The notes under the pieces: generated by a model | The model's database searches: none | What the model was told of the DNA's origin: nothing | What the model saw: the letters and a program-made list of their open reading frames with translations, nothing else | Position numbers and translations under genes: made by a program | From: Pristiophorus japonicus | Taxonomy: Eukaryota | Reading direction: 5' to 3' | Length of the DNA stretch: 64,000 nucleotides | Assembly: GCF_044704955.1 (NCBI RefSeq) | Contig: NC_091977.1 | Coordinates: 13,454,001-13,518,000 of the forward strand | Shown: piece after piece, positions 1 through 64,000 of the stretch | How positions within the stretch are numbered: the first letter of the stretch is position 1 | How the letters are laid out: each line of letters opens with the position of its first letter

Positions 1-895
1 AGGGGCAGAGTGAGCTGTGCAGGGGAGGGGAGGGGAGCGGAGGGGACAGAGTGAGCTGTGCAGGGGAGGGGAGGGGAGGGGCAAGGTGAGCTGTGCAGGG
101 GAGGGGAGGGGAGGGCAGAGTGAGCTGTGTAGGGGAGGGGAGGGGCAGAGTGAGCTCAGCTGTGCAGGGGAGGGGAGCGGAGGGGACAGAGTGAGCTGTG
201 CAGGGGAGGGGAGGGGAGGGCAGAGTGAGCTGTGTAGGGGAGGGGAGGGGCAGAGTGAGCTCAACTGTGCAGGGGAGGGGAGGGGAGTGGCAGAGTGGGC
301 TGTGTAGGGGAGGGGAGGGGCAGAGTGAGCTGTGTAGGGGAGGAGAGGGGCAAAGTGAGCTGTGCAGGGGAGGGGAGGGGCAGAGTGAGCTGTGTAGGGG
401 AGGGGAGGGGCAGAGTGAGCTGAGCTGTGCAGGGGAGGGGAGGGGCAGAGTGAGCTGTGCAGGGGAGGGGAGGGGCAGAGTGAGCTGAGCTGTGCAGGGG
501 AGGGGAGGGGCAGAGTGAGCTGTGCAGGGGAGGGGAGGGGAGGGGCAGAGTGAGCTGTGCAGGGGAGGGGAGGGGCAGAGTGAGCTGTGTAGGGGAGGGG
601 AGGGGAGGGGCAGAGTGAGCTGTGTAGGGGAGGGGAGGGGAGGGGCAGAGTGAGCTGTGCAGGGGAGGGGAGGGGAAGGGCAGAGTGAGCTGTGTAGGGT
701 AGGGGAGGGGAGGGGCAGAGTGAGCTGTGCAGGGGAGGGGAGGGGAAGGGCAGAGTGAGCTGTGTAGGGTAGGGGAGGGGAGGGGCAGAGTGAGCTGTGC
801 AGGGGAGGGGAGGGGAGGGGAAGGGCAGAGTGAGCTGTGTAGGGGAGGGGAGCGGAGGGCAGAGTGAGCTGTGCAGGGGCGGGGAGGGGAGGGGG
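1..895. repeat. G-rich minisatellite, ~30-35 bp unit (TGAGCTGTGCAGGGGAGGGGAGGGGCAGAG)
   Basis: Direct tandem repeats with variable GGGGA copy number; the ORFs at 17-1034 are repeat artefacts. Confidence 0.97.
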
Positions 896-1091
896 CACAG
901 CTTTTCTGCTTTTCTGACCAGATAAAGGCTGTTTTTATCCCAGCTGACAACCGTATGCTCACTTGAGTAAAAACTGCATGCTTCAGGCAATAGTGCATAC
1001 ATTTACAACATTTATTTTGACTCATGGAACTCAAAAGATTGTCAGTGAAGATTTTCCTCGTTCAGTTTGCTTTATAAACGAAAGATCTGCG

Positions 1092-1248
1092 ATCATTCAG
1101 TTTGATTGGACGGATGATTTGCCATCATTCAGTTTGATTGGACGGATGATTTGCCATCATTCAGTTTGATTGGACGGATGATCTGCCATCATTCAGTTTG
1201 ATTGGACGGATGATCTGCCATCATTCAGTTTGATTGGACGGATGATCT
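1092..1248. repeat. 32-bp tandem repeat, ~5 copies (ATCATTCAGTTTGATTGGACGGATGATYTGCC)
   Basis: Units start at 1092, 1124, 1156, 1188 and 1220; the unit resembles the satellite at 17740-22275. Confidence 0.95.
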
Positions 1249-1274
1249 ATACTCAAATCAACCTCTACTCATTC

Positions 1275-1388
1275 AAAAACAAAATACTGCGGATGATGGA
1301 AATGTGAAATACAAATGCTGGAAATACTCAGCAGGTCAGGCAGCATCTGTGGAGGGAGAAACAGAGTTAAGGTTTCAGGTCAGTGACG
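1275..1388 (-). mobile_element. Short interspersed repeat fragment, probably Penelope-LTR-related
   Basis: AAAATACTGCGGATG...CAGCATCTGTGGAG...GTTTCAGGTC; related copies at ~17615-17730 and, in opposite orientation, 55709-55835. Family assignment is from recall. Confidence 0.55.
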
Positions 1389-1732
1389 CTGTGCGTTAGT
1401 TTGATTGAACTGACCACCTGTACATTCAGTTTGTTTGGACCGAAGATCTGTAATCTGTAGTTCAGAAAAATGAGAGGTGATCACACAAAATTAGGGCTCC
1501 TGGGATTGGGGATAATATACTAGCATGGATTGAGGATTGGTTAATGGATAGAAAACAGAGAGTAGGAATAAACAGATCATTTTCGGGTTGACAGGCTATC
1601 ACTCATGGGTGCTGCAAGGATCAGTGCTGGAGCCTCACCTATTCACAATCTACATCAATGACTTAGATGGTGGCTAGCATTTAAATAAATATTTCATAAT
1701 TCTCAACAAAAATACATTCCATTGAGAAACAA

Positions 1733-2866
1733 AAGGCTTTTGATAAGGTCCCACAAGGCAGAGTGGTCACAAAAGTAAAAGCCCATGGGATCCAGGGCAA
1801 AGTGACAAGTTGGATCCAAAATTGGCTCAAAGGCAGGAAGCAAAGGTTGATGGGTGTTTTTGTGACTGGAAGGCTGTTTCCAGTGGGGTTCCGCAGGGCT
1901 CAGTGCTGGGTCCCTTGCTTTTTGTGGTATATATCAATGATCTAGACTAGACTTGAATATAGAGGATGTGATTAAGAAGTTTGCAGATGATACTAAAATC
2001 AGCTGTGTGGTTGATTTGAGAAGAAAGCTGCGGACTGCAGGAAGATATCAATCAACTGGTCAGGTGGGCAGAACAGTGGCAAATGGAATTTAATCCAGAG
2101 AAGTGTGAGGTAATGCATTTGGGAAGGGCTAACAAGGAAAGGGAATATACATTAAATGGTAGGACACTGCGAATTGAAGAGGAACAAAGGGACCTTGGAG
2201 TGCAGGCCAGGTTGATAAGGTGGTTAAGAAGGCATACGGAATGCTTGCCTTTATTAGCCGAGGCATAGAATACAAGAGCAGGGGGGGTTATGCTTGAACT
2301 GTATAAAACACTGGTTGGGCCACAGCTGGAGTACTGCGTGCAGTTCTGGTCACCGCATTACAGGAAGGATGTGATTGCACTGGAGAGGGTACAGAGGAGA
2401 TTTACGAGGATGTTGCCGGGAGTGGAGAATCTAAGCTATGAGGACAGATTGGATAGGCTGGGTTTGTTTTCATTGGAATAGAGGAGGCTGAGGGGAGACC
2501 TCATTAAGGTGTATAAAATTATGAGGGGCTTGGATATAGTGGATAGGAAGGGCCTATTTCCCTTAGCAGAGGGGTCAACAACCGGGGGCATCAATTTAAA
2601 GTAATTGGTAGAAGGTTTAGAGGGGATTTGAGGGGAAATTTCTTCATGCAGAGGGTTCGGGGGGGTCTGGAACTCACTGCCTGAAAGGGTGGTAGAGGCA
2701 GAAACCCTCACCACACTTAAAAAATACTTGGATGTGCACCGGAAGTGCCGTAACCTGCAGGGTTACAGGCCGAGAGCTGGAAAGTGGGATTAGGCTGGAT
2801 AGCCTCTTGTTGGCCGGCACGGACACGACGGGCCGAAATGGCCTCCTTCCGTGCTGTAAACTTCTA
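1733..2866 (+). mobile_element. 5'-truncated CR1 LINE (RT C-terminal part and 3' end), degenerate
   Basis: Fragments MEFNPEKCEVMHLG and LEYCVQFWSPHYRKDVIALERVQRRFTRM with frameshifts. Confidence 0.9.
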
Positions 2867-3706
2867 CGAAAAACTCCACGGGAAAAGTGATCCATCCGTG
2901 ACTAACTAAAGAAATTAAGGATAGCATTAGATTGAAAGAAGAAGCTGACAATGTTGCGAAGAATAGTAGTGAGCCTGAGAATTAGGAGAGTTTCAAAAAC
3001 CAGCAAAGGATGACCAAAACAATTGATGAAAAGGGATAAAAATCGAATATGAGAGAAAACTAGCAAGAAATATAAAAACAGATTGTAAGAGCTTCTACAA
3101 GTATATAAAAAGGAAGAGAGTAGCAAAAGTAAACATTGGTCCCTTAGAGGCTGAGACCGGAGAAATTATTATGGGGATTAAGGAAATGGCAGAAACATTA
3201 AACAAATATTTTGTATCTGCCTTCACAATAGAAGACACAAAAATCATACCAAAAAATGGAGGGGAACCAAGGGTCGACTGAGGGTGAGGAACTTAACGTA
3301 ATTAATATAAATAGAGAAAAAGTACTAGAGAAACTACTGGGACTAAAAGCCAACAAATCCCCTGGACCTGACGGCCTACATCCGATGGTTCTAAAAGAGG
3401 TGGCTGCAGAGACAGTGGATGCATTGGTTTTGAGCTTCCAAAATTCCCTAGATTCTAAAACGGTCCTAGCGGATTGGAAGGTAGCAAATAGAACACCGCT
3501 ATCCAAGAAAAGAGGAAGAGAGAAAACAGGGAACTACAGGCCAGTTAGCCTGACATCAGTCATCGGGAAAATGCTGGAATCCATTGTGAAGGAAGTGGTA
3601 TCAGGGCATTTAGAAAATTATAACATGATTTGGCAGAGTCAACATGGTTTTATGAAACGGAAATCGTGTTTAATAAATTTATTACAGTTTTGAAGGATGT
3701 AACTAG

Positions 3707-4352
3707 CAACAACAACAACAACTTGTTTTTATATAGCGCCTTTAATGTAGTAAAATGTTCCAAGGCGCTTCACAGCAGTGTTATAAGACAAACAAATCAA
3801 TTTGGCACCGAGCCACACAAGAAGAAATTACGGCAGATGACCAAAAGCTTGGTCAAAGAGGTAGGTTTTAAGGAGCATCTTAAAGGATGAAAGAGAGATG
3901 GAGAGGTTTAGGGAGGGGGTTACAGAGCTTGGGGCCCAGGCAGCTGAAGGCACGGCTACTGATGGTTGAGCAGTTATAATCGGGGATGCTCAAGAGGACA
4001 GAATTTGAGGAGCGCAGAGATCTCGGCGCGGGCGGGGGGGTGTGGGGGGAGGTGCGGGGTTGTGAGGCTGAAGGAGGTTACAGAGAATGGGAGGGGCGAG
4101 GCCATGGAGGGATTTGTAAACAAGGATGAGAATGTTGAAATCGAGGCGTTATTTAAACGGGAGCCAATATAGCTCAGCGAGCACAGGGGTGATGAGTGAG
4201 TGGGACTTGGTGCGAGTTAGGACATGGGCTGCCGAGTTTTGGATGACCTCAAGTTTATGTAGGGTAGGAAATGGTAGGCCAGCCAGGAGTGCATTGGAGT
4301 AGTCAAGTCTAGAGGTAACAAAGGCATGGATGAGGGTTTCAGCAGCAAATGA
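3707..4352 (-). mobile_element. L2-clade LINE 3' fragment
   Basis: ORF 4149-4424 reads AETLIHAFVTSRLDYSNALLAGLP...IQNSAA, typical of the L2 C-terminus; (TTG)n tail at 3707-3722. Confidence 0.9.
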
Positions 4353-4576
4353 GCAGAGTAGATAAAGGGGAATCAATGGATGTAGTATATTTGGATTTAT
4401 AAAAGGCATTCGATAAGGTGCCAAATAAAAGGTTACTACACAAGATAGGGGCTCATGGAATTGGAGGTAATGGCTTAGCCTGGATAGAGGATTGGTTTAC
4501 GGACAAAAAACAGAGAGTAGGGATAAATGGGTCAGGTTAGCAGCAGTAGCTAGTGGGATATTTACAATCTAAATTA

Positions 4577-4850
4577 CCATCATTTTAGGCAGTCTCTCGA
4601 AATGAGGATGACTTGCTTCCACGCCCAAAAAAGGATGAATTCACAGGTGTTTCAATGAAGGATCTAATATTTCAGGTCCTGAACTACCGAAGATGCCTGT
4701 GTGTGGATTTTTTTAACGTGTGGTGGTCGTTGCACACCAGCCACCACACGGGCTCGACAGAGCTAGGTCTTGGTCCAGTGGTAAGGGTTATCCAAGACGA
4801 CTGGAGACCAGCTCTGCTGCACGGACCCAGTGCGCACACATATCGCAGCA
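4577..4850 (-). mobile_element. RTE-tailed non-autonomous repeat, copy 1
   Basis: Homologous to copies at 45795, 47862, 52886 and 55892; minus-strand 3' end GCAAGTCATCCTC...GACTGCCT. Confidence 0.65.
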
Positions 4851-4974
4851 AGGAGGCCCCGACGTGCGTGAAAATCTAGATTAATTACCTCGATGAAGGG
4901 ACCGAGTGCAATACATCCGAGTTTGCTGACGATACAAAGCTGAGTGGGACAGTAATCTGTGAGGAGAACACAAA

Positions 4975-7900
4975 GGGGCTGAAATTGCTCCTTCCCGTAA
5001 GGCCCGTTACCGCCGAGGCCATGCTGCAGAGTGGAATGGCCGTCATTTTGAAAATTCCTCTCCTGAGGTATCCCGGTGATGTCCCGCTTCCCCTCTCTGG
5101 CTCCGCGACTGCAAATCTGTCCCAAGTGCATCATTAGAGCTCGCATTGCCGATGTTCCCCCAATGGGGAAATTTCCCGCCGTGCAGTAACAATAGCTGCT
5201 TTTTTTTTCTGCCAGTCCAGTGAGGCTGTGGCCTTCTAAAATGGCGGTGCGGCGGCCATTAAAGGGGAGGACGCACTGCCGCTGCCGCCATGTTTTTCTT
5301 TGTCAGCCGAATGCCATGTCGGACTGACAGTTATGCCCCCGCGTCCGGCCACTGCCCCGGCCGAAACCCTCCCTAGTAGCCCAGTGGACCGAACTTAAAG
5401 AACTTAAGTGAAAGGGAGAGCCGTGGTGATGTGGCACCGTGATGATGTCATCAGCGCAACGCTGATGAGTGACAGTGGCGGACATTCCACCCGCCCCCAA
5501 CTTCCGCCCCTCTAGAAACATAGAAAATCGGTGCAGGAGTAGGCCATTCCGCCCTTCGAGCCTGCACCACCATTCGATAAGATCATGGCTGATCATTCCG
5601 TCAGTACCCCTTTCCTGCTTTCTCTCCATACCCCTTAATCCCTTTAGTCGCAATGGCCATATCTAACTCCCTCTTGAATATATCCAATGAACTGGCATCA
5701 ACAACTCTCTGCGGTAGGGAATTCCACAGGTTAACAACTCTCTGAGTAAAGAAGTTCCTCCTCATCTCAGTCCTAAATGGCTTACCTCTTATCCTAAGAC
5801 TGTGTCCCCTGGTTCTGGACTTCCCCAACATCTGGAACATTCTTCCTGCATCTAACCTGTCCAGTCCCGTCAGAATTTTTTATGTTTCTATGAGATCCCC
5901 TCTCATCTTTCTAAACTCCAGTGAATACAGGCCCAGTCGATTCAGTCTCTCCTCATATGTCAGTCCTGCCATCCCGGGAATCAGTCTGGTGAACCTTCGC
6001 TGCACTCCCTCAATAGCAAGAACGTCCTTCCTCAGATTAGAAGACCAAAACTGAACACAATATTCCAGGTGGGGCCTCACCAAGGCCCTGTACAACTGCA
6101 GTAAAACTTCCCTGTTCCTATACTCAAATCCCCTTGCTATGAAGGCCAACATACCATTTGCCTTTTTCACCGCCTGCTTTACTTGCATGCCAACCTTCAA
6201 TGACTGATGAATCATGACACCCAGGTCTCATTGCACCTCCCCTTTTCCTAATCTGCCGCCATTCAGATAATATTCTGCCTTCCTGTTTTTGCCCCCAAAG
6301 TGGATAACCTCACATTTATCCACATTATACTGCATCTGCCATGTATTTGCCCACTCGCCTAACCTGTCCAAATCACCCTGCAGCCTCTTAGCGTCCTCCT
6401 CACAGCTCACACTGCCACCCAGTTTAGTGTCATCTGCAAACTTGGAGATATTACACTCAAGTCCATTATCCAAATCATTGATGTATATTGTAAATAGCTG
6501 GGGTCCCAGCACTGAGCCCTACGGCACTCCACTAGTCACTGCCTGCCATTCTGAAAAGGACCCGTTTATCCCGACTCTCTGCTTCCTGTCTGCCAACCAG
6601 TTCTCTATCCACGTCAGTACATGACCCCCAATACCACGTGCTTTGATTTTGCACACCAATCTCTTGTGTGGGACCTTGTCAAAAGCCTTTTGAAAGTCCA
6701 AATACATCACATCCACTGGTTCTCCCCTGTTCACTCTACTCGTCACATCCTCAAAAAATTCCAGAAGATTTGTCAAGCATGAGTTCCCCTTCATAAATCC
6801 ATGCTGACTTGGACCAATCCTATCACTGCTTTCCAATTGTGCTACTATTTCATCCTTAATGGTTGATTCCAACATTTTCCCTGATGTCAGGCTAACCGGT
6901 CTATAATTACCCGTTTTCTCTCTCCCTCCTTTTTTAAAAAGTGGTGTTACATTAGCAACCCTCCAGTCCATAGGAACTGATCCAGAGTCGATAGACTGTT
7001 GGAAAATTATCACCAATACATCCACTATTTCTAAGGCCACTTCTTTAAGTACTCTGGGATGTAGACTATCAGGCCCTGCGGATTTATCGGCCTTCAATCC
7101 TGTCAATTTCCCTCACACAATTTCCCACCTGTTAAGGATATCCTTCAGTTCCTCCTTCTCACTCGACATTCGGACCCCTAGTACATCGGAAAGGTTATTT
7201 GTGTCTTCCTTTGTGAAGACAGAACCAAAATACTTGTTCAATTGGTCTGCCATTTCTTTGTTCCCCATTATAAATTCACCCGAATCCGACTGCAAGGGAC
7301 CAACATTTGTCTTCACTAATCTTTTTCTTTTCACATATCTATAGAAGCTTTTGCAGTCATTTTTTTATGTTTCCCGCAAGCTTCCTCTCATACTCTATTT
7401 TTACTCCAAACAGGGATGTACAATTGTTGAAGTTCGTCCATATGATCTGTAAAGGTTTGCCATTGCCTATCCACCGTCAACCTTTTAAGTATCATTTGCC
7501 AGTCTAATCTAGCCAATTCGCGCCTCATACCATCAAAGTTACCTTTCCTTAAGTTCAGGACCTTAGTTTCTGAATTAACTTTGTCACTCTCCATCTTAAT
7601 AAAGAATTCTACCATATTATGGTCACTCTTCCCCAAGGAGCCTCGCACAACAAGATTGCTAATTAGTCCCTTCTCATTACACATCACCCAGTCTAGGATG
7701 GCCAGCTCTCTGATTGGTTCTTCGACATATTGGTCTAGAAAACCATCTCTAATACACTCCAGGAAATCCTCCTCCACCGCATTGCTACCAGTTTGGTTAG
7801 CCCAATCAATATGTAGATTAAAGTCGCCCATGATTACTGCTGTACCTTTATTGCACACATCCCTTATTTCTTGTTTGATGCTGTCCCCAACCTCACTACT

Positions 7901-8587
7901 ACTATTTGGTGGCCTGTACACAAGTCTCACTCGCATTTTCTGCCCTTTGGTATTCCGTAGCTCCACCCATACCGATTCCACATCATCCAAGCTAATGTCC
8001 TTCCTTACAATTGCATTAATTTCCTCTTTAACCAGCAACGCCACAGCACCTCCTTTTCCTTTCTGTCTATCCTTCCTAAATGCTGAATACCCCTGGATGT
8101 TGAGTTCCCAGCCTTGGTCACCCTGGAGCCATGCCTCTGTGATGCCAATTACATCATACCCGTTAACTGCTATCTATGCAGTTAATTTGTCCACCTTATT
8201 CCAAATACTCCTTGCATTGAGGCACAGAGCCTTAAGACTTGGCTTTTAACACTTTGACCCTTTAGAATTCTGCTGTAAAGTGGCCCTTTTTGTTTTTTGC
8301 CTTGGGTTTCTCTGCCCTCCACTTTTAATATTCTCCTTTCTACCTTTTGCTTCTGTCTCCATTTTATTCCCTTCTGTCTCCCTGCATAGGTTCCCATCCC
8401 CCTGCGAACTAGTGTGCGAACTTCCGCTCACCGCCCCACCCCCGTTATGACCGACTTCCGGTCCGCCAAAAAAGAAAAGCCAAAGAGCGGAATTTCGCCC
8501 AAGAGGCCACCGCATTCACCGCGCCGGTAAAAACACGAGAAACCGGGTAGGTGCATCCCGTTTCCTGCGGTGGGCAATTTCGGCCCC
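4975..8587. mobile_element. Harbinger-type MITE split by a nested CR1
   Basis: TIRs GGGGCTGAAATTGC (4975) and GCAATTTCGGCCCC (to 8587); 3-bp TSD AAA at 4972-4974 and 8588-8590. Confidence 0.85.
5513..8405 (-). mobile_element. CR1 LINE with near-complete, disrupted ORF2 (APE endonuclease + RT)
   Basis: YRPP, IMGDFN, LDWV, SDHNMV (endonuclease); DFQKAFDKVPH, GVP, FADDTK (RT); TTTCTATG-type tail. Confidence 0.95.
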
Positions 8588-8635
8588 AAAGAGTCTACAA
8601 AGGAATATAGATAGACTAAGTGAGTGGGTAGTAAG

Positions 8636-11600
8636 ATCATAAGAACATAAGAAATAGGAGCAGGAGTCGGCCATGTGGCCCCTCGAGCCTGCTCCGCCAT
8701 TCAGTATCATGGCTGATCTGATCCTGGCCTCAACTCCACTTCTCTGCCTGCTGCCCATAATCCTTGACTCCTTTATCATTCAAAAATCTGTCTATCTCCA
8801 CCTTAAATATGACCTAGCCTCCACAGCTCTCGGAAGCGAATTCCAAAGATTCGTGGCCCTCTGAGAGAAGAAATTCCTCCTATTTTAAATGGGCAACCCC
8901 TTATTCTGAAACCATGCCCCCTAGTTCTAGATTTCCCCATGACGGGAAAATCCTCTCTACATCTACCCTGTCAAGCCCCCTCAGAATCTTATATGTTTCA
9001 ATAAGACCACCTCTAATTCTTCTAAACTTCAAGGAATATAGACCCAACCTGCTCAACCCACGATGCTGAGAATGACGTGAGTAGCACGTGTAGCAAGTTG
9101 GTCTTACTGCAGGTGAAGGGTCCACAGCCAGCAAGGGAATGGAAGACCAGCAGGAAGAGCAGTGCAAGGAAGGTAGTGCAGAGGTCCCCTACGGTCATCC
9201 CCCTGCAAAACAGATACACCGTTTTGAGTACTGTTGAGGGGGATGACTCATCAGGGGAGGGCAGCAGCAGCCAAGTTCATGGCACCGTGGCTGGCTCTGC
9301 TGCTCAGGAGGGCAGGAAAAAGAGTAAGAGAGCAATAGTGATAGGGGATTCGATTGTAAGGGGAATAGATAGGCGTTTCTGCGGCCGCAACCGAGACTCC
9401 AGGATGGTATGTTGCCTCACTGGTGCAAGGGTCAAGGATGTCTCGGAGCGGGTGCAGGACATTCTGAAAAGGGAGGGTGAACAGCCAGTTGTCGTGGTGC
9501 ACATTGGTACCAACGATATAGATAAAAAAAAGGGATGAGGTCCTACAAGACGAATTTAAGGAGCTAGGAGCTAAATTAAAATGTAGGACCTCAAAAGTAG
9601 TAATCTCAGGATTGCTACCAGTGCCACGTGCTAGTCAGAGTAGGAATCGCAGGATAGCTCAGATGAATACGTGGCTTGAGCAGTGGTGCAGCAGGGAGGG
9701 ATTCAAATTCCTGGGGCATTGGAACCAGTTCTGGGGGAGGTGGAACCAGTAGAAACCGGACGGTCTGCACCTGGGCAGGACCGGAACCAATGTCCTCGGG
9801 GGAGTGTTTGCTAGTGCTGTTGGGGAGGAGTTAAACTAATATGGCAGGGGGATGGGAACCAATGTAGGGAGACAGAGGGAAACAAAAAGGAGACAAAAGC
9901 AAAAGACAGAAAGGAGATGAGTAAAAGTGGAGGGCAGAGAAACCCAAAGCAAAAAACAAAAAGGGCCACTGAATATAAAGGGGCTGCAGGAGGGGTCAAA
10001 ACTAAAAATCATGGTTTAAAAACTAGTATTAAAACACTCTACCTAAACACGCAGCATTCGAAATAAAGTAAATGAGTTGACGGCACAAATCATTACAAAT
10101 GGGTATGATTTGGTGGCCATTACAGAAACATGGTTGCAGGGTGGCCAAGACTGGGAATTAAACATACAGGGGTATCTGACGATTCGGAAAGATAGACAAG
10201 AAGGGAAAGGAGGTGGGGTAGCTCTGTTAATAAAGGATGATATCAGGGCAGTTGTGAGAGACGATATTGGCTCTAATGAACAAAATGTTGAATCATTGTG
10301 GATGGAGATTAGAGATAGTAAGAGGAAAAAGTCACTGGTGGGTGTAGTTTATAGGCCCCCAAATAATAACTTCATGGTGGGGAGGGCAATAATCAAGGGA
10401 ATAATGGAGGCATGTGAAAAAGGAACGGCAGTAATCATGGGGGATTTTAACCTACATATCGATTGGTCAAATCAAATCGCACGGGGTAGCTTAGAGGAGG
10501 AATTCATAGAATGCATACGGGATTGTTTCTTAGAACAGTATGTTACAGAACCTACAAGGGAGCAAGCTATCTTAGATCTGGTCCTGTGTAATGAGACAGG
10601 AATAATAAATGATCTCCACGTAAAAGATCCTCTCGGAATGAGTGATCACAGTATGGTTGAATTTGTAATACAGATTGAGGATGAGGAAGTAGTGTCTCAA
10701 ACAAGCGTACTATGCTTAAACAAAGGGGACTAAAGTGGGATGAGGGCAGAGTTGGCTAAAGTAGACTGGAAACACAGACTAAACGGTGGCACAATTGAGG
10801 AACAGTGGAGGACTTTTAAGGAGCTCTTTCATAGTGCTCAACAAAAATATATTCCAGTGAAAAAGAAGGGCGGTAAGTGAAGGGATAACCAGCCGTGGAT
10901 AACCAAGGAAATAAAGGAGAGTATCAAATTAAAAACCAATGCGTATAATGTGGCCAAGGTTAGTGGGAAAATAGAAGATTGGGAAAATTTTAAACGACAG
11001 CAAAGAATGACTAAGAAAGCAATAAAGAAAGGAAAGATAGATTACGAAGGTAAACTTGCGCAAAACATAAAAACGGATAGTAAAAGCTTTTACAGATATA
11101 TAAAACGGAAAAGAGTGACCAAAGTAAATGTTGGTCCCTTAGAAGATGAGAAGGGGGATTTAATAATGGGAAATGTGGAAATGGCTGAGACCTTAAACAA
11201 TTATTTTGCTTCGGTCTTAACAGTGGAAGACACAAAAACCATGCCAAATATTGCTGGTCACAGGAATGTGGGAAGGGAGGACCTTGAGACAATCACTATC
11301 ACTAGTGCTGGACAGGCTAATGAGACTCAAGGTAGACAAGTCCCCTGGTCCTGATGAAATGCATCCCAGGGTATTAAAAGAGATGGTGGAAGTTATAGCA
11401 GATGCATTCGTTATAATCTACCAAAATTCTCTGGACTCTGGGGAGGATTGGAAAGCAGCTAATGTAACGCCTCTGTTTAAAAAAGGGGACAGACAAAAGG
11501 CAGGTAACTATAGGCCGGTTAGTTTAACATCTGTAGTGGGGAAAATGCTTGAAGCTATCATTAAGGAAGAAATAGCGGGACATCTAGATAGGAATAGTGC

Positions 11601-13915
11601 AAATCAAGCAGACACAGCATGGATTCATGAAGGGGAAATCATGTTCAACTAATTTACTGGAATTCTTTGAGGATATAACGAGCATGGTGGATAGAGGTGT
11701 ACCGATGGATGTGGTGTATTTAGATTTTCAAAAGGCATTCGATAAGGTGCCACACAAAAGGTTACTGCAGAAGATAAAGGTACGCGGAGTCAGAGGAAAT
11801 GTATTAGCATGGATAGAGAATTGGCTGGCGAACAGAAAGCAGAGAGTCGGGATAAATGGGTCCTTTTCGGGTTGGAAATCGGTGGTTAGTGGTGTGCCAC
11901 AGGGATCGGTGCTGGGACCACAACTGTTTCCAATATATATAGATGACCTGGAAGAGGGGACAGAGTGTAGTGCAACAAAATTTGCAGATGACACAAAGAT
12001 TAGTGGGAAAGCGGGTTGTGTAGAGGACACAGAAAGGCTGCAAAGAGATTTAGATAGGTTAAGCGAATGGGCTAAGGTTTGGCAGATGGAATACAATGTC
12101 AGAAAGTGTGAGGTCATCCACCTTGGGGAAAAAAAGCAGTAAAAGGGAATATTATTTGAATGGGGAGAAATTACAACATGCTGCGGTGCAGAGGGACCTG
12201 GGGGTCCTTGTGCATGAATCCCAAAAAGTTAGTTTGCAGGTGCAGCAGGTAATCAGGAAGGCGAATGGAATGTTGGCCTTCATTGCGAGAGGGATGGAGT
12301 ACAAAAGCAGGGAGGTCCTGCTGCAACTGTATAGGGTATTGGTGAGGCCGCACCTGGAGTACTGCGTGCAGTTTTGGTCACCTTATTTAAGGAAGGATAT
12401 ACTAGCTTTGGAGGGGGTACAGAGACGATTCACTAGGCTGATTCCGGAGATGAGGGGGTTACCTTATGATGATAGATTGAGTAGACTGGGTCTTTACTCG
12501 TTGGAGTTCAGAAGGATGAGGGGTGATCTTATCAAAACATTTAAAATAATGAAAGAGATAGACAAGATAGAGGTGGAGAGGTTGTTTCCACGGGTCGGGG
12601 AGACTAGAACTAGGGGGCACAGCCTCAAAATACGGGGGAGCCAATTTAAAACCAAGTTGAGAAGGAATTTCTTCTCCCAGAGGGTTGTGAATCTGTGGAA
12701 TTCCCTGCCCAAGGAAGCAGTTGAGGCTAGCTCATTGAATGTATTTAAGTCACAGATAGATAGATTTTTAACCAATAATGGAATTAAGGGTTACGGGGAG
12801 CGGGCGGGTAAGTGGAGCTGAGTCCACGGCCAGATCAGCCATGATCTTGTTAAATGGCGGAGCAGGCTCGAGGGGCTAGATGGCCTACTCCTGTTCCTAA
12901 TTCTTATGTTCTTATGTTCTTTTCATCATATGACAACCCCTTCATCTCCAGAATCAACTTCGTGAACATTCTCTGAAATGCCTCCAATGCAAGTAGATCC
13001 TTCCTTAAATAAGGAGACCAGAACTGTATGCAGTACTCCAGTTGTGGTCTCACCAATACCCTGTACAGTTGGAGCAGGACTTCCCTACTTTTATACTCCA
13101 TCTCCTTTGCAATAAAGAACAGCATTCCATTTACCTTCCTGATTACTTGCTGTTCCTGCATGCTAACTTTTTGCGTTTCATGCACAAGGACCCCAGATCC
13201 TTCTATATTACAGCACTTTTTGTAATCACTCCCCATTTAAATAATAATTTGCTTTTTTATTTTTCCTGCCAAAATGAATAACTTCACACTTTCCCACATT
13301 ATAGTCCATCTGCCAAATGTTTGCCCACTCACTTAGCCTGTCTATATCCCTTTGTAGATTCTTTGCTTTAGCCTCACAACTTGCTTTCCCACCTCTCATA
13401 TATCATCAGCAAATTTGGCTACATTCCACTCAGTCCCTTCATCCAAATCATTAATATAAATTGTAAATAGTTGAGGAGCTAGTACCGATCCCTGCGGTAC
13501 CCCACTAGTTATTGTTTGCCAACCTGAAAATGACCCATTTATCCCGACTCTCTATTTTCTGTTAGTTAGCTAATCCTCTATCCATGCTAATATATTACCC
13601 CCAATCCCGTGAGCTCCTATCTTGTGCAGTAACCTTTTGTGTGGCACCTTATCAAATGTTTCTGGAAATCCAACTATACGACATCATCTGGTTCTCCTCT
13701 ATCCACTCTGCTCGTTACATACTCAAAGAACTCCAGCGGATTTGTCAAGCATGATTCCCATTCATAAAACCATGCTGACTCTGCTTGACTGCATTATGAT
13801 TTTCTAAATGTCCTGCTACTACTTCCTTAATGATGGACTCCAGCATTTTTCCAATGACAGATGTTAAGCTAACTGGTCTACAGTTTCCTGCTTTCTGTCT
13901 TCCACCTTTCTTAAA
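8636..13915 (-). mobile_element. CR1 LINE (minus) in two pieces, 8636-9058 and 12919-13915
   Basis: CATAAGAA tail at 8638; CCTGCTCAACC (to 9058) continues as CTTTTCATCATATGACAACCCC at ~12919. Confidence 0.85.
9059..12918 (+). mobile_element. Near-full-length young CR1: ORF1 esterase (SGNH-like) part plus disrupted ORF2 EN-RT
   Basis: ORF1 VIGDSIVRG...VVHIGTND; ORF2 AITETW, GGGVAL, GDFN, SDH, DFQKAFD, FADDTK; GTTCTTAT tail; a few stops and frameshifts. Confidence 0.95.
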
Positions 13916-14982
13916 AAGCAGAGAGTCGGGATAAATGGGTCCTTTTCGGGTTGGAAATCGGTGGTTAGTGGTGTGCCACAGGGATCGATGCTGGGACCAC
14001 AACTGTTTACAATATACATAGATGACCTGGAAGAGGGGACAGAGTGTAGTGTAACAAAATTTGCAGATGGCACAAAGATTAGTGGGAAAGCGGGTTGTGT
14101 AGAGGACACAGAGAGGCTGCAAAGAGATTTAGATAGGTTAAGCGAATGGTCTAAGGTTTGGCAGATGGAATACAATGTCGGAAAGTGTGAGGTAATCCAC
14201 CTTGGGGAAAAAAAAACAAAAAAAGGGAATACTATTTGAATGGGGAGAAATTATAACATGCTGGGGGTCCTTGTGCATGAATCCCAAAAAGTTAGTTTGC
14301 AGGTGCAGCAGGTAATCAGGAAGGCGAATGGAATGTTGGCCTTCATTGCGAGAGGGATGGAGTACAAAAGCAGGTAGGTCCTTCTGCAACTGTACAGGGT
14401 ATTGGTGAGACCGCACCTGGAGTACTGCGTGCAGTTATGGTCGCCTTACTTAAGAAAGGATATACTGGCTTTGGAGGGGATACAGAGACGATTCACTCGG
14501 CTGATTCCGGAGATGAGGGGGTTATCTTATGATGATAGATTGAGTAGACTGGGTCTTTACTCATTGGAGTTCAGAAGGATGAGGGGTGATCTTATAGAAA
14601 CATTTAAAATCATGAAAGAGATAGACAAGATAGAGGCAGAGAGGTTGTTTCCACTGGTCGGGGAGACTAGAACTAGGGGGCACAGCCTCAAAATTCGGGG
14701 GAGCCAATTTAAAACCATGTTGAGAAGGAATTTCTTCTCCCAGAGGGTTATGAATCTATAAATTCTCTGCCCAAGGAAGCAGTTGAGGCTAGCTCATTGA
14801 CTGTATTCAAGTCATAGATAGATAGATTTTTAACCAATAAGGGAATTAAGGGTTACGGGGAGAGGGCGGGTAAGTGGAGCTGAGTCCACGGCCAGATCAG
14901 ACATGATCTTATTGAATGGCGGAGCAGGCTCGAGGGGCTAGATGGCCTACTCCTGTTCCTAATTCTTATGTTCTTATGTTCT
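13916..14982 (+). mobile_element. 5'-truncated CR1, same subfamily as 9059-12918
   Basis: Near-identical to ~11835-12918; GTTCTTAT tail. Confidence 0.93.
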
Positions 14983-15015
14983 TAAATAGAGGTGTTACAT
15001 TTGCGGTTTTCCAGT

Positions 15016-15832
15016 AAGGTGGCAGGTGGAGTATAATGTAGGAATATGTGAGGTTGTTCACATAGAAGAAGAATAGAAAATCAGAATATTTTTTAAATGG
15101 TGAGAAACCTTTAAATGTTGGTGTTGAGAGAGATTTGGGTGGTCCTGGTGGAAGAAACACAGAAAGCTAGCATGCAGGAACAGCAAGCGATAAGGAAGGC
15201 AAATAGCATATTGATCTTTATTGCAAGGGGGTTGGAGTATAAGAGTAAGGAAGTCGTGCTACAATTATACAGGGCCTTGGTGAGACCACACCTGGAGTAC
15301 TGTGCACAGTTTTGGTCTTATCTAATGAAGGATATACTTGCCTTGGAGGCGGTGCAACGGAGGTTCACTCGACTGATTCCTGGGATGAGAGAGCTGTTTT
15401 ATGATGAGAGATTGTGTAAAATGGGCCTATACTCTCTTGAAATTAGAAGAATGAGAGGTGATCTCATTGAAGCATAAAAGATTCTGAAGGGGATTGACAG
15501 GGTAGATGCTGAGAGGTTGTTTCCCCTGACTGGCATGTCTAGAACTAGGATGCATAGTCTGAGGATAAGGGATAGGCCATTTGAGGCTGAGATGAGGAGG
15601 AATTTCTTCACTCAGAGGGTTGTGAATCTTTGGAATTCTCTGCCCCAGAAAGCTGTGGATGCTGAGTCTCTGAGTATATTCAAGGCTGAGATAGCTAGAT
15701 TTTTGGACTCGAGGGGAATCAAGGAATATCGGTGGGACAGTGGAGTTGAGGTCGAGGATCAACCATGATATTGAATGGCGGAGCAGGCCCGAGCGGCCGT
15801 ATGGCCTACTCCGGCTCCTATTTCTTATGTTC
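15016..15832 (+). mobile_element. 5'-truncated CR1, older subfamily
   Basis: RPHLEYCAQFWS...RRFTRLIPG; TTCTTATGTTCTT tail. Confidence 0.88.
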
Positions 15833-17553
15833 TTAGATGAGGGGACTGAGTGTAATGTATCCAAGTTAGCTGATGATACAAAGCCAGGTGGGAAAGTAAG
15901 CTGTGAGGAGTGTGCCAAGAGGCTGCAAACAGATATAGACAGGCTAAGTGAGTGGGCAAGAACATGGCAGATGGAATTTAATGTGGAGAAATGTGGTTAT
16001 CCATTTTGGTAGGAAAAATAGAAAAGCAGAATATTTTATAAATGTTGAGAGATTAGGACATGTTGGTGTTCAGAGGAACCTGGGTGTCCTTGTACACGAA
16101 TCACTGAAAGTTAACATGCTGGTTAGCCAGCAATTAAGAAGGCTAATGGTATGTTAGGGGGTGAAATTCTCCTGCTGTGCGCCTCCGGGGTGTGCTAACG
16201 GGGCGCAAACGTGTTTTTGCCTGGTGGGGGCGGGGGTGTGGGGGGAGGGGGGCTGGTGAGGGGTGGGGGGATGGCGCACGCAGCATGCGAACCATCGGCT
16301 CCTTGGAAATTGCACTGGAGTTATCAGAGGCTCGACATCATCGCCATACACAGCAACCCATTTTTGCCCCACGGCAGAAATTGGGCAGTGCCCCGTGAGG
16401 CTGCCGTGGGCGATGTCTGTGCCAGCCTCGCGGGTCATGAACCAGGCTGCACTCCGCTCGCGGGGCAAAACTTAAAGGGGAGGTCCGCCGTCTCTTTTGC
16501 AGCACCCTCCGACTGACTGGTCCGGCCTCGAAGTCCATTTCCGCGGGGTTCGTGCCACGCTCGTGCAGCCCGCCACTCCCTTTCGGTGCCGGGCTGTGGC
16601 CCCGCCTCCCCGCCTCCCTGGTGGCCCAGTGGAGGTCCCTCAAAAGGCCTGCAGAGCTTGCAGCGTCTTTCCCCATTAACATAAGGGGAGTGCCCTTGTA
16701 ACGGGTCAGCGCTATGCGAAGAGGCCGCGTAGCACTCTGATGTTCGCCTGGGTAGCACCCCCCGAGCCTACCCCGAGAGGAAGTGGAGCGCCCAACATTG
16801 CACTCCACTTCCTGTCAGGGGCGGTAAGACCAATTTCGCTTCCAGTGCGGGACTTCTGCGCCGGGAGCAGAAGGTCCGGCCTCAGAGATTACTGTCCCTA
16901 AATGGGGCAATATGGAATTTCAGCCCATTAGTATTTATTACAAAAGAATTGGAGTATATGGGTAAAGAAGTCTTACTACAATTATATAGGGGTTTGGTGA
17001 GATCACACCTGGAGCACCGTGTGGTTTTGGTCTTACCTAAGAAAGGATATATTTGCTTTGGAGGGAGTGCAATGAAGGTTCACTAGACTGATTCCTGGGA
17101 TGTGGGGATTGTCCTGTGAGGAGCGATTGAGTAGACTAAGCCAATATTCCCTAAAGTTCAGAAAAATGAGAGGTGATCTCATTGAAACATACAAAATTCG
17201 TAATGGACTTGACGGGGTAGATGCAGGGAGGATGTTTCCCCTGGCTGGGGAATCTAGAACCAAGAGTCACTGTCTCAGAATCAGGAGTCGGCCATTTAGG
17301 ACTGAGATGAGGAGAAATGTCTTCACTCAGAGGGTGGTGAATCTTTGGAATTCTGTACCCCATAGAGTTTTGGAGGCTCATTCATTGAATATATTCAAGA
17401 CAGAGATTGATAGATTTTTGGATAGTAAGGGATATGCAGACAGTGCAGGAAAGTGGAGTTGAGGTAGAAGATCAGCCATGATCTTATTGAATGGCGGAGT
17501 AGGCTTGAGGGACCATATGGCCTACTCCAAGTCCTATTTCTTATGTTCTTATG
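15833..17553 (+). mobile_element. 5'-truncated CR1 interrupted by a MITE
   Basis: ADDTK...LSEWARTWQMEFN and 3' tail near 17540. Confidence 0.88.
16157..16927. mobile_element. Harbinger-type MITE, 771 bp, GC-rich
   Basis: TIRs GGGGGTGAAATTC and GAATTTCAGCCCA; TSD TTA at 16154-16156 and 16928-16930. Confidence 0.88.
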
Positions 17554-17739
17554 TAGGCATTCAGTTTGTATCAAGTGAAGACCTGTACTCAAATCAACAC
17601 CTCCACTTATTCAAAAGCAAAATACTGCAGATACTGAAAATCTCAAATAATAACATAAAATGCTGGAAACACAGAGCAGGTGAAGCAGCATCCGTGGAGA
17701 GAGAAACAGCGCTTACACTTCAGGTAGATGACCATACTC

Positions 17740-20700
17740 ATTCAGTTTGTTTAAAATGAAGGCCTGTAAACTGAAGCCGTGTGCACATTTAGTTTGTTTG
17801 AGATAAACCCCAGTGCTCATTTAGTTTCAGATGAATATCTGAGCTCAATTCAATTAGATGAAAGTCTGAAATCATTTAGTTTGCGGTGAAGATCTGTGCT
17901 CAGTAATTTGATTGAGATGAAGAATCTGTGCTCATTTAATTTGAGAAGAAGATCTGTGCTCATTTAGTTTGTTCGAGCTGAAGATCTGAGCTCAATTTGT
18001 TTAGATTTGAAGGTCTGTGCTCATTTAGTTTGAGATGAGGATTTGGCTCGTTTAGTTTGAAATGAAGATCTGTGCTCAATTAGTTTGACATGAAGATGTG
18101 TGCTTATTTAGTTAGATTTGAAGATGTGTGCTCATTTGTTTGGTTGAGATGAAAGTCTGTGCTCATTTAGTTGACTTGAAGATCTGTGCTCATTTAGTTT
18201 GAGATGAAGATCTGTGCTCACTTAAATTTGAGGTGAGCATTTGGCTCACTTAGTTTGAGATGAAGACCTGAGCTCATTTAGATTGAGATGAGGATTTGGC
18301 TCATTTAGTTTGTTGGAGATGAAGATTTGAGCTCATTTAGTTTGAATTGAAGATCTGTGCTCATTTAGTTTGTAATGAGGATCTGTTCACATTTAGTTTG
18401 TTTGAGATGAAGATCTGTGCTCATTTAGTTTGAGATGGAGATCTGTGCTCATTTAGTTTGAGATAAGGATTTGGCTCATTTAGTTTGAGATGAGGATCTG
18501 ATCTCAGTTAGCTTGAGGTGAAGATCTGTGGTCATTTAGTTTGAGATGAAGAGCAGATCACATTTAGTTTGAGATGAAGATCTGTGCTCATTTTGTTTGA
18601 GATGAACATCTGAGATCTTTAATTTTGAGATGAAGATCAGATCACATTTAGTTTCAGATTAAGATCTGTGCTCATTTAGTTTGTTTCAGATGATCTGAGT
18701 TAAGTTGGTTGAGATGAAGATCCGAGCTCATTTAATTTGAGATGAAAATCTGTGCTCAATTAGGTTGAGATGAAGATCTGTGCTCATTTAGTTTGTTGGG
18801 GATGATGTTCTATCCTCATTTAGTTTGAGATGAAGATCTGAGCTCATTTCGTTTGAGATGAACATAAGAACATAAGAATATAAGAAATTGGAACCGGCCC
18901 CTTGAGCCTGCTCCGCCATTCAATAAGATCATGGCTGATCTGATCATGGACTCAACTCCACTTTCCTGCCCGCTCCCCATAACCCCTTATCCTCTTATTG
19001 TTTAAGAAACTGTCTATTTCTGTCTTAAATTTATTCAATGTCCCAGCTTCCACAGCTCTCTGAGGCAGTGAATTCCAGATTTACAACCCTCTGCGAGAAG
19101 AAATTTCTCCTCATCTCAGTTTTAAATGGGCTGCCCCTTATTCTAACTTTGTGCCTTCTAGTTCTAGTCTGCCGCATCAGTGGAAACATCCTCACTGCAT
19201 CCACCTTGTCAAGCCCCCTCATAATCTTATACATTTCTATAAGATCATCTCTCATCCTTCTGAATTCCAATGAGTAGAGGCCCAACCTACTCAACCTTTC
19301 CTCATAAATCAACCCCCTCATCCCCGGAATCAACCTAGTGAACCTTCTCTGAACTGCCTCCAAAGCAAGTATTTTCTTTCATAAATATGGAAACCAAACT
19401 ACACGCAGTATTCCAGGTGTGGCCTCACGAATACCCTGTATAGCCGTAGTAAGACTTCCCTGCTTTTATACTCTATCCCCTTTGCAATAAAGGCCAAGAT
19501 ACCATTGGCCTTCCTGATCACTTGCTGTACCTGCATACTATGCTTTTGTGTTTCATGCACAAGTACCCCCAGGTTCCACTGTACTGCAGCACTTTGTAAT
19601 CTTCCTCCATTTAAATAATAACTTGCTGTTTGTTTTTTCTGCCAAAGTGCATGATCTCACACTTTCCAACATTATACTCCATCTGCCAAATTTTTGCCCA
19701 CTCACTTAGCCTGTCTATGTCCTTTTGCAAATTTTTTGTGTCGTCCTCACACATTGCTTTTCCTCCCATCTTTTTATCATCAGCAAACTTGGCTATGTTA
19801 CACTCAGTCCCTTCCTTCTTCCAAGTCATTAATATAGATTGTAAATAGTTGGGGTCCCAGCGCTGATCCCTTCGGCACCCCACTAGTTACTGGTTGCCAA
19901 CCAGAGAATGAACCATTTATCCCGACTCTCTGTTCTCTGTTAGTTAGCCAATCTTCTAGCCATGCTTATATATTACCCCCAACCCCGTGAACCTTTATCT
20001 TGTGCAGTAACCTTTTATGTGGCACCTTGTCAAATGCCTTCTGGAAATCCAAATACACCACATCCACTGGTTCCCCTTTATCCACCCTGTTCGTTACATC
20101 CTCAAAGAACTCCAGCAAATTTGTCAAACATGACTTCCCCTTCATAAATCCTTGCTGACTCTGCCTGACCGAATTTTATTTTCCAAATGTCCTGCTACTG
20201 TTTCTTTAATAATGGACTCCAACATTTTCCCAACCACAGATGTTAGGCTAACTGTCTATAGCTTCCTGCTTTTTGTCTGCCCCCTTTTTTAATTACATTT
20301 GCAGTTTTCCAATCTGCTGGGACCTCCCCAGAATCCAGGGAATTTTGATAAATTACAACCAATTCATACACTATCCCTGCCGCTTCTTCTCTTAAGAACC
20401 TAGGATGCAAGCCATAGGTCCAGGGGATTTATCTGCCTTTAGTCCCATTATCTTACTGAGTACCACCTCCTTAGTGATTGTGATTGTGTTAAGTTCCTCC
20501 CCCATAACCCCTAGACTATCCACAGATGAAGCTCTGTGCTCATTTAGTTTGAGATGAGGATCTGAGCTCATTTAGTTTGAGATGAGGATCTAAGCTCATT
20601 TAGTTTTGTTGAGATGAAGATCTGAGCTCATTTAGTTTTGTTGAGATGACGATCTGTAATCATTTAGTTTGAGATGAAGATCTGAGCTCATTTAATTTGT

Positions 20701-22275
20701 TGGAGATAAAGATCTGTGTTCATTAAGTCTGAGATGAAGATCTGTGCTCATTTTGATTGGTTGAGATGAAGATCGGTGCTCATTTAGTTCGGTTGAGATG
20801 AAGATCTCTCCTTATTTAGTTTGAGATGAAGATCAGGCTCATTTAGTTTGGTTGAAATGAAGATCTGAGGTCATTTAGTTTGTTGGAGATGAAGGTCTGA
20901 GCTCCTTTAGTTTGAGATGAAGATCTTTTCACATTTAGTTTTTTTGAGATGAAGATCTGTGCTCAATTAGTTTGAGATAATGATTTGACTCATTTTGTTT
21001 GAGATGAAGATCTGTGCTCGGTCAGTTGGAGGTGAAGATCTGAGCTTATTTAGTTTGTTTGAGATGAAGATCTGTGCTCGGTCAGTTGGAGGTGAAGATC
21101 TGAGCTTATTTAGTTTGTTTGAGATGAAGATCTGTGCTCGGTCAGTAGGAAGTGAAGATCTGTGCGCATTTAGTTTGAGATGAAGATCTTTTCTCATTTA
21201 GTTTGAGAGGAGGATTTGGCTCATTTAGTATGAGATGAAGATCTGTGCTCATTTAGTTTGAAATGAAGATCTGAGCTTATTTAGTTTGGATGAAGATCTG
21301 TGCTCATTTAGTTTGGTTGAAATGAAGATCTGAGGTCATTTAGTTTGAGATGAAGATCTGAGCTCATTTAGTTTGGTTGAAATGAAGATGTGAGCTTATT
21401 TAGTTTGGATGAAGATCTGTGCTCATTTAGTTTGGTTGAAATGAAGATCTGAGGTCATCTAGTTTGAGATGAAGATCTGTGCTCATTTAGTTTTGTTGAA
21501 ATGAAGGTCTGTGCCCATTTAGTTTGTTGGAGATAAAGATCTGAGCTCATTTCGATCGGTTGAGATGAAGATCGGTGCTCATTTTGTTTGAGTTGAAGAT
21601 CTGAGCTAATTTAGTTTGTTGGAGATGAAGATCTAAGATCATTTAGTTTGACAGGAGGATCAGTGCTCAACTAGTTTGTTTGAGATGAAGATCTGTGTTC
21701 ATTTAGTTTGAGATGAGGATCTGTGTTCATTTAGTTTGAGATGAGGATCTGTGTTCATTTAGTTTGAGATGAGGATCTGTGCTCATTTAGTTTGAGATGA
21801 GGATCTGTGTTCATTTAGTTTGAGATGAGGATCTGTGTTCATTTAGTTTGAGATGAAGATCTGAGCTCAATTAGTTTGAAATGAAGATCTAAGCTCATTT
21901 AGTTTGTTGGCGATGAAGATCTGTGTTCAGTTAGTTTGGTTGAGATGAAGATCTTTGCTCATTTAGGTTGAGATTAAAATGTGAGCTCATTTAGTTTGAG
22001 ATGAAGATCTGTGCTCATTTAGTTTGTTGGAGATGAAGATCTGTGCTCATTTAGTTTGAAATGAGGATCTGTGCTGAACTAGTTTGGTTGAGATGAAGAT
22101 CTGAGCTCACTTAGTTTGAGATGGAGATCTGTGCTCATTTTGTTGGAGATGAAGATCTGAGCTTAGTCAGTTTGAGATGAAGATCTGAGCTCATTTATTT
22201 TGTTGGAGATGAAGATCTGAGCTCATTTATTTTGTTGGAGATGAAGATCTGAGCTCATTTAGTTGATTTGAAATA
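17740..22275. repeat. Degenerate satellite, 28/32-bp unit GAGATGAAGATCTGTGCTCATTTAGTTT(GTTT), split by a CR1
   Basis: Tandem copies at ~17740-18860 and ~20524-22275; three ~60-bp higher-order copies at ~21001-21180. Confidence 0.95.
18861..20523 (-). mobile_element. 5'-truncated CR1 inserted in the satellite
   Basis: CATAAGAA tail; RT motifs on the minus strand; AGATGAA present at both junctions. Confidence 0.92.
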
Positions 22276-22820
22276 TGGCAAAGTAGCATGGAATATGTCT
22301 GGTCATGATATCAAATAAAACTAATACTCTGCTGAATCAGGTTAAAATCACTATTTCCAATATCTTAGCTCCTCGTGTACACGACGTGACCTTGAATAGT
22401 ATGGGACCGGATTTGCGGGGGGGAGGCGCGGGGTGTTGAGGAGAGCCAGATGTGCCAGATAAATATTTTACCCCAGTTTTTTCGAGCATATGCATTGATT
22501 TCTGTGTACTACCGACCACCCCTTATAAAAGTCATTGTGGGTCATGTGTTCTATATGATGAATTTTGAGTCACAAGTATGTGGAGGTAATGCTTGAAGAT
22601 TTTTCTGTAATTTTTTTGTGGATATTAGTGAAATGTTGTCGGGGTAGATTTCGACTTTATGCGACAGTGTAAACAAGCCCGTTTTACATCTTTCACGCTT
22701 TGTATTCCCGTTGAAGTCGAGGGACTCGCCGTCACCTCTTTTACACAATCGCACAAAGTCAAGAGAAACCCAATTGTCGTTCCCCAAAAATGCTGAGACA
22801 CCCCGTTCTTCTTGTCGTAG

Positions 22821-23188
22821 GCTCCTGCTTCTGGGTGGCGGTTCTGGACGGGAATGTCGTGGGCATCGTGGCTGCCAGAGGGAACGAGGAGGACAACACG
22901 GTGGAGCTTCGCCGCATGTCCGTGGACTTTGAGCAGCGGGGGAAAGGCATCGCCAAGGCCCTGGGCCGCAAGGTTCTGGAGTTCGCCGTCCTCAACAACT
23001 ACTCCGCCGTCGTGCTGGGCACCACCGCCGTCAAACTGGCCGCCCACAAGCTCTACGAGTCCTTGGGTTTCAGATACATCGGCGTCACCGAACACTACGT
23101 GCTGCCGGGGATGAATCACTCGGTCTTGGAGAAAATGTTTTTCCAGCTACGTTACCACCGCTACCGGCTGCATCTCCGTGAAGAATGA
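22821..23188 (+). CDS. NAT8L: N-acetylaspartate synthetase (GNAT family), last coding exon
   Basis: GSCFWVAVLDGNVVGIVAAR...RGKGIAKALGRKVLEFA...YESLGF...RYHRYRLHLREE* closely matches the vertebrate NAT8L C-terminus; acceptor TTCTTCTTGTCGTAG ends at 22820 (phase 1); TGA at 23186-23188. Confidence 0.96.
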
Positions 23189-23933
23189 ACATTTCCCCAC
23201 CACCCCCCCCCGGCCCCCCCAGCTTACCTCTCCCTCCTCTCCCCCCGCCCCCCCACCCTTCACCCTTTCCCCTTACAAACACCAGAATGCCCAATGCTTT
23301 GTAATTTTTTGATGATTTTATTTTCCACACATCCCCTTCCGCCCCTCTGCGTTGCTGTGATTTCGTTGGATGAGAGTTGCGACCGCCCCAGACTTGTTGC
23401 AGGATGGTGGGTGCTTGAGATTGAAGCACCAGTTAACATTCGTACCGTACACAGCATGCCTGGCTGGGCTCAAAGTTGCCAGTCGACCCAGGTTGCCCTC
23501 GACCAGATTTCCATCAGCACAGCAGCCACACAACATGGAAGCGGTAACGATTACTGTAGAGGTGTATTTTTCTTTTTGGTGGAAGGGGCACAGAATGAAA
23601 TGGGGATGGGGATGGATCATTGCCCGTGCATTTACTGTATTGTCAGTGATAATCGATGATCAGTACTAACCCAAACCCCCCCCCCACTACCCCTCCACCC
23701 CCCGAACCCCTCCACTCCTCCGTGCCGCTGAATATAACTCCCTTCATGACAGTAGTTCTTAGTGTTACCGTTATACTCTTCGAGATAAAACCCCAGCTTG
23801 CTCTGCTGCATGAAGAGGAATTGCAGCAATGCCAAGAAGATCACCTTGGCCTGGCCTGATTCACTCGCGCCTGGGCTCTGACATACAGTTTTTTTAAAAA
23901 GAAATACTTGGGTGTGCTGTGTCCTGCCAAACT

Positions 23934-23958
23934 AGAGAGAGAGAGAGAGAGAGAGAGA
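23934..23958. repeat. (GA)n microsatellite
   Basis: About 12 AG repeats. Confidence 0.9.
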
Positions 23959-25860
23959 AAAAGGTGCATCCAATATCATGACTCTTATTTCCATTGTCTT
24001 CACAAGCCAGCAAGATTCAGTCATTTGTAGGTTCTTGATCCCATGTTGCATATTGTAAAATAGGCATTTAGTGTTCTCCCTCCCCTCCATGATCGGGTGA
24101 CTGTGAGCTTATCCTCCGCATTCCATGCGCTCTGGAGTCTCAATGCTGCTCCTGGCTTTTTTTTTTGAGTTTCTCTTTTAATGTTTTTCTCTCTGCTTGC
24201 GCTGAATGATGTCACTTGAGCAGATCGGAGGCTGTGGTTTCTATGGAAACACATCCCCCCATCCTCCTCCACACCCCCCCCCCCCTCCTCCTCCCCAACA
24301 CCACCACCATATCAATGATAAATGCAGAGTCCAAAAATAGCAAGTAGGGGGACAGGAGTTGGGCTCTTGCAAAGAAAAAAAAAAAGATTATATACTATTA
24401 CAAAATCCATAAGCAAAAAAGAAAAAAAAATTCTTATTATTAATTACTAATAATAGTCGTGATTGGTCTCTGCAGCCTTGCTTAGCGTTGCTATGGTAGT
24501 TGCTTTACTGACATCAACCTTGTGACTGGTAGAATGCAGAAGCAATGCAATTGGCATGTGTCTGTACCTAAGTGTATGTGTACAGTGCCTGCCTGAACAA
24601 TAAGACAAAGGATATAGTTCCTTAATCATGAAATAAAAATGTGTATATTTTAAAAAGCATTTTTTTTTGCATGCCGAATGTCTGTCTTGAATTCAGAACA
24701 ACAAAAAAAATGGGTAGCTGAATTTTAGTTTAAACAATGGAAATGTACTATATATATTAAAAAACCTTCTGGATATGCACTTCAGAGACCCGATCCTCAA
24801 TGGTTTGTAATGGAGGATTTTAGTTTCAGTACTTTGTAATAGAAATGCTGTGTGTGTGTGTAAAAAAAAGATACTTTTTCATGAAGTCATTCCTGGTTAA
24901 AGGACAGAGAGTGGTTGCTTTGTTTATTTTTGTTACACCGGTATTATCCGAAAGGTATCGAAAACCAGTTGGCACAAGTCGATTTTTTTTAAAGGTTCCT
25001 ATCTGATTGGCGATGAATATCTCTTGGCTTTTAATGTACAGTCGAGCTTATGGTATATCTGAAGTATTTAAGACCACTCACATCAGTCCAAATTATTTTT
25101 AAGTCATTTTCTGTACATAGAACGTACCTCGCTGGCGATGGTGAGTTTGCTGTTATCAAACCAGCGCAATATTGGTCTACAGTGGTCCAGCAGCTCTTGT
25201 GCCCCCAATCACGGTCCGATTCCATGAGTTGAAAGGACTGTTTTATTGTGTGTCAGCTCCGAGTGGAACCTTGATTGTTTTTATTTTCAACTTAATTTTT
25301 GTAACGCTGGGCTCTTCTGTTTCTCTCCTCGGTCTCTCTGGATCGTGGGTGGGCGGTTAACGGGGGCTGTACCCAAGGTGGCCTCTGGGAGGGTGATGAA
25401 CGAATTGCATTTGGTGCCTCCCACGGTGACACACGGCTGAGGTCAGTAACTCAAGTGGCCTGTTAGGGGGCAGCGGGACTTGTGACTTCACCCCTGCCAC
25501 AGCATTCGTGTTGCATACCGAGTGTGGTATCAGTTTTGTGTAATGCAGAATTCTACAGGCAGTGAGATTCATGTACTAGATTTTATCACAGAATAAAGTG
25601 TGTCCATGTGTGTGTATCTACAGGACAACTCCATTTTATAAACCTAATTGACTCTACTTTAAGCAGAAGTGCATCTCGGTTTTGTGTTGAATTGAGCAGC
25701 GTATTACTTTCAATTAATTCCCCCAAAACGCCCTTTTCATTACATTAAAGTTAATGGCTCTTGGGGAACGTGAGGGGTCCTGACTGGGGACAGTCTCTCA
25801 CGATCCGCTCGGCATGATTGATTGATTGACCTTTGACACAAGAATGCCCAGAAATATGAA

Positions 25861-26018
25861 GGTCTAGAAATTCGTCTGGGGCGGTGGCGCGGAACGGGCG
25901 GTACCATATCGGCGCCCGTTACACGCAGTGCCTGATATTCAGCTCCATCGCAGTCAGAACGGGCATCTGATCCGGTAACGCCCATCTAGCACCGCCGCCC
26001 AAGACTCATTTCTAGCCC
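25861..26018. mobile_element. Short Harbinger-like MITE (imperfect hairpin)
   Basis: GGTCTAGAAATTCGTCTGGGGCGG at the left pairs with CCGCCCAAGACTCATTTCTAGCCC at the right; TSD unclear. Confidence 0.65.
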
Positions 26019-28386
26019 AAGGTCTCTGTGATTTTCAATGTCCTTCTTTCAGGCACTTCACTGTCGCCGTTTTACTTTTGGAACAACACAGCCGTCACAA
26101 GGTGAATCTGTCTCTGGTTTCGGTGCTTCTTTTTAAGGCTTGAAGTCTGCCATTCAAATTGATAGGCTGGGCTTGAAACCTTTCGGCAACTGGAATCTTG
26201 CTATTTCAGATTTTCACCCGCATCCTCAGCTCTTCAAATCCCAATTTTTATATATATATATATATATGTTGCTCCACTTTTATCCTCACTGTTTGAGTTC
26301 TCTTCTCCACCTCCCCGGACACTAACTCTTGGCTCCCGGCTCGGGTGAATTGGGAGGTAATCTGCTCTCAGTCGCCAGCCTTGATCTAACCGTCACGATG
26401 TAGAGGGTGAAGGGTTGAGTGAAACAGAACAGCCTAGACTCAAGTTAAGGTTTAACATCCATGAGAATACAAGCCAGTTTGATTAACAATTTCTGTATTT
26501 TAAAAAAAGGCTGCATATGGAGCGTAGCAGAAACATATATTGATATATATATATATACACACATGTGCAATAATTGCTGAATATCAATTGGCAAGGTTTG
26601 AAAATAACCCTTTTAAGTACTGTAATGCATTTATTGTAATGTATATAAGTAAACATTAAATTGGATGGTGGATCAAATTTTACCAGCTGTGGCAGTACCC
26701 CTGCTACACACATGGACAGACGCCCAAAGACTATTTGAAATGTTGCGTGCCATCATTCTGTCTGCTCTTCCATTATTCTGCACATAGTGCAGCAGTGTCT
26801 GCAACTTGTTGAGATTGTAACACAGGCACGGGCTATCGATGATGGGTGGTCCCTCTCAAGAGACAGTAATCATCAAGCTCCCAGGCTATGAGTGCATCAC
26901 ATGTCCTGATATGGAGCCATGTGGACTGTGAGGGTCCCGGGTTTGATCTCTGGCCTCCACTGAGTTCAGTGGCATAACTACTGGTTCCTTGACTGATATC
27001 CCCATATTCGGCTGGGGAGTGGGGAGAACACAATCCCCCTGGGTCCCCGCTCTTCAAAGGCCCCCACCCTGGTCAAATTGCTTACAGTTATTCAGACCTG
27101 AGCAATGGGCATTCTGGTGAGATGGCACAGGTAATTGGAGTATTTATAATCAGCAAATAACTACCTTCTGGAGAGAAACTAGCCGAGGGGGGAGGGCGTG
27201 AGGGTGTTAGTTTAAAAAAAAAACCTTTGGAAAGAGCTGTGCAAAATTCATTAAAATTGTTGCTTTAAATGCATTACTGTGCAGGCGAGGATTGGATGTC
27301 GAAAATAAGTTTATATAACATTATACCGGTCGGCTTTGAAGCACAGACACCTCAGTGCTCTCGTACACCATTCCTTCCTCTGCTATTTCCAGAGAGGCGT
27401 TAACCCATTTCAAAAAATTAAAGACTTGTATTTAAATAAAGGGAGACAATGCTAAAAATACCGAGCAGGCTAGTCAGCATCTGTGAAGGGAAAAGAGGCA
27501 GGTTGATGTTTTGGGAGTGATATGCAGACCTGCTGTATATGCCCAGTTTGTTTAGTTGTGCACCCATTCTTTACATTTTGTTTTTAAAACATTTTTTTAA
27601 CACGGTTCAAGCAAATAAATGACAAATAGTGAATGAAGGAATTTTGTACGGACGTGCTGAGTGTTTATACGGAAATTCCAAACCTTTGTCTTCTCACGGT
27701 ATCATGTCTTCTATCTCCCGCTGCTCCTTAATTTATAGAATTACGCCGTATTGTCCCTTTAAGCCTTAACCATCCAAGTTAGCAATAACTGATGTGGGGA
27801 ACTACAATAAACTGCAGCCAGTGGTATACGTGTTTTCAGTAATAATAAGTACTTTGATAATTGACTTTTAAGCGTCTGTCAGAGGCTGGTTGCAATTCAA
27901 TGATAAAACTCTTGAGTGTCCTTATAGTAAAAAATGCATTTTGTATTGTGAATTGAACAACTGTTTCTTGACTTGAACAGAGTATGCACGTAAATGCTCT
28001 CCATGTTACCAGTGCACTGAATCCATATACAAACTCTAAAGGGACACTATTGTCGTTGGCTAACCTACACTGCAATTTGAATCTATTGGCTGTCCGATTT
28101 GACTTGTACATATGTTTCAGAAACCTCAGGTGGGCTAGTAGCTCTTTCGACGCAGAGTTCCTTCGCCCCGCTCAAGTGGGCCGGAGCTCAAATCGCAGCC
28201 TCAACCTCACGATTACCCTCTCCTGGGCTGTTTCTCTGGTTCATGATCCGGGGGCAGGAGGAGAGATCAACATGGAGTCTTGCCCTTGCCCTCTTACTGT
28301 GTGTGTCACTTAACTCCGGGGGTGGGGGAATCTTATGGGCCGCATGGGTATGCACCAAAAAACCCTGGGATAGGCAACACAATATT

Positions 28387-29075
28387 GGCCCGTAATTTGC
28401 AGTGGGTAGTAAACAGTGAACAGTCAGCGTTCGCTGTTACTACTCCTTTGAGACTCACCGCAACTTCAGGATTTAGCGCACGCGCATCCTAACGCGAAAA
28501 TCCTGAAGTTGCGGTCAGTCGTTCACTGCTCCGACACTGGCCGTGCTGTGTGTCCTCTCCCCCCACCCCCATAGCCGGCAATCCGGGAAATCAGTGAAAC
28601 TGATGAAAGCATTAGCTTTCCTGCGGTAATATCGCTGTTAGACCTTGTTGGATTAGGTGTAACTGGGGTTTTAACAGCGCAAACAAAGGTGATGGCCCTG
28701 GTAATCTAATTTTAATTTTGTGGAGTGTCAAATTTCCCCATTATAATAAAAATTTAAATTTTTAACAATTTTTATTAAATTATTTATTTCAGTTTTATCT
28801 TTTCCCCGTGTGAGAGCCCCAATCTTCATTCTAACATCATTTTAAAGTCCGAATCAAAGCAGCTTCTTCACTTCCTGGTTTCCCGGTCTGTGAGAATTCT
28901 GCAATGTGATTGGTTGCTGAGACAGCGTGTTGACGTCACAGCAGCTTGCCCTGTGGGATTCCCACTTCACTGAACTGAACCTCTGGCCACGGAGACCGGG
29001 AGATCTTTGTGGGCCGCTTTCTCCGGACCCAGCGGCGAGCGTCTTTGCTTTACCGCTGACCGCAAATTTCAGGCC
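28387..29075. mobile_element. Harbinger-type MITE, ~690 bp
   Basis: TIRs GGCCCGTAATTTGC and GCAAATTTCAGGCC; TSD ATT on both sides. Confidence 0.75.
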
Positions 29076-31303
29076 ATTTACTTTAAACCCGCCTTCCCAT
29101 CGGTTGGCCTTTACCTCAAGCTGTTGATAGTAACAGATCTTGGTGTTCTGATTTAGGATTTATCCACCGGTCCTTTCCAAAACATCCACACCCTTTGGGG
29201 GCAGTTTTAACCTGACGTCCCGGGACCGGGTGAAAAACTGGTTTTTGCACCTTGCCCGATTTTAGTCTAAGTTTATTGGAGGAAAGTGTTCCATCCAATC
29301 CCATGGGTTTCCCGTTAGATCAAAATTGCCCCACCCATGAAATTCACACAGGACAACACCAGCGAGCAAGCAGTAAAGGTATACATAGCATCTGAGCTTT
29401 TGAGGGCTGGATGGGCAGGGGCTTGTTGGGATGTACCCTCCGATTCACAGGCTGGTACACTCTGGCTAGGCTGATCCAGGTACCATCTGCAGTCTAGACA
29501 GCCCTGCACCAATAAGGATTTAGATCTTGTGAAGTTTGGAGAGTGGGGGAGGGAATAATCCCGGTATATTTACATTGTTGCTTCAACCTGCTTCAACAAA
29601 AAGTTTAACTAAAAACACAAAAAATGCTTGCAAACCAGGGGCGAGGCAATTCAAACTGGTCCCCTACCTATCCCAATCAAAGCGTGTGTCGACCCTCTTT
29701 AAAACATGGCAGGCAAATCTACTTTGAGTTGGATAAAGGCTCCCCTGTCCTGTTACCTGCCCCGTCGCCCTTGCAGAATTCCAAGGTGACATGCAAAATA
29801 TTCCACAAACTTTGGGATAATCAACCAAATAACTGCAGTTATTACACTTTCACATTTTAATTTGGAAACTCCTCAGCAATGGCAAATGGATGTCATAGCT
29901 GGGTAGGGGAAAGAACAATTTAATTATTAATCTCCACTGAGGCAGAGAAATGTGGCTGTCCGAGCTGATGTGTACTCCAAGTGAACATGTACTGTGAGCA
30001 CATTATTACTGTGAGCACATTATTACTGCAATGATTACTTCTGAGTTCGGTGCACAGTAGTTTGAAATGTTATCTGTATTGCTTGACTGAAAGCCCATGT
30101 CACGGTCTCTGATCTTAGTTGCGCACTGCCTACTTCTGATAGAGAATATCCATCTGTAGCCCTTCTTACAGTGGGCTGTATGTGGTGGGCTGTGGTACAT
30201 TCAGGCTTACACGCCCATCCACTTCAGTGTCCTGATCTATTGATCAGGGTACGGACAGATGGAGGAAAAGGCCAAGTCAAGGACCCAATACAGATGTGAG
30301 CTGGCTCTGGTGAATGTCGATGTACTGACGTTCTCTGATTGTAATCCCAATAAGAGGTTAGACGACATTCAGCTTTGCAACATCCACCAACACAGTGCAA
30401 GAAAAAAATAACGTGGCTTGAACTCTTTCTGTTAATAGCGCGCTATTTCTGATTGTGTGAGATATCAATTCTGTCATCTTTGCTCTAAAGAAATGTTATC
30501 TTGTGTAATAACAAACCAACCAGCTTGGTCAGTAGTGGGCAGTGAAACACTTGGTTTTAACGTTTGAAGTTGTAGAGTTTAAAGCCGGAGTGAAATTTCC
30601 CCACCCTCCGCCGGCTGGACATGCTCCCCTCCCCCTCCTCCTCCTGCGGACCCTATGGCCAGGATTTCCGATCCCTCCTCTGTGATTTGACACGGATATA
30701 CCTTCTCCCAGTGGATTCTTGGAACTATTGATGGCACCAGGACTGCAGTGCATCCCCCTCACTGGAAATCCATGATGCCGGAGGTGACAAATTAGGAAAG
30801 GGTGTCAATTCAACAGATTAACTGCGGTGAAACATGTCATTAAAGCTGACTTTTTAAATATATCAAAACAAAACACTCAATTGTATACCTTTGATTGATT
30901 GTTCAGAACTCCAGGGTTAATGCCAACACATGGGATACTGTCTCTTTAATGAATGTATTGTAAACTTTCTGTGAAAATGCACAATTGTACAAACTGAAGA
31001 TGTCTGACCGAGTTTCCTGGGCGTGAGATGTGTGTCAGTCCCTTTCATTACCTGTAAATTTAGTTGTTCCACAGGCTTCTTTGCTGCTGGTCAGCTGTAC
31101 CTGTTTCAGTTCAAAGTCTACACTTGATGACCTGCAAGGTAATGCTGTCGAAAGAAGTGTCAATGTACATGTTGAGAATCAGTGGAATATTGAAACCGCC
31201 AGATTGGTCACGGACCCAAGTGACTTGTACAGCTACAGCTCCAACACGACGCTCATAGTTACAGACCATCCTAAACCTCAACTTCGGGTCACACTTGCAA
31301 CAT

Positions 31304-33580
31304 GGTCATGGTCCTGTCGACTGAAGCCTAGGGTCATGGTCCTGTAGTTTGTAGCCCAGGGTCATGGTCCTGTAGACTGAAGCCCAGGGTCATGGTCCTG
31401 TAGACTGAAGCCTAGGGTCATGGTCCTGTAGACTGAAGCCTAGGGTCATGGTCCTGTAGACTGAAGCCTAGGGTCATGGTCCTGTAGACTGAAGCCTAGG
31501 GTCATGGTCCTGTAGTTTGTAGCCCAGGGTCATGGTCCTGTAGACTGAAGCCTAGGGTCATGGTCCTGTAGTTTGTAGCCCAGGGTCATGGTCCTGTAGA
31601 CTGAAGCCTAGGGTCATGGTCCTGTAGACTGAAGCCTAGGGTCATGGTCCTGTAGTTTGTAGCCCAGGGTCATGGTCCTGTAGACTGAAGCCTAGGGTCA
31701 TGGTCCTGTAGACTGAAGCCTAGGGTCATGGTCCTGTAGTTTGTAGCCCAGGGTCATGGTCCTGTAGACTGAAGCCCAGGGTCATGGTCCTGTAGTTGTA
31801 GCCCAGGGTCATGGTCCTGTAGGATGTAGCCCAGGGTCATGGTCCTGCAGACTGTAGCCTAGGGTCATGGTAATGTCGACTGAAGCCCAGGGTCATGGTC
31901 CTGTAGACTGAAGCCCAGGGTCATGGTAATGTCGACTGAAGCTCAGGGTCATGGTCCTGTAGGTTGTAGCCCAGGGTCATGGTCCTGTAGGTTGTAGCCC
32001 AGGGTCATGGTCCTGTAGGTTGTAGCCCAGGGTCATGGTCCTGTAGGTTGTAGCCCAGGGTCATGGTCCTGTAGACTGAAGCCCAGGGTCATGATCCTGT
32101 AGACTGAAGCCCAGGGTCATGATCCTGTAGGTTGTAGCCCAGGATCATGGTCCTGTAGACTGAAGCCCAGGGTCATGGTCCTGTAGACTGAAGCCCCAGG
32201 TCATGGTCCTGTAGACTGAAGCCCAGGGTCATGGTCCTGTATTATGAAGCCCAGTGTCACGGTCCTGTAGACTGAAGCCCAGGGTCATGGTCCTGTAGGT
32301 TGTAGCCCAGGGTCATGGTCCTGTAGACTGAAGCCCAGGGTCATGATCCTGTAGACTGAAGCCCAGGGTCATGGTCCTGTAGGTTGTAGCCCAGGGTCAT
32401 GGTCCTGTAGACTGAAGCCCAGGGTCATGATCCTGTAGACTGAAGCCCAGGGTCATGGTCCTGTAGGTTGTAGCCCAGGATCATGGTCCTGTAGACTGAA
32501 GCCCAGGGTCATGATCCTGTAGACTGAAGCCCAGGGTCATGATCCTGTAGACTGAAGCCCAGGGTCATGGTCCTGTAGGTTGTAGCCCAGGATCATGGTC
32601 CTGTAGACTGAAGCCCAGGGTCATGGTCCTGTAGACTGAAGCCCAGGGTCATGGTCCTGTATTCTGAAGCCCAGTATCACGGTCCTGTAGACTGAAGCCC
32701 AGGGTCATGGTCCTGTAGACTGAAGCCCAGGGTCATGGTCCTGTAGACTGAAGCCCAGGGTCACGGTCCTGTAGACTGAAGCCCAGGGTCACGGTCCTGT
32801 AGACTGAAGCCCAGGGTCACGGTCCTGTAGACTGAAGCCCAGGGTCACGGTCCTGTAGACTGAAGCCCAGGGTCACGGTCCTGTAGACTGAAGCCCAGGG
32901 TCACGGTCCTGTAGACTGAAGCCCAGGGTCACGGTCCTGTAGACTGAAGCCCAGTGTCACGGTCCTGTAGACTGAAGCCCAGGGTCATGGTCCTGTAGAC
33001 TGAAGCCCAGGGTCATGGTCCTGTAGACTGAAGCCCAGGGTCACTGTCCTGTAGGTTGTAGCCCAGGGTCATGGTCCTGTAGACTGAAGCCCAGGGTCAT
33101 GGTCCTGTAGACTGAAGCCCAGGGTCATGGTCCTGTAGACTGAAGCCCAGGGTCATGGTCCTGTAGACTGAAGCCCAGGGTCATGGTCCTGTAGACTGAA
33201 GCCCAGGGTCATGGTCCTGTAGACTGAAGCCCAGGGTTATGGTCCTGTAGTCTGAAGCCCAGAGTTATGGTCCTGTAGACTGAAGCCCAGGGTCACGGTC
33301 CTGTAGACTGAAGCCCAGGGTCACGGTCCTGTAGACTGAAGCCCTGGGTCACGGTCCTGTGGGTGTAATTCAGGGTCATGGTCCTGTAGGTTGTAGCCCA
33401 AGGTCATGATCCTGTAGGTTGTAGCCCAGGGTCATGGTCCTGTAGGTTGTAGCCCAGGGTCATGGTCCTGTGGACTGAAGCCCAGGGTCATGGTCCTGTG
33501 GTTGTAGCCTAGGGTCACTGTCCTGTGGGTTGTAGCCCAATGTTCTGGTCTGGGCTGAAGAGCAATGTCATGGTCCTGTA
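31304..33580. repeat. 28-bp minisatellite, ~80 copies (GGGTCATGGTCCTGTAGACTGAAGCCCA)
   Basis: Regular 28-bp period with clustered variant units. Confidence 0.98.
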
Positions 33581-34266
33581 AACTGTGGTGAGTGTGCACT
33601 GCCAATGGAACTGTCTGGGAAAGCTCAGGCTTTTGCTCGAGGTGATGTATCTTTCTTTCATTGCCACAGGTTAGTTCCAAGCTGGTGCACAGTCACGTCA
33701 GGTCAGGCGACTGACGAGCCGCTGATAGAAAGAAACAGATTCTGATACCATGCCTTGTGCAACGCAAAGGGACGACTGATTGCTCTTTCATACTGAAATT
33801 AAAATTGCAACCAGCTTTGTCAGAATCGGGGTAACGTATTTAGTCGTCACCAATGAAACCGCTGTCTGACCTGTTGAGCAGGTCTCAATATCTTTTTTGG
33901 GGGGGTGGGGGCGATTTACAGCACAGACCATTGTCTCATGTTACAGTTCAGCAAAAACTGAAGAGCTCAGAATGTAGCGGAGTTGCCCTCATATTGCTTT
34001 TGCTTATACCAGTGTGGATTTTATGTGTTCGCTCAATCAATGCTTTATGTTCTGTTGTAAGAAGATTTAATGTGTTGATCTCTGAGTGTGGTGATTTGCA
34101 GGTTCTTTAATTGGACACAGCCATTTGCCACTGTGACTGTACGATCACCCCTAACCTACTCGCGTACGCGCGCTGCGCTGCGTGTTTCTTTTGACCCATA
34201 TTTATAAGGGAAGCTGTAAAGATGATTACTTGTATTATGAAAGCAATGCTGTGTAAATATTGTATC

Positions 34267-34272
34267 AATAAA
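34267..34272 (+). promoter_or_regulatory. Candidate distal polyadenylation signal
   Basis: AATAAA preceded by TGTA motifs, followed by ATTAAA and GT/T-rich sequence. Confidence 0.5.
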
Positions 34273-34578
34273 AGCAAATTAAAGGTTCTGCTAATGATTT
34301 CATGTCTTGTATCCCGTAAAGCGAAGTAAATCACTGTTTGTTGGCTAACGTGATTGGTAAAGGGACAGAATGTTAGGGGTACAACTAAATGTTACACAGG
34401 TTAACGGTTGGTGTTCCTAACAGTTTTTCTCGAAAGAGAGCCAGGTATTGTAATGCAGAGAGAACCAGGTATTGTAAAGACTGCTCATTATGCATCCCAT
34501 CTGATTTTCCATTCAATTAATGTTATTGCTACCACCTGTGTTACACACCAACAGAATGTGAATTTTAGCTCCATGGGC

Positions 34579-34670
34579 TCACTGATTCATTGTAATGTTG
34601 CAATCACTGGTTCATTGTAATATTACATTCACTGATTCATTGTGATATTGCAATCATTGGTTCATTATAA
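34579..34670. repeat. Degenerate 25-bp tandem repeat; similar units resume after the SINE (~35120-35240)
   Basis: TCACTGATTCATTGTAATGTTGCAA-like units at 34579, 34604, 34629 and 34654. Confidence 0.7.
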
Positions 34671-34671
34671 T

Positions 34672-35118
34672 TTTTTTTAATATTCGTTCATGAGATGTGG
34701 GTGTCGCTGGCAAGGCTGGCATTTATTGCCCATCCCTAATTGCCCTTGAGAAGGTGGTGGTGAGCTGCCTTCTTCAACTGCTGTTCTTTGTAGCAGTTTT
34801 GATACAACTGAGTGTCTTGCTCGGCCATTCCAGAGGGCAGTTAAGAGTCATTGCTGTGAATCACCTATAGGCCAGACTGGGTAAGGACAGCAGATTTATT
34901 TCCCTAAAGAACATTAGTGAACCAGATGGGTTTTTACAATAATCCGGTAGTTTCATGGTCACCATTACTGATACTAGCTTTTCATTTCAAATTTATTTAA
35001 TTACCTGAATTTAAATTCCGCAGCTGCCGTGGTTGGGATTAGAACTCATTTCTCTGGATCATTAATCCAGGCCTCTGGATTACTAGTCCAGTAACATAAT
35101 CACTATGCTACCGTTCCC
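34672..35118 (-). mobile_element. tRNA-derived SINE with LINE-like tail
   Basis: Minus-strand head GGTAGCATAGTGA (A-box-like) ... GAGTTCTAATCCC (B-box-like); A-rich 3' end at 34672. Confidence 0.75.
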
Positions 35119-36129
35119 TAATATTTGTTCATCATAATATAACAATCATTTGTACATTGAACCAGAGATTGCAATATTACAATGTAATATTACAACCATT
35201 GGTATATTGTGATATTGCATTCACTGGTCCATCAATCAATATTTCAAATAAAGCCTCAAAAAGTAAAAATAGATAACAATGGCAGTTACTGTAATGAAAG
35301 GTCCGAATGAAAACATTAACCTATTTTTCTCTTTCAGATGCTGACTGCCCTGCTTTGCATTTCTGCCATTTACTGTTTTTAATTTCAGATGGAGGTTTGT
35401 GTCAGGGGTGTTGCTTATTTCTCACAGGGATCTCTGATTGCAGCAATGGTCTGAGAAGATCTTCCCCTGATGGATGGAGAGAAAATTGAAAACTCAGGAT
35501 GGCAAATCTGGAAGGAAAAGGTTCTCACTGGTCAGTGTGTGTTATGATCTGGAACGCACTGCCTGAAAGGGCGGTGGAAGCAGATTCAATAGTAACTTTC
35601 AAAACGGAATTGGATAAATACTTGAAGGAGAGGAAATTTGCAGGGCTATTGCAAAAGGGCAGGGGAATTGGGACTAATTGGATAGCTCTTTCAAAGAGCT
35701 GGAACAGGCACGATGAGCATAATGGTCTCCTGTGCTAAATCATTCTATGATTCTATGATGATAATAGAAGTATATCAGGAGGATATGTAATGTTGGCCTT
35801 TATTGCAAAGGGGGATGGAGTATAAAAGCAGAAAAGTCCTGCTATAACTGTACAGGGTATTGGTGAGGCCACATCTGGAGTACTGCGTACAGTTTTGGTC
35901 TCCGTATTTAAGGAAGGATATACTTGCATTGGAGGCTGTTCGGAGAAGGTTCATTAGGTTGATTCCGGCAATGAGGGGGTTGACTTATGAAAATAGGTTG
36001 AGTAGGTTGGTCCTGAACTCATTGGAGTTCAAGGTGATCTTATTGAAACATATACAATAATGAGGGGCTCGACAAAGTGGATGCAGAGAGGATATTCCCA
36101 CATAGAGGAAACTAAAACTAGAGGATATA

Positions 36130-39100
36130 GGGCTAGAACCTCCACTTTTTTTGCATGCTTAACGCCCACTTAACATGCATTTTACCACTGAAATGACGTA
36201 TAACACCCATATATCGCCCATTCTGGCACAAAATGGAAACTGATGGGCTTTTTTAGGAGACGTATTGCCGAGCATTATTTTCCCAATGAGCTTAACGGCG
36301 AGAAAAAATATCACCGCCCGGCCACTTTTTTGGGGCGGAATCAGCAGAATGGGCGAATTCAACGCCCATAATATTGTCCAGCATTACGTTCCGCACAGAA
36401 TTAACGGCAATATTCAAAATTAACGCCCGCCCACTGTTTTTTGTCGTAAAGAGCATATTTACCCAAACTATCGGCCATGGAGATCGCCCATCTTCAGTTT
36501 CACCACCTCGCACACATATCGCCCACAATATCGCTCGCTCAAAAAAACACCCACAAAAAGTGGAACTAACCAGAAAGAACGCCAGCGGTGTGGCTGGCAC
36601 TTGTTAAATCCCACTCTTACATGTGGAGCTGATATCAGAAAGATTTTACTGAAAGAATGCTGATGTGAGTGACAACGCTGACACACTGCTATGTGTGTGC
36701 AGCTCAGACATCAATGGTGCCCATCACCTTGGTGCCAGTTAAAGTTTATGTTGATTGATGTTAAGTTGTATTTAACCCTTTCATGGTAAGGAATCACTAG
36801 TGTGTAATGGTCCAGCTATCTGAGACAATGCGCAACAAGGTTATGCTCAATAACAAAAGCTTAATACCAACATTGGTCTGAAATCATAAGTATCACAGCC
36901 AATAATTCCCAACCCCTGCCCACATCCCACTTTTTCCATCATTGACATAAATCATATGTTCAACATGTCCAGCAACACAGAATACAAAGGCAAAACAGGA
37001 GCATGGTCCCCAGCTCCCATACATTGCAACAAATTGCATACACCCAGATGGAGATATAACACAGCCATCACCTGCGCACATGCACCTCACTTTCCTTGCC
37101 CCCTCTCCTTCTCCCCACCTCTACTCCTTCTCCTTCTTGCTCCAAGGCGTTTGGCCGAGGAGCTCCTCAGGCGGTGCCTCATTGGGGGGGATGAAGGCAG
37201 AGGTGGGAGCGGGGGGTGCCGAGGGGGCAACATTCTCTGATGCAGAAGCAGGATCTTGGTCCTTGCTCTCATCTGTCATTCGTAGCGATGGTACAGAACC
37301 TAGGGGTGCAGTGCCATGCTCTGGGACCACTGGGAGAGCTGTGGCAACAGTGTTCCTGGCTATCGCATCAAGGGCCTCTGCCATCCGCAGAATGTACTCG
37401 GTTGTGGTGGCCAGGTGTCGGGATATGCCCCCCCCAAAACTTTGATGAGCTGTTCACCAATGTCTACAGTCCTCCTGGACAACTGTACCGTCTCTCCGTT
37501 GTCATGTGACACTCGTGGAACAGACCTGCCACGTCCACGAGGCCTCCGCGGGGTCAGTGCCATCCTGGGGACAAATGGGTGCCCTGTGGAGAGGTGTTTG
37601 AGGCCAGCACCTCCAGAGTGGAGGCGGGAATGATCGGAGGACCAATAGATGGCCTTGGGGTGGCATAGGTTCTGGAGCGTGGCAATCTCATCCGTCAAGA
37701 ACAGACCAAGCGGATTGACAGGCGACAATTGGAGCTCCTCCGCACCAGATGTAGTCGGATCATCCACCGACTCCTGCCCTGCGCAACCACCTTCAGGCCT
37801 CTGTGGCCTTGTCTGGGGCCGCGTTGCTGGCTGAACTGCAAGACACAAATGAGGTTGTTAGAGGAGAAAGGGGTGCTAGGGTGACAAGGTGAGTCCAGCG
37901 CTACACACAACATATGCACGACAAAAGCACCACCACTCTCAAATTCATCGCACGCATCACATTTCATGACCATCAACACATTGTGCATTGCAATGACTTT
38001 CATTAGGCTAGCATTATATCTATGACACTTTTAGAAATCATCTATCATATATGATTGTTCGGATATGAGTGGGTGTGGCATCTATTGACTTTACATCACG
38101 CAATGGTGTAAGCTTTACTCACGTGGCATCACTTCAGGGTCTGCAGATGCGTCCGGGGCTGTCCGGAGGTGCTTCCCCACGAGTGCGAGCACCCGCTCCT
38201 CCATCTCAGTGATGTCGCTGGGGACTGGTGACCCCCCACCCGTTCGCCTCTGCACGGACCTCATCGTCGATAGCTTCTTCTGTAAAAGGTGACAGGACGA
38301 CATGGCATAAGATCATTGCGTGATAACATTGCTAGGTACTGTCACAGAGACTGATACAAGACATAACCCACAGATGTAATCATGATTATTATGATTATTA
38401 TCATTGTTTACCTAAAGACGTGCAGCGTGATCACAGGTCTTGAGTTAAACATTCCCGGTAAAAGTGCAAGACCTCACATCTGCTGATAGTCACCCATGAC
38501 TGTTACAAATCAAATTATATAAATACATAGGTACATGTAAATCAATGTAATACTTACTCTTGCGGATCCCACAAGGTCGTTCCATCGTTTGTGGCATTGG
38601 TTGCCCTCACGCACCTCATTGGTCACCGACGAGACCACCTCTGCTATCTCGGTCCATATCTTCTGGTAGGCCTTTGGGATGGGCTTCCCACACCCTCCCT
38701 GTGTCAAATCACCCCAGCGTGACTCAACCTCCTGCAGGAGGGAGGCATTTGCCTAGTGTGAGAACCTCCTGGATCTTTTGCTCCCTCCAAAGTGCTCCTC
38801 TTCCATCTCACTGCTCTCTCCAGCGTCAGTCTCCTCCTCTCCCTCCATTATAGGGAAAACTCAGTCAAATATGTGGCTGGTAACAGCTACTTTTTGTTTG
38901 ACTACTTGCTGTGAAACTCTAAAGTCTCCCTCCTTCCTCCCAAAGCAGCCATACCACACCCTGACACGCCTTAAGTCCCTCTGAGCTCCCTTGCTCTCTG
39001 TCTACTCTTCGGCACATGTCATGGTGACCCTTGACCTCCTGAAACGTGGGAATCGAGCATTGCCATGCCATTGCTAAGGACAGCCACAATTTACGGCAGA

Positions 39101-39287
39101 ATGTCAAAAACATTCAACGCTACCACCCATTTGATATCGCTCACGGTAACGGCCATTTTCAAAAATGTAAACTAGGTGTTTTGAGAATGGGCGAGAAGCC
39201 AGCGATCTGAAAACTCTTTTTTACCACCCATGCCGGAAATAACGGCCATTTTTTGGGCGATAAACCCAAAAGTGGAGGTTCTAGCCC
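36130..39287 (-). mobile_element. Non-autonomous PIF/Harbinger DNA transposon, 3158 bp
   Basis: Perfect 20-bp TIRs GGGCTAGAACCTCCACTTTT; TSD ATA; internal Myb/SANT gene; no transposase seen. Confidence 0.93.
37087..38848 (-). pseudogene. Harbinger Myb/SANT-like DNA-binding protein gene, 3 exons, disrupted
   Basis: Exon 1 38848-38558 (KRSRRFSH*...WTEIAEVV...QCHKRWNDL, donor GTAAGT); exon 2 38279-38123 (RRTGGG, donor GTGAGT); exon 3 from 37835. TAG at 38755-38753 and a probable frameshift near 37430. Confidence 0.85.
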
Positions 39288-40499
39288 ATAGTCTTAGAAT
39301 AAGGGGCGGCCCATTTAAAGCTGAGATGAGGAGAAATTTGTTCTCAGAGGGTTGTAAATCTGTGGAATTATCTGCCCCAGAGAGCTGTGGAGGCTGGGTC
39401 ATTGAATAAATTTAAGGCGGAGATAGACAGGTATTTGAGCGACAAGAGAATAAAGGGTTATGGGGAGTGGGCAGGGAAATGGAGCTGAGTCCATGATCAG
39501 ATCAGCCATGATCTTATTTAATGGTGGAGCAGGCTCGAGGGGGCAAATGGCCTACTCCTGCTCCTATTTCTTATGTTTGTATGGTTGCTATTTCCATTAA
39601 AGTCGTAAGACACTCAAAGAATCGTGTTTACAATCTTAGTTTGTGAGGTGAGCTTCACTCTGGTGGGGAAAACTAGAGGTGACAGAAGAAAATGACGGCA
39701 AAGGTAACACACTTATAACAGAAATTAAAATTGAGCATTAATTCCTAACATACTTGGGGGGAAAAAAGCAGGTAATCCTTCCTCCCGCTTGGTGGAGTGA
39801 AGCTTCTGTTGTAATTTCATGTGTGAGAAAGGCTGTAACTCACTTGGCTATGAGGTAGATGTAAATGTGACATTCACTTTGTACAATTGTACATGCTTTA
39901 TGTACAATTTGTGTCCCCAAAGATTAAAATCAGTATTAGTTATTAGAAGAAAGTGTTTTTTCAAAGCAGTGAGACTGGACCAAGCTTTAAGGATAAAGCA
40001 AACAGAGCACTGGGGTTCATTGCTAGAGGGAGATAATTGAAAAGCAGAGAAGTCATGTTAAACATGTAGGGAACCTTGATTAGACTGCATTTGGACTACT
40101 GTACAAAGTTCTGCTCTCCATATTACAAAAAGGAAATCGAGGCACTGAATCATACCAGAACTGAGAGGTTATACCTATCAGGAAAGACTGAATAGGTTGG
40201 AGCTCCTCTCTCTAGAAAATGGATGACTGAAGGATGACCCGATATAAGATAGGGTTGACTGGTCAGGTAAATGACTTAAAATCCATAAGCTGATTTAAAA
40301 ACCTGCGAGAAGCTGTTTCTGTGCTGTACTTTGTATGTTTGTCCATGTCACTACGCTTTCTGCTCTGGCCACTGATTCAGCAGTCACGGTGATGGATAGG
40401 TCATATTGCTGATTTGGAATAAACCCAAGTACCCGCATTTAATGTCACTGTACCAGTTCTATTCAGCACTCACCTGTATAAGATCAGCTGCCAACACCA

Positions 40500-40680
40500 T
40501 TAGTCTGCCTCGCTCTCCTCATTTAAGATGTTCCTTAAAACCTACCAGTTTGACCAAGGTTTTGGACTAATGTCTCCCCCTCTGGCTCGATGTCAATATC
40601 TGTCTGATTGCACTCTTATGAAGCACATCAGGAAGTTTTACTATGTTAAAGGCGGTATATAAATGCAAGTTATTGGTGTT
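40500..40680 (+). mobile_element. L2 3' end fragment
   Basis: TTAAAACCTAC...TTTGACCAAG...AAAGGCGGTATATAAATGCAAGTT, matching the 3707 L2 tail. Confidence 0.7.
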
Positions 40681-41088
40681 TATTGCATCTAGGAATCATA
40701 GTGAAGTTAGTAGGTTGAGCATACCCTGCGGGTCAACACTCACCTCATTGGCCGATAGTACATTCGTGCACTATTCATAAAAGGGTCTACCGACCCTTCC
40801 AGTGATGACATAATCAGCTCAGGCTTGCCAACTTTCAGGATAAAATGTGAGTAACTATTCCATAATTTTTGGGATGGTCTGAAATTCAGTGTCTTGTTTA
40901 CTTGTTGTTGGAGCATGGAATGATTTACCACAGGGTTGAGTGATCATTGTTCCTTTTACGGCAGGGTCGTAATAAATAATTTGAAGCAGAGGAAGATACC
41001 GGGCTATTGAGAGAGTGCAGGGACTTGGGATTCATTTTGGATTGTGCTAGCACAGAGCCAGCGCACACAGATGGGCTGAATGGTCTCC

Positions 41089-41976
41089 TGCACTGGAGAG
41101 TCCAGAACTAGGGGGGATAGTCACAGGATAAGGGGTTGCCCATTTAAGACTGGGACGAGGAGAAATTTCTTCACGCTGGGGATTGTGAATCTTTGGAATT
41201 CTCTGCCCCAGAGCGGAGTGGATGCTGAACCGTTGAGTATATTCAAAGTCGAGATCGATAGATTTTTGGACTCAAGGGATATGGGAATCAGGCGGGAAAG
41301 TGGAGTTCAGGTTGAAGATCCGCCGTGATCTTATTGAATGGCGAGCAGGCTTGAGGGGCTGTATGGCCTTAGAGTCTAAAAATCTATCGCTCTCGGCCTT
41401 GAATATACTCAACGATTCGGAATCCACAGCCCTTTGCGTTATGGCCTACTCCTGCTCCTATTTCTTGTTCTCATATAAACTTACATGGACCTCTGGTCTG
41501 AGACTGATCTCATCCTGCTTGTGACTACCAGTGTGGAAAGGTTGAGTAGCTTAGGCCTCTACTCATTGGAATTCAGAAGAATGAGAGGTGATCTTATCGA
41601 AACGTATAAGATTGAGGGACTTGACAAGGTGGATGCAGAGAAGATGTTTCCACTGATAGGGGAGACTAGAACTAGGGGTCATAATCTTAGAATAAGGGGC
41701 CGCCCATTTAAAACTGAGATGAGGAGGAATTTCTTCTCTCAGAGGGTTTTAAATCTGTGGAATTCGCTGCCTCAGAGAGCTGTGGAAGCTGGGACATTGA
41801 ATAAATTTAAGACAAAGATAGACAGTTTCTTAGCCGACAAGGGAATAAGGGGTTATGGGGAACGGGCGGGGAAGTGGAGCTGAGTCCATGATCAGATCAG
41901 CCATGATCGTATTAAATGGTGGAGCAGGCTCGAGAGGCCGTATGGCCCACTCCTGCTCCTATTTCTTATGTTCTTA
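41089..41976 (+). mobile_element. Two tandem CR1 3' fragments
   Basis: [20 protein letters not shown]...RNFFSQRV; TTCTTATG tails. Confidence 0.88.
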
Positions 41977-43063
41977 TATTATTATGTAATTTCAGACCAA
42001 AACTAAGGTTCATGGCTTACAGACCAGAGGACAGTCCTCCTGGACTAGATGTTTATCTATGTATGTGATTGGGGGCTTCATTTCCTTTGTTAACATGATC
42101 GCGTTAGATTCCTGTCTGCACAGTCATTATCATGCTTGAAATAGAGTTTAATATGAATTTATCATTTAAAAATGCAGGATATTAAAATGCTATCTGTTCA
42201 TTTTTAAGATTGTTTTGACGGAGCAGCAAAGTGCGCTCGTAAAAGTCAATGGCCCCAAAATTCCATTGGCGGACCCCAAGGAAATGAGAAGAGGGGCTTA
42301 CTTAGAGTACAGATCAACTGTGATCTAATTGAATGGCAGAACAGGCCCCAGAGACTGAACGGCCTCCTCCTGTTCCTATGTAACACAAGGTACCTGCAGG
42401 CTGCATGGTCACAGACTCAATGAATCTTGGCAGGGGAGGGCTGCGCAGGCGGGAGGGCGGACTTACTGTTCGGTTCCCCGCAGTGTATGTCTTTTGTCCT
42501 CCGCCCAGAATCAGCCTGATTGACAGGCTTGGCTTCCAGTCTGGCAGGGGACTCCGGAGGAGGCCACAGCTGCAAGTGCATAAGAACATAAGAAATAGGA
42601 GCAGGAGTAGGCCATTTGGCCCCTCGAGCCTGCTCCGCCATTCAATGAGATCATGGCTGATCTGATCTTGGCCTCAACTCCACTTCCCTGCCCTCTCCCC
42701 ATAACCCTTGACTCCCTTATCATTCAGAAATCTGTCTTTCTCCACCTTAAATACATTCAATGACCCAGCCTCCACAGCTCTCTGGGGTAGAGAATTCCAA
42801 AGATTCATGACCCTCTGAGAGAAGAAATTCTTCCTCATTTCCGTTTTAAATGGGCGACCCCTTAATCTGAAACTATGCCCCCTAGTTCTAGATTCCCCCA
42901 TGAGGGGAAACATCCTCTCTGCACCTACCCTGTCAAGTCCTCTCAGAATCTTACATATTTCAATAAGATCACCTTTCAGTCTTCTAAACTCCAATGAGTA
43001 TAAGCCCAACCTGCTCAATCTCGCTTCATATGACAACCCTTTCATCTCAGGAATCAACCTCAT

Positions 43064-43309
43064 TGATATGTCCTTACTATACAGTATAAATGCACACGAA
43101 GCCCATGCTTGAGAGAAGGTCAGTCTGTGACCTGTCCTTTATTCCTTAGCACTCAAGTGAAGGAAGTGGGTGGAGCTGCCCCTTTTGTATCTGAAGGTCT
43201 AGGTTAGGAGTGTCTCCCACAAGTTCACCACCTAGTGGTCAGTGTTCTCACAGTGTACAAGTTAGGTCAGATTATACATGGGTTACAATGGCTGGTTGAA
43301 TTCATGACA
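43064..43309 (-). mobile_element. Solo LTR, probably Gypsy-type, 246 bp
   Basis: TG...CA termini with short inverted ends (TGATATG / CATGACA); minus-strand AATAAA near 43140; imperfect 4-bp TSD TCAT/TCAA. Confidence 0.75.
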
Positions 43310-43446
43310 TCAATGAGCCTTCTCTGAACTGCCTCCAATGCAAGTATATCCCCCCTTAAATACGGAGACCAAAACTGTATGCAATACTCCAGGTGTGGTC
43401 TCACTAACACTCTGTAAAGTTGTAGCAGGTTTTCCCTACTTTTACA

Positions 43447-44485
43447 CAGGTGCAACGTCCTGAACCCAGAACTCCGAAAACCGGAATTGTCCGAAAACCA
43501 GACACTTTGCGCATAGCTGATGGAGTTGTCTGGAATCCGGAATTATTGTCCGAAAACCGGACATTTTTGCGGCAGCCAAGATGGAGACCTCGGGCAGCAA
43601 GGGGCGAGAAAACCGGTAAAAAGTGCAGCACCGGGGGTCCGCGGGGGGCGAGGAGTGGCGTGAATCAGCGAGCGGCAAGGTCCGAAATCCAGCAAAACCC
43701 GGAATCCAGCGCGGATTCATTCGAGGATTCTAGATTTCAGTCAAGACCTCCCAATTCCGGAGTTCCAAGATCCAGAATGTTCCGAAATCCGGACATTGCG
43801 CAGATCGGTGGAGGGGTCATCTGAAATCCGTAAAAATGTTCCAAAATCCGGACATTTTTTCACAACAGTAAATAATCCCCCCCTCCCCCCCCCACACACA
43901 CACACACACACAGACACAACCCTCCCCCAAAAAATAATTGCAAATAACAAAAATTTTAAAAATCACAAAACATTCACAAAACTCTTAACTAACGAATCGC
44001 TGCAAAAGAATTAAAAAATAAAAACTTTAACTTACCATTTTTGCCGGTCTTCATACCTACCGCTGTCCCAAGTGCTGGAACGCAGTTTTTCCCGGGTGTT
44101 TTTTTTTTCCTACTAACTACGGGTCACCGCCGAGCCAAATAAGTTTCTGGATTCGGGATGTCGGATTTTGTCCCTGAAAACCGGAAATACCCAAAACTCG
44201 GCCCAGGCATTTCCGGATTCCACATGTCGGAAATATGTTCCAAAATGCAGAAATACCCGAAATCCGGAACGGCCTCGGACCCGAGGTTTCCTGATTTGGG
44301 AGGTCGTACCTGTAGTGCCGGATTTTGGGTTTTGCCGGATTTCGGACCTCGCTGCTCAAAACCAGGCATGGATTCAGTCGAGGATTCCAGATTTCAGACT
44401 ATTGATTTTCTTGTCTGAAATCGGAAAACCCAAGAACTGGCACGGACTCGGTCCCGGGGATTCCGGATTTCGGACATTGTACCTG
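43447..44485. mobile_element. Tc1/mariner (pogo/Tigger-like) MITE
   Basis: TIRs CAGGTGCAACGTCC and GGACATTGTACCTG; TA at the right flank and CA at the left; many TCCGAAATCCGGA-like motifs. Confidence 0.8.
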
Positions 44486-45794
44486 TACTTCACCCCCTTG
44501 CAATGAAGGCCAACATTCCATTTGCCTTTCAAATTACTTGCTGTATCTGCATGTTAACTTTTTGTGTTTCATGTACAAAAACCCCCAGATCCTTCTGTAC
44601 TGCAGCATTTTGTAATCTCTCCCCATTTAAATAATAATTTGCTTTTTTATTTTTCCTACCAAAATGGATAACCTCACATTTTTCCACACTCTACTCCATC
44701 TGCCAACTTTTTGCCAATCACTTACCCTGTCTATATCCCTTTGCAGATTCTTTGCGTACTCCTCACAACTTGCTTTCCCACCTATCTTTGTATCATCTGC
44801 AAATTTGGCTACATTACACACAGTCCCTTCATCCAAGTCATTAATATAGATTGTAAATAGTTGAGGCCCCAGCACCGATCCCTGCGGCACCCCACTAGTT
44901 ACTGTTTGCCAACTGGAAAATGACCCATTTATCCCAACTGATCCATGCTAATATATTACCTCCAACCTTGTGCAGTAACCTTTTATGTGGCACCTTATCG
45001 AATGCCTTCTGGAAATCCAAATACACCACACCCACTGGTTCCCCTTTATCCACCCTGCATGTTACACCCTCAAAGAACTCCAGCAAATTTGTCAAACATG
45101 ATTTCCCTTTCATAAAACCATGCTGACTCTGCCTGACTGCATTATGATTTTCTAAATGTCCTGCTACTACTTCCGTAATCATGGACTCCAGCATTTTCCC
45201 AATGACAGATGTTAGGCTAACTGGTCTATAGCTTCTTGCGTTACATTTGCAGTTTTCCAATCCGCTGGGACCTCTCCAGAATCCAGGGAATTTTGGTAGA
45301 TTACGACCAATGCATCCTCTATCTCTGCAGCCACTTATTTTAAAACCCTAGCATGCAGGCCATCAGGTCCAGGGGACTTGTCCACCTTTAGTTTGCCTAG
45401 TACTTTTTCTCCAGTGATAATGATTGTTTTAAGTTCCCCTCCCCCAATAGCCCCTTGATTATCAATTATTGGGATGCTTTTAGTGTTTTCTACCGTGAAG
45501 ACCGATACAAAATATTTGTTCAAAGTCTCTGCCATTTCCCTGTTTCCCATTTTTAATTCCCCGGTCCCATCCTCTGAGGGACCAACATTTAGTTTAGCGA
45601 CCCGCTTCTTTTTATATACTCTACAAGCTCTTACTTTCTGTTTTTATATTTCTTGCTAGTTTACTCTCATAAGCTATCTTCTCTCTGTCATTTTTTTGGT
45701 CGTCTTTTGCTGGTTTCTAAAAATGTCCCAATCCTCTGGCTTTCCATAATTCATTGCAACATTGCATGCTTTTGTTTTCAATTTGATACCATCC

Positions 45795-46005
45795 TTTCAT
45801 AGGCAGTCCCTCGGGGTCGAGGATTACTTGCTACTACACTAAAACTGAGTACTCAGGTCACTGATGAACTCATTTTAAACTGTGGAAGGTGCCTGTGCGT
45901 GAATTCTTTTAACGTGAGGGGACCGTTGCACATCATTACCACACAAAATGACGGAGCAAGGTCTTGGTCCAGAGGCAAGGGGATCCAAGACGACTGGAGA
46001 CCTCT
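45795..46005 (-). mobile_element. RTE-tailed non-autonomous repeat, copy 2
   Basis: CATAGGCAGTCCCTCGGGGTCGAGGA...GGTCTTGGTCCAG...GACGACTGGAGACC. Confidence 0.65.
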
Positions 46006-47120
46006 GCTCCTCGCCCGCTCCGACCTCCGCTCCTCGCCCGCTCCGACCTCCGCTCCTCACCGCTTCCAACCTCCGCTCCTCGCCCGCCCCGACCTCCGTT
46101 CCTCGCCCGCCCCGACCTCCGCTCCTCGCCCGCCCCGACCTCCGTTCCTCGCCCACCCCGACCTCCGCTCCTCGCCCGCCCCGACCTCCGCTCCTCGCCC
46201 GCCCCGACCTCCGCTCCTCGCCCGCCCCGACCTCCGCTCCTCGCCCACCCCGACCTCCGTTCCTCGCCCGCCCCGACCTCCGCTCCTCGCCCGCCCCGAC
46301 CTCCGCTCCTCGCCCGCCCCGACCTCCGCTCCTCGCCCACCCCGACCTCCGCTCCTCGCCCACCCCGACCTCCGCTCCTCGCCCACCCCGACCTCCGCTC
46401 CTCGCCCACCCCGACCTCCGCTCCGACCTCCGCTCCTCGCCCACCCCGACCTCCGCTCCTCGCCCGCCCCGACCTCCGCTCCTCGCCCACCCCGACCTCC
46501 GCTCCTCGCCCGCCCCGACCTCCGCTCCTCGCTCGCCCCGACCTCCGCTCCGACCTCCGCTCCTCGCCCACCCGACCTCTGCTCCGACCTCCGCTCCGAC
46601 CTCCACTCCTCGCTCGCCCCGACCTCCGCTCCTCGCCCGCCCCGACCTCCGCTCCGACCTCCGCTCCTCGCCCGCCCCGACCTCCGCTCCTCGCCCGCCC
46701 CGACCTCCGCTCCTCGCCCGCCCCGACCTCCGCTCCGACCTCCGCTCCTCGCCCGCCCCGACCTCCGCTCCTCGCCCGCCCCGACCTCCGCTCCTCGCCC
46801 ACCCCGACCTCCGCTCCTCGCCCGCCCCGACCTCCGCTCCTCGCCCGCCCCGACCTCCGCTCCTCGCCCGCCCCGACCTCCGCTCCTCGCCCACCCCGAC
46901 CTCCGCTCCTCGCCCGCCCCGACCTCCGCTCCTCGCCCACCCCGACCTCCGCTCCTCGCCCGCCCCGACCTCCGCTCCTCGCCCACCCCGACCTCCGTTC
47001 CTCGCCCGCTCTGACCTCCGCTCCTCGCTGCCTCAAACCTCCACTCCTCGCCCGCTCCGACCTCCACTCCTTGCCGCTTCCGACCTCCGCTCCTCGCCGC
47101 TTCTGACCTCCACTCCTTTA
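46002..47120. repeat. GC-rich 23-bp minisatellite (CGACCTCCGCTCCTCGCCCGCCC)
   Basis: 23-bp period; explains the six long Pro/Arg/Gly-rich ORFs. Confidence 0.97.
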
Positions 47121-47861
47121 CTTCCTTAGTTACACTGATGGTTCATCCTTCTCTTAGAGTCTTTCTTTCTCACTAGAATATATCTTTGTTGAGAGTTATG
47201 AAATATCTCCTTAAATGTTTGCCACTGCTTTTCTACCATCTTAACCTTTAATCTATTTTCCCAGTCAACTTTAGCCAACTCTGCCTTCATACCTTTGTAA
47301 TTACCTTTACTTACATTCAGGACACTAGTTTGAGACCTAGCTTCTTCACCCTCAAACTGAATTTTAAATTCTACCATGCTATGATCACTCTTCCCAAGAG
47401 GATTCTTCATTATGAGATCATTAATTAATCCAGACACATTGCACATTACCAGATCTAAAATAGTCCACTCCTTGGTTGGATCCATGACGTATTGTTCCAA
47501 GAAACCATCCCGCATACACTCTATGAACGCTTCCTCAATGCTACCTTTGCCAATTTGATTTGTCCAATCAATATTAAAATTAAAATCGCCCATGATTATT
47601 GCCGTACCTTTCTTACAAGTCTCCATTATTTCTTGATTTATAGTCTATCCTACAGTGTGGCTACTGTTAGGGGCCTGTAGACCACTCCCACCAATGACTT
47701 CTTTCCCTTATTATTCATTATCTCCAGCCAAACTGATTGTACATCTTGATCTTCTGAGCCAATATAATTTCTCACTACTGCACATCTCATCCTTTATTAA
47801 CAGAGTTACCCCAACTCCTTTTCCTTTCTGCCTAACCTTCCGAAAAGGCAAATACCCCTGA

Positions 47862-48440
47862 ATCTTCTTCTTAGTCAGTCCCTCGTATTGAGGATAACTT
47901 GCTTGCACACCAAGAAGGGGTGAGTTCACAGGTGCTTCAATGAAGGAACTGACAGTCCGGATCCCGAACTATATGTTCAAGGGGTGGAAGATGCCTGTGT
48001 GTGGATTTTTTTTAACGTGTGGTGGCCGTTGCACACCAGCCACCACACGGGCTTGACAGAGCTAGGTCTTGTTCCAGTGGCAAGGTTAACCAAGACGACT
48101 GGAGACCAGCTCTGCTGCACGGACCTAGTGCACACACATATCTCAGTGTGGGCTGGCCCGTGCTGCCCCTGGGCCCTCGACTCTTCTGGGCCCCGAACTC
48201 ACGCCTCTCCTGGACCCCAATCCCTCCACAGTCTCTCACCACTCCTTCGCCCCGATCTCGCCGCTCCTCTACTGCTAGCTGCCTCTCTTGATGTACCTGC
48301 CCACGCTCCAATCAGCGACCTGGATTTTGGTGACGTCCAATCCAGTCGCCCTTCTCCAAGTCATCACCATCCTGCACCAGCTCGCGCTGCTCCCTGGAGT
48401 GGCCTGCGAGAATCCGCCAGCCACAGGTCGGGGCCATAAA
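47862..48440 (-). mobile_element. RTE-tailed non-autonomous repeat, longest copy, (AAG)n tail
   Basis: Homologous to the other copies; minus-strand end GAGGGACTGACTAAGAAGAAGA. Confidence 0.65.
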
Positions 48441-51004
48441 AGGAGCGGAGGTGTGATGGCTTGGGAACAGCGTGGAAGTGTGCTTCCTATAGAATAACAG
48501 TGACTACACTTCAAAAGTACTTCATCGGTTGTAAAAGTCCTCAAGGCATATTTCATTTTTCCCACATATAGACATTTAATCAAACCAACACTGACTAAAT
48601 GAATAAATAATTTGATCAGCTAGTTTAAAAATTGTCATGCTGACCAAAGTAAATATCTGCTTGGGTAATGAACCAGAAGTGGTTACTGGAGTTGATGTTT
48701 AATGAATAACTGACCAGCTCCTTCATTGTAACAGCAACAGTTTCAACATCCACTGACTGCAAGCCTGAATATTCAGTTCTCAGCCTTGGTCACCTTGCAA
48801 CCACATCTCTGTAATGGCTATCAGATCATATCCATTTATTTCTATTTGTGCCATCAACTCATCTATCGTGTTACGAATGCTGTGTGCATTCAGATAAAGA
48901 GCTTTTAATTTTGTCTTTTTACGATTTTTCCTTACTCTGACCCCACTTTCTGATGCACTCTCATGTGTATACACTCTGTCCATTCCTGTCACACTCTGGT
49001 TAACAAAAGCCCTATCGCTACCCTGCACTTTTTCCTTCTCCTTTCTCTTTGACATTTTAAATTTCCGCTCACCGGATCCCTCCCCCTCAAGATTTAGTTT
49101 AAAGCCCTCTCTACAGCCCTAGTTATTCGATTCATCAAGACACTGGTCCCAGCCTGGTTCAAGTGAAGCTCATCCCGACAGAACAGCTCCGTCTTATCCC
49201 AGCATTGGTGCCAATGCCCCATGAATTGAAACCCATTTCTCACACACCGATCTTTGAGCCACGTGTTCATCTCTCTGACCTTATTTACTCTATGCAAATT
49301 TGCTCGTGGCTCAGGTAGTAATCCAGAGATTATTACCTTTGTGATTCTGCTTTTTAATTTAGCCCCCTAGCTGCTCATATTCCCCCAGCAGAACCTCTTT
49401 CTTTGTCCTATCTATGTCATTGGTACCTACGTGGACCATGACAACTGGATCTTTCCCTCCCACTCCAAGTTCCTCTCCAGCCCAGACGAGATGTCCTCAA
49501 CCCTGGCACCGGGCCGGCAACACAGCCTTTGGGACTCACGCTCTCGGCTGTAGAGAACCTTATCTATCCCCCAAATGATACTGTCCCTACCACTACAACA
49601 TTTCTTTTTACTCCCCCGGTTGAATGGCCCCCTGTAACACGGTGCTGTGGTCAGTTTGCTCATCCTCCCTGCAGTCCCTGCTCTCGTCCACACAGGGAGC
49701 AAGAACCTTGTACAATTGCAAAGGCTGAGGCTCCTCCATCACTGCATCCTGGGTCCCCATACCTGCCTCACTCGTAGTCACACCCTCCTGTCCCTGACCA
49801 CGGAAGAAATTTGAATTATTTAACCCAAGGGGTATGACTGTCTGCTGGAACACAGCGTCCAGGTAACTCTCCCCCTCCCTGATGTGTCGCAGTGTCTGAA
49901 GCTCGGACTCCAGCTCATCAACGCGGAGCCAAAGTTCCTCGAGCAGCCGACACTTACTGCAGATGTGGTCGCCGTGGATCACACTGGTCTCCACCAGCTC
50001 CCACCTGCTGCAGCTGCAACACATCGCCCACCCTGCCATCTCTAATGTATTTGATTTAATTAATTAAGTAAGTCACCTGCCCCTGCTAGAGGGAGCATGG
50101 GTGAGTGGGGGGATCCAATCCCCGACACAAGGGGGAGGGGGGGGGGCGGTGTATGGGGCAGGGTGGGGGGCGAGCAGGGGAGAAGCACTTACCTTCTCCA
50201 TGAAGCTGTGCTCAACTCCCCTGAGCTGTCGGGTTTCCTGAGTCCTGGGAAACCCGGATGGCCAGGGTTAAAGCAGGTATATCAGAGGCTGCCAGCCTCA
50301 TTAAAATATTTAATTTGCCAACCTGCCTCCTGGGAGCGGATGGGCCGCCCACCCCCTGTCCCACTTCCGTTAAACTCGGAAGTGGACGGGTTGGAGTCAG
50401 GTTTGAGATTTTTTTAAGTTTCAACATCTCACCTGACCCCCAACCCACCCATTTTTGGGGGTTAAGATTCAGCCCAATGTGACTGCCGACCTGGTCATAT
50501 GGGTGGCACACAGCTTCTAGTATTTTTTTGTTAACTGATTGCAGGTGAAGGCCACAGGTGCCTGCAGGCAGGAGAGGGGCCAGCTAAGCTGTGACCCCTG
50601 ACCCCTTAAAGGGAAAAGGCCCCGGTGGTTTTGGAATGAAGGCAATTGAGGGACTAAGAAGGAATGTAATCTGTCTCTCCCAATGTCATGGCTAGTTTCG
50701 TTCATTATCTCGTTACCCACTTCACACCCTTAAGCAAGCACTGCAGCACAACACATTAGAAATGTATTTCAATGTACAACTGTATTTTGAGGCATGTTTT
50801 ATTGCCTGCATTCTAAAATTCATCTTCTTCTGCTTCTCTAGATTCTCAAGAGGCAAAGTAGTTGAGGCCAATGTCCTGCCTCAATCTAGTGCTGATCTTG
50901 GTCAGTGTGAGGGTTTTAAGATAATTAGCGATTCCACATCGACCCCATCAAATCCCATTAGATTTAGATTCCATCGCAAGTCTCATAGTGATGACTCACT
51001 GAAA

Positions 51005-52722
51005 TTTAACATGCAGCAATTAGGAAAGCAAATGGAATGTTAACCTTTATTACAAAAGGATTGGAGTAGAAGAGTAAAGAAGTCTTACTGCAATTATATA
51101 ATGACTGGGTGGAACCACATCTGAACTACTGTGTACAGTTTTGGCCTCCTCATATAAGGAAGGATATACTTGCCATTGAGGGAGTGCAATAAAGGTTCAC
51201 CAGACTGATTCCTGGGATGGGGAGATTGTCCTTTGAGGAGAGATTGAGTAGACTAGGCCTATATTCTCTAGAGTTTCAAAGAATGAGAGGTGATCTCATT
51301 GAAACTTAGAAAAAAATCGGTGGTTAGTGGTGTGCCACAGGGATCGGTGCTGGGACCACAACTGTTTACACTATACATAGATGACCTGGAAGAGGGGACA
51401 GAGTGTAGTGTAACAAAATTTGCAGATGACACAAAGATTAGTGGGAAAGCAGGTTGTGTAGAGGACAGAGAGGCTTCAAAGAGATTTAGATAGGTTAAGC
51501 GAATGGGCTAAGGTTTGGCAGATAGAATACAATGTCAGAAAGTGTGAGATCATCCACCTTGGGAAAAAAAAACAGTAAAAGGGAATATTATTTGAATGGG
51601 GAGAAATTACAACATGCTGCGGTGCAGAGGGACCTGGGGGTCCTTGTGCATGAATCCCAAAGAGTTAGTTTGGAGGTGCAGCAGGTAATCAGGAAGGCGA
51701 ATGGAATGTTGGCCTTCATTGCGAGAGGGATGGAGTACAAAAGCAGGGAGGTCCTGCTGCAACTGTATAGGGTATTGGTGAGGCCGCACCTGGAGTACTG
51801 CGTGCAGTTTTGGTCACCTTACTTAAGGAAGGATATACTAGCTTTGGAGGAGGTACAGAGACGATTCACTAGGCTGATTCCGGAGATGAGGGGGTTACCT
51901 TATGATGATAGATTGAGTAGACTGGGTCTTTACTCGTTGGAGTTCAGAAGGATGAGGGGTGATCTTATAGAAACATTTAAAATCATGAAAGGGATAGACA
52001 AGATAGAGGCAGAGAGGTTGTTTCCACTGGTCAGGGAGACTAGAACTAGGGGGCACAGCCTCAAAATACGGGGGAGCCAATTTAAAACCGAGTTGAGAAG
52101 GAATTTCTTCTCCCAGAGGATTGTGAATCTGTGGAATTCTCTGCCCAAGGAAGCAGTTGAGGCTAGCTCATTGAATGTATTCAAGTCACAGATAGATAGA
52201 TTTTTAACCAATAAGGGAATTAAGGGTTATGGGGAGCGGGCGGGTAAGTGGAGCTGAGTCCACGGCCAGATCAGCCATGATCTTGTTGAATGGCGGAGCA
52301 GGCTCGAGAGGCTAGATGGCCTACTCCTGTTTCTAATTCTTATGTTCTTATGTTAAAATTCTTACAGGGCTTGACAGGGTAGGTGCAGAGAAGATGTTTC
52401 CCCTAGCTGGGGAGTCTAGACCAGGGGTCGCAGTCTCAGAATAAGGGGTGGGCCATTTAAGACTGAAATGAGGAGACATTTCTTCACTCAGAGGGTGGTG
52501 AATGATTTGAATTCTCTACCCCAGAGGGCTGTGGAAGCTCAGTCATTGAGTACATTCCAGACAGGGATCAATATATTTTTGGGTATTAAGGGAATTAAGG
52601 GATATGGGGACAGTGCGGGAAGGTGAAGGTGAGATTGAAGATCAGGCATGATCTTCTTGAATGGCAGAGCAGGCTTGAGGGGCCATATGTCCTATTCTTG
52701 CTCCTGTTTCTTATGTTCTTAT
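51005..52722 (+). mobile_element. Older CR1 3' fragment with a nested young CR1 (~51313-52354)
   Basis: Host GATCTCATTGAAAC continues as AAAATTCTTACAGGG after 52354; the nested copy is near-identical to ~11876-12918. Confidence 0.9.
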
Positions 52723-52885
52723 ATTAGACTCAATCTTCTGCAATCTATTTGAAATAGGAGCAGGAATAGATAATAGGGCCCCTCAAGCCTGCTCCGCCAT
52801 TGAAGAAGATCATGACTGGTCTTCTACCTCAACTCCACTTTCCCGTACTATCCCCTTGATTCCTTTGTCCCTTGTCCCTTGATTC

Positions 52886-53082
52886 CTTTGGGCGCTGCTC
52901 AACACTGAGCTTACAGCCCGCATCTCGCCGTAGGCAATTAGGCTCATACAGCAGTACCTGGTCTCCAGTCGTCTTGGACCCCTTTGCCACTGGACCAAGA
53001 TCTCACTCTGCTAAGCCCGTGTGGTAGCTGGTGTGCAACGGCCACCCCACGTTAAAAGAACTTACACACAGGCATCTTCCAG
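52886..53082 (+). mobile_element. RTE-tailed repeat fragment in opposite orientation, inside a minus-strand CR1 3' end
   Basis: CTGGTCTCCAGTCGTCTTGG...GCAACGGCCACCCCACGTTAAAA. Confidence 0.6.
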
Positions 53083-53440
53083 CCCCCCTCCCCACCTCCC
53101 CCTTGATTCCTTTAGTTCCCAAAAAGCTATCAATCTCAGCCTTGAATATATTCAATGGCTAAGCATCCACAGCCCTCTGGGGTTCCATTGGCATCAGCAA
53201 TTCATGCAGTCATTTGAGAGTGTGCCCACACATGTACAGATTGGAGGCATCTATTGAAGAGCCATACAACCCATATCCTTTAAGCATTGCATGACCACCA
53301 GCGAGAGCCATGACCATTCCAGGACCCTTTGTAGCAGAGCCTTCTTTGACCAAGGTGCTAGGCTTAGACTTAGCTTCCATCACGAATCCCATGGCTGGCA
53401 TTATAAAGTCTGCCCTGTCTGAATTCACCATTCACCATCT

Positions 53441-53840
53441 CATAGATCTCATAGAAACATATAAAATTCTGACGGGATTGGACAGGTTAGATGCAGGAAG
53501 AATGTTCCTGATGTTGGGGAAGTCCAGAACCAGGGGTCACAGTCTAAGGGTAAGGGGTAAGCCATTTAAGACCGAGATGAGGAGAGACTTCTTCACTCAG
53601 AGAATTATGAACCTGTGGAATTCTCTATCACAGAAAGTTGTTGATGCCAGTTCGTTAGATATATTCAAAAGGGAGTTAGATGTGGCTCTTATGGCTAAAG
53701 AGATCAAAGGGTATGGAGAGAAAGCAGGAATGGGGTACTAAAGTTGCAAAAATGATCAGCCATGATCATATTGAATGGTGGTGCAGGCTCGAAGGGCTGA
53801 ATGGACTACTCCTGCACCTATTTTCTATGTTTCTATGTTG
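53441..53840 (+). mobile_element. CR1 3' fragment, same subfamily as 5513-8405
   Basis: DLIETYKILTGLDRLDAGRMF; TTTCTATG tail. Confidence 0.88.
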
Positions 53841-55708
53841 GGTAATAACATTGAAATGGTCATAAAGCAGGGCTTCCTCAGAATCAGCTACCCCTCCCTA
53901 TTTGGCAATTTTGATCATTTTTGCACTGAGCTGCTGATTCATTGATGCGAGTTAAAAATAGTTGGGTTCTCAACATCGATCTCTGAGGCACTCCACTCAG
54001 TAACCCTCCACCCCAACACTGACCTAACTCCTCTGACAAGTACCTCCTACCCTGCAGCCAATTTTTTATCCAATCCCAAATATCATCCTAAATCCCTGCA
54101 ACTTTAATTTTAAATAGAAGTCTAGCCTGCCAAACTTTATCAAATGTTTTAAATGTCTTGGTACACCATGCCGTAAGACTTTCCAGAGAAGTATAGGAGG
54201 TTGATAAAGCCAGGATCTTTCCTTCTAGATTCATGTTTTACCAATGTTCACCAGGCTATTATTGTATAAATAATTCTCATCCGTTTACTCCCAATAATGT
54301 AATTCTGCCCAGTATTTAAGTAAGATGAATGGGTTTGTAGATGCCTGGGTGTGATTTGTCACCTTTTTTCAAGACGGGTATCTGTTGCCTGTTTAAAATC
54401 TACCAACATATTTTCAGTGTTTATCAACTTAATCGAAGCTTTGAAGATATTATGGGAAACTGATAGGGTAGATAGAGAGAAACTATTTCTGCTGGTTGGG
54501 GAGCCTAGGACTGGGGGTCGGGGGGGGTGGGGGGGGGAGGGGATAGTCTAAAAATTAGATCCAGGCCTTTCAGGAGTGAAATTAGGAAACACTTCTACAC
54601 ACAAAGGGTGGTAGAAGTTTGGAACTCTCTTCCGCAAACGGCAATTGATGCTCGATCAATTATTAATTCTAAATCTGAGATTGATAGATTTTGTCAACCA
54701 GAGGTAATAAGGGATATGGGGAAAAGGCAGGTATATGGAGTTAGGTGGCAGATCAGCCATGATCTCATTGAATGACAGAACAGGTTCAAGGGGCTCAATG
54801 GCCTCCTCCTGTTTCTCTTGTCTCTCTTAGCACTCCGGAATATATACTATCCATCTCTGGGAATGGATTTATTTCAACTCCTTTTAGTTTGCTTAGAACT
54901 ACTAGCTCATTTAAGTCAGTGATTCATTCTACTTGAACGATCACGATTTTGGGAGGACATTGTCTGAATGTCTTCCTTGTGGAAGTAGGATGAAGTAATT
55001 TTTTAGTAAATTAACTATCTTGGGTTCATCTTCGATTTTAGCCCCATTTGCATCTTTTAAGGATTCTCACCTCTGCTCTGACGTGCCTCTCACTGTTAAG
55101 AGTACTATTGTGTCTTGTATCTATTTCCAGGTTCCTCTTTGCCCCTCGACCACTATTTGATCATTTTTCTCTATTCATCCCAGCAGGATTGGAGAGTTCG
55201 TTCTCCATTCTTAGTGCACTGCAGATCAATGTGTTAACCCATTTAGAGTCACGTTTGTTTGGCCCGTGTGTGCTGATTTTGATTGGTAGCTATCCTGCAT
55301 GCTCAGTATGATGTGGATGAATTGTGGCCATGGGCTCTCCTGGTTGTCTGCCGTTACATCAGTGGAAAAGCTGTGGAAAGTGTAAACAGCAGACAATCGG
55401 GAGAACCCCTGCAGAAATTCCTACCCATTTGTTCTGTACTGAGTTGTTGCTGAACATGTTTTTGAACTTACCCGGTTTAAAATTATATCACCAGCTCGCT
55501 CCTGGTACTGCACGTTTATGAATCCCGGATCACGTTGAGCACAATATTTCGTAGTTGCTATCTCCCCAAAGAGTTGCTATTTCCGATTGCTTTATTTTAA
55601 CTGTGTAACATCATTACCAAGTCAAGATATGCATTGGCTCTGGTAGCTTTTTGATGTACTGTGTCAAGAAGCGATCATGCATTATATTTACTTTCTAAGT
55701 TTGTATTC

Positions 55709-55835
55709 AAGGGTCATTGACCTGAAACGTTAACTCTGTTTTTCTCTCCACAGATGCTGCCTGATCTGCTGAGATTTCCAGCATTTTCTGTTTTTATTTC
55801 AGATTGCAGCATCCGCAGTATTTTGCTTTTGTATT
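55709..55835 (+). mobile_element. Penelope-LTR-like repeat fragment
   Basis: Reverse complement of the 1275-1388 family. Confidence 0.55.
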
Positions 55836-55891
55836 TATCTTGCTTGCTCAGCATTATGCCTTTAAAAGAGTTCCAGTTGTCCTCTACTCCT

Positions 55892-56310
55892 CATCATCAT
55901 AAGCGGTCCCTCGTATCGAGGATGACTTGCTTCCACGCCAAAAAAGGATGAGTTCACAGGTGTTTCAATGAAGGATCTAATATTCCGAATCCCGAACTAA
56001 ATCTTGAAGGGTGGAAGATGCCTGTGTGTGGATTTTTTTTAACGTGGGGTGGCCGTTGCACACCAGCCACCACACGGGCTTGACAGAGCTAGGTCTTGGT
56101 CCAGTGGCAAGGATTAACCAAAACAACCGGAGACTTGCTCTGCTGCACAGACCTAGTGCGCACACATATCGCAGTGTGGGCTGGCCCTTGCTGCCCCTGG
56201 GCCCTCGCCTCTTCTGGCCCTGAACTCACACCTCTCCTGGGCCCCGATCACGTCCCTCTACAATCTCTCGCAGCTCCTGCTGTATCTGCCCACGCTCCAA
56301 TCACCCACCC
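55892..56310 (-). mobile_element. RTE-tailed non-autonomous repeat, (ATG)n tail
   Basis: CATCATCATAAGCGGTCCCTCGTATCGAGGATGACTTGC start on the plus strand. Confidence 0.65.
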
Positions 56311-56686
56311 GGCACATCCATACAGTCCACGTTAAACCCAGCGGATAGATAGAGGAAGGTGCAGAGCGATGTTTAAGTGGCACAGATACAATCATAGCGG
56401 TCATTAAAGTTCAGAATCCCCAGTGCCCGCTATCCTGGGCTGTGAGCTTTGCCAGGGAGTGTCTCACTGGTTTCAGTTCCCAACAGTTGCAGTGTAAATC
56501 CAGCCACCCTGTCCTGATTGAGCTGGGGAAGTAAATTGACAAAACAGACATGTCCTCTCCTAAAGGGTTGTTGAACATTCCTGGCACCTCATTTAATTCG
56601 CTTAAGCTGTTCCATCATATTTGTGAACGTAACCCTTTTACAATTACACAATGAGCTCCCGGTATTCGGCATTGATGAAATTCAGA

Positions 56687-56960
56687 TCATGCTGACTGTA
56701 ATATTTCGTGGTTGTAACCTCCCGAAGGAGCTGTGACTTCCAATTCCTTTATTTTATCTAGGTCATTTATTATTACCAAATCAAGATGTGCATTGCCTCT
56801 GAAGCACAGGGTCAAGATGCGGTCGTGCATTGCGTTTATCGACTCAAACTCTGAACGGCACAGATATTCCCAAATGATATATGGTTGATTGAAGTTCCCC
56901 ATTAAATTAGCTTTACTGTTGATGCATCAAACTGTCTTCCTTCTTACTCTGACCTAGTAG
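56687..56960 (-). mobile_element. Ancient LINE endonuclease fragment
   Basis: MGNFN...HLDLV...YNHEIL resembles degenerate GDFN/LDLV/SDH motifs. Confidence 0.55.
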
Positions 56961-58092
56961 TCTGCAGCGCACTCCTGAGAACGCCTTATGCCAATCAATC
57001 TGAATATCCCAAATAAGGATTATAGTCACCAGTGCAACACTTCCATTTCCTACAGCTCATCCATAAGGGCTCTCGGAATGAGGTTGCTAGTTTAGCATTA
57101 AACGCTGTTAATTCGATAGCTGTGCTGTGGGCCCATTCGGAACAGGGTCGAGGCTGGCCAAACTCATTTCACGTAGAATCATTGCAGCTGGCAGAGAGAG
57201 GGAGCGGGAACTATCATGCCATCTGTCTCGGGCAGGATCTGAGACCAGAGTTAACCCATCAGTACTAACCCAGTGTGACACTCAGTTCCTGGGAAATCAA
57301 TGAAATCACTTCTTCTATTTGGACCAAGTGCATCCTCTTCTGACCGAATTGCCGCGTGTGGTTCCCTCTGTCTGATCGGCATACAATGGAAGCATTTTTT
57401 TAAATGTTATTTTTATTTCGACCTTTGCTTTAGATCGATACATTTATTCCAGTTAAACCGCCGAAAACGTTCCATTGTAGCAAGATTTATTTTTTAAACA
57501 TCTTTTCCGCTGCATTCAGCTGTAATTTTGACTCGCTTGATTTTCACCAAAGCAACAGTCAATGCTTCAGTCAACACGGTTCCGATTTTTTTTAGATGAA
57601 TCATCCAAGGTCAGAATATTCAGCGATACATAAAGGGGTGGTGGACTGGAGGGTGTTACAAAGGCAATAGTGACAGATGGAATCGAGCAATGGGCAACTT
57701 GGCAACTTGAACACACTGCCAGCTGGTTGGGAGGCAGGCGCTTGACTACCCTGGGCATTCATCCCTGGCGAGAGTAAGGCTGGGGCGAGGCAGGGACGTG
57801 AAAGGTAAATTCAGTGTGAGATATGGAGTGGAGAACAGAATTCATCGCAAGCTGAGCCAAGGCTGCAGACCATCCTGTCTAATTGGACTCAATCAGTTGT
57901 CCAATGCACATGGCTCCTGCCTCCCTAATTATCGCCCCTCATCTTAATGAGCAAAGCAAGAATTCTATCTTGTGAAAAACTGCTACTTACTAATAGGCTC
58001 CCGAGTGAATTTCAAGGGCTTGAGACCTAACCTTTTATCCACAATGCCTTTCAAATAACTTCAAATCCATTTTTTAATTCATTTATGTTGCG

Positions 58093-60072
58093 AAAGTAAA
58101 CTTGCGCAAAACATAAAAACAGATAGTAAAAGCTTTTATAGATATAAAAAACGGAAAAGAGTGACTAAAGTAAATGTTGGTCCCTTCGAAGACGAGAAGG
58201 GGGATTTAATAATGGGAAATGTGGAAATGGCTGAGACCTTAAACAATTATTTTGCTTCGGTCTTCACAGAGGAAGACACAAAAACCATGCCAAAAATTGC
58301 TGGTCACAGGAATGTGGGAAGGGAGGACCTTGGGACAATCACTATCACTAGGGGGTGTAGTGCTGGACAGGCTAATGGGACTCAAGGTAGACAAGTCCCC
58401 TGGTCCTGATGAAATGCATCCCAGGGTATTAAAAGAGATGGCGGAAGTTATAGCAGATGCATTCGTTATAATCTACCAAAATTCTCTGGACTCTGGGGAG
58501 ATACCAGCGGATTGGAAAGCAGCTAATGTAACGCCTCTGTTTTAAAAAGGGGGCAGACAAAAGGCAGGTAACTATAGGCCGGTTAGTTTAATATCTGTAG
58601 TGGGGAAAATGTTTGAAGCTATCATTAAGGAAGGAATAGCGGGACATCTTGATATGAATAGTGCAATCAAGCAGACACAACATGGATTCATGAAGGGGAA
58701 ATAATGTTTAACTAATTTACTGGAATTCTTTGAGGATATAACAAGCATGGTGGATAGAGGTGTACCGATGGATGTGGTGTATTTAGATGTCCAAAAGGCA
58801 TTCGATAAGGTGTCACACAAAAGGTTACTGCAGAAGATAAAGGTACGCGGAGTCAGAGGAAATGTATTAGCATGGATCGAGAATTGGCTGGCTAATTCTC
58901 AGAAAGCAGAGAGTCGGGATAAATGGGTCCTTTTCGGGTTGGAAGTCGGGGGTTAGTGATGTGCCACAGAGATCGGTGCTGGGACCACAACTGTTTACAA
59001 TATACATAGATGACCTGGAAGAGGGGACAGAGTGTAGTGTAACAAAATTTGCAGATGACACGAAGATTAGTGGGAAAGCGGGTTGTGTAGAGGACACAGA
59101 GAGGCTGCAAAGAGATTTAGATAGGTTAAGCAAATGGGCTAAGGTTTGGCAGATGGAATACAATGTCGGAAAATGTGAGGTCATCCACCTTGGGAAAAAA
59201 AACAGTAAAAGGGAATATTATTTGACTGGGGAGAAATTACAACATGCTGCGGTGCAGAGGGACCTGGGGGTCCTTGTGTATGAAACTCTTTTTGGAAAAG
59301 CTTTAGCATGTCACATTTAACGTGATAAAATCTCGATAGATGCAGGTGGAGGTCGAACCCATGTGTTTTGGTTTACGAGACCGACGCTTTACCACTTGGC
59401 CACTAGTTTGCAGGTGCAGCAGGTAATCAGGAGGCAAATGGAATGTTGGCCTTCATTGCGAGAGGGATGGAGTACAAAAGCAGGGAGGTCTTGTTGCAAA
59501 TGTATAGGGTATTGGTGAGGCTGCACCTGGAGTACTGTGTGCAGTTTTGGTCACCTTACTTAAGGAAGGATATACTAGCTTTGGAGGGGGTACAGAGACG
59601 ATTCACTAGGCTGATTCCGGAGATGAGGGGGTTACCTTATGATGATAGATTGAGTAGACTGGGTCTTTACTCGTTGGAGTAAAGAAGGATGAGGGGTGAT
59701 CTTATAGAAACATTTAAAATAATGAAAGAGATAGACAAGATAGAGGCAGAGAGGTTGTTTCCACTGGTCGGGGAGACTAGAACTAGGGGGCACAGCCTCA
59801 AAATACGGGGGAGCCAATTTAAAACCGAGTTGAGAAGGTATTTCTTCTCCCAGAGGGTTGTGAATCTGTGGAATTCTCTGCCCAAGGAAACAGTTGAGGC
59901 TAGCTCATTGAATGTATTCAAGTCACAGATAGTTAGATTTTTAACCAATAAGGGAATTAAGGGTTATGGGGAGCGGGCGGGTAAGTGGAGCTGAGTCCAC
60001 GGCCAGATCAGCCATGATCTTGTTGAATGGTGGAGCAGGCTCGAGGGGCTAGATGGCCTACTCCTGTTCCTA
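58093..60072 (+). mobile_element. Young CR1 ORF2 copy carrying the tRNA-Thr-headed insertion
   Basis: Near-identical to ~11045-12900. Confidence 0.93.
59285..59403 (-). mobile_element. tRNA-Thr(CGT)-derived SINE-like insertion, 119 bp
   Basis: Minus strand GTGGCCAAGTGGTAAAGCGTCGGTCTCGTAAACC...GGGTTCGACC matches vertebrate tRNA-Thr-CGT; tail ends TTCCAAAAAGAGT; it replaces about 11 bp of CR1. Confidence 0.85.
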
Positions 60073-60205
60073 AAAAAAAAGAATGTTGATGGTGTTGGAT
60101 GAGGTACCAATCAAGCGGGCTGCTTTGTCCTGGATGGTGTAGAGCTTCTTGTGTGTTGAAGCTGCACTCATCCAGGCAAGGGGAGAGTATTCCATCACAC
60201 TCCTG

Positions 60206-61748
60206 AGCTAATGTAACGCCTTTGCTTAAAAAAGGGGTCAGACAAAAGGCAAGTAACTATAGGCCGATTAGTTTAACATCTGTAGTGGGGAAAATGATTG
60301 AAACTATCATTAAGGAAGAAATAGCGGGACATCTAGATAAGAATAGTGCAATCAAACAGACGCAGCATGTATTCATGAAGGGGAAATCATGTTTAACTAA
60401 TTTACTGGAATGCTTTGAGGATATAACGAGCATGGTGGATAGAAGTGTACCGATGGATGTGGTGTATTTAGATTTTCAAAAGGCATTCGATAAGGTGCCA
60501 CACAAAAGGTTACTGCAGAAGATAAAGGTACGCGGAGTCAGTGGAAATGTATTAGCATGGATATAGAATTGGCTGGCTAACAGAAAGCAGAGAGTCGGGA
60601 TAAATGGGTCCTTTTCGGGTTGGAAATCGGTGGTTAGTGGTGTGCCACAGGGATCGGTGCTGGGACCACAACTGTTTACAATATACATAGATGACCTGGA
60701 AGAAGGGACAGAAGGTCGTGTAACAAAATTTGCAGATGACACAAAGATTAGTGGGAAAGCGGGTTGTGTAGAGGACACAGAGAGGCTGCAAAGAGATTTA
60801 GATAGGTTAAGCGAATGGGCTAAGGTTTGGCAGATGGAATACAATGTTGGAAAGTGTGAGGTCATCCACCTTGGGAAAAAAACAGTAAAAGGGAATATTA
60901 TTTGAATGGGGAGAAATTACAACATGCTGAGGTGCAGAGGGACCTGGGGGTCCTTGTGCATGAAACTCTTTTGGAGTTTACCTGAAAAAAACATAAACAT
61001 TAAACCGTGCCACCCGCCCCAGATGACACACCAGACATTTACAAGGCCCTTTTTTTCTTTTTTGTGTTTTTTTTTTGTGTTTTTCTTTTTTTGGGTTTTT
61101 TTTTTTGGGGCGCTAAAATCACATATTTTCCAGTGCCCCCTATAAAAGGGGATGGGGACACTAAAAGCACCGGCAATTAAAACAAATTAAACTTTAAAAC
61201 GTAAAATCAAATTAAAATTTGGTTGCCGGGCGTGATGATGCACTCCAGTCCCTCCGGTGCCCACCTCTCGCGGAAGGCCGCGAGCGTACCGGTGGACACC
61301 GCGTGCTCCATCTCCAAGGACACCCTGGACCGGATGTAAGAGCGGAAGAGAGGCAGGCAGTCAGGTTGAACGACCCCCTCGACCGCCCGCTGCCTGGACC
61401 GGCTGATGGCACCCTTGGCCGTGCCCAGGAGCAGTTCTACGAGGAGGCCCTCGGACCTACCCGCTCCCCTCCGCACAGGGTGCCCAAAGATCAGGAGAGT
61501 GGGACTGAAGTGCAGCCAGAATTTCAGGAGCAGCCCCTTCAAATAATGGAACAGGGGCTGCAATCCTTGTGCATGAATCCCAAAAAGTTAGTTTGCAGGT
61601 GCAACAGGTAATCAGGAAGGCGAATGGAATGTTGGCCTTCATTGCGAGAGGGATGGAGTACAAAAGCAGGGAGGTCCTGCTGCAACTGTACAGGGTATTA
61701 GTGAGGCTGCACTCCTGTTCCTAATTCTTATGTTCTTATGTTCTTATA
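60206..61748 (+). mobile_element. Young CR1 copy carrying the Tx1-like insertion and an internal 3' deletion
   Basis: Same subfamily; jumps from GTGAGGCTGC to ACTCCTGTTCC-tail near 61710. Confidence 0.9.
60965..61563 (-). mobile_element. 5'-truncated Tx1-like non-LTR retrotransposon (ORF2 C-terminus + 3' UTR), 599 bp
   Basis: Open frame 61563-61207 LQPLFHYLKGLLLKFWLHFSPTLLIFG...LLLGTAK...FRERW resembles the Tx1 ORF2p C-terminus; 14-bp TSD TCCTTGTGCATGAA at 60951-60964 and 61564-61577. Confidence 0.85.
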
Positions 61749-62175
61749 TTAAATAATGAATGCTTCTACCAAGCACCATCATTAAGGAGGATCTTCAAGA
61801 ACAAGAGGGAGGAGAAGAGAGCACTCCTGTCCCTCCTGCCCCACGAGGAAACCTGAAAAATAAATATTTAAAGCTAACCTTCTGGGCCTCTTCTGGCAAA
61901 GGATCTGGCTCCCGGTAGGTTTTTCCCTGATGGGGGAAGGAGGCGTGATACTGCCCCTCCCCCGCTCGGGCCTCTGCTCGAAATTGCAGTTCGGATCATG
62001 GTGACATCATCGGACCCGATCTGCATATGTAAAACAGGGAGCCCCCTTTCGTCCTGCAAGTGTCCTGCTCGCCTGCTCAAACGAGCAGGTTGCTATGGCT
62101 ACATGATGGGCTCAGAGAGATGTTGCTCACTCCCATTATTTTAACTCCCCAAAGCCTTTCCACAAGGCACAAGTC

Positions 62176-64000
62176 ATAAGAACATAAGAACATAAGAATT
62201 AGGAACAGGAGTAGGCCATCTAGCCCCTCGAGCCTGCTCCGCCATTCAACAAGATCATGGCTGATCTGGCCGTGGACTCAGCTCCACTTACCCGCTCGCT
62301 CCCCATAACCCTTAATTCCCTTATTGGTTAAAAATCTATCTATCTGTGACTTGAATACATTCAATGAGCTAGCCTCAACTGCTTCCTTGGGCAGAGAATT
62401 CCACAGATTCACAACCCTCTGGGAGAAGAAATTCCTTCTCAACTCGGTTTTAAATTGGCTCCTCTGTATTTTGAGGCTGTGCCCCCTAGTTCTAGTCTCC
62501 CGACCAGTGGAAACAACCTCTCTGCCTCTATCTTGTCTATCCCTTTCATTATTTTAAATGTTTCTGCAAGATCACCCCTCATCCTTCTGAACTCCAATGA
62601 GTAAAGACCCAGTCTACTCAATCTATCATCATAAGGTAACCCCCTCATCTCCGGAATCAGCCTAGTGAATCGTCTCTGTACCCCCTCCAAAGCTAGTATA
62701 TCCTTCCTTAAGTAAGGTGATCAAAACTGCATGCAGTACTTCAGGTGCGGCCTCACTAATACCCTGTACAGTTGCAGCAGGACCTCCCTGCTTTTGTACT
62801 CCATCCCTCTCGCAATGAAGGCCAACATTCCATTCACCTTCCTGATTACCTGCTGCACCTGCAAACTAACTTTTTGGGATTCATGCACAAGGACCCCCAG
62901 GTCCCTCTGCACCGCAACATGTTGTAATTTCTCCCCATTCAAATAATACTCCCTTTTACTGTTTTTTTTTCCAAGGTGGATGACCTCACATTTTCCGACA
63001 TTGTATTCCATCTGCCAGACCTTAGCCCATTTGCTTAACCTATCTAAATCTCTTTGCAGCCTCTCTGTGTCCTCTATACAACCGGCTTACCCATTAATCT
63101 TTGTGTCATCCGCAAATTTTGTTACACTACACTCTGTCCCCTCTTCCAGGTCATCTTGTATATATTGTGAACAGTTGTGGTCCCAGCACCGATCCCTGTG
63201 GCACACCACTAACCACCGATTTCCAACCCGAAAAGGACCCATTTATCCCGACTCTCTGCTTTCTGTTAGCCAGCCAATTCTCGATCCATGCTAATACATT
63301 TCCTCTGACACCACGTACCTTTATCTTCTGCATAAACCTTTTGTGTGGCACCTTATCGAATGCCTTTTGAAAATCTAAATACACCACATCCACCGGTACA
63401 CCTCTATCCACCATGCTCATTATATCCTCAAAGAATTCCAGTAAATTAGTTATACATGATTTCCCCTTCATGAATCCATGTTGCGTCTGCTTGATTGCAC
63501 TATTCCGATCTAGATGTCCCGCTATTTCTTCCTTAATGATAGCTTCAAGCATTTTCCCCACTACAGATGTTAAACTAACCGGCCTATATTTACCTGTCTT
63601 TTGTCTGCCCCCTTTTTTAAACAGAGGCGTTACATTAGCTGCTTTCCAATCCGCTGGTACCTCCCCAGAGTCCAGAGAATTTTGGTAGATTATAACGAAT
63701 GCATCTGCTATAACTTCCGCCATTTCTTTTAATACCCTGGGATGCATTTCATCAGGACCAGGGGACTTGTCTACCTTGAGTCCCATTAGCCTGTCCAGCA
63801 CTACCCCCCTAGTGATAGTGATTATCTCAAGGTCCTCCCTTCCCACATTCCCATGACCAGCAATTTTTGGCTTGGTTTTTGTGTCTTCCACTGTGAAGAC
63901 CGAAGCAAAATAATTGGTTAAGGTCTCAGCCATTTCCACATTTCCCATTATTAAATCCCCCTTCTCATCTTCTAAGGGACCAACATTTACTTTAGTCACT
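62176..64000 (-). mobile_element. Young CR1 copy running off the window end
   Basis: 282-aa RT-containing ORF 63151-63999; CATAAGAA tail at 62176. Confidence 0.95.

Follow-up and report, generated by a model that had tools for sequence, protein, structure and literature searches.

A Tx1-clade LINE inserted at one site in the coding sequence of a CR1-type LINE of Pristiophorus japonicus, with head-to-tail arrays and small-RNA chimeras

Within a stretch of 64,000 nucleotides of Pristiophorus japonicus DNA (RefSeq assembly GCF_044704955.1, contig NC_091977.1, forward-strand positions 13,454,001 to 13,518,000; the whole stretch is called the window below, and its first base is position 1), two copies of a LINE are broken directly after TCCTTGTGYATGAA, one at 59284, where TCCTTGTGTATGAA ends, and the other at 60964, where TCCTTGTGCATGAA ends (Table 1). 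This host LINE is here called CR1, a putative assignment. The two hosts are distinct copies that share 94% identity across 764 nt. A preliminary description, made from the letters of the window, had correctly perceived two copies broken at one nucleotide and had both positions right. Right after the breaks both inserts start, on the plus strand, with ACTCTTTT(T)GGA. That description's account of the inserts as differing in kind, a 119-mer headed by tRNA-Thr and a Tx1-like 599-mer, both antisense to CR1, also stands, except that a SINE reading of the 119-mer is not supported. The four empty sites it had listed are present in the window, the one at 51641 (+) reading TCCCAAAG, and the target 14-mer occurs 10 times there at <=2 mismatches against 1.3 expected from shuffles. 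RT and EN domains of the host LINE were found on a sister copy within the window, and its ORF1 has a weak match (E 0.005) to a GDSL esterase.

Table 1. Features of the window that bear on the insertions (positions are those of the window)
Feature	Position	Strand	Remarks
Empty target site	12205..12218	+	other CR1 copy
Empty target site	14268..14281	+	
Empty target site	51641..51654	+	
CR1-type LINE copy 1, ORF2 region left of break	58059..59284	+	left edge approximate
Target 14-mer	59271..59284	+	codons ...VLVHE of host ORF2, C-terminal to the RT domain; break directly after
Insert 1	59285..59403	-	119 nt; no duplication; 11 nt of target lost instead
Tx1 element 3' tip	59285..59295	-	11 nt; delimited by the tRNA-gene match, which stops at query position 108 of 119
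Copy of pre-tRNA-Thr(CGT)-type transcript	59296..59403	-	96% to genomic tRNA genes; includes 3' trailer to a TTTT run
tRNA body within that copy	~59337..59403	-	first 7 nt missing
CR1 copy 1, resumption	59404..60070	+	right edge approximate; 11 nt of the target are gone and no duplication is present
CR1-type LINE copy 2, left of break	60207..60964	+	left edge approximate
Target-site duplication, left copy	60951..60964	+	14 bp
Insert 2	60965..61563	-	599 nt; flanked by the exact 14-bp duplication
Tx1 3' UTR	60965..61206	-	fixed tip at end, without poly(A) tail
Tx1 ORF2, C-terminal part	61207..61563	-	5' truncation falls at ~6,600 in the 7.2-kb element; a natural full-length copy is 93% identical
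Target-site duplication, right copy	61564..61577	+	14 bp; CR1 copy 2 then resumes
Empty target site	62880..62893	-	

What is the 599-mer? It is a 5'-truncated copy, with 14-bp target duplication, of a Tx1-clade LINE whose natural full-length copies, of ~7.2 kb, have a 920-nt 5' UTR, an ORF1 of 698 aa, an ORF2 of 1,299 aa and then 240 nt of 3' UTR, closed by a fixed tip that lacks poly(A). Across copies of the element the 5' truncation is variable, the 3' end is fixed and a target-site duplication is present, and both ORFs are open in 12 of 30 full-length copies. ORF2 has Pfam matches to EN (PF03372) and RT (PF00078) and a weak one, below the curated cut-off, to zf-RVT (PF13966), and its EN aligns end to end with L1 EN. 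For ORF1 a CCHC motif is visible by eye, no Pfam match was obtained, and its look-alikes in Atlas are zf-CCHC / ZCCHC3-type (0.88-0.94), which serves as a lead only. A search of the element's 5' end for a self-cleaving ribozyme or other Rfam RNA gave nothing near gathering score. A hairpin considered for the 3' tip (ACTC-loop-GAGT) was rejected, since folding of the window copy in silico does not give it (z -1.15), and the apparent conservation of its stem was circular as the search patterns required the stem. Among contigs of other organisms, B and D have the empty site only and C has a few bases past the junction, which is evidence of presence only.

The RT phylogeny that had been suggested as a check places the element with Xenopus Tx1, in a 100/100 clade of 9 rows that also holds turtle, sturgeon and stingray proteins, the stingray one being nearest to the element's ORF2, as would suit a host among cartilaginous fishes. 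The tree had 34 rows, 33 of them picked from 120 matches plus the query, with one dropped for its short match; its CR1 outgroup is on a long branch and it holds no L1 row. The idea that the turtle proteins are Tx1-CR1 fusions was discarded, since there is no CR1 match in them. Target choice is steered by a loop of the EN. That loop, which was grafted from Tx1L into L1 EN (structure 2v0r), reads VRVRDGHVSQ in Tx1L and VRPGVGW here, three residues shorter. Apart from their common, strongly supported RT clade and ORF2 identity of 49% (over 1,296 aa), the two elements have in common that their target is another transposon; in Xenopus this is the piggyBac element Tx1D (PMC4494074, accessible text), whereas here it is the coding region of a CR1 LINE.

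Genome-wide, a count over 5.9 Gb gave 15,820 exact junctions and 0 for the reversed control, though counts of junctions and of sites include segmental duplicates and are not numbers of independent events. In the accessible text of PMC4494074 a Tx1 family is treated as target-specific when one sequence type makes up >20% of its flanks, a level exceeded here: when the count starts only from the element, 12,381 of 16,386 3' tips adjoin the exact 8-mer TGYATGAA, and 89 of the first 100 tips are at the CR1 ORF2 site, antisense (83 exact, and 6 at mutated target sites or internal array junctions). The remaining 11 are off-target, so that specificity is strong but not absolute; 9 of these 11 still end in GAA and 6 have 12-15-bp duplications. 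Unrelated flanks around most relatives of an insert had been named as what would speak against targeting, and they are not what the LINE insert's relatives have, as among copies chosen solely by insert similarity the flank GTGCATGAA is found in 27 of 29, the remaining two having ATGAA at the end. Sites in exact CR1 context number 6,541 with an insert and 24,401 without, i.e., ~21% are filled. The proposal of a sequence-specific Tx1 LINE directed to one CR1 ORF2 site is thus strongly supported, and it can be taken as almost certain that this is a high-copy CR1-targeting element and that the targeting itself is real. That CR1 would serve it as a safe harbour, as the preliminary description had it, is a speculative reading in terms of adaptation.

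Copies of the element form head-to-tail stacks in which the 14-mer separates the units, and such arrays, where neighbouring copies have common 5' ends, lay outside the view of the preliminary description. The arrays sampled were first-listed matches on one contig (C1), the first batch being chosen by spacing, blind to 5' ends; letters and L-numbers designate arrays and loci. When both members of an adjacent pair are 5'-truncated and >=200 nt, they begin at the same 5' base in 16 of 19 pairs (the other 3/19 have no common breakpoint), a count that leaves out V7/V8 (a copy of V4/V5), L195 (a micro-unit lies between its units), and L120 and L122 (ends unmapped). The 15 arrays carry 15 different 5' breakpoints. 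Despite the common breakpoint, the tip, judged by its first 20 nt, differs in 13 of the 16 pairs and is also shared in 3, which argues that a new cDNA likely copies the resident. Alleles private to A1/A2 are common 5' up to 4747, with lineage differences from 5358 (there are two exceptions); for A8/A9 the corresponding positions are 5711 and 6505, and for A6/A7 2331 and 2449. In arrays D and E units share almost nothing except the breakpoint, and at locus L195 there are four different 3' subfamilies, all of which terminate in one and the same junction, with one 15-nt micro-unit recurring behind each. Five units have a common or full-length 5' part joined to a 3' part across an internal gap. 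A nearest-relative test, done on 5 of 13 pairs, found outside copies closer than the mate for 59/72 with D1/D2 and 50/72 with E1/E2, which supports the copying of neighbours, for 11/72 with D2/D3 and 4/72 with E2/E3, where the support is weaker, and A8/A9 to be identical in the region compared. A test of growth direction by private-mutation load gave 12 vs 6 (p=0.24). As for breakpoints at separate loci, apparent sharing of 5504 and 6534 was rejected as it vanished on extension of the sequences, and one true coincidence, at 6872, was seen.

Could arrays instead be copied whole from read-through multi-unit transcripts, with reverse transcription crossing the duplication and entering the unit upstream of it? 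Next to full-length 5' ends another copy is met 3,978 times and CR1 only 425 times, units G4/G5 have a common tip and a non-local internal duplication, and transcripts of Drosophila R1 arrays have been reported (PMC2718515, accessible text), all of which would suit such copying. An internal duplication of array G does not match the variant found locally, a sign that a multi-unit template came from another place. However, whole-array copying leaves unexplained both the locus-private breakpoints joined to different 3' ends and the local variants of the duplication that are repeated through arrays F, G (G1-G3) and V, and as a general account of the arrays it is a tentative and rather unlikely one, while as a process alongside the copying of neighbours it probably operates. 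A further account also accepts the targeting, and ascribes the arrays to tandem duplication at the DNA level, by unequal exchange at the 14-bp repeats, the 3' ends being diversified later by gene conversion or replacement. Near-identical neighbours (A2-A4, 0-3 mismatches), a block repeat in array V and units with the same tip in L226 are what it would yield. Yet in the small arrays K, M, O, F, L192 and L223, where two truncated units have a common breakpoint, and likewise in A8/A9, the tips all differ, the differences in A1/A2 and A8/A9 are 3'-anchored, and L195 would need four separate 3' replacements, which together make it improbable. Completion of cDNA on the neighbouring copy, to judge from the arrangement of common and private sequence, appears a rather likely source of the common breakpoints.

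The other insert in the window was the supposed partner SINE, mobilised to the same site. Over its first 108 nt the 119-mer has up to 96% identity to tRNA-Thr(CGT)-type genes, which continues along the trailer as far as the TTTT run, and its last 11 nt are the Tx1 tip; with a Pol III head and a LINE-derived 3' tail it is SINE-like in build but single copy. ARAGORN finds a tRNA at 24 of 30 loci that match it, 14 of these being Thr-CGT. That it belongs to a true tRNA-derived SINE family mobilised by the Tx1 element would accord with that head, with the Tx1 tip, with the target site and with the existence of Tx1-mobilised SINEs in crocodilians (PMC4494074, accessible text). Against this, neither Tx1 tip nor CR1 flank is present in any of the 29 other matches fetched (40 of 252 candidates were scored), these being tRNA-Thr-type genes within one and the same unit of >=3 kb, and of the 39 others listed not one goes past query position 110 of 119. 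The family reading was accordingly rejected as very improbable, and the 'SINE' is, with little room for doubt, a one-off pre-tRNA chimera. Nor does it stand by itself. The pattern of target, tip and AAAA, which favours U-ended partners and leaves other partners uncounted, is found at 158 sites genome-wide, and among 30 of them that were sampled 17 have a tRNA and 4 a 5S RNA beside the tip (by Rfam, ARAGORN or homology), the rest being 4 tRNA-like pieces recognised by eye, 4 micro-inserts and 1 fold-back of the flank. Many RNAs other than that of the 119-mer are held by these chimeras, and no second match to it occurs among those sampled. Their tRNA isotypes include Thr, Glu, Ser, Asp, Met, Tyr, Arg and Leu, the Tyr one with its intron; all the RNAs are in the sense of the element and most have a 3' trailer, which implies that precursors of tRNAs were copied. 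Three chimeras hold a second RNA, 5S in two and vault in one. What had been seen as a partner SINE would thus exist because the Tx1 element likely swaps onto tRNA and 5S RNAs. Of CR1 junctions not selected in any such manner, 13/40 hold only 5-18 nt of the element, so stalling near nt 11 is probably common, and at L133 and S2 the 11-12-nt tip is followed by fold-back copies of local DNA, showing that synthesis can switch onto nearby DNA. For the origin of the chimeras an end-to-end template jump is likely, prior RNA ligation being the alternative.

That the junctions were spread passively, by amplification of one or a few old insertions within a CR1 master or by segmental duplication, is refuted as a general cause, for even though three segmentally duplicated loci account for 12 of the first 15 junctions on contig C1, the inserts at the same base range in length from 5 nt to 7.2 kb, come in many tip variants and differ in RNA cargo, and 24,401 exact-context sites are empty. 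A single ancestral insertion behind both junctions of the window, named at the outset as what would speak against the proposal, was not borne out.

From these patterns we infer the following course. The endonuclease of the Tx1 element, an autonomous LINE, would likely nick at one exact base of CR1 ORF2, with reverse transcription being primed from the fixed tail-less end of the RNA, and the duplication suggests a second nick ~14 nt away. Synthesis likely often stalls after ~5-18 nt, and the stalled product may either close as a micro-insert or jump onto a Pol III transcript (pre-tRNA, 5S, vault) at its U-ended 3' terminus, the 119-mer of the window being presumably a product of such a jump. 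Copies can stack because the duplication regenerates the target. Where a resident is present the new cDNA likely invades it and copies the 5' part of that neighbour together with the junction, with the result that units would share a private 5' end while each supplies a 3' end of its own. L195 and the block repeat in V would be in accord with arrays that extend on their 5' side by run-off copying, as with R1. In cultured cells L1 cDNA is able to recombine with a resident L1 by strand annealing, giving a duplication and a chimeric element, and there it is rare; here the comparable event is apparently the usual one where the resident measures at least a few hundred bases. The explanation in its entirety, with a targeted Tx1 LINE, stalling and RNA jumps, and the copying of neighbours, is considered probable.

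How does this relate to known systems? The targets named for Tx1 elements in the accessible text of PMC4494074 are piggyBac, Mariner, Harbinger and LTR elements, U2 and microsatellites; a non-LTR element does not figure among them. Tx1-Mar, Tx1-8_Crp, Tx1-4_AMi and Tx1-9_AMi of crocodilians likewise prefer other transposons (Mariner, LTR, Harbinger), and tandem insertions around a duplication, with those of SINEU-3 described, and elements headed by a small RNA and mobilised by Tx1 are parallels from the same source; in contrast to SINEU, the small-RNA inserts here are independent chimeras of many RNAs and form no family. Targeting by Tx1 of DNA and LTR transposons is already published. A search of the openly available full-text literature met with no report of a CR1-targeting Tx1, and the family may already be deposited in Repbase or Dfam; the accessible parts of PMC11702581, PMC13343379 and 10.64898/2026.06.26.734816 have nothing on such a target. 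Drosophila R1 is also a site-specific APE LINE with head-to-tail arrays separated by a 14-bp duplication, though of a different clade and with 28S rDNA as its target, and in the accessible text on its arrays (PMC2718515) private 5' breakpoints common to neighbours with different 3' ends are not described. The openly available full-text literature likewise gave no report of private 5' breakpoints common to array units. The chimeras resemble those of L1 (U6-L1, tRNA-L1) in that a small RNA is fused 5' of the LINE 3' end in one insertion. Human tRNA-L1 chimeras, known from 21 loci, are mostly of tRNA halves and antisense (10.1101/2025.02.02.635956, accessible text), whereas mostly whole pre-tRNAs with trailers are found here, in sense, on a 9-11-nt tip and at one target.

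The targeting part of the preliminary description was upheld and its SINE part was not. We incline, if only slightly, to the full proposition that a vertebrate LINE is directed to a single base within the polymerase gene of another LINE, where its stacks would serve as repair templates on which new cDNA is routinely completed, with 5' ends passed down at the locus and short cDNAs extended to full-length elements, its enzyme also delivering many Pol III transcripts after an 11-nt start on its own RNA. LINE coding sequence is added to the known targets of Tx1, and the element and Xenopus Tx1L, at 49% identity and with the EN loop changed, make a close pair on which change of target by an APE endonuclease can be approached. 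The outcome of the 5'-end attachment of non-LTR elements is recorded in thousands of stacked copies, and through common private breakpoints the cases of completion on a neighbouring copy can be counted. An RT that is site-specific and would change template after 11 nt is of interest for RNA-templated insertion. As ~1/5 of the exact-context sites in the CR1 subfamily are broken, one LINE may limit another. The chimeras represent what has been proposed as the first step in the origin of SINEs, a Pol III head on a LINE tip, taken ~150 times with different RNAs, and, if true, the delivery of many Pol III transcripts to one site would be a live record of SINE birth.

Around the cut, the 3′ tip of the window's Tx1 copy (60965–60976, read on its own strand) is similar over 8–9 nt to the CR1 sequence just right of the cut at 61578–61589, a likeness that may be due to chance. 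Copies of other CR1-like subfamilies that carry the 14-mer duplicated at the target, or a near match to it, are collected in the table with other features of the window, among them an open frame that is probably a host gene exon or a retrocopy.

Further target-like sites and other features of the window
Feature	Position	Strand	Remark
Same or near 14-mer, empty, different right flank	13177–13190	-	Other CR1-like subfamily copy
Same or near 14-mer, empty, different right flank	16087–16100	+	Other CR1-like subfamily copy
Same or near 14-mer, empty, different right flank	19552–19565	-	Other CR1-like subfamily copy
157-aa open frame, GNAT acetyltransferase domain	22715–23188	+	Pfam E 4e-15
Long minisatellite	1–894		35 bp period
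Long minisatellite	17813–18862		28 bp period
Long minisatellite	20524–22264		28 bp period
Long minisatellite	31304–33526		28 bp period
Long minisatellite	45999–47117		23 bp period

Elsewhere in the genome searched, loci L001–L015 (0.18–3.2 Mb of contig C1) include three segmental-duplicate groups, with 93–99.9% identity across 3 kb. At the relatives of the window's pre-tRNA-Thr/Tx1-tip 119-mer (L079–L107, mostly on high-numbered contigs), a tRNA-Thr(CGT)-type gene is contained in a repeated unit of at least 3 kb whose copies are 90–99% alike; in many of them the anticodon has become CAT by drift, and these are called Met.

Fold-back onto local DNA is seen in the inserts at locus L133 and in unit 2 of array S, a stacked Tx1 array, where the left flank is copied inverted directly after a Tx1 tip of 11–12 nt.

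One off-target insertion, L115, lies by eye in the corresponding region of a different CR1-like subfamily. At another off-target site, L122 (C1, about 33.656 Mb), where the match to the target is TGAA only, two Tx1 copies are stacked, and so the resident copy there seems to have attracted the second without CR1 around it.

Follow-up and report, generated by a model that had tools for sequence, protein, structure and literature searches.

A tRNA-Thr(CGT)/Tx1 chimeric retrocopy in Pristiophorus japonicus and the probable capture of Pol III precursors by a Tx1-clade LINE

The fusion of an RNA polymerase III (Pol III) RNA, as head, to the 3′ end of a LINE is the proposed step by which SINEs are born, and it has usually been inferred from a few old cases. 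According to Doucet et al. 2015 (PMC4476161), template switching is largely limited to U6 and U6atac and constitutes a proposed route to SINEs. U6/L1 and other snRNA/LINE retrocopies (PMC4476161; Moldovan et al. 2019, PMC6789731) resemble the chimeras described here from a shark genome, where a single insertion likewise has the U-run of a sense-oriented Pol III RNA followed directly by the 3′ end of a LINE, here a Tx1-clade element. In those accounts, the partner of U6/L1 retrocopies is almost only U6 or U6atac, joined at many LINE positions, whereas the Tx1 chimeras carry mainly pre-tRNA and 5S rRNA, rarely U6, and are joined 9–14 nt from the LINE end. Short LINE parts and 5′-truncated heads, as in the Tx1 chimeras, are also described for the platypus U6-L2 retrocopies. 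Regarding tRNA, Law and Burns 2026 (PMC13174262) describe 21 human tRNA/LINE-1 chimeras, typically of tRNA halves and mostly antisense (twin priming); tRNA sequence is co-inserted with a LINE there as here, but the shark Tx1 chimeras are about ten times as many, include whole precursors with leader, intron and trailer, and were found in sense. For the site-specific element R2 of Drosophila, Eickbush and Eickbush 2012 (PMC3414825) present two jumps to tRNA, the full-length one being a mature tRNA with CCA, and also U12. Reverse transcription continues end-to-end on a small RNA in that system, as it appears to for Tx1, but the R2 jumps occur at the R2 5′ end, whereas those of Tx1 would occur at the start of synthesis and take precursors. 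Likewise, PRINT (PMC11371274) gives 'extra template' and snap-back junctions like those of Tx1, but the captured RNA is almost always U6.

Within the Tx1 clade, Kojima 2015 (PMC4494074) describes families aimed at other transposons, and states that independent chimeras accompany many plain LINE copies sharing their end. The Tx1-Mar/SINEU system of crocodilians and Xenopus Tx1L share with the shark element a transposon-targeting Tx1 and the recurrent 5′ addition of small RNA. The targets named in the text of that paper are Mariner, Harbinger, LTR elements and microsatellites, while the target here is a CR1-like LINE, although the target lists in its figures and supplement could include CR1; moreover, its heads are U1/U2 and its SINEU are true families, whereas the shark inserts are independent one-offs. 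Two further papers (PMC2912911 and PMC13343379) offered nothing specific for comparison. In the literature searched, with Repbase and most subscription journals outside its scope, we found no report of mass pre-tRNA capture or of a CR1-targeted Tx1, nor of chimeras at such a scale, precursor capture or a fixed jump point. The chimeras presented here are of a known kind, the LINE/small-RNA retrocopy. What appears new is that precursors would serve as templates, that the jump would follow priming by about 11 nt, that several RNAs may be captured in series, and that hundreds of events share one site.

The window (the whole stretch of DNA analysed, 64,000 nt) contains a 120-nt insert at positions 59404–59285 of the minus strand, in which a tRNA-like head is followed first by a stretch of 42 nt that closes with TTTT and then by an 11-nt end. 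The insert lies antisense within ORF2 of a LINE on the plus strand, whose target side of the cut occupies 58160–59284 (94.8% to the intact copy at 62170–64000) and whose other side occupies 59405–60073 (96.0% to the intact copy, and compared with empty sites). We tentatively call this host a CR1-like LINE on account of the RVT_1 domain of the intact copy and its 8-nt terminal tandem repeat near 62175–62199. Uninterrupted CR1-like copies in the window hold the empty target site on the plus strand at 62873–62901, with others at 12197–12225 and 51633–51661. Elsewhere, the window carries long minisatellite arrays with units of 28, 23 and 30/35 nt (17851–22292, 31161–32400 and beyond, 45854–47140, and 36–915).

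The head (59338–59404, minus strand) corresponds to positions 6–73 of a degenerate tRNA-Thr(CGT) gene copy. The A-box, the CGT anticodon loop and the B-box described in the earlier note were all confirmed, as were the loss of the tRNA 5′ end and the lack of poly(A). Specifically, positions 1–5 are missing, and the A at 59404, position 6 of the tRNA, is common to host and head. The same note had proposed that about 11 bp of target were deleted instead of duplicated, and comparison with the empty CR1-like sites at 12230, 51666, 62868 and 14293 gave exactly 11 missing bp. As a tRNA the head is weak: it scored 21.8 bits against the Rfam tRNA model, whose gathering score is 29, and ARAGORN with default settings called no tRNA in the whole 64-kb window.

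A DNA search of the organism's own genome (5.9 Gb), in which 40 of 252 candidates were scored, placed the head and the following stretch at 39 other places, of which 29 were fetched. The 109 nt from 59404 to 59296 were matched at 93–96% in all 29 of these donor loci. On its 5′ side, each locus also has the tRNA bases that the insert lacks, and on its 3′ side a T5 run, but not the last 11 nt of the insert; neither the Tx1 tail nor its target was present in any of them. The donor loci share at least 2.7 kb of common flank, and three fetched at 10 kb share 6–7.6 kb. ARAGORN calls the donor gene only at lowered thresholds, and Rfam gave no match at gathering score in the two donor loci scanned. 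Judged from its sequence, the donor is a degenerate, amplified tRNA-Thr(CGT) gene. Among sequencing runs, no RNA dataset was listed as containing this gene, which speaks neither for nor against its transcription. The unit of more than 6 kb that carries one such gene is present in at least 39 copies, many of them on small contigs also holding tRNA arrays, and in some copies the anticodon is changed to CAT.

The 42-nt stretch (59337–59296, minus strand) is the genomic 3′ trailer of this tRNA-like gene; it ends in four T of the donor's T5 run and includes an internal T4, so that two T4 runs precede the Tx1 part. The earlier note had read about 55 nt as a Tx1-like tail, which holds for the last 11 nt but not for these 42; their resemblance to a Tx1 3′ UTR is coincidental, because the same stretch lies downstream of the gene in 29/29 donors. 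The T5 run of the donor is likely a Pol III terminator and presumably the true transcript end. The Tx1-derived part (59295–59285, minus strand; 11 nt, or 12 counting a shared T) matches exactly the end of a Tx1 subfamily (the 5-A end), which is also found on plain Tx1 copies and as stand-alone mini-inserts. Donor and Tx1 end overlap by 3 nt at their junction, and the opposite end of the insert shows the 1-nt overlap together with the 11-bp deletion. A pattern joining the trailer end to the start of the last 11 nt had 16 matches, and since only that of the window has a tRNA, the head/trailer/Tx1 join is single-copy. An origin of the tail by inversion of the 11 deleted target bases, which look alike, was considered and rejected, given that plain Tx1 copies terminate in the same 11–12 nt, as do mini-inserts with intact target. 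The Tx1 3′ end (59285–59296) does resemble the target immediately before the cut in reverse-complemented form (empty site 62860–62880), a likeness that might help targeting or early stalling.

At a distance of 1.7 kb, the last 11 nt and the target that follows are found again, closing a 5′-truncated Tx1 copy of 599 nt (60965–61563, minus strand). This copy sits in a different CR1-like copy, at the identical target base, and is flanked by a 14-bp target duplication. Long copies of this element measure about 7.2 kb (ten upstream stretches fetched). The ORF2 of one copy encodes 1,315 aa with an APE-type endonuclease (PF03372) and a reverse transcriptase (PF00078), and shows 49% identity over 98% to Xenopus Tx1L (YTX2) and partial matches of 67–70% to shark and ray proteins; together with a sequence-specific target, these features point to the Tx1 clade. 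The junction between Tx1 end and target occurs 17,074 times genome-wide (control 0), and the genome also has 24,343 exact empty 29-mer target sites. When Tx1 ends were found independently of the target, the 14-nt target followed in 25 of 30, and its first 4 nt in four more. This Tx1-clade LINE inserts at one base of the CR1-like LINE ORF2, and the 7.2-kb element is likely the mobiliser of the window insert. Full-length copies also form head-to-tail stacks with a spacing of about 7.2 kb and up to eight successive junctions (C1:9.71–9.77 Mb and others).

Genome-wide, 234 junctions had a B-box 14–44 nt upstream and 85 had one 45–75 nt upstream (319 in total; controls 0). Being confined to B-boxes 14–75 nt away from the junction, the patterns under-represent chimeras with long tails, and the same-sense orientation is built into these patterns. 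Of these 319 matches, 120 non-identical loci were examined, comprising the first 30 of each search, 59 picked loci and two representatives of duplicated sets, with one repeat locus dropped from the sample; evident Tx1-UTR look-alikes and duplicates were skipped among those picked. Rfam scored tRNA above gathering in 44 of the 59 loci scanned. ARAGORN, at a lowered threshold that yields some miscalls, named the heads Asp, Trp, Arg, Val, Tyr, Ser, Phe, Leu, Gln, Glu and Gly, as well as Lys, Ile, Thr, SeC and others. Three other tRNA heads were already evident among the 30 loci listed first for one junction variant. We estimate about 200–250 independent tRNA chimera events, or about 1.5% of junctions, a figure below the number of matches because the listings hold Tx1-UTR variants (8 of the first 100), one locus duplicated 24 times among the 85, and a few loci found in both searches. 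The estimate is nevertheless a lower bound, as the searches demanded exact motifs and a different CR1-like host subfamily (on C1187) carries, at the homologous base, an Arg chimera with its own target duplication. No tRNA lay directly upstream in 30 consecutively listed junctions. The alternative offered by the earlier note, a one-off tRNA/LINE template-switch chimera, therefore stands as regards the chimera and the uniqueness of its sequence but not the process, since other tRNAs were joined in the same way at the same site.

Other Pol III RNAs are found in the same position. The end of 5S rRNA precedes the junction in 22 cases (Rfam confirmed all four checked), 7SL does so once, and U6 once, with extra bases after its T-run. 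At seven loci, heads resembling a tRNA-derived SINE of this genome, often truncated, were captured like tRNAs. In a further arrangement, at C5:162.41–162.43 Mb, a pre-tRNA-Arg chimera and a full-length Tx1 form three tandem repeats with identical junctions.

These inserts also bear on the first reading proposed in the earlier note, by which the insert would belong to a family of very short, tRNA-Thr-headed SINEs mobilised by Tx1. The A- and B-box-like motifs, the Tx1 end and the insertion at the Tx1 target would suit such a family, and Tx1-mobilised SINEs exist (SINEU, PMC4494074). The join is single-copy, however, and the other 29 loci are genes within a shared long unit; the presumed tail is the trailer of a tRNA-like gene, with no more than 11–12 nt from Tx1 and no poly(A). 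Furthermore, the last 30 nt differ in 116 of the 120 related inserts, and chimeras that are identical in several copies share kilobases of flank (four of 24 copies, on C23 and contigs like it, and three of six on C9), so their SINE-like spread was rejected in favour of segmental duplication after seven of about 30 such copies had been checked. Chimeras are a minority (319 matches against 17,074 junctions), and many plain LINE copies have the same 3′ end, which is Kojima's criterion (PMC4494074) for independent chimeras. The SINE family is largely refuted and we regard it as very improbable. The window insert is a LINE/small-RNA chimeric retrocopy: its 3′ part is a LINE 3′ end at that LINE's own target, its 5′ part is a sense copy of a cellular small RNA that stops within the T5 run of the donor, the presumed transcript end, and both belong to a single insertion event with an 11-bp truncation at the site.

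The state of the heads carries information on the RNA that was copied. Of 109 short-tailed loci, 65 have a TTT no more than 2 nt from the tail and 44 have none at the junction; among internal trailer positions, the proportion with TTT is 154 of 1,299. Introns of 16–19 nt were present in 14 Arg(TCG) and nine Tyr(GTA) called heads, no head of either type was called without one, and seven of eight Tyr heads begin at one leader base. Donors were traced for two head types, Thr and Arg. For the latter, leaders and trailers match tandem donor genes and end at their T-run; these donors form arrays with a period of 3,082 or about 2,340 bp on contigs also holding Thr donors. Each unit of the tRNA-Arg(TCG) arrays (on C3919 and C4095; 16-nt intron; 1,499 candidates) also carries a tRNA-Ser(GCT), and to our knowledge an intron in tRNA-Arg(TCG) is unusual for vertebrates. 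Mature tRNA was rejected as template: CCA after position 73 was found in none of the 120 loci, and a genome-wide search for the CCA-spacing pattern returned one match, imperfect by an extra base. The templates are likely Pol III precursors, to judge from these introns, leaders and trailers. Additionally, two or more T-arm motifs occur in 16 of 103 inserts, and several inserts chain two to four RNAs, one of them joining three tRNAs and 5S.

Gene DNA would hold introns, leaders and trailers alike, and a repair process that copied tRNA-gene DNA into a break left by an abortive Tx1 insertion might therefore give similar products. The overlaps in the window (3 nt between donor and Tx1 end; 1 nt with the 11-bp deletion at the other end) and the high amplification of tRNA genes in this genome are in keeping with such DNA-level capture. 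Against it, the ends cluster at T-runs and the starts at fixed leader bases, and genes of distinct kinds (tRNAs, 5S, 7SL) directly follow one another within inserts. Also against it, all 13 single-head inserts with a target duplication of at least 13 bp (13–16 bp) carry a full-length head. Among 103 left junctions, 70 are duplications (18 of 14 bp), six are blunt, and 27 are deletions of 1–11 bp, with the window insert at the deletion extreme. We consider DNA-level capture quite improbable.

The point at which the Tx1 sequence gives way to the captured RNA is narrowly placed. Scored against 67 Tx1 reference ends, the Tx1 part measured 9–14 nt in 108 of the 120 loci, although at least three of these 108 are longer tails of a subfamily missing from the references; it reached 11 nt or more in 78%, compared with about 10% in shuffles (8 nt being fixed by the pattern). 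The Tx1 end also occurs alone, as inserts of up to about 38 nt with full target duplication, in 1,091 cases, and 81 of 100 listed were 10–13 nt long (lengths entered by hand). The Tx1 end plus two target bases is predicted to form a hairpin of 4–7 bp with an A-rich loop in all 14 of the commonest ends, a weak structure (−1.7 to −4.8 kcal/mol) in whose 5′ arm the stop point falls. Palindromic inserts centred on this hairpin were found at 16 loci, and a fold-back palindrome also marks the 5′ junction of one examined locus; one such palindrome includes about 60 bp of inverted downstream sequence. We infer that synthesis stalls or is released within the hairpin, after which the product would be joined, folded back or extended by jumping end-to-end.

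A stall is one way to obtain these lengths; a cut Tx1 RNA would give the same 10–13-nt products. If the cut RNA end were ligated (RtcB-like) to a Pol III transcript and the fused RNA then inserted, the same sense-oriented product joined at the U-run would result, as shown for human U6/L1 in PMC6789731, and a fixed cut in the hairpin would account for the 10–13-nt class too. Chains of up to four RNAs would, on the other hand, demand repeated joining to triphosphate 5′ ends, and U6, the known substrate, has a single chimera, with bases added beyond its T-run, against 22 for 5S and hundreds for tRNA. Nascent Pol III transcripts, moreover, end in 3′-OH. U6/L1 ligation, as reported in PMC6789731, requires a 2′,3′-cyclic phosphate and falls sharply with 3′-OH U6. 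Prior ligation of the RNAs is, in our judgement, unlikely.

The reading we prefer, to which we assign a probability of roughly 80%, is that the terminal hairpin halts Tx1 reverse transcription after about 11 nt, whereupon synthesis jumps to the U-tail of a nascent Pol III transcript, as deduced from the DNA products. The Tx1 protein would nick the target and prime on its own RNA end, and synthesis would stall or be released within the 5′ arm of the hairpin. The short cDNA might then be joined unchanged, giving a mini-insert, fold back, giving a palindrome, or be extended end-to-end along one of the abundant Pol III transcripts of the nucleus, in some cases along several in series. In the case of the window insert, copying would have stopped before reaching the first 5 nt of the tRNA, and the product would have been joined through the 1-nt overlap with loss of the 11 bp. 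The roughly 200–250 chimeras suggest that the Tx1 copying enzyme likely switches frequently to newly made tRNA precursors. Such a chimera would have no future as a SINE, since Pol III would be stopped at the captured T-runs before it reached the tail, and the tail holds only part of the hairpin.

On balance, we lean towards regarding the Tx1 target site as a natural end-to-end library of germline pre-tRNA, 5S, 7SL and SINE transcripts, produced by a built-in stop at about 11 nt and serial U-tail capture. Such a library would register transcript starts, terminators and those pseudo-tRNA genes that are transcribed, and the site would also hold hundreds of SINE births that failed. A single 120-nt element has little weight alone, but hundreds of independent young events at one target base make the jump point, the choice of template and the joining of ends countable. 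The chimeras point to precursors as templates, rather than to mature tRNA or U6, and so have a bearing on the question of jump versus ligation. They also offer a reason why fusions of this kind mostly fail to spread, the terminator being copied ahead of the tail, and they record tRNA genes that are likely transcribed in the germ line of this shark, the degenerate Thr donor included.
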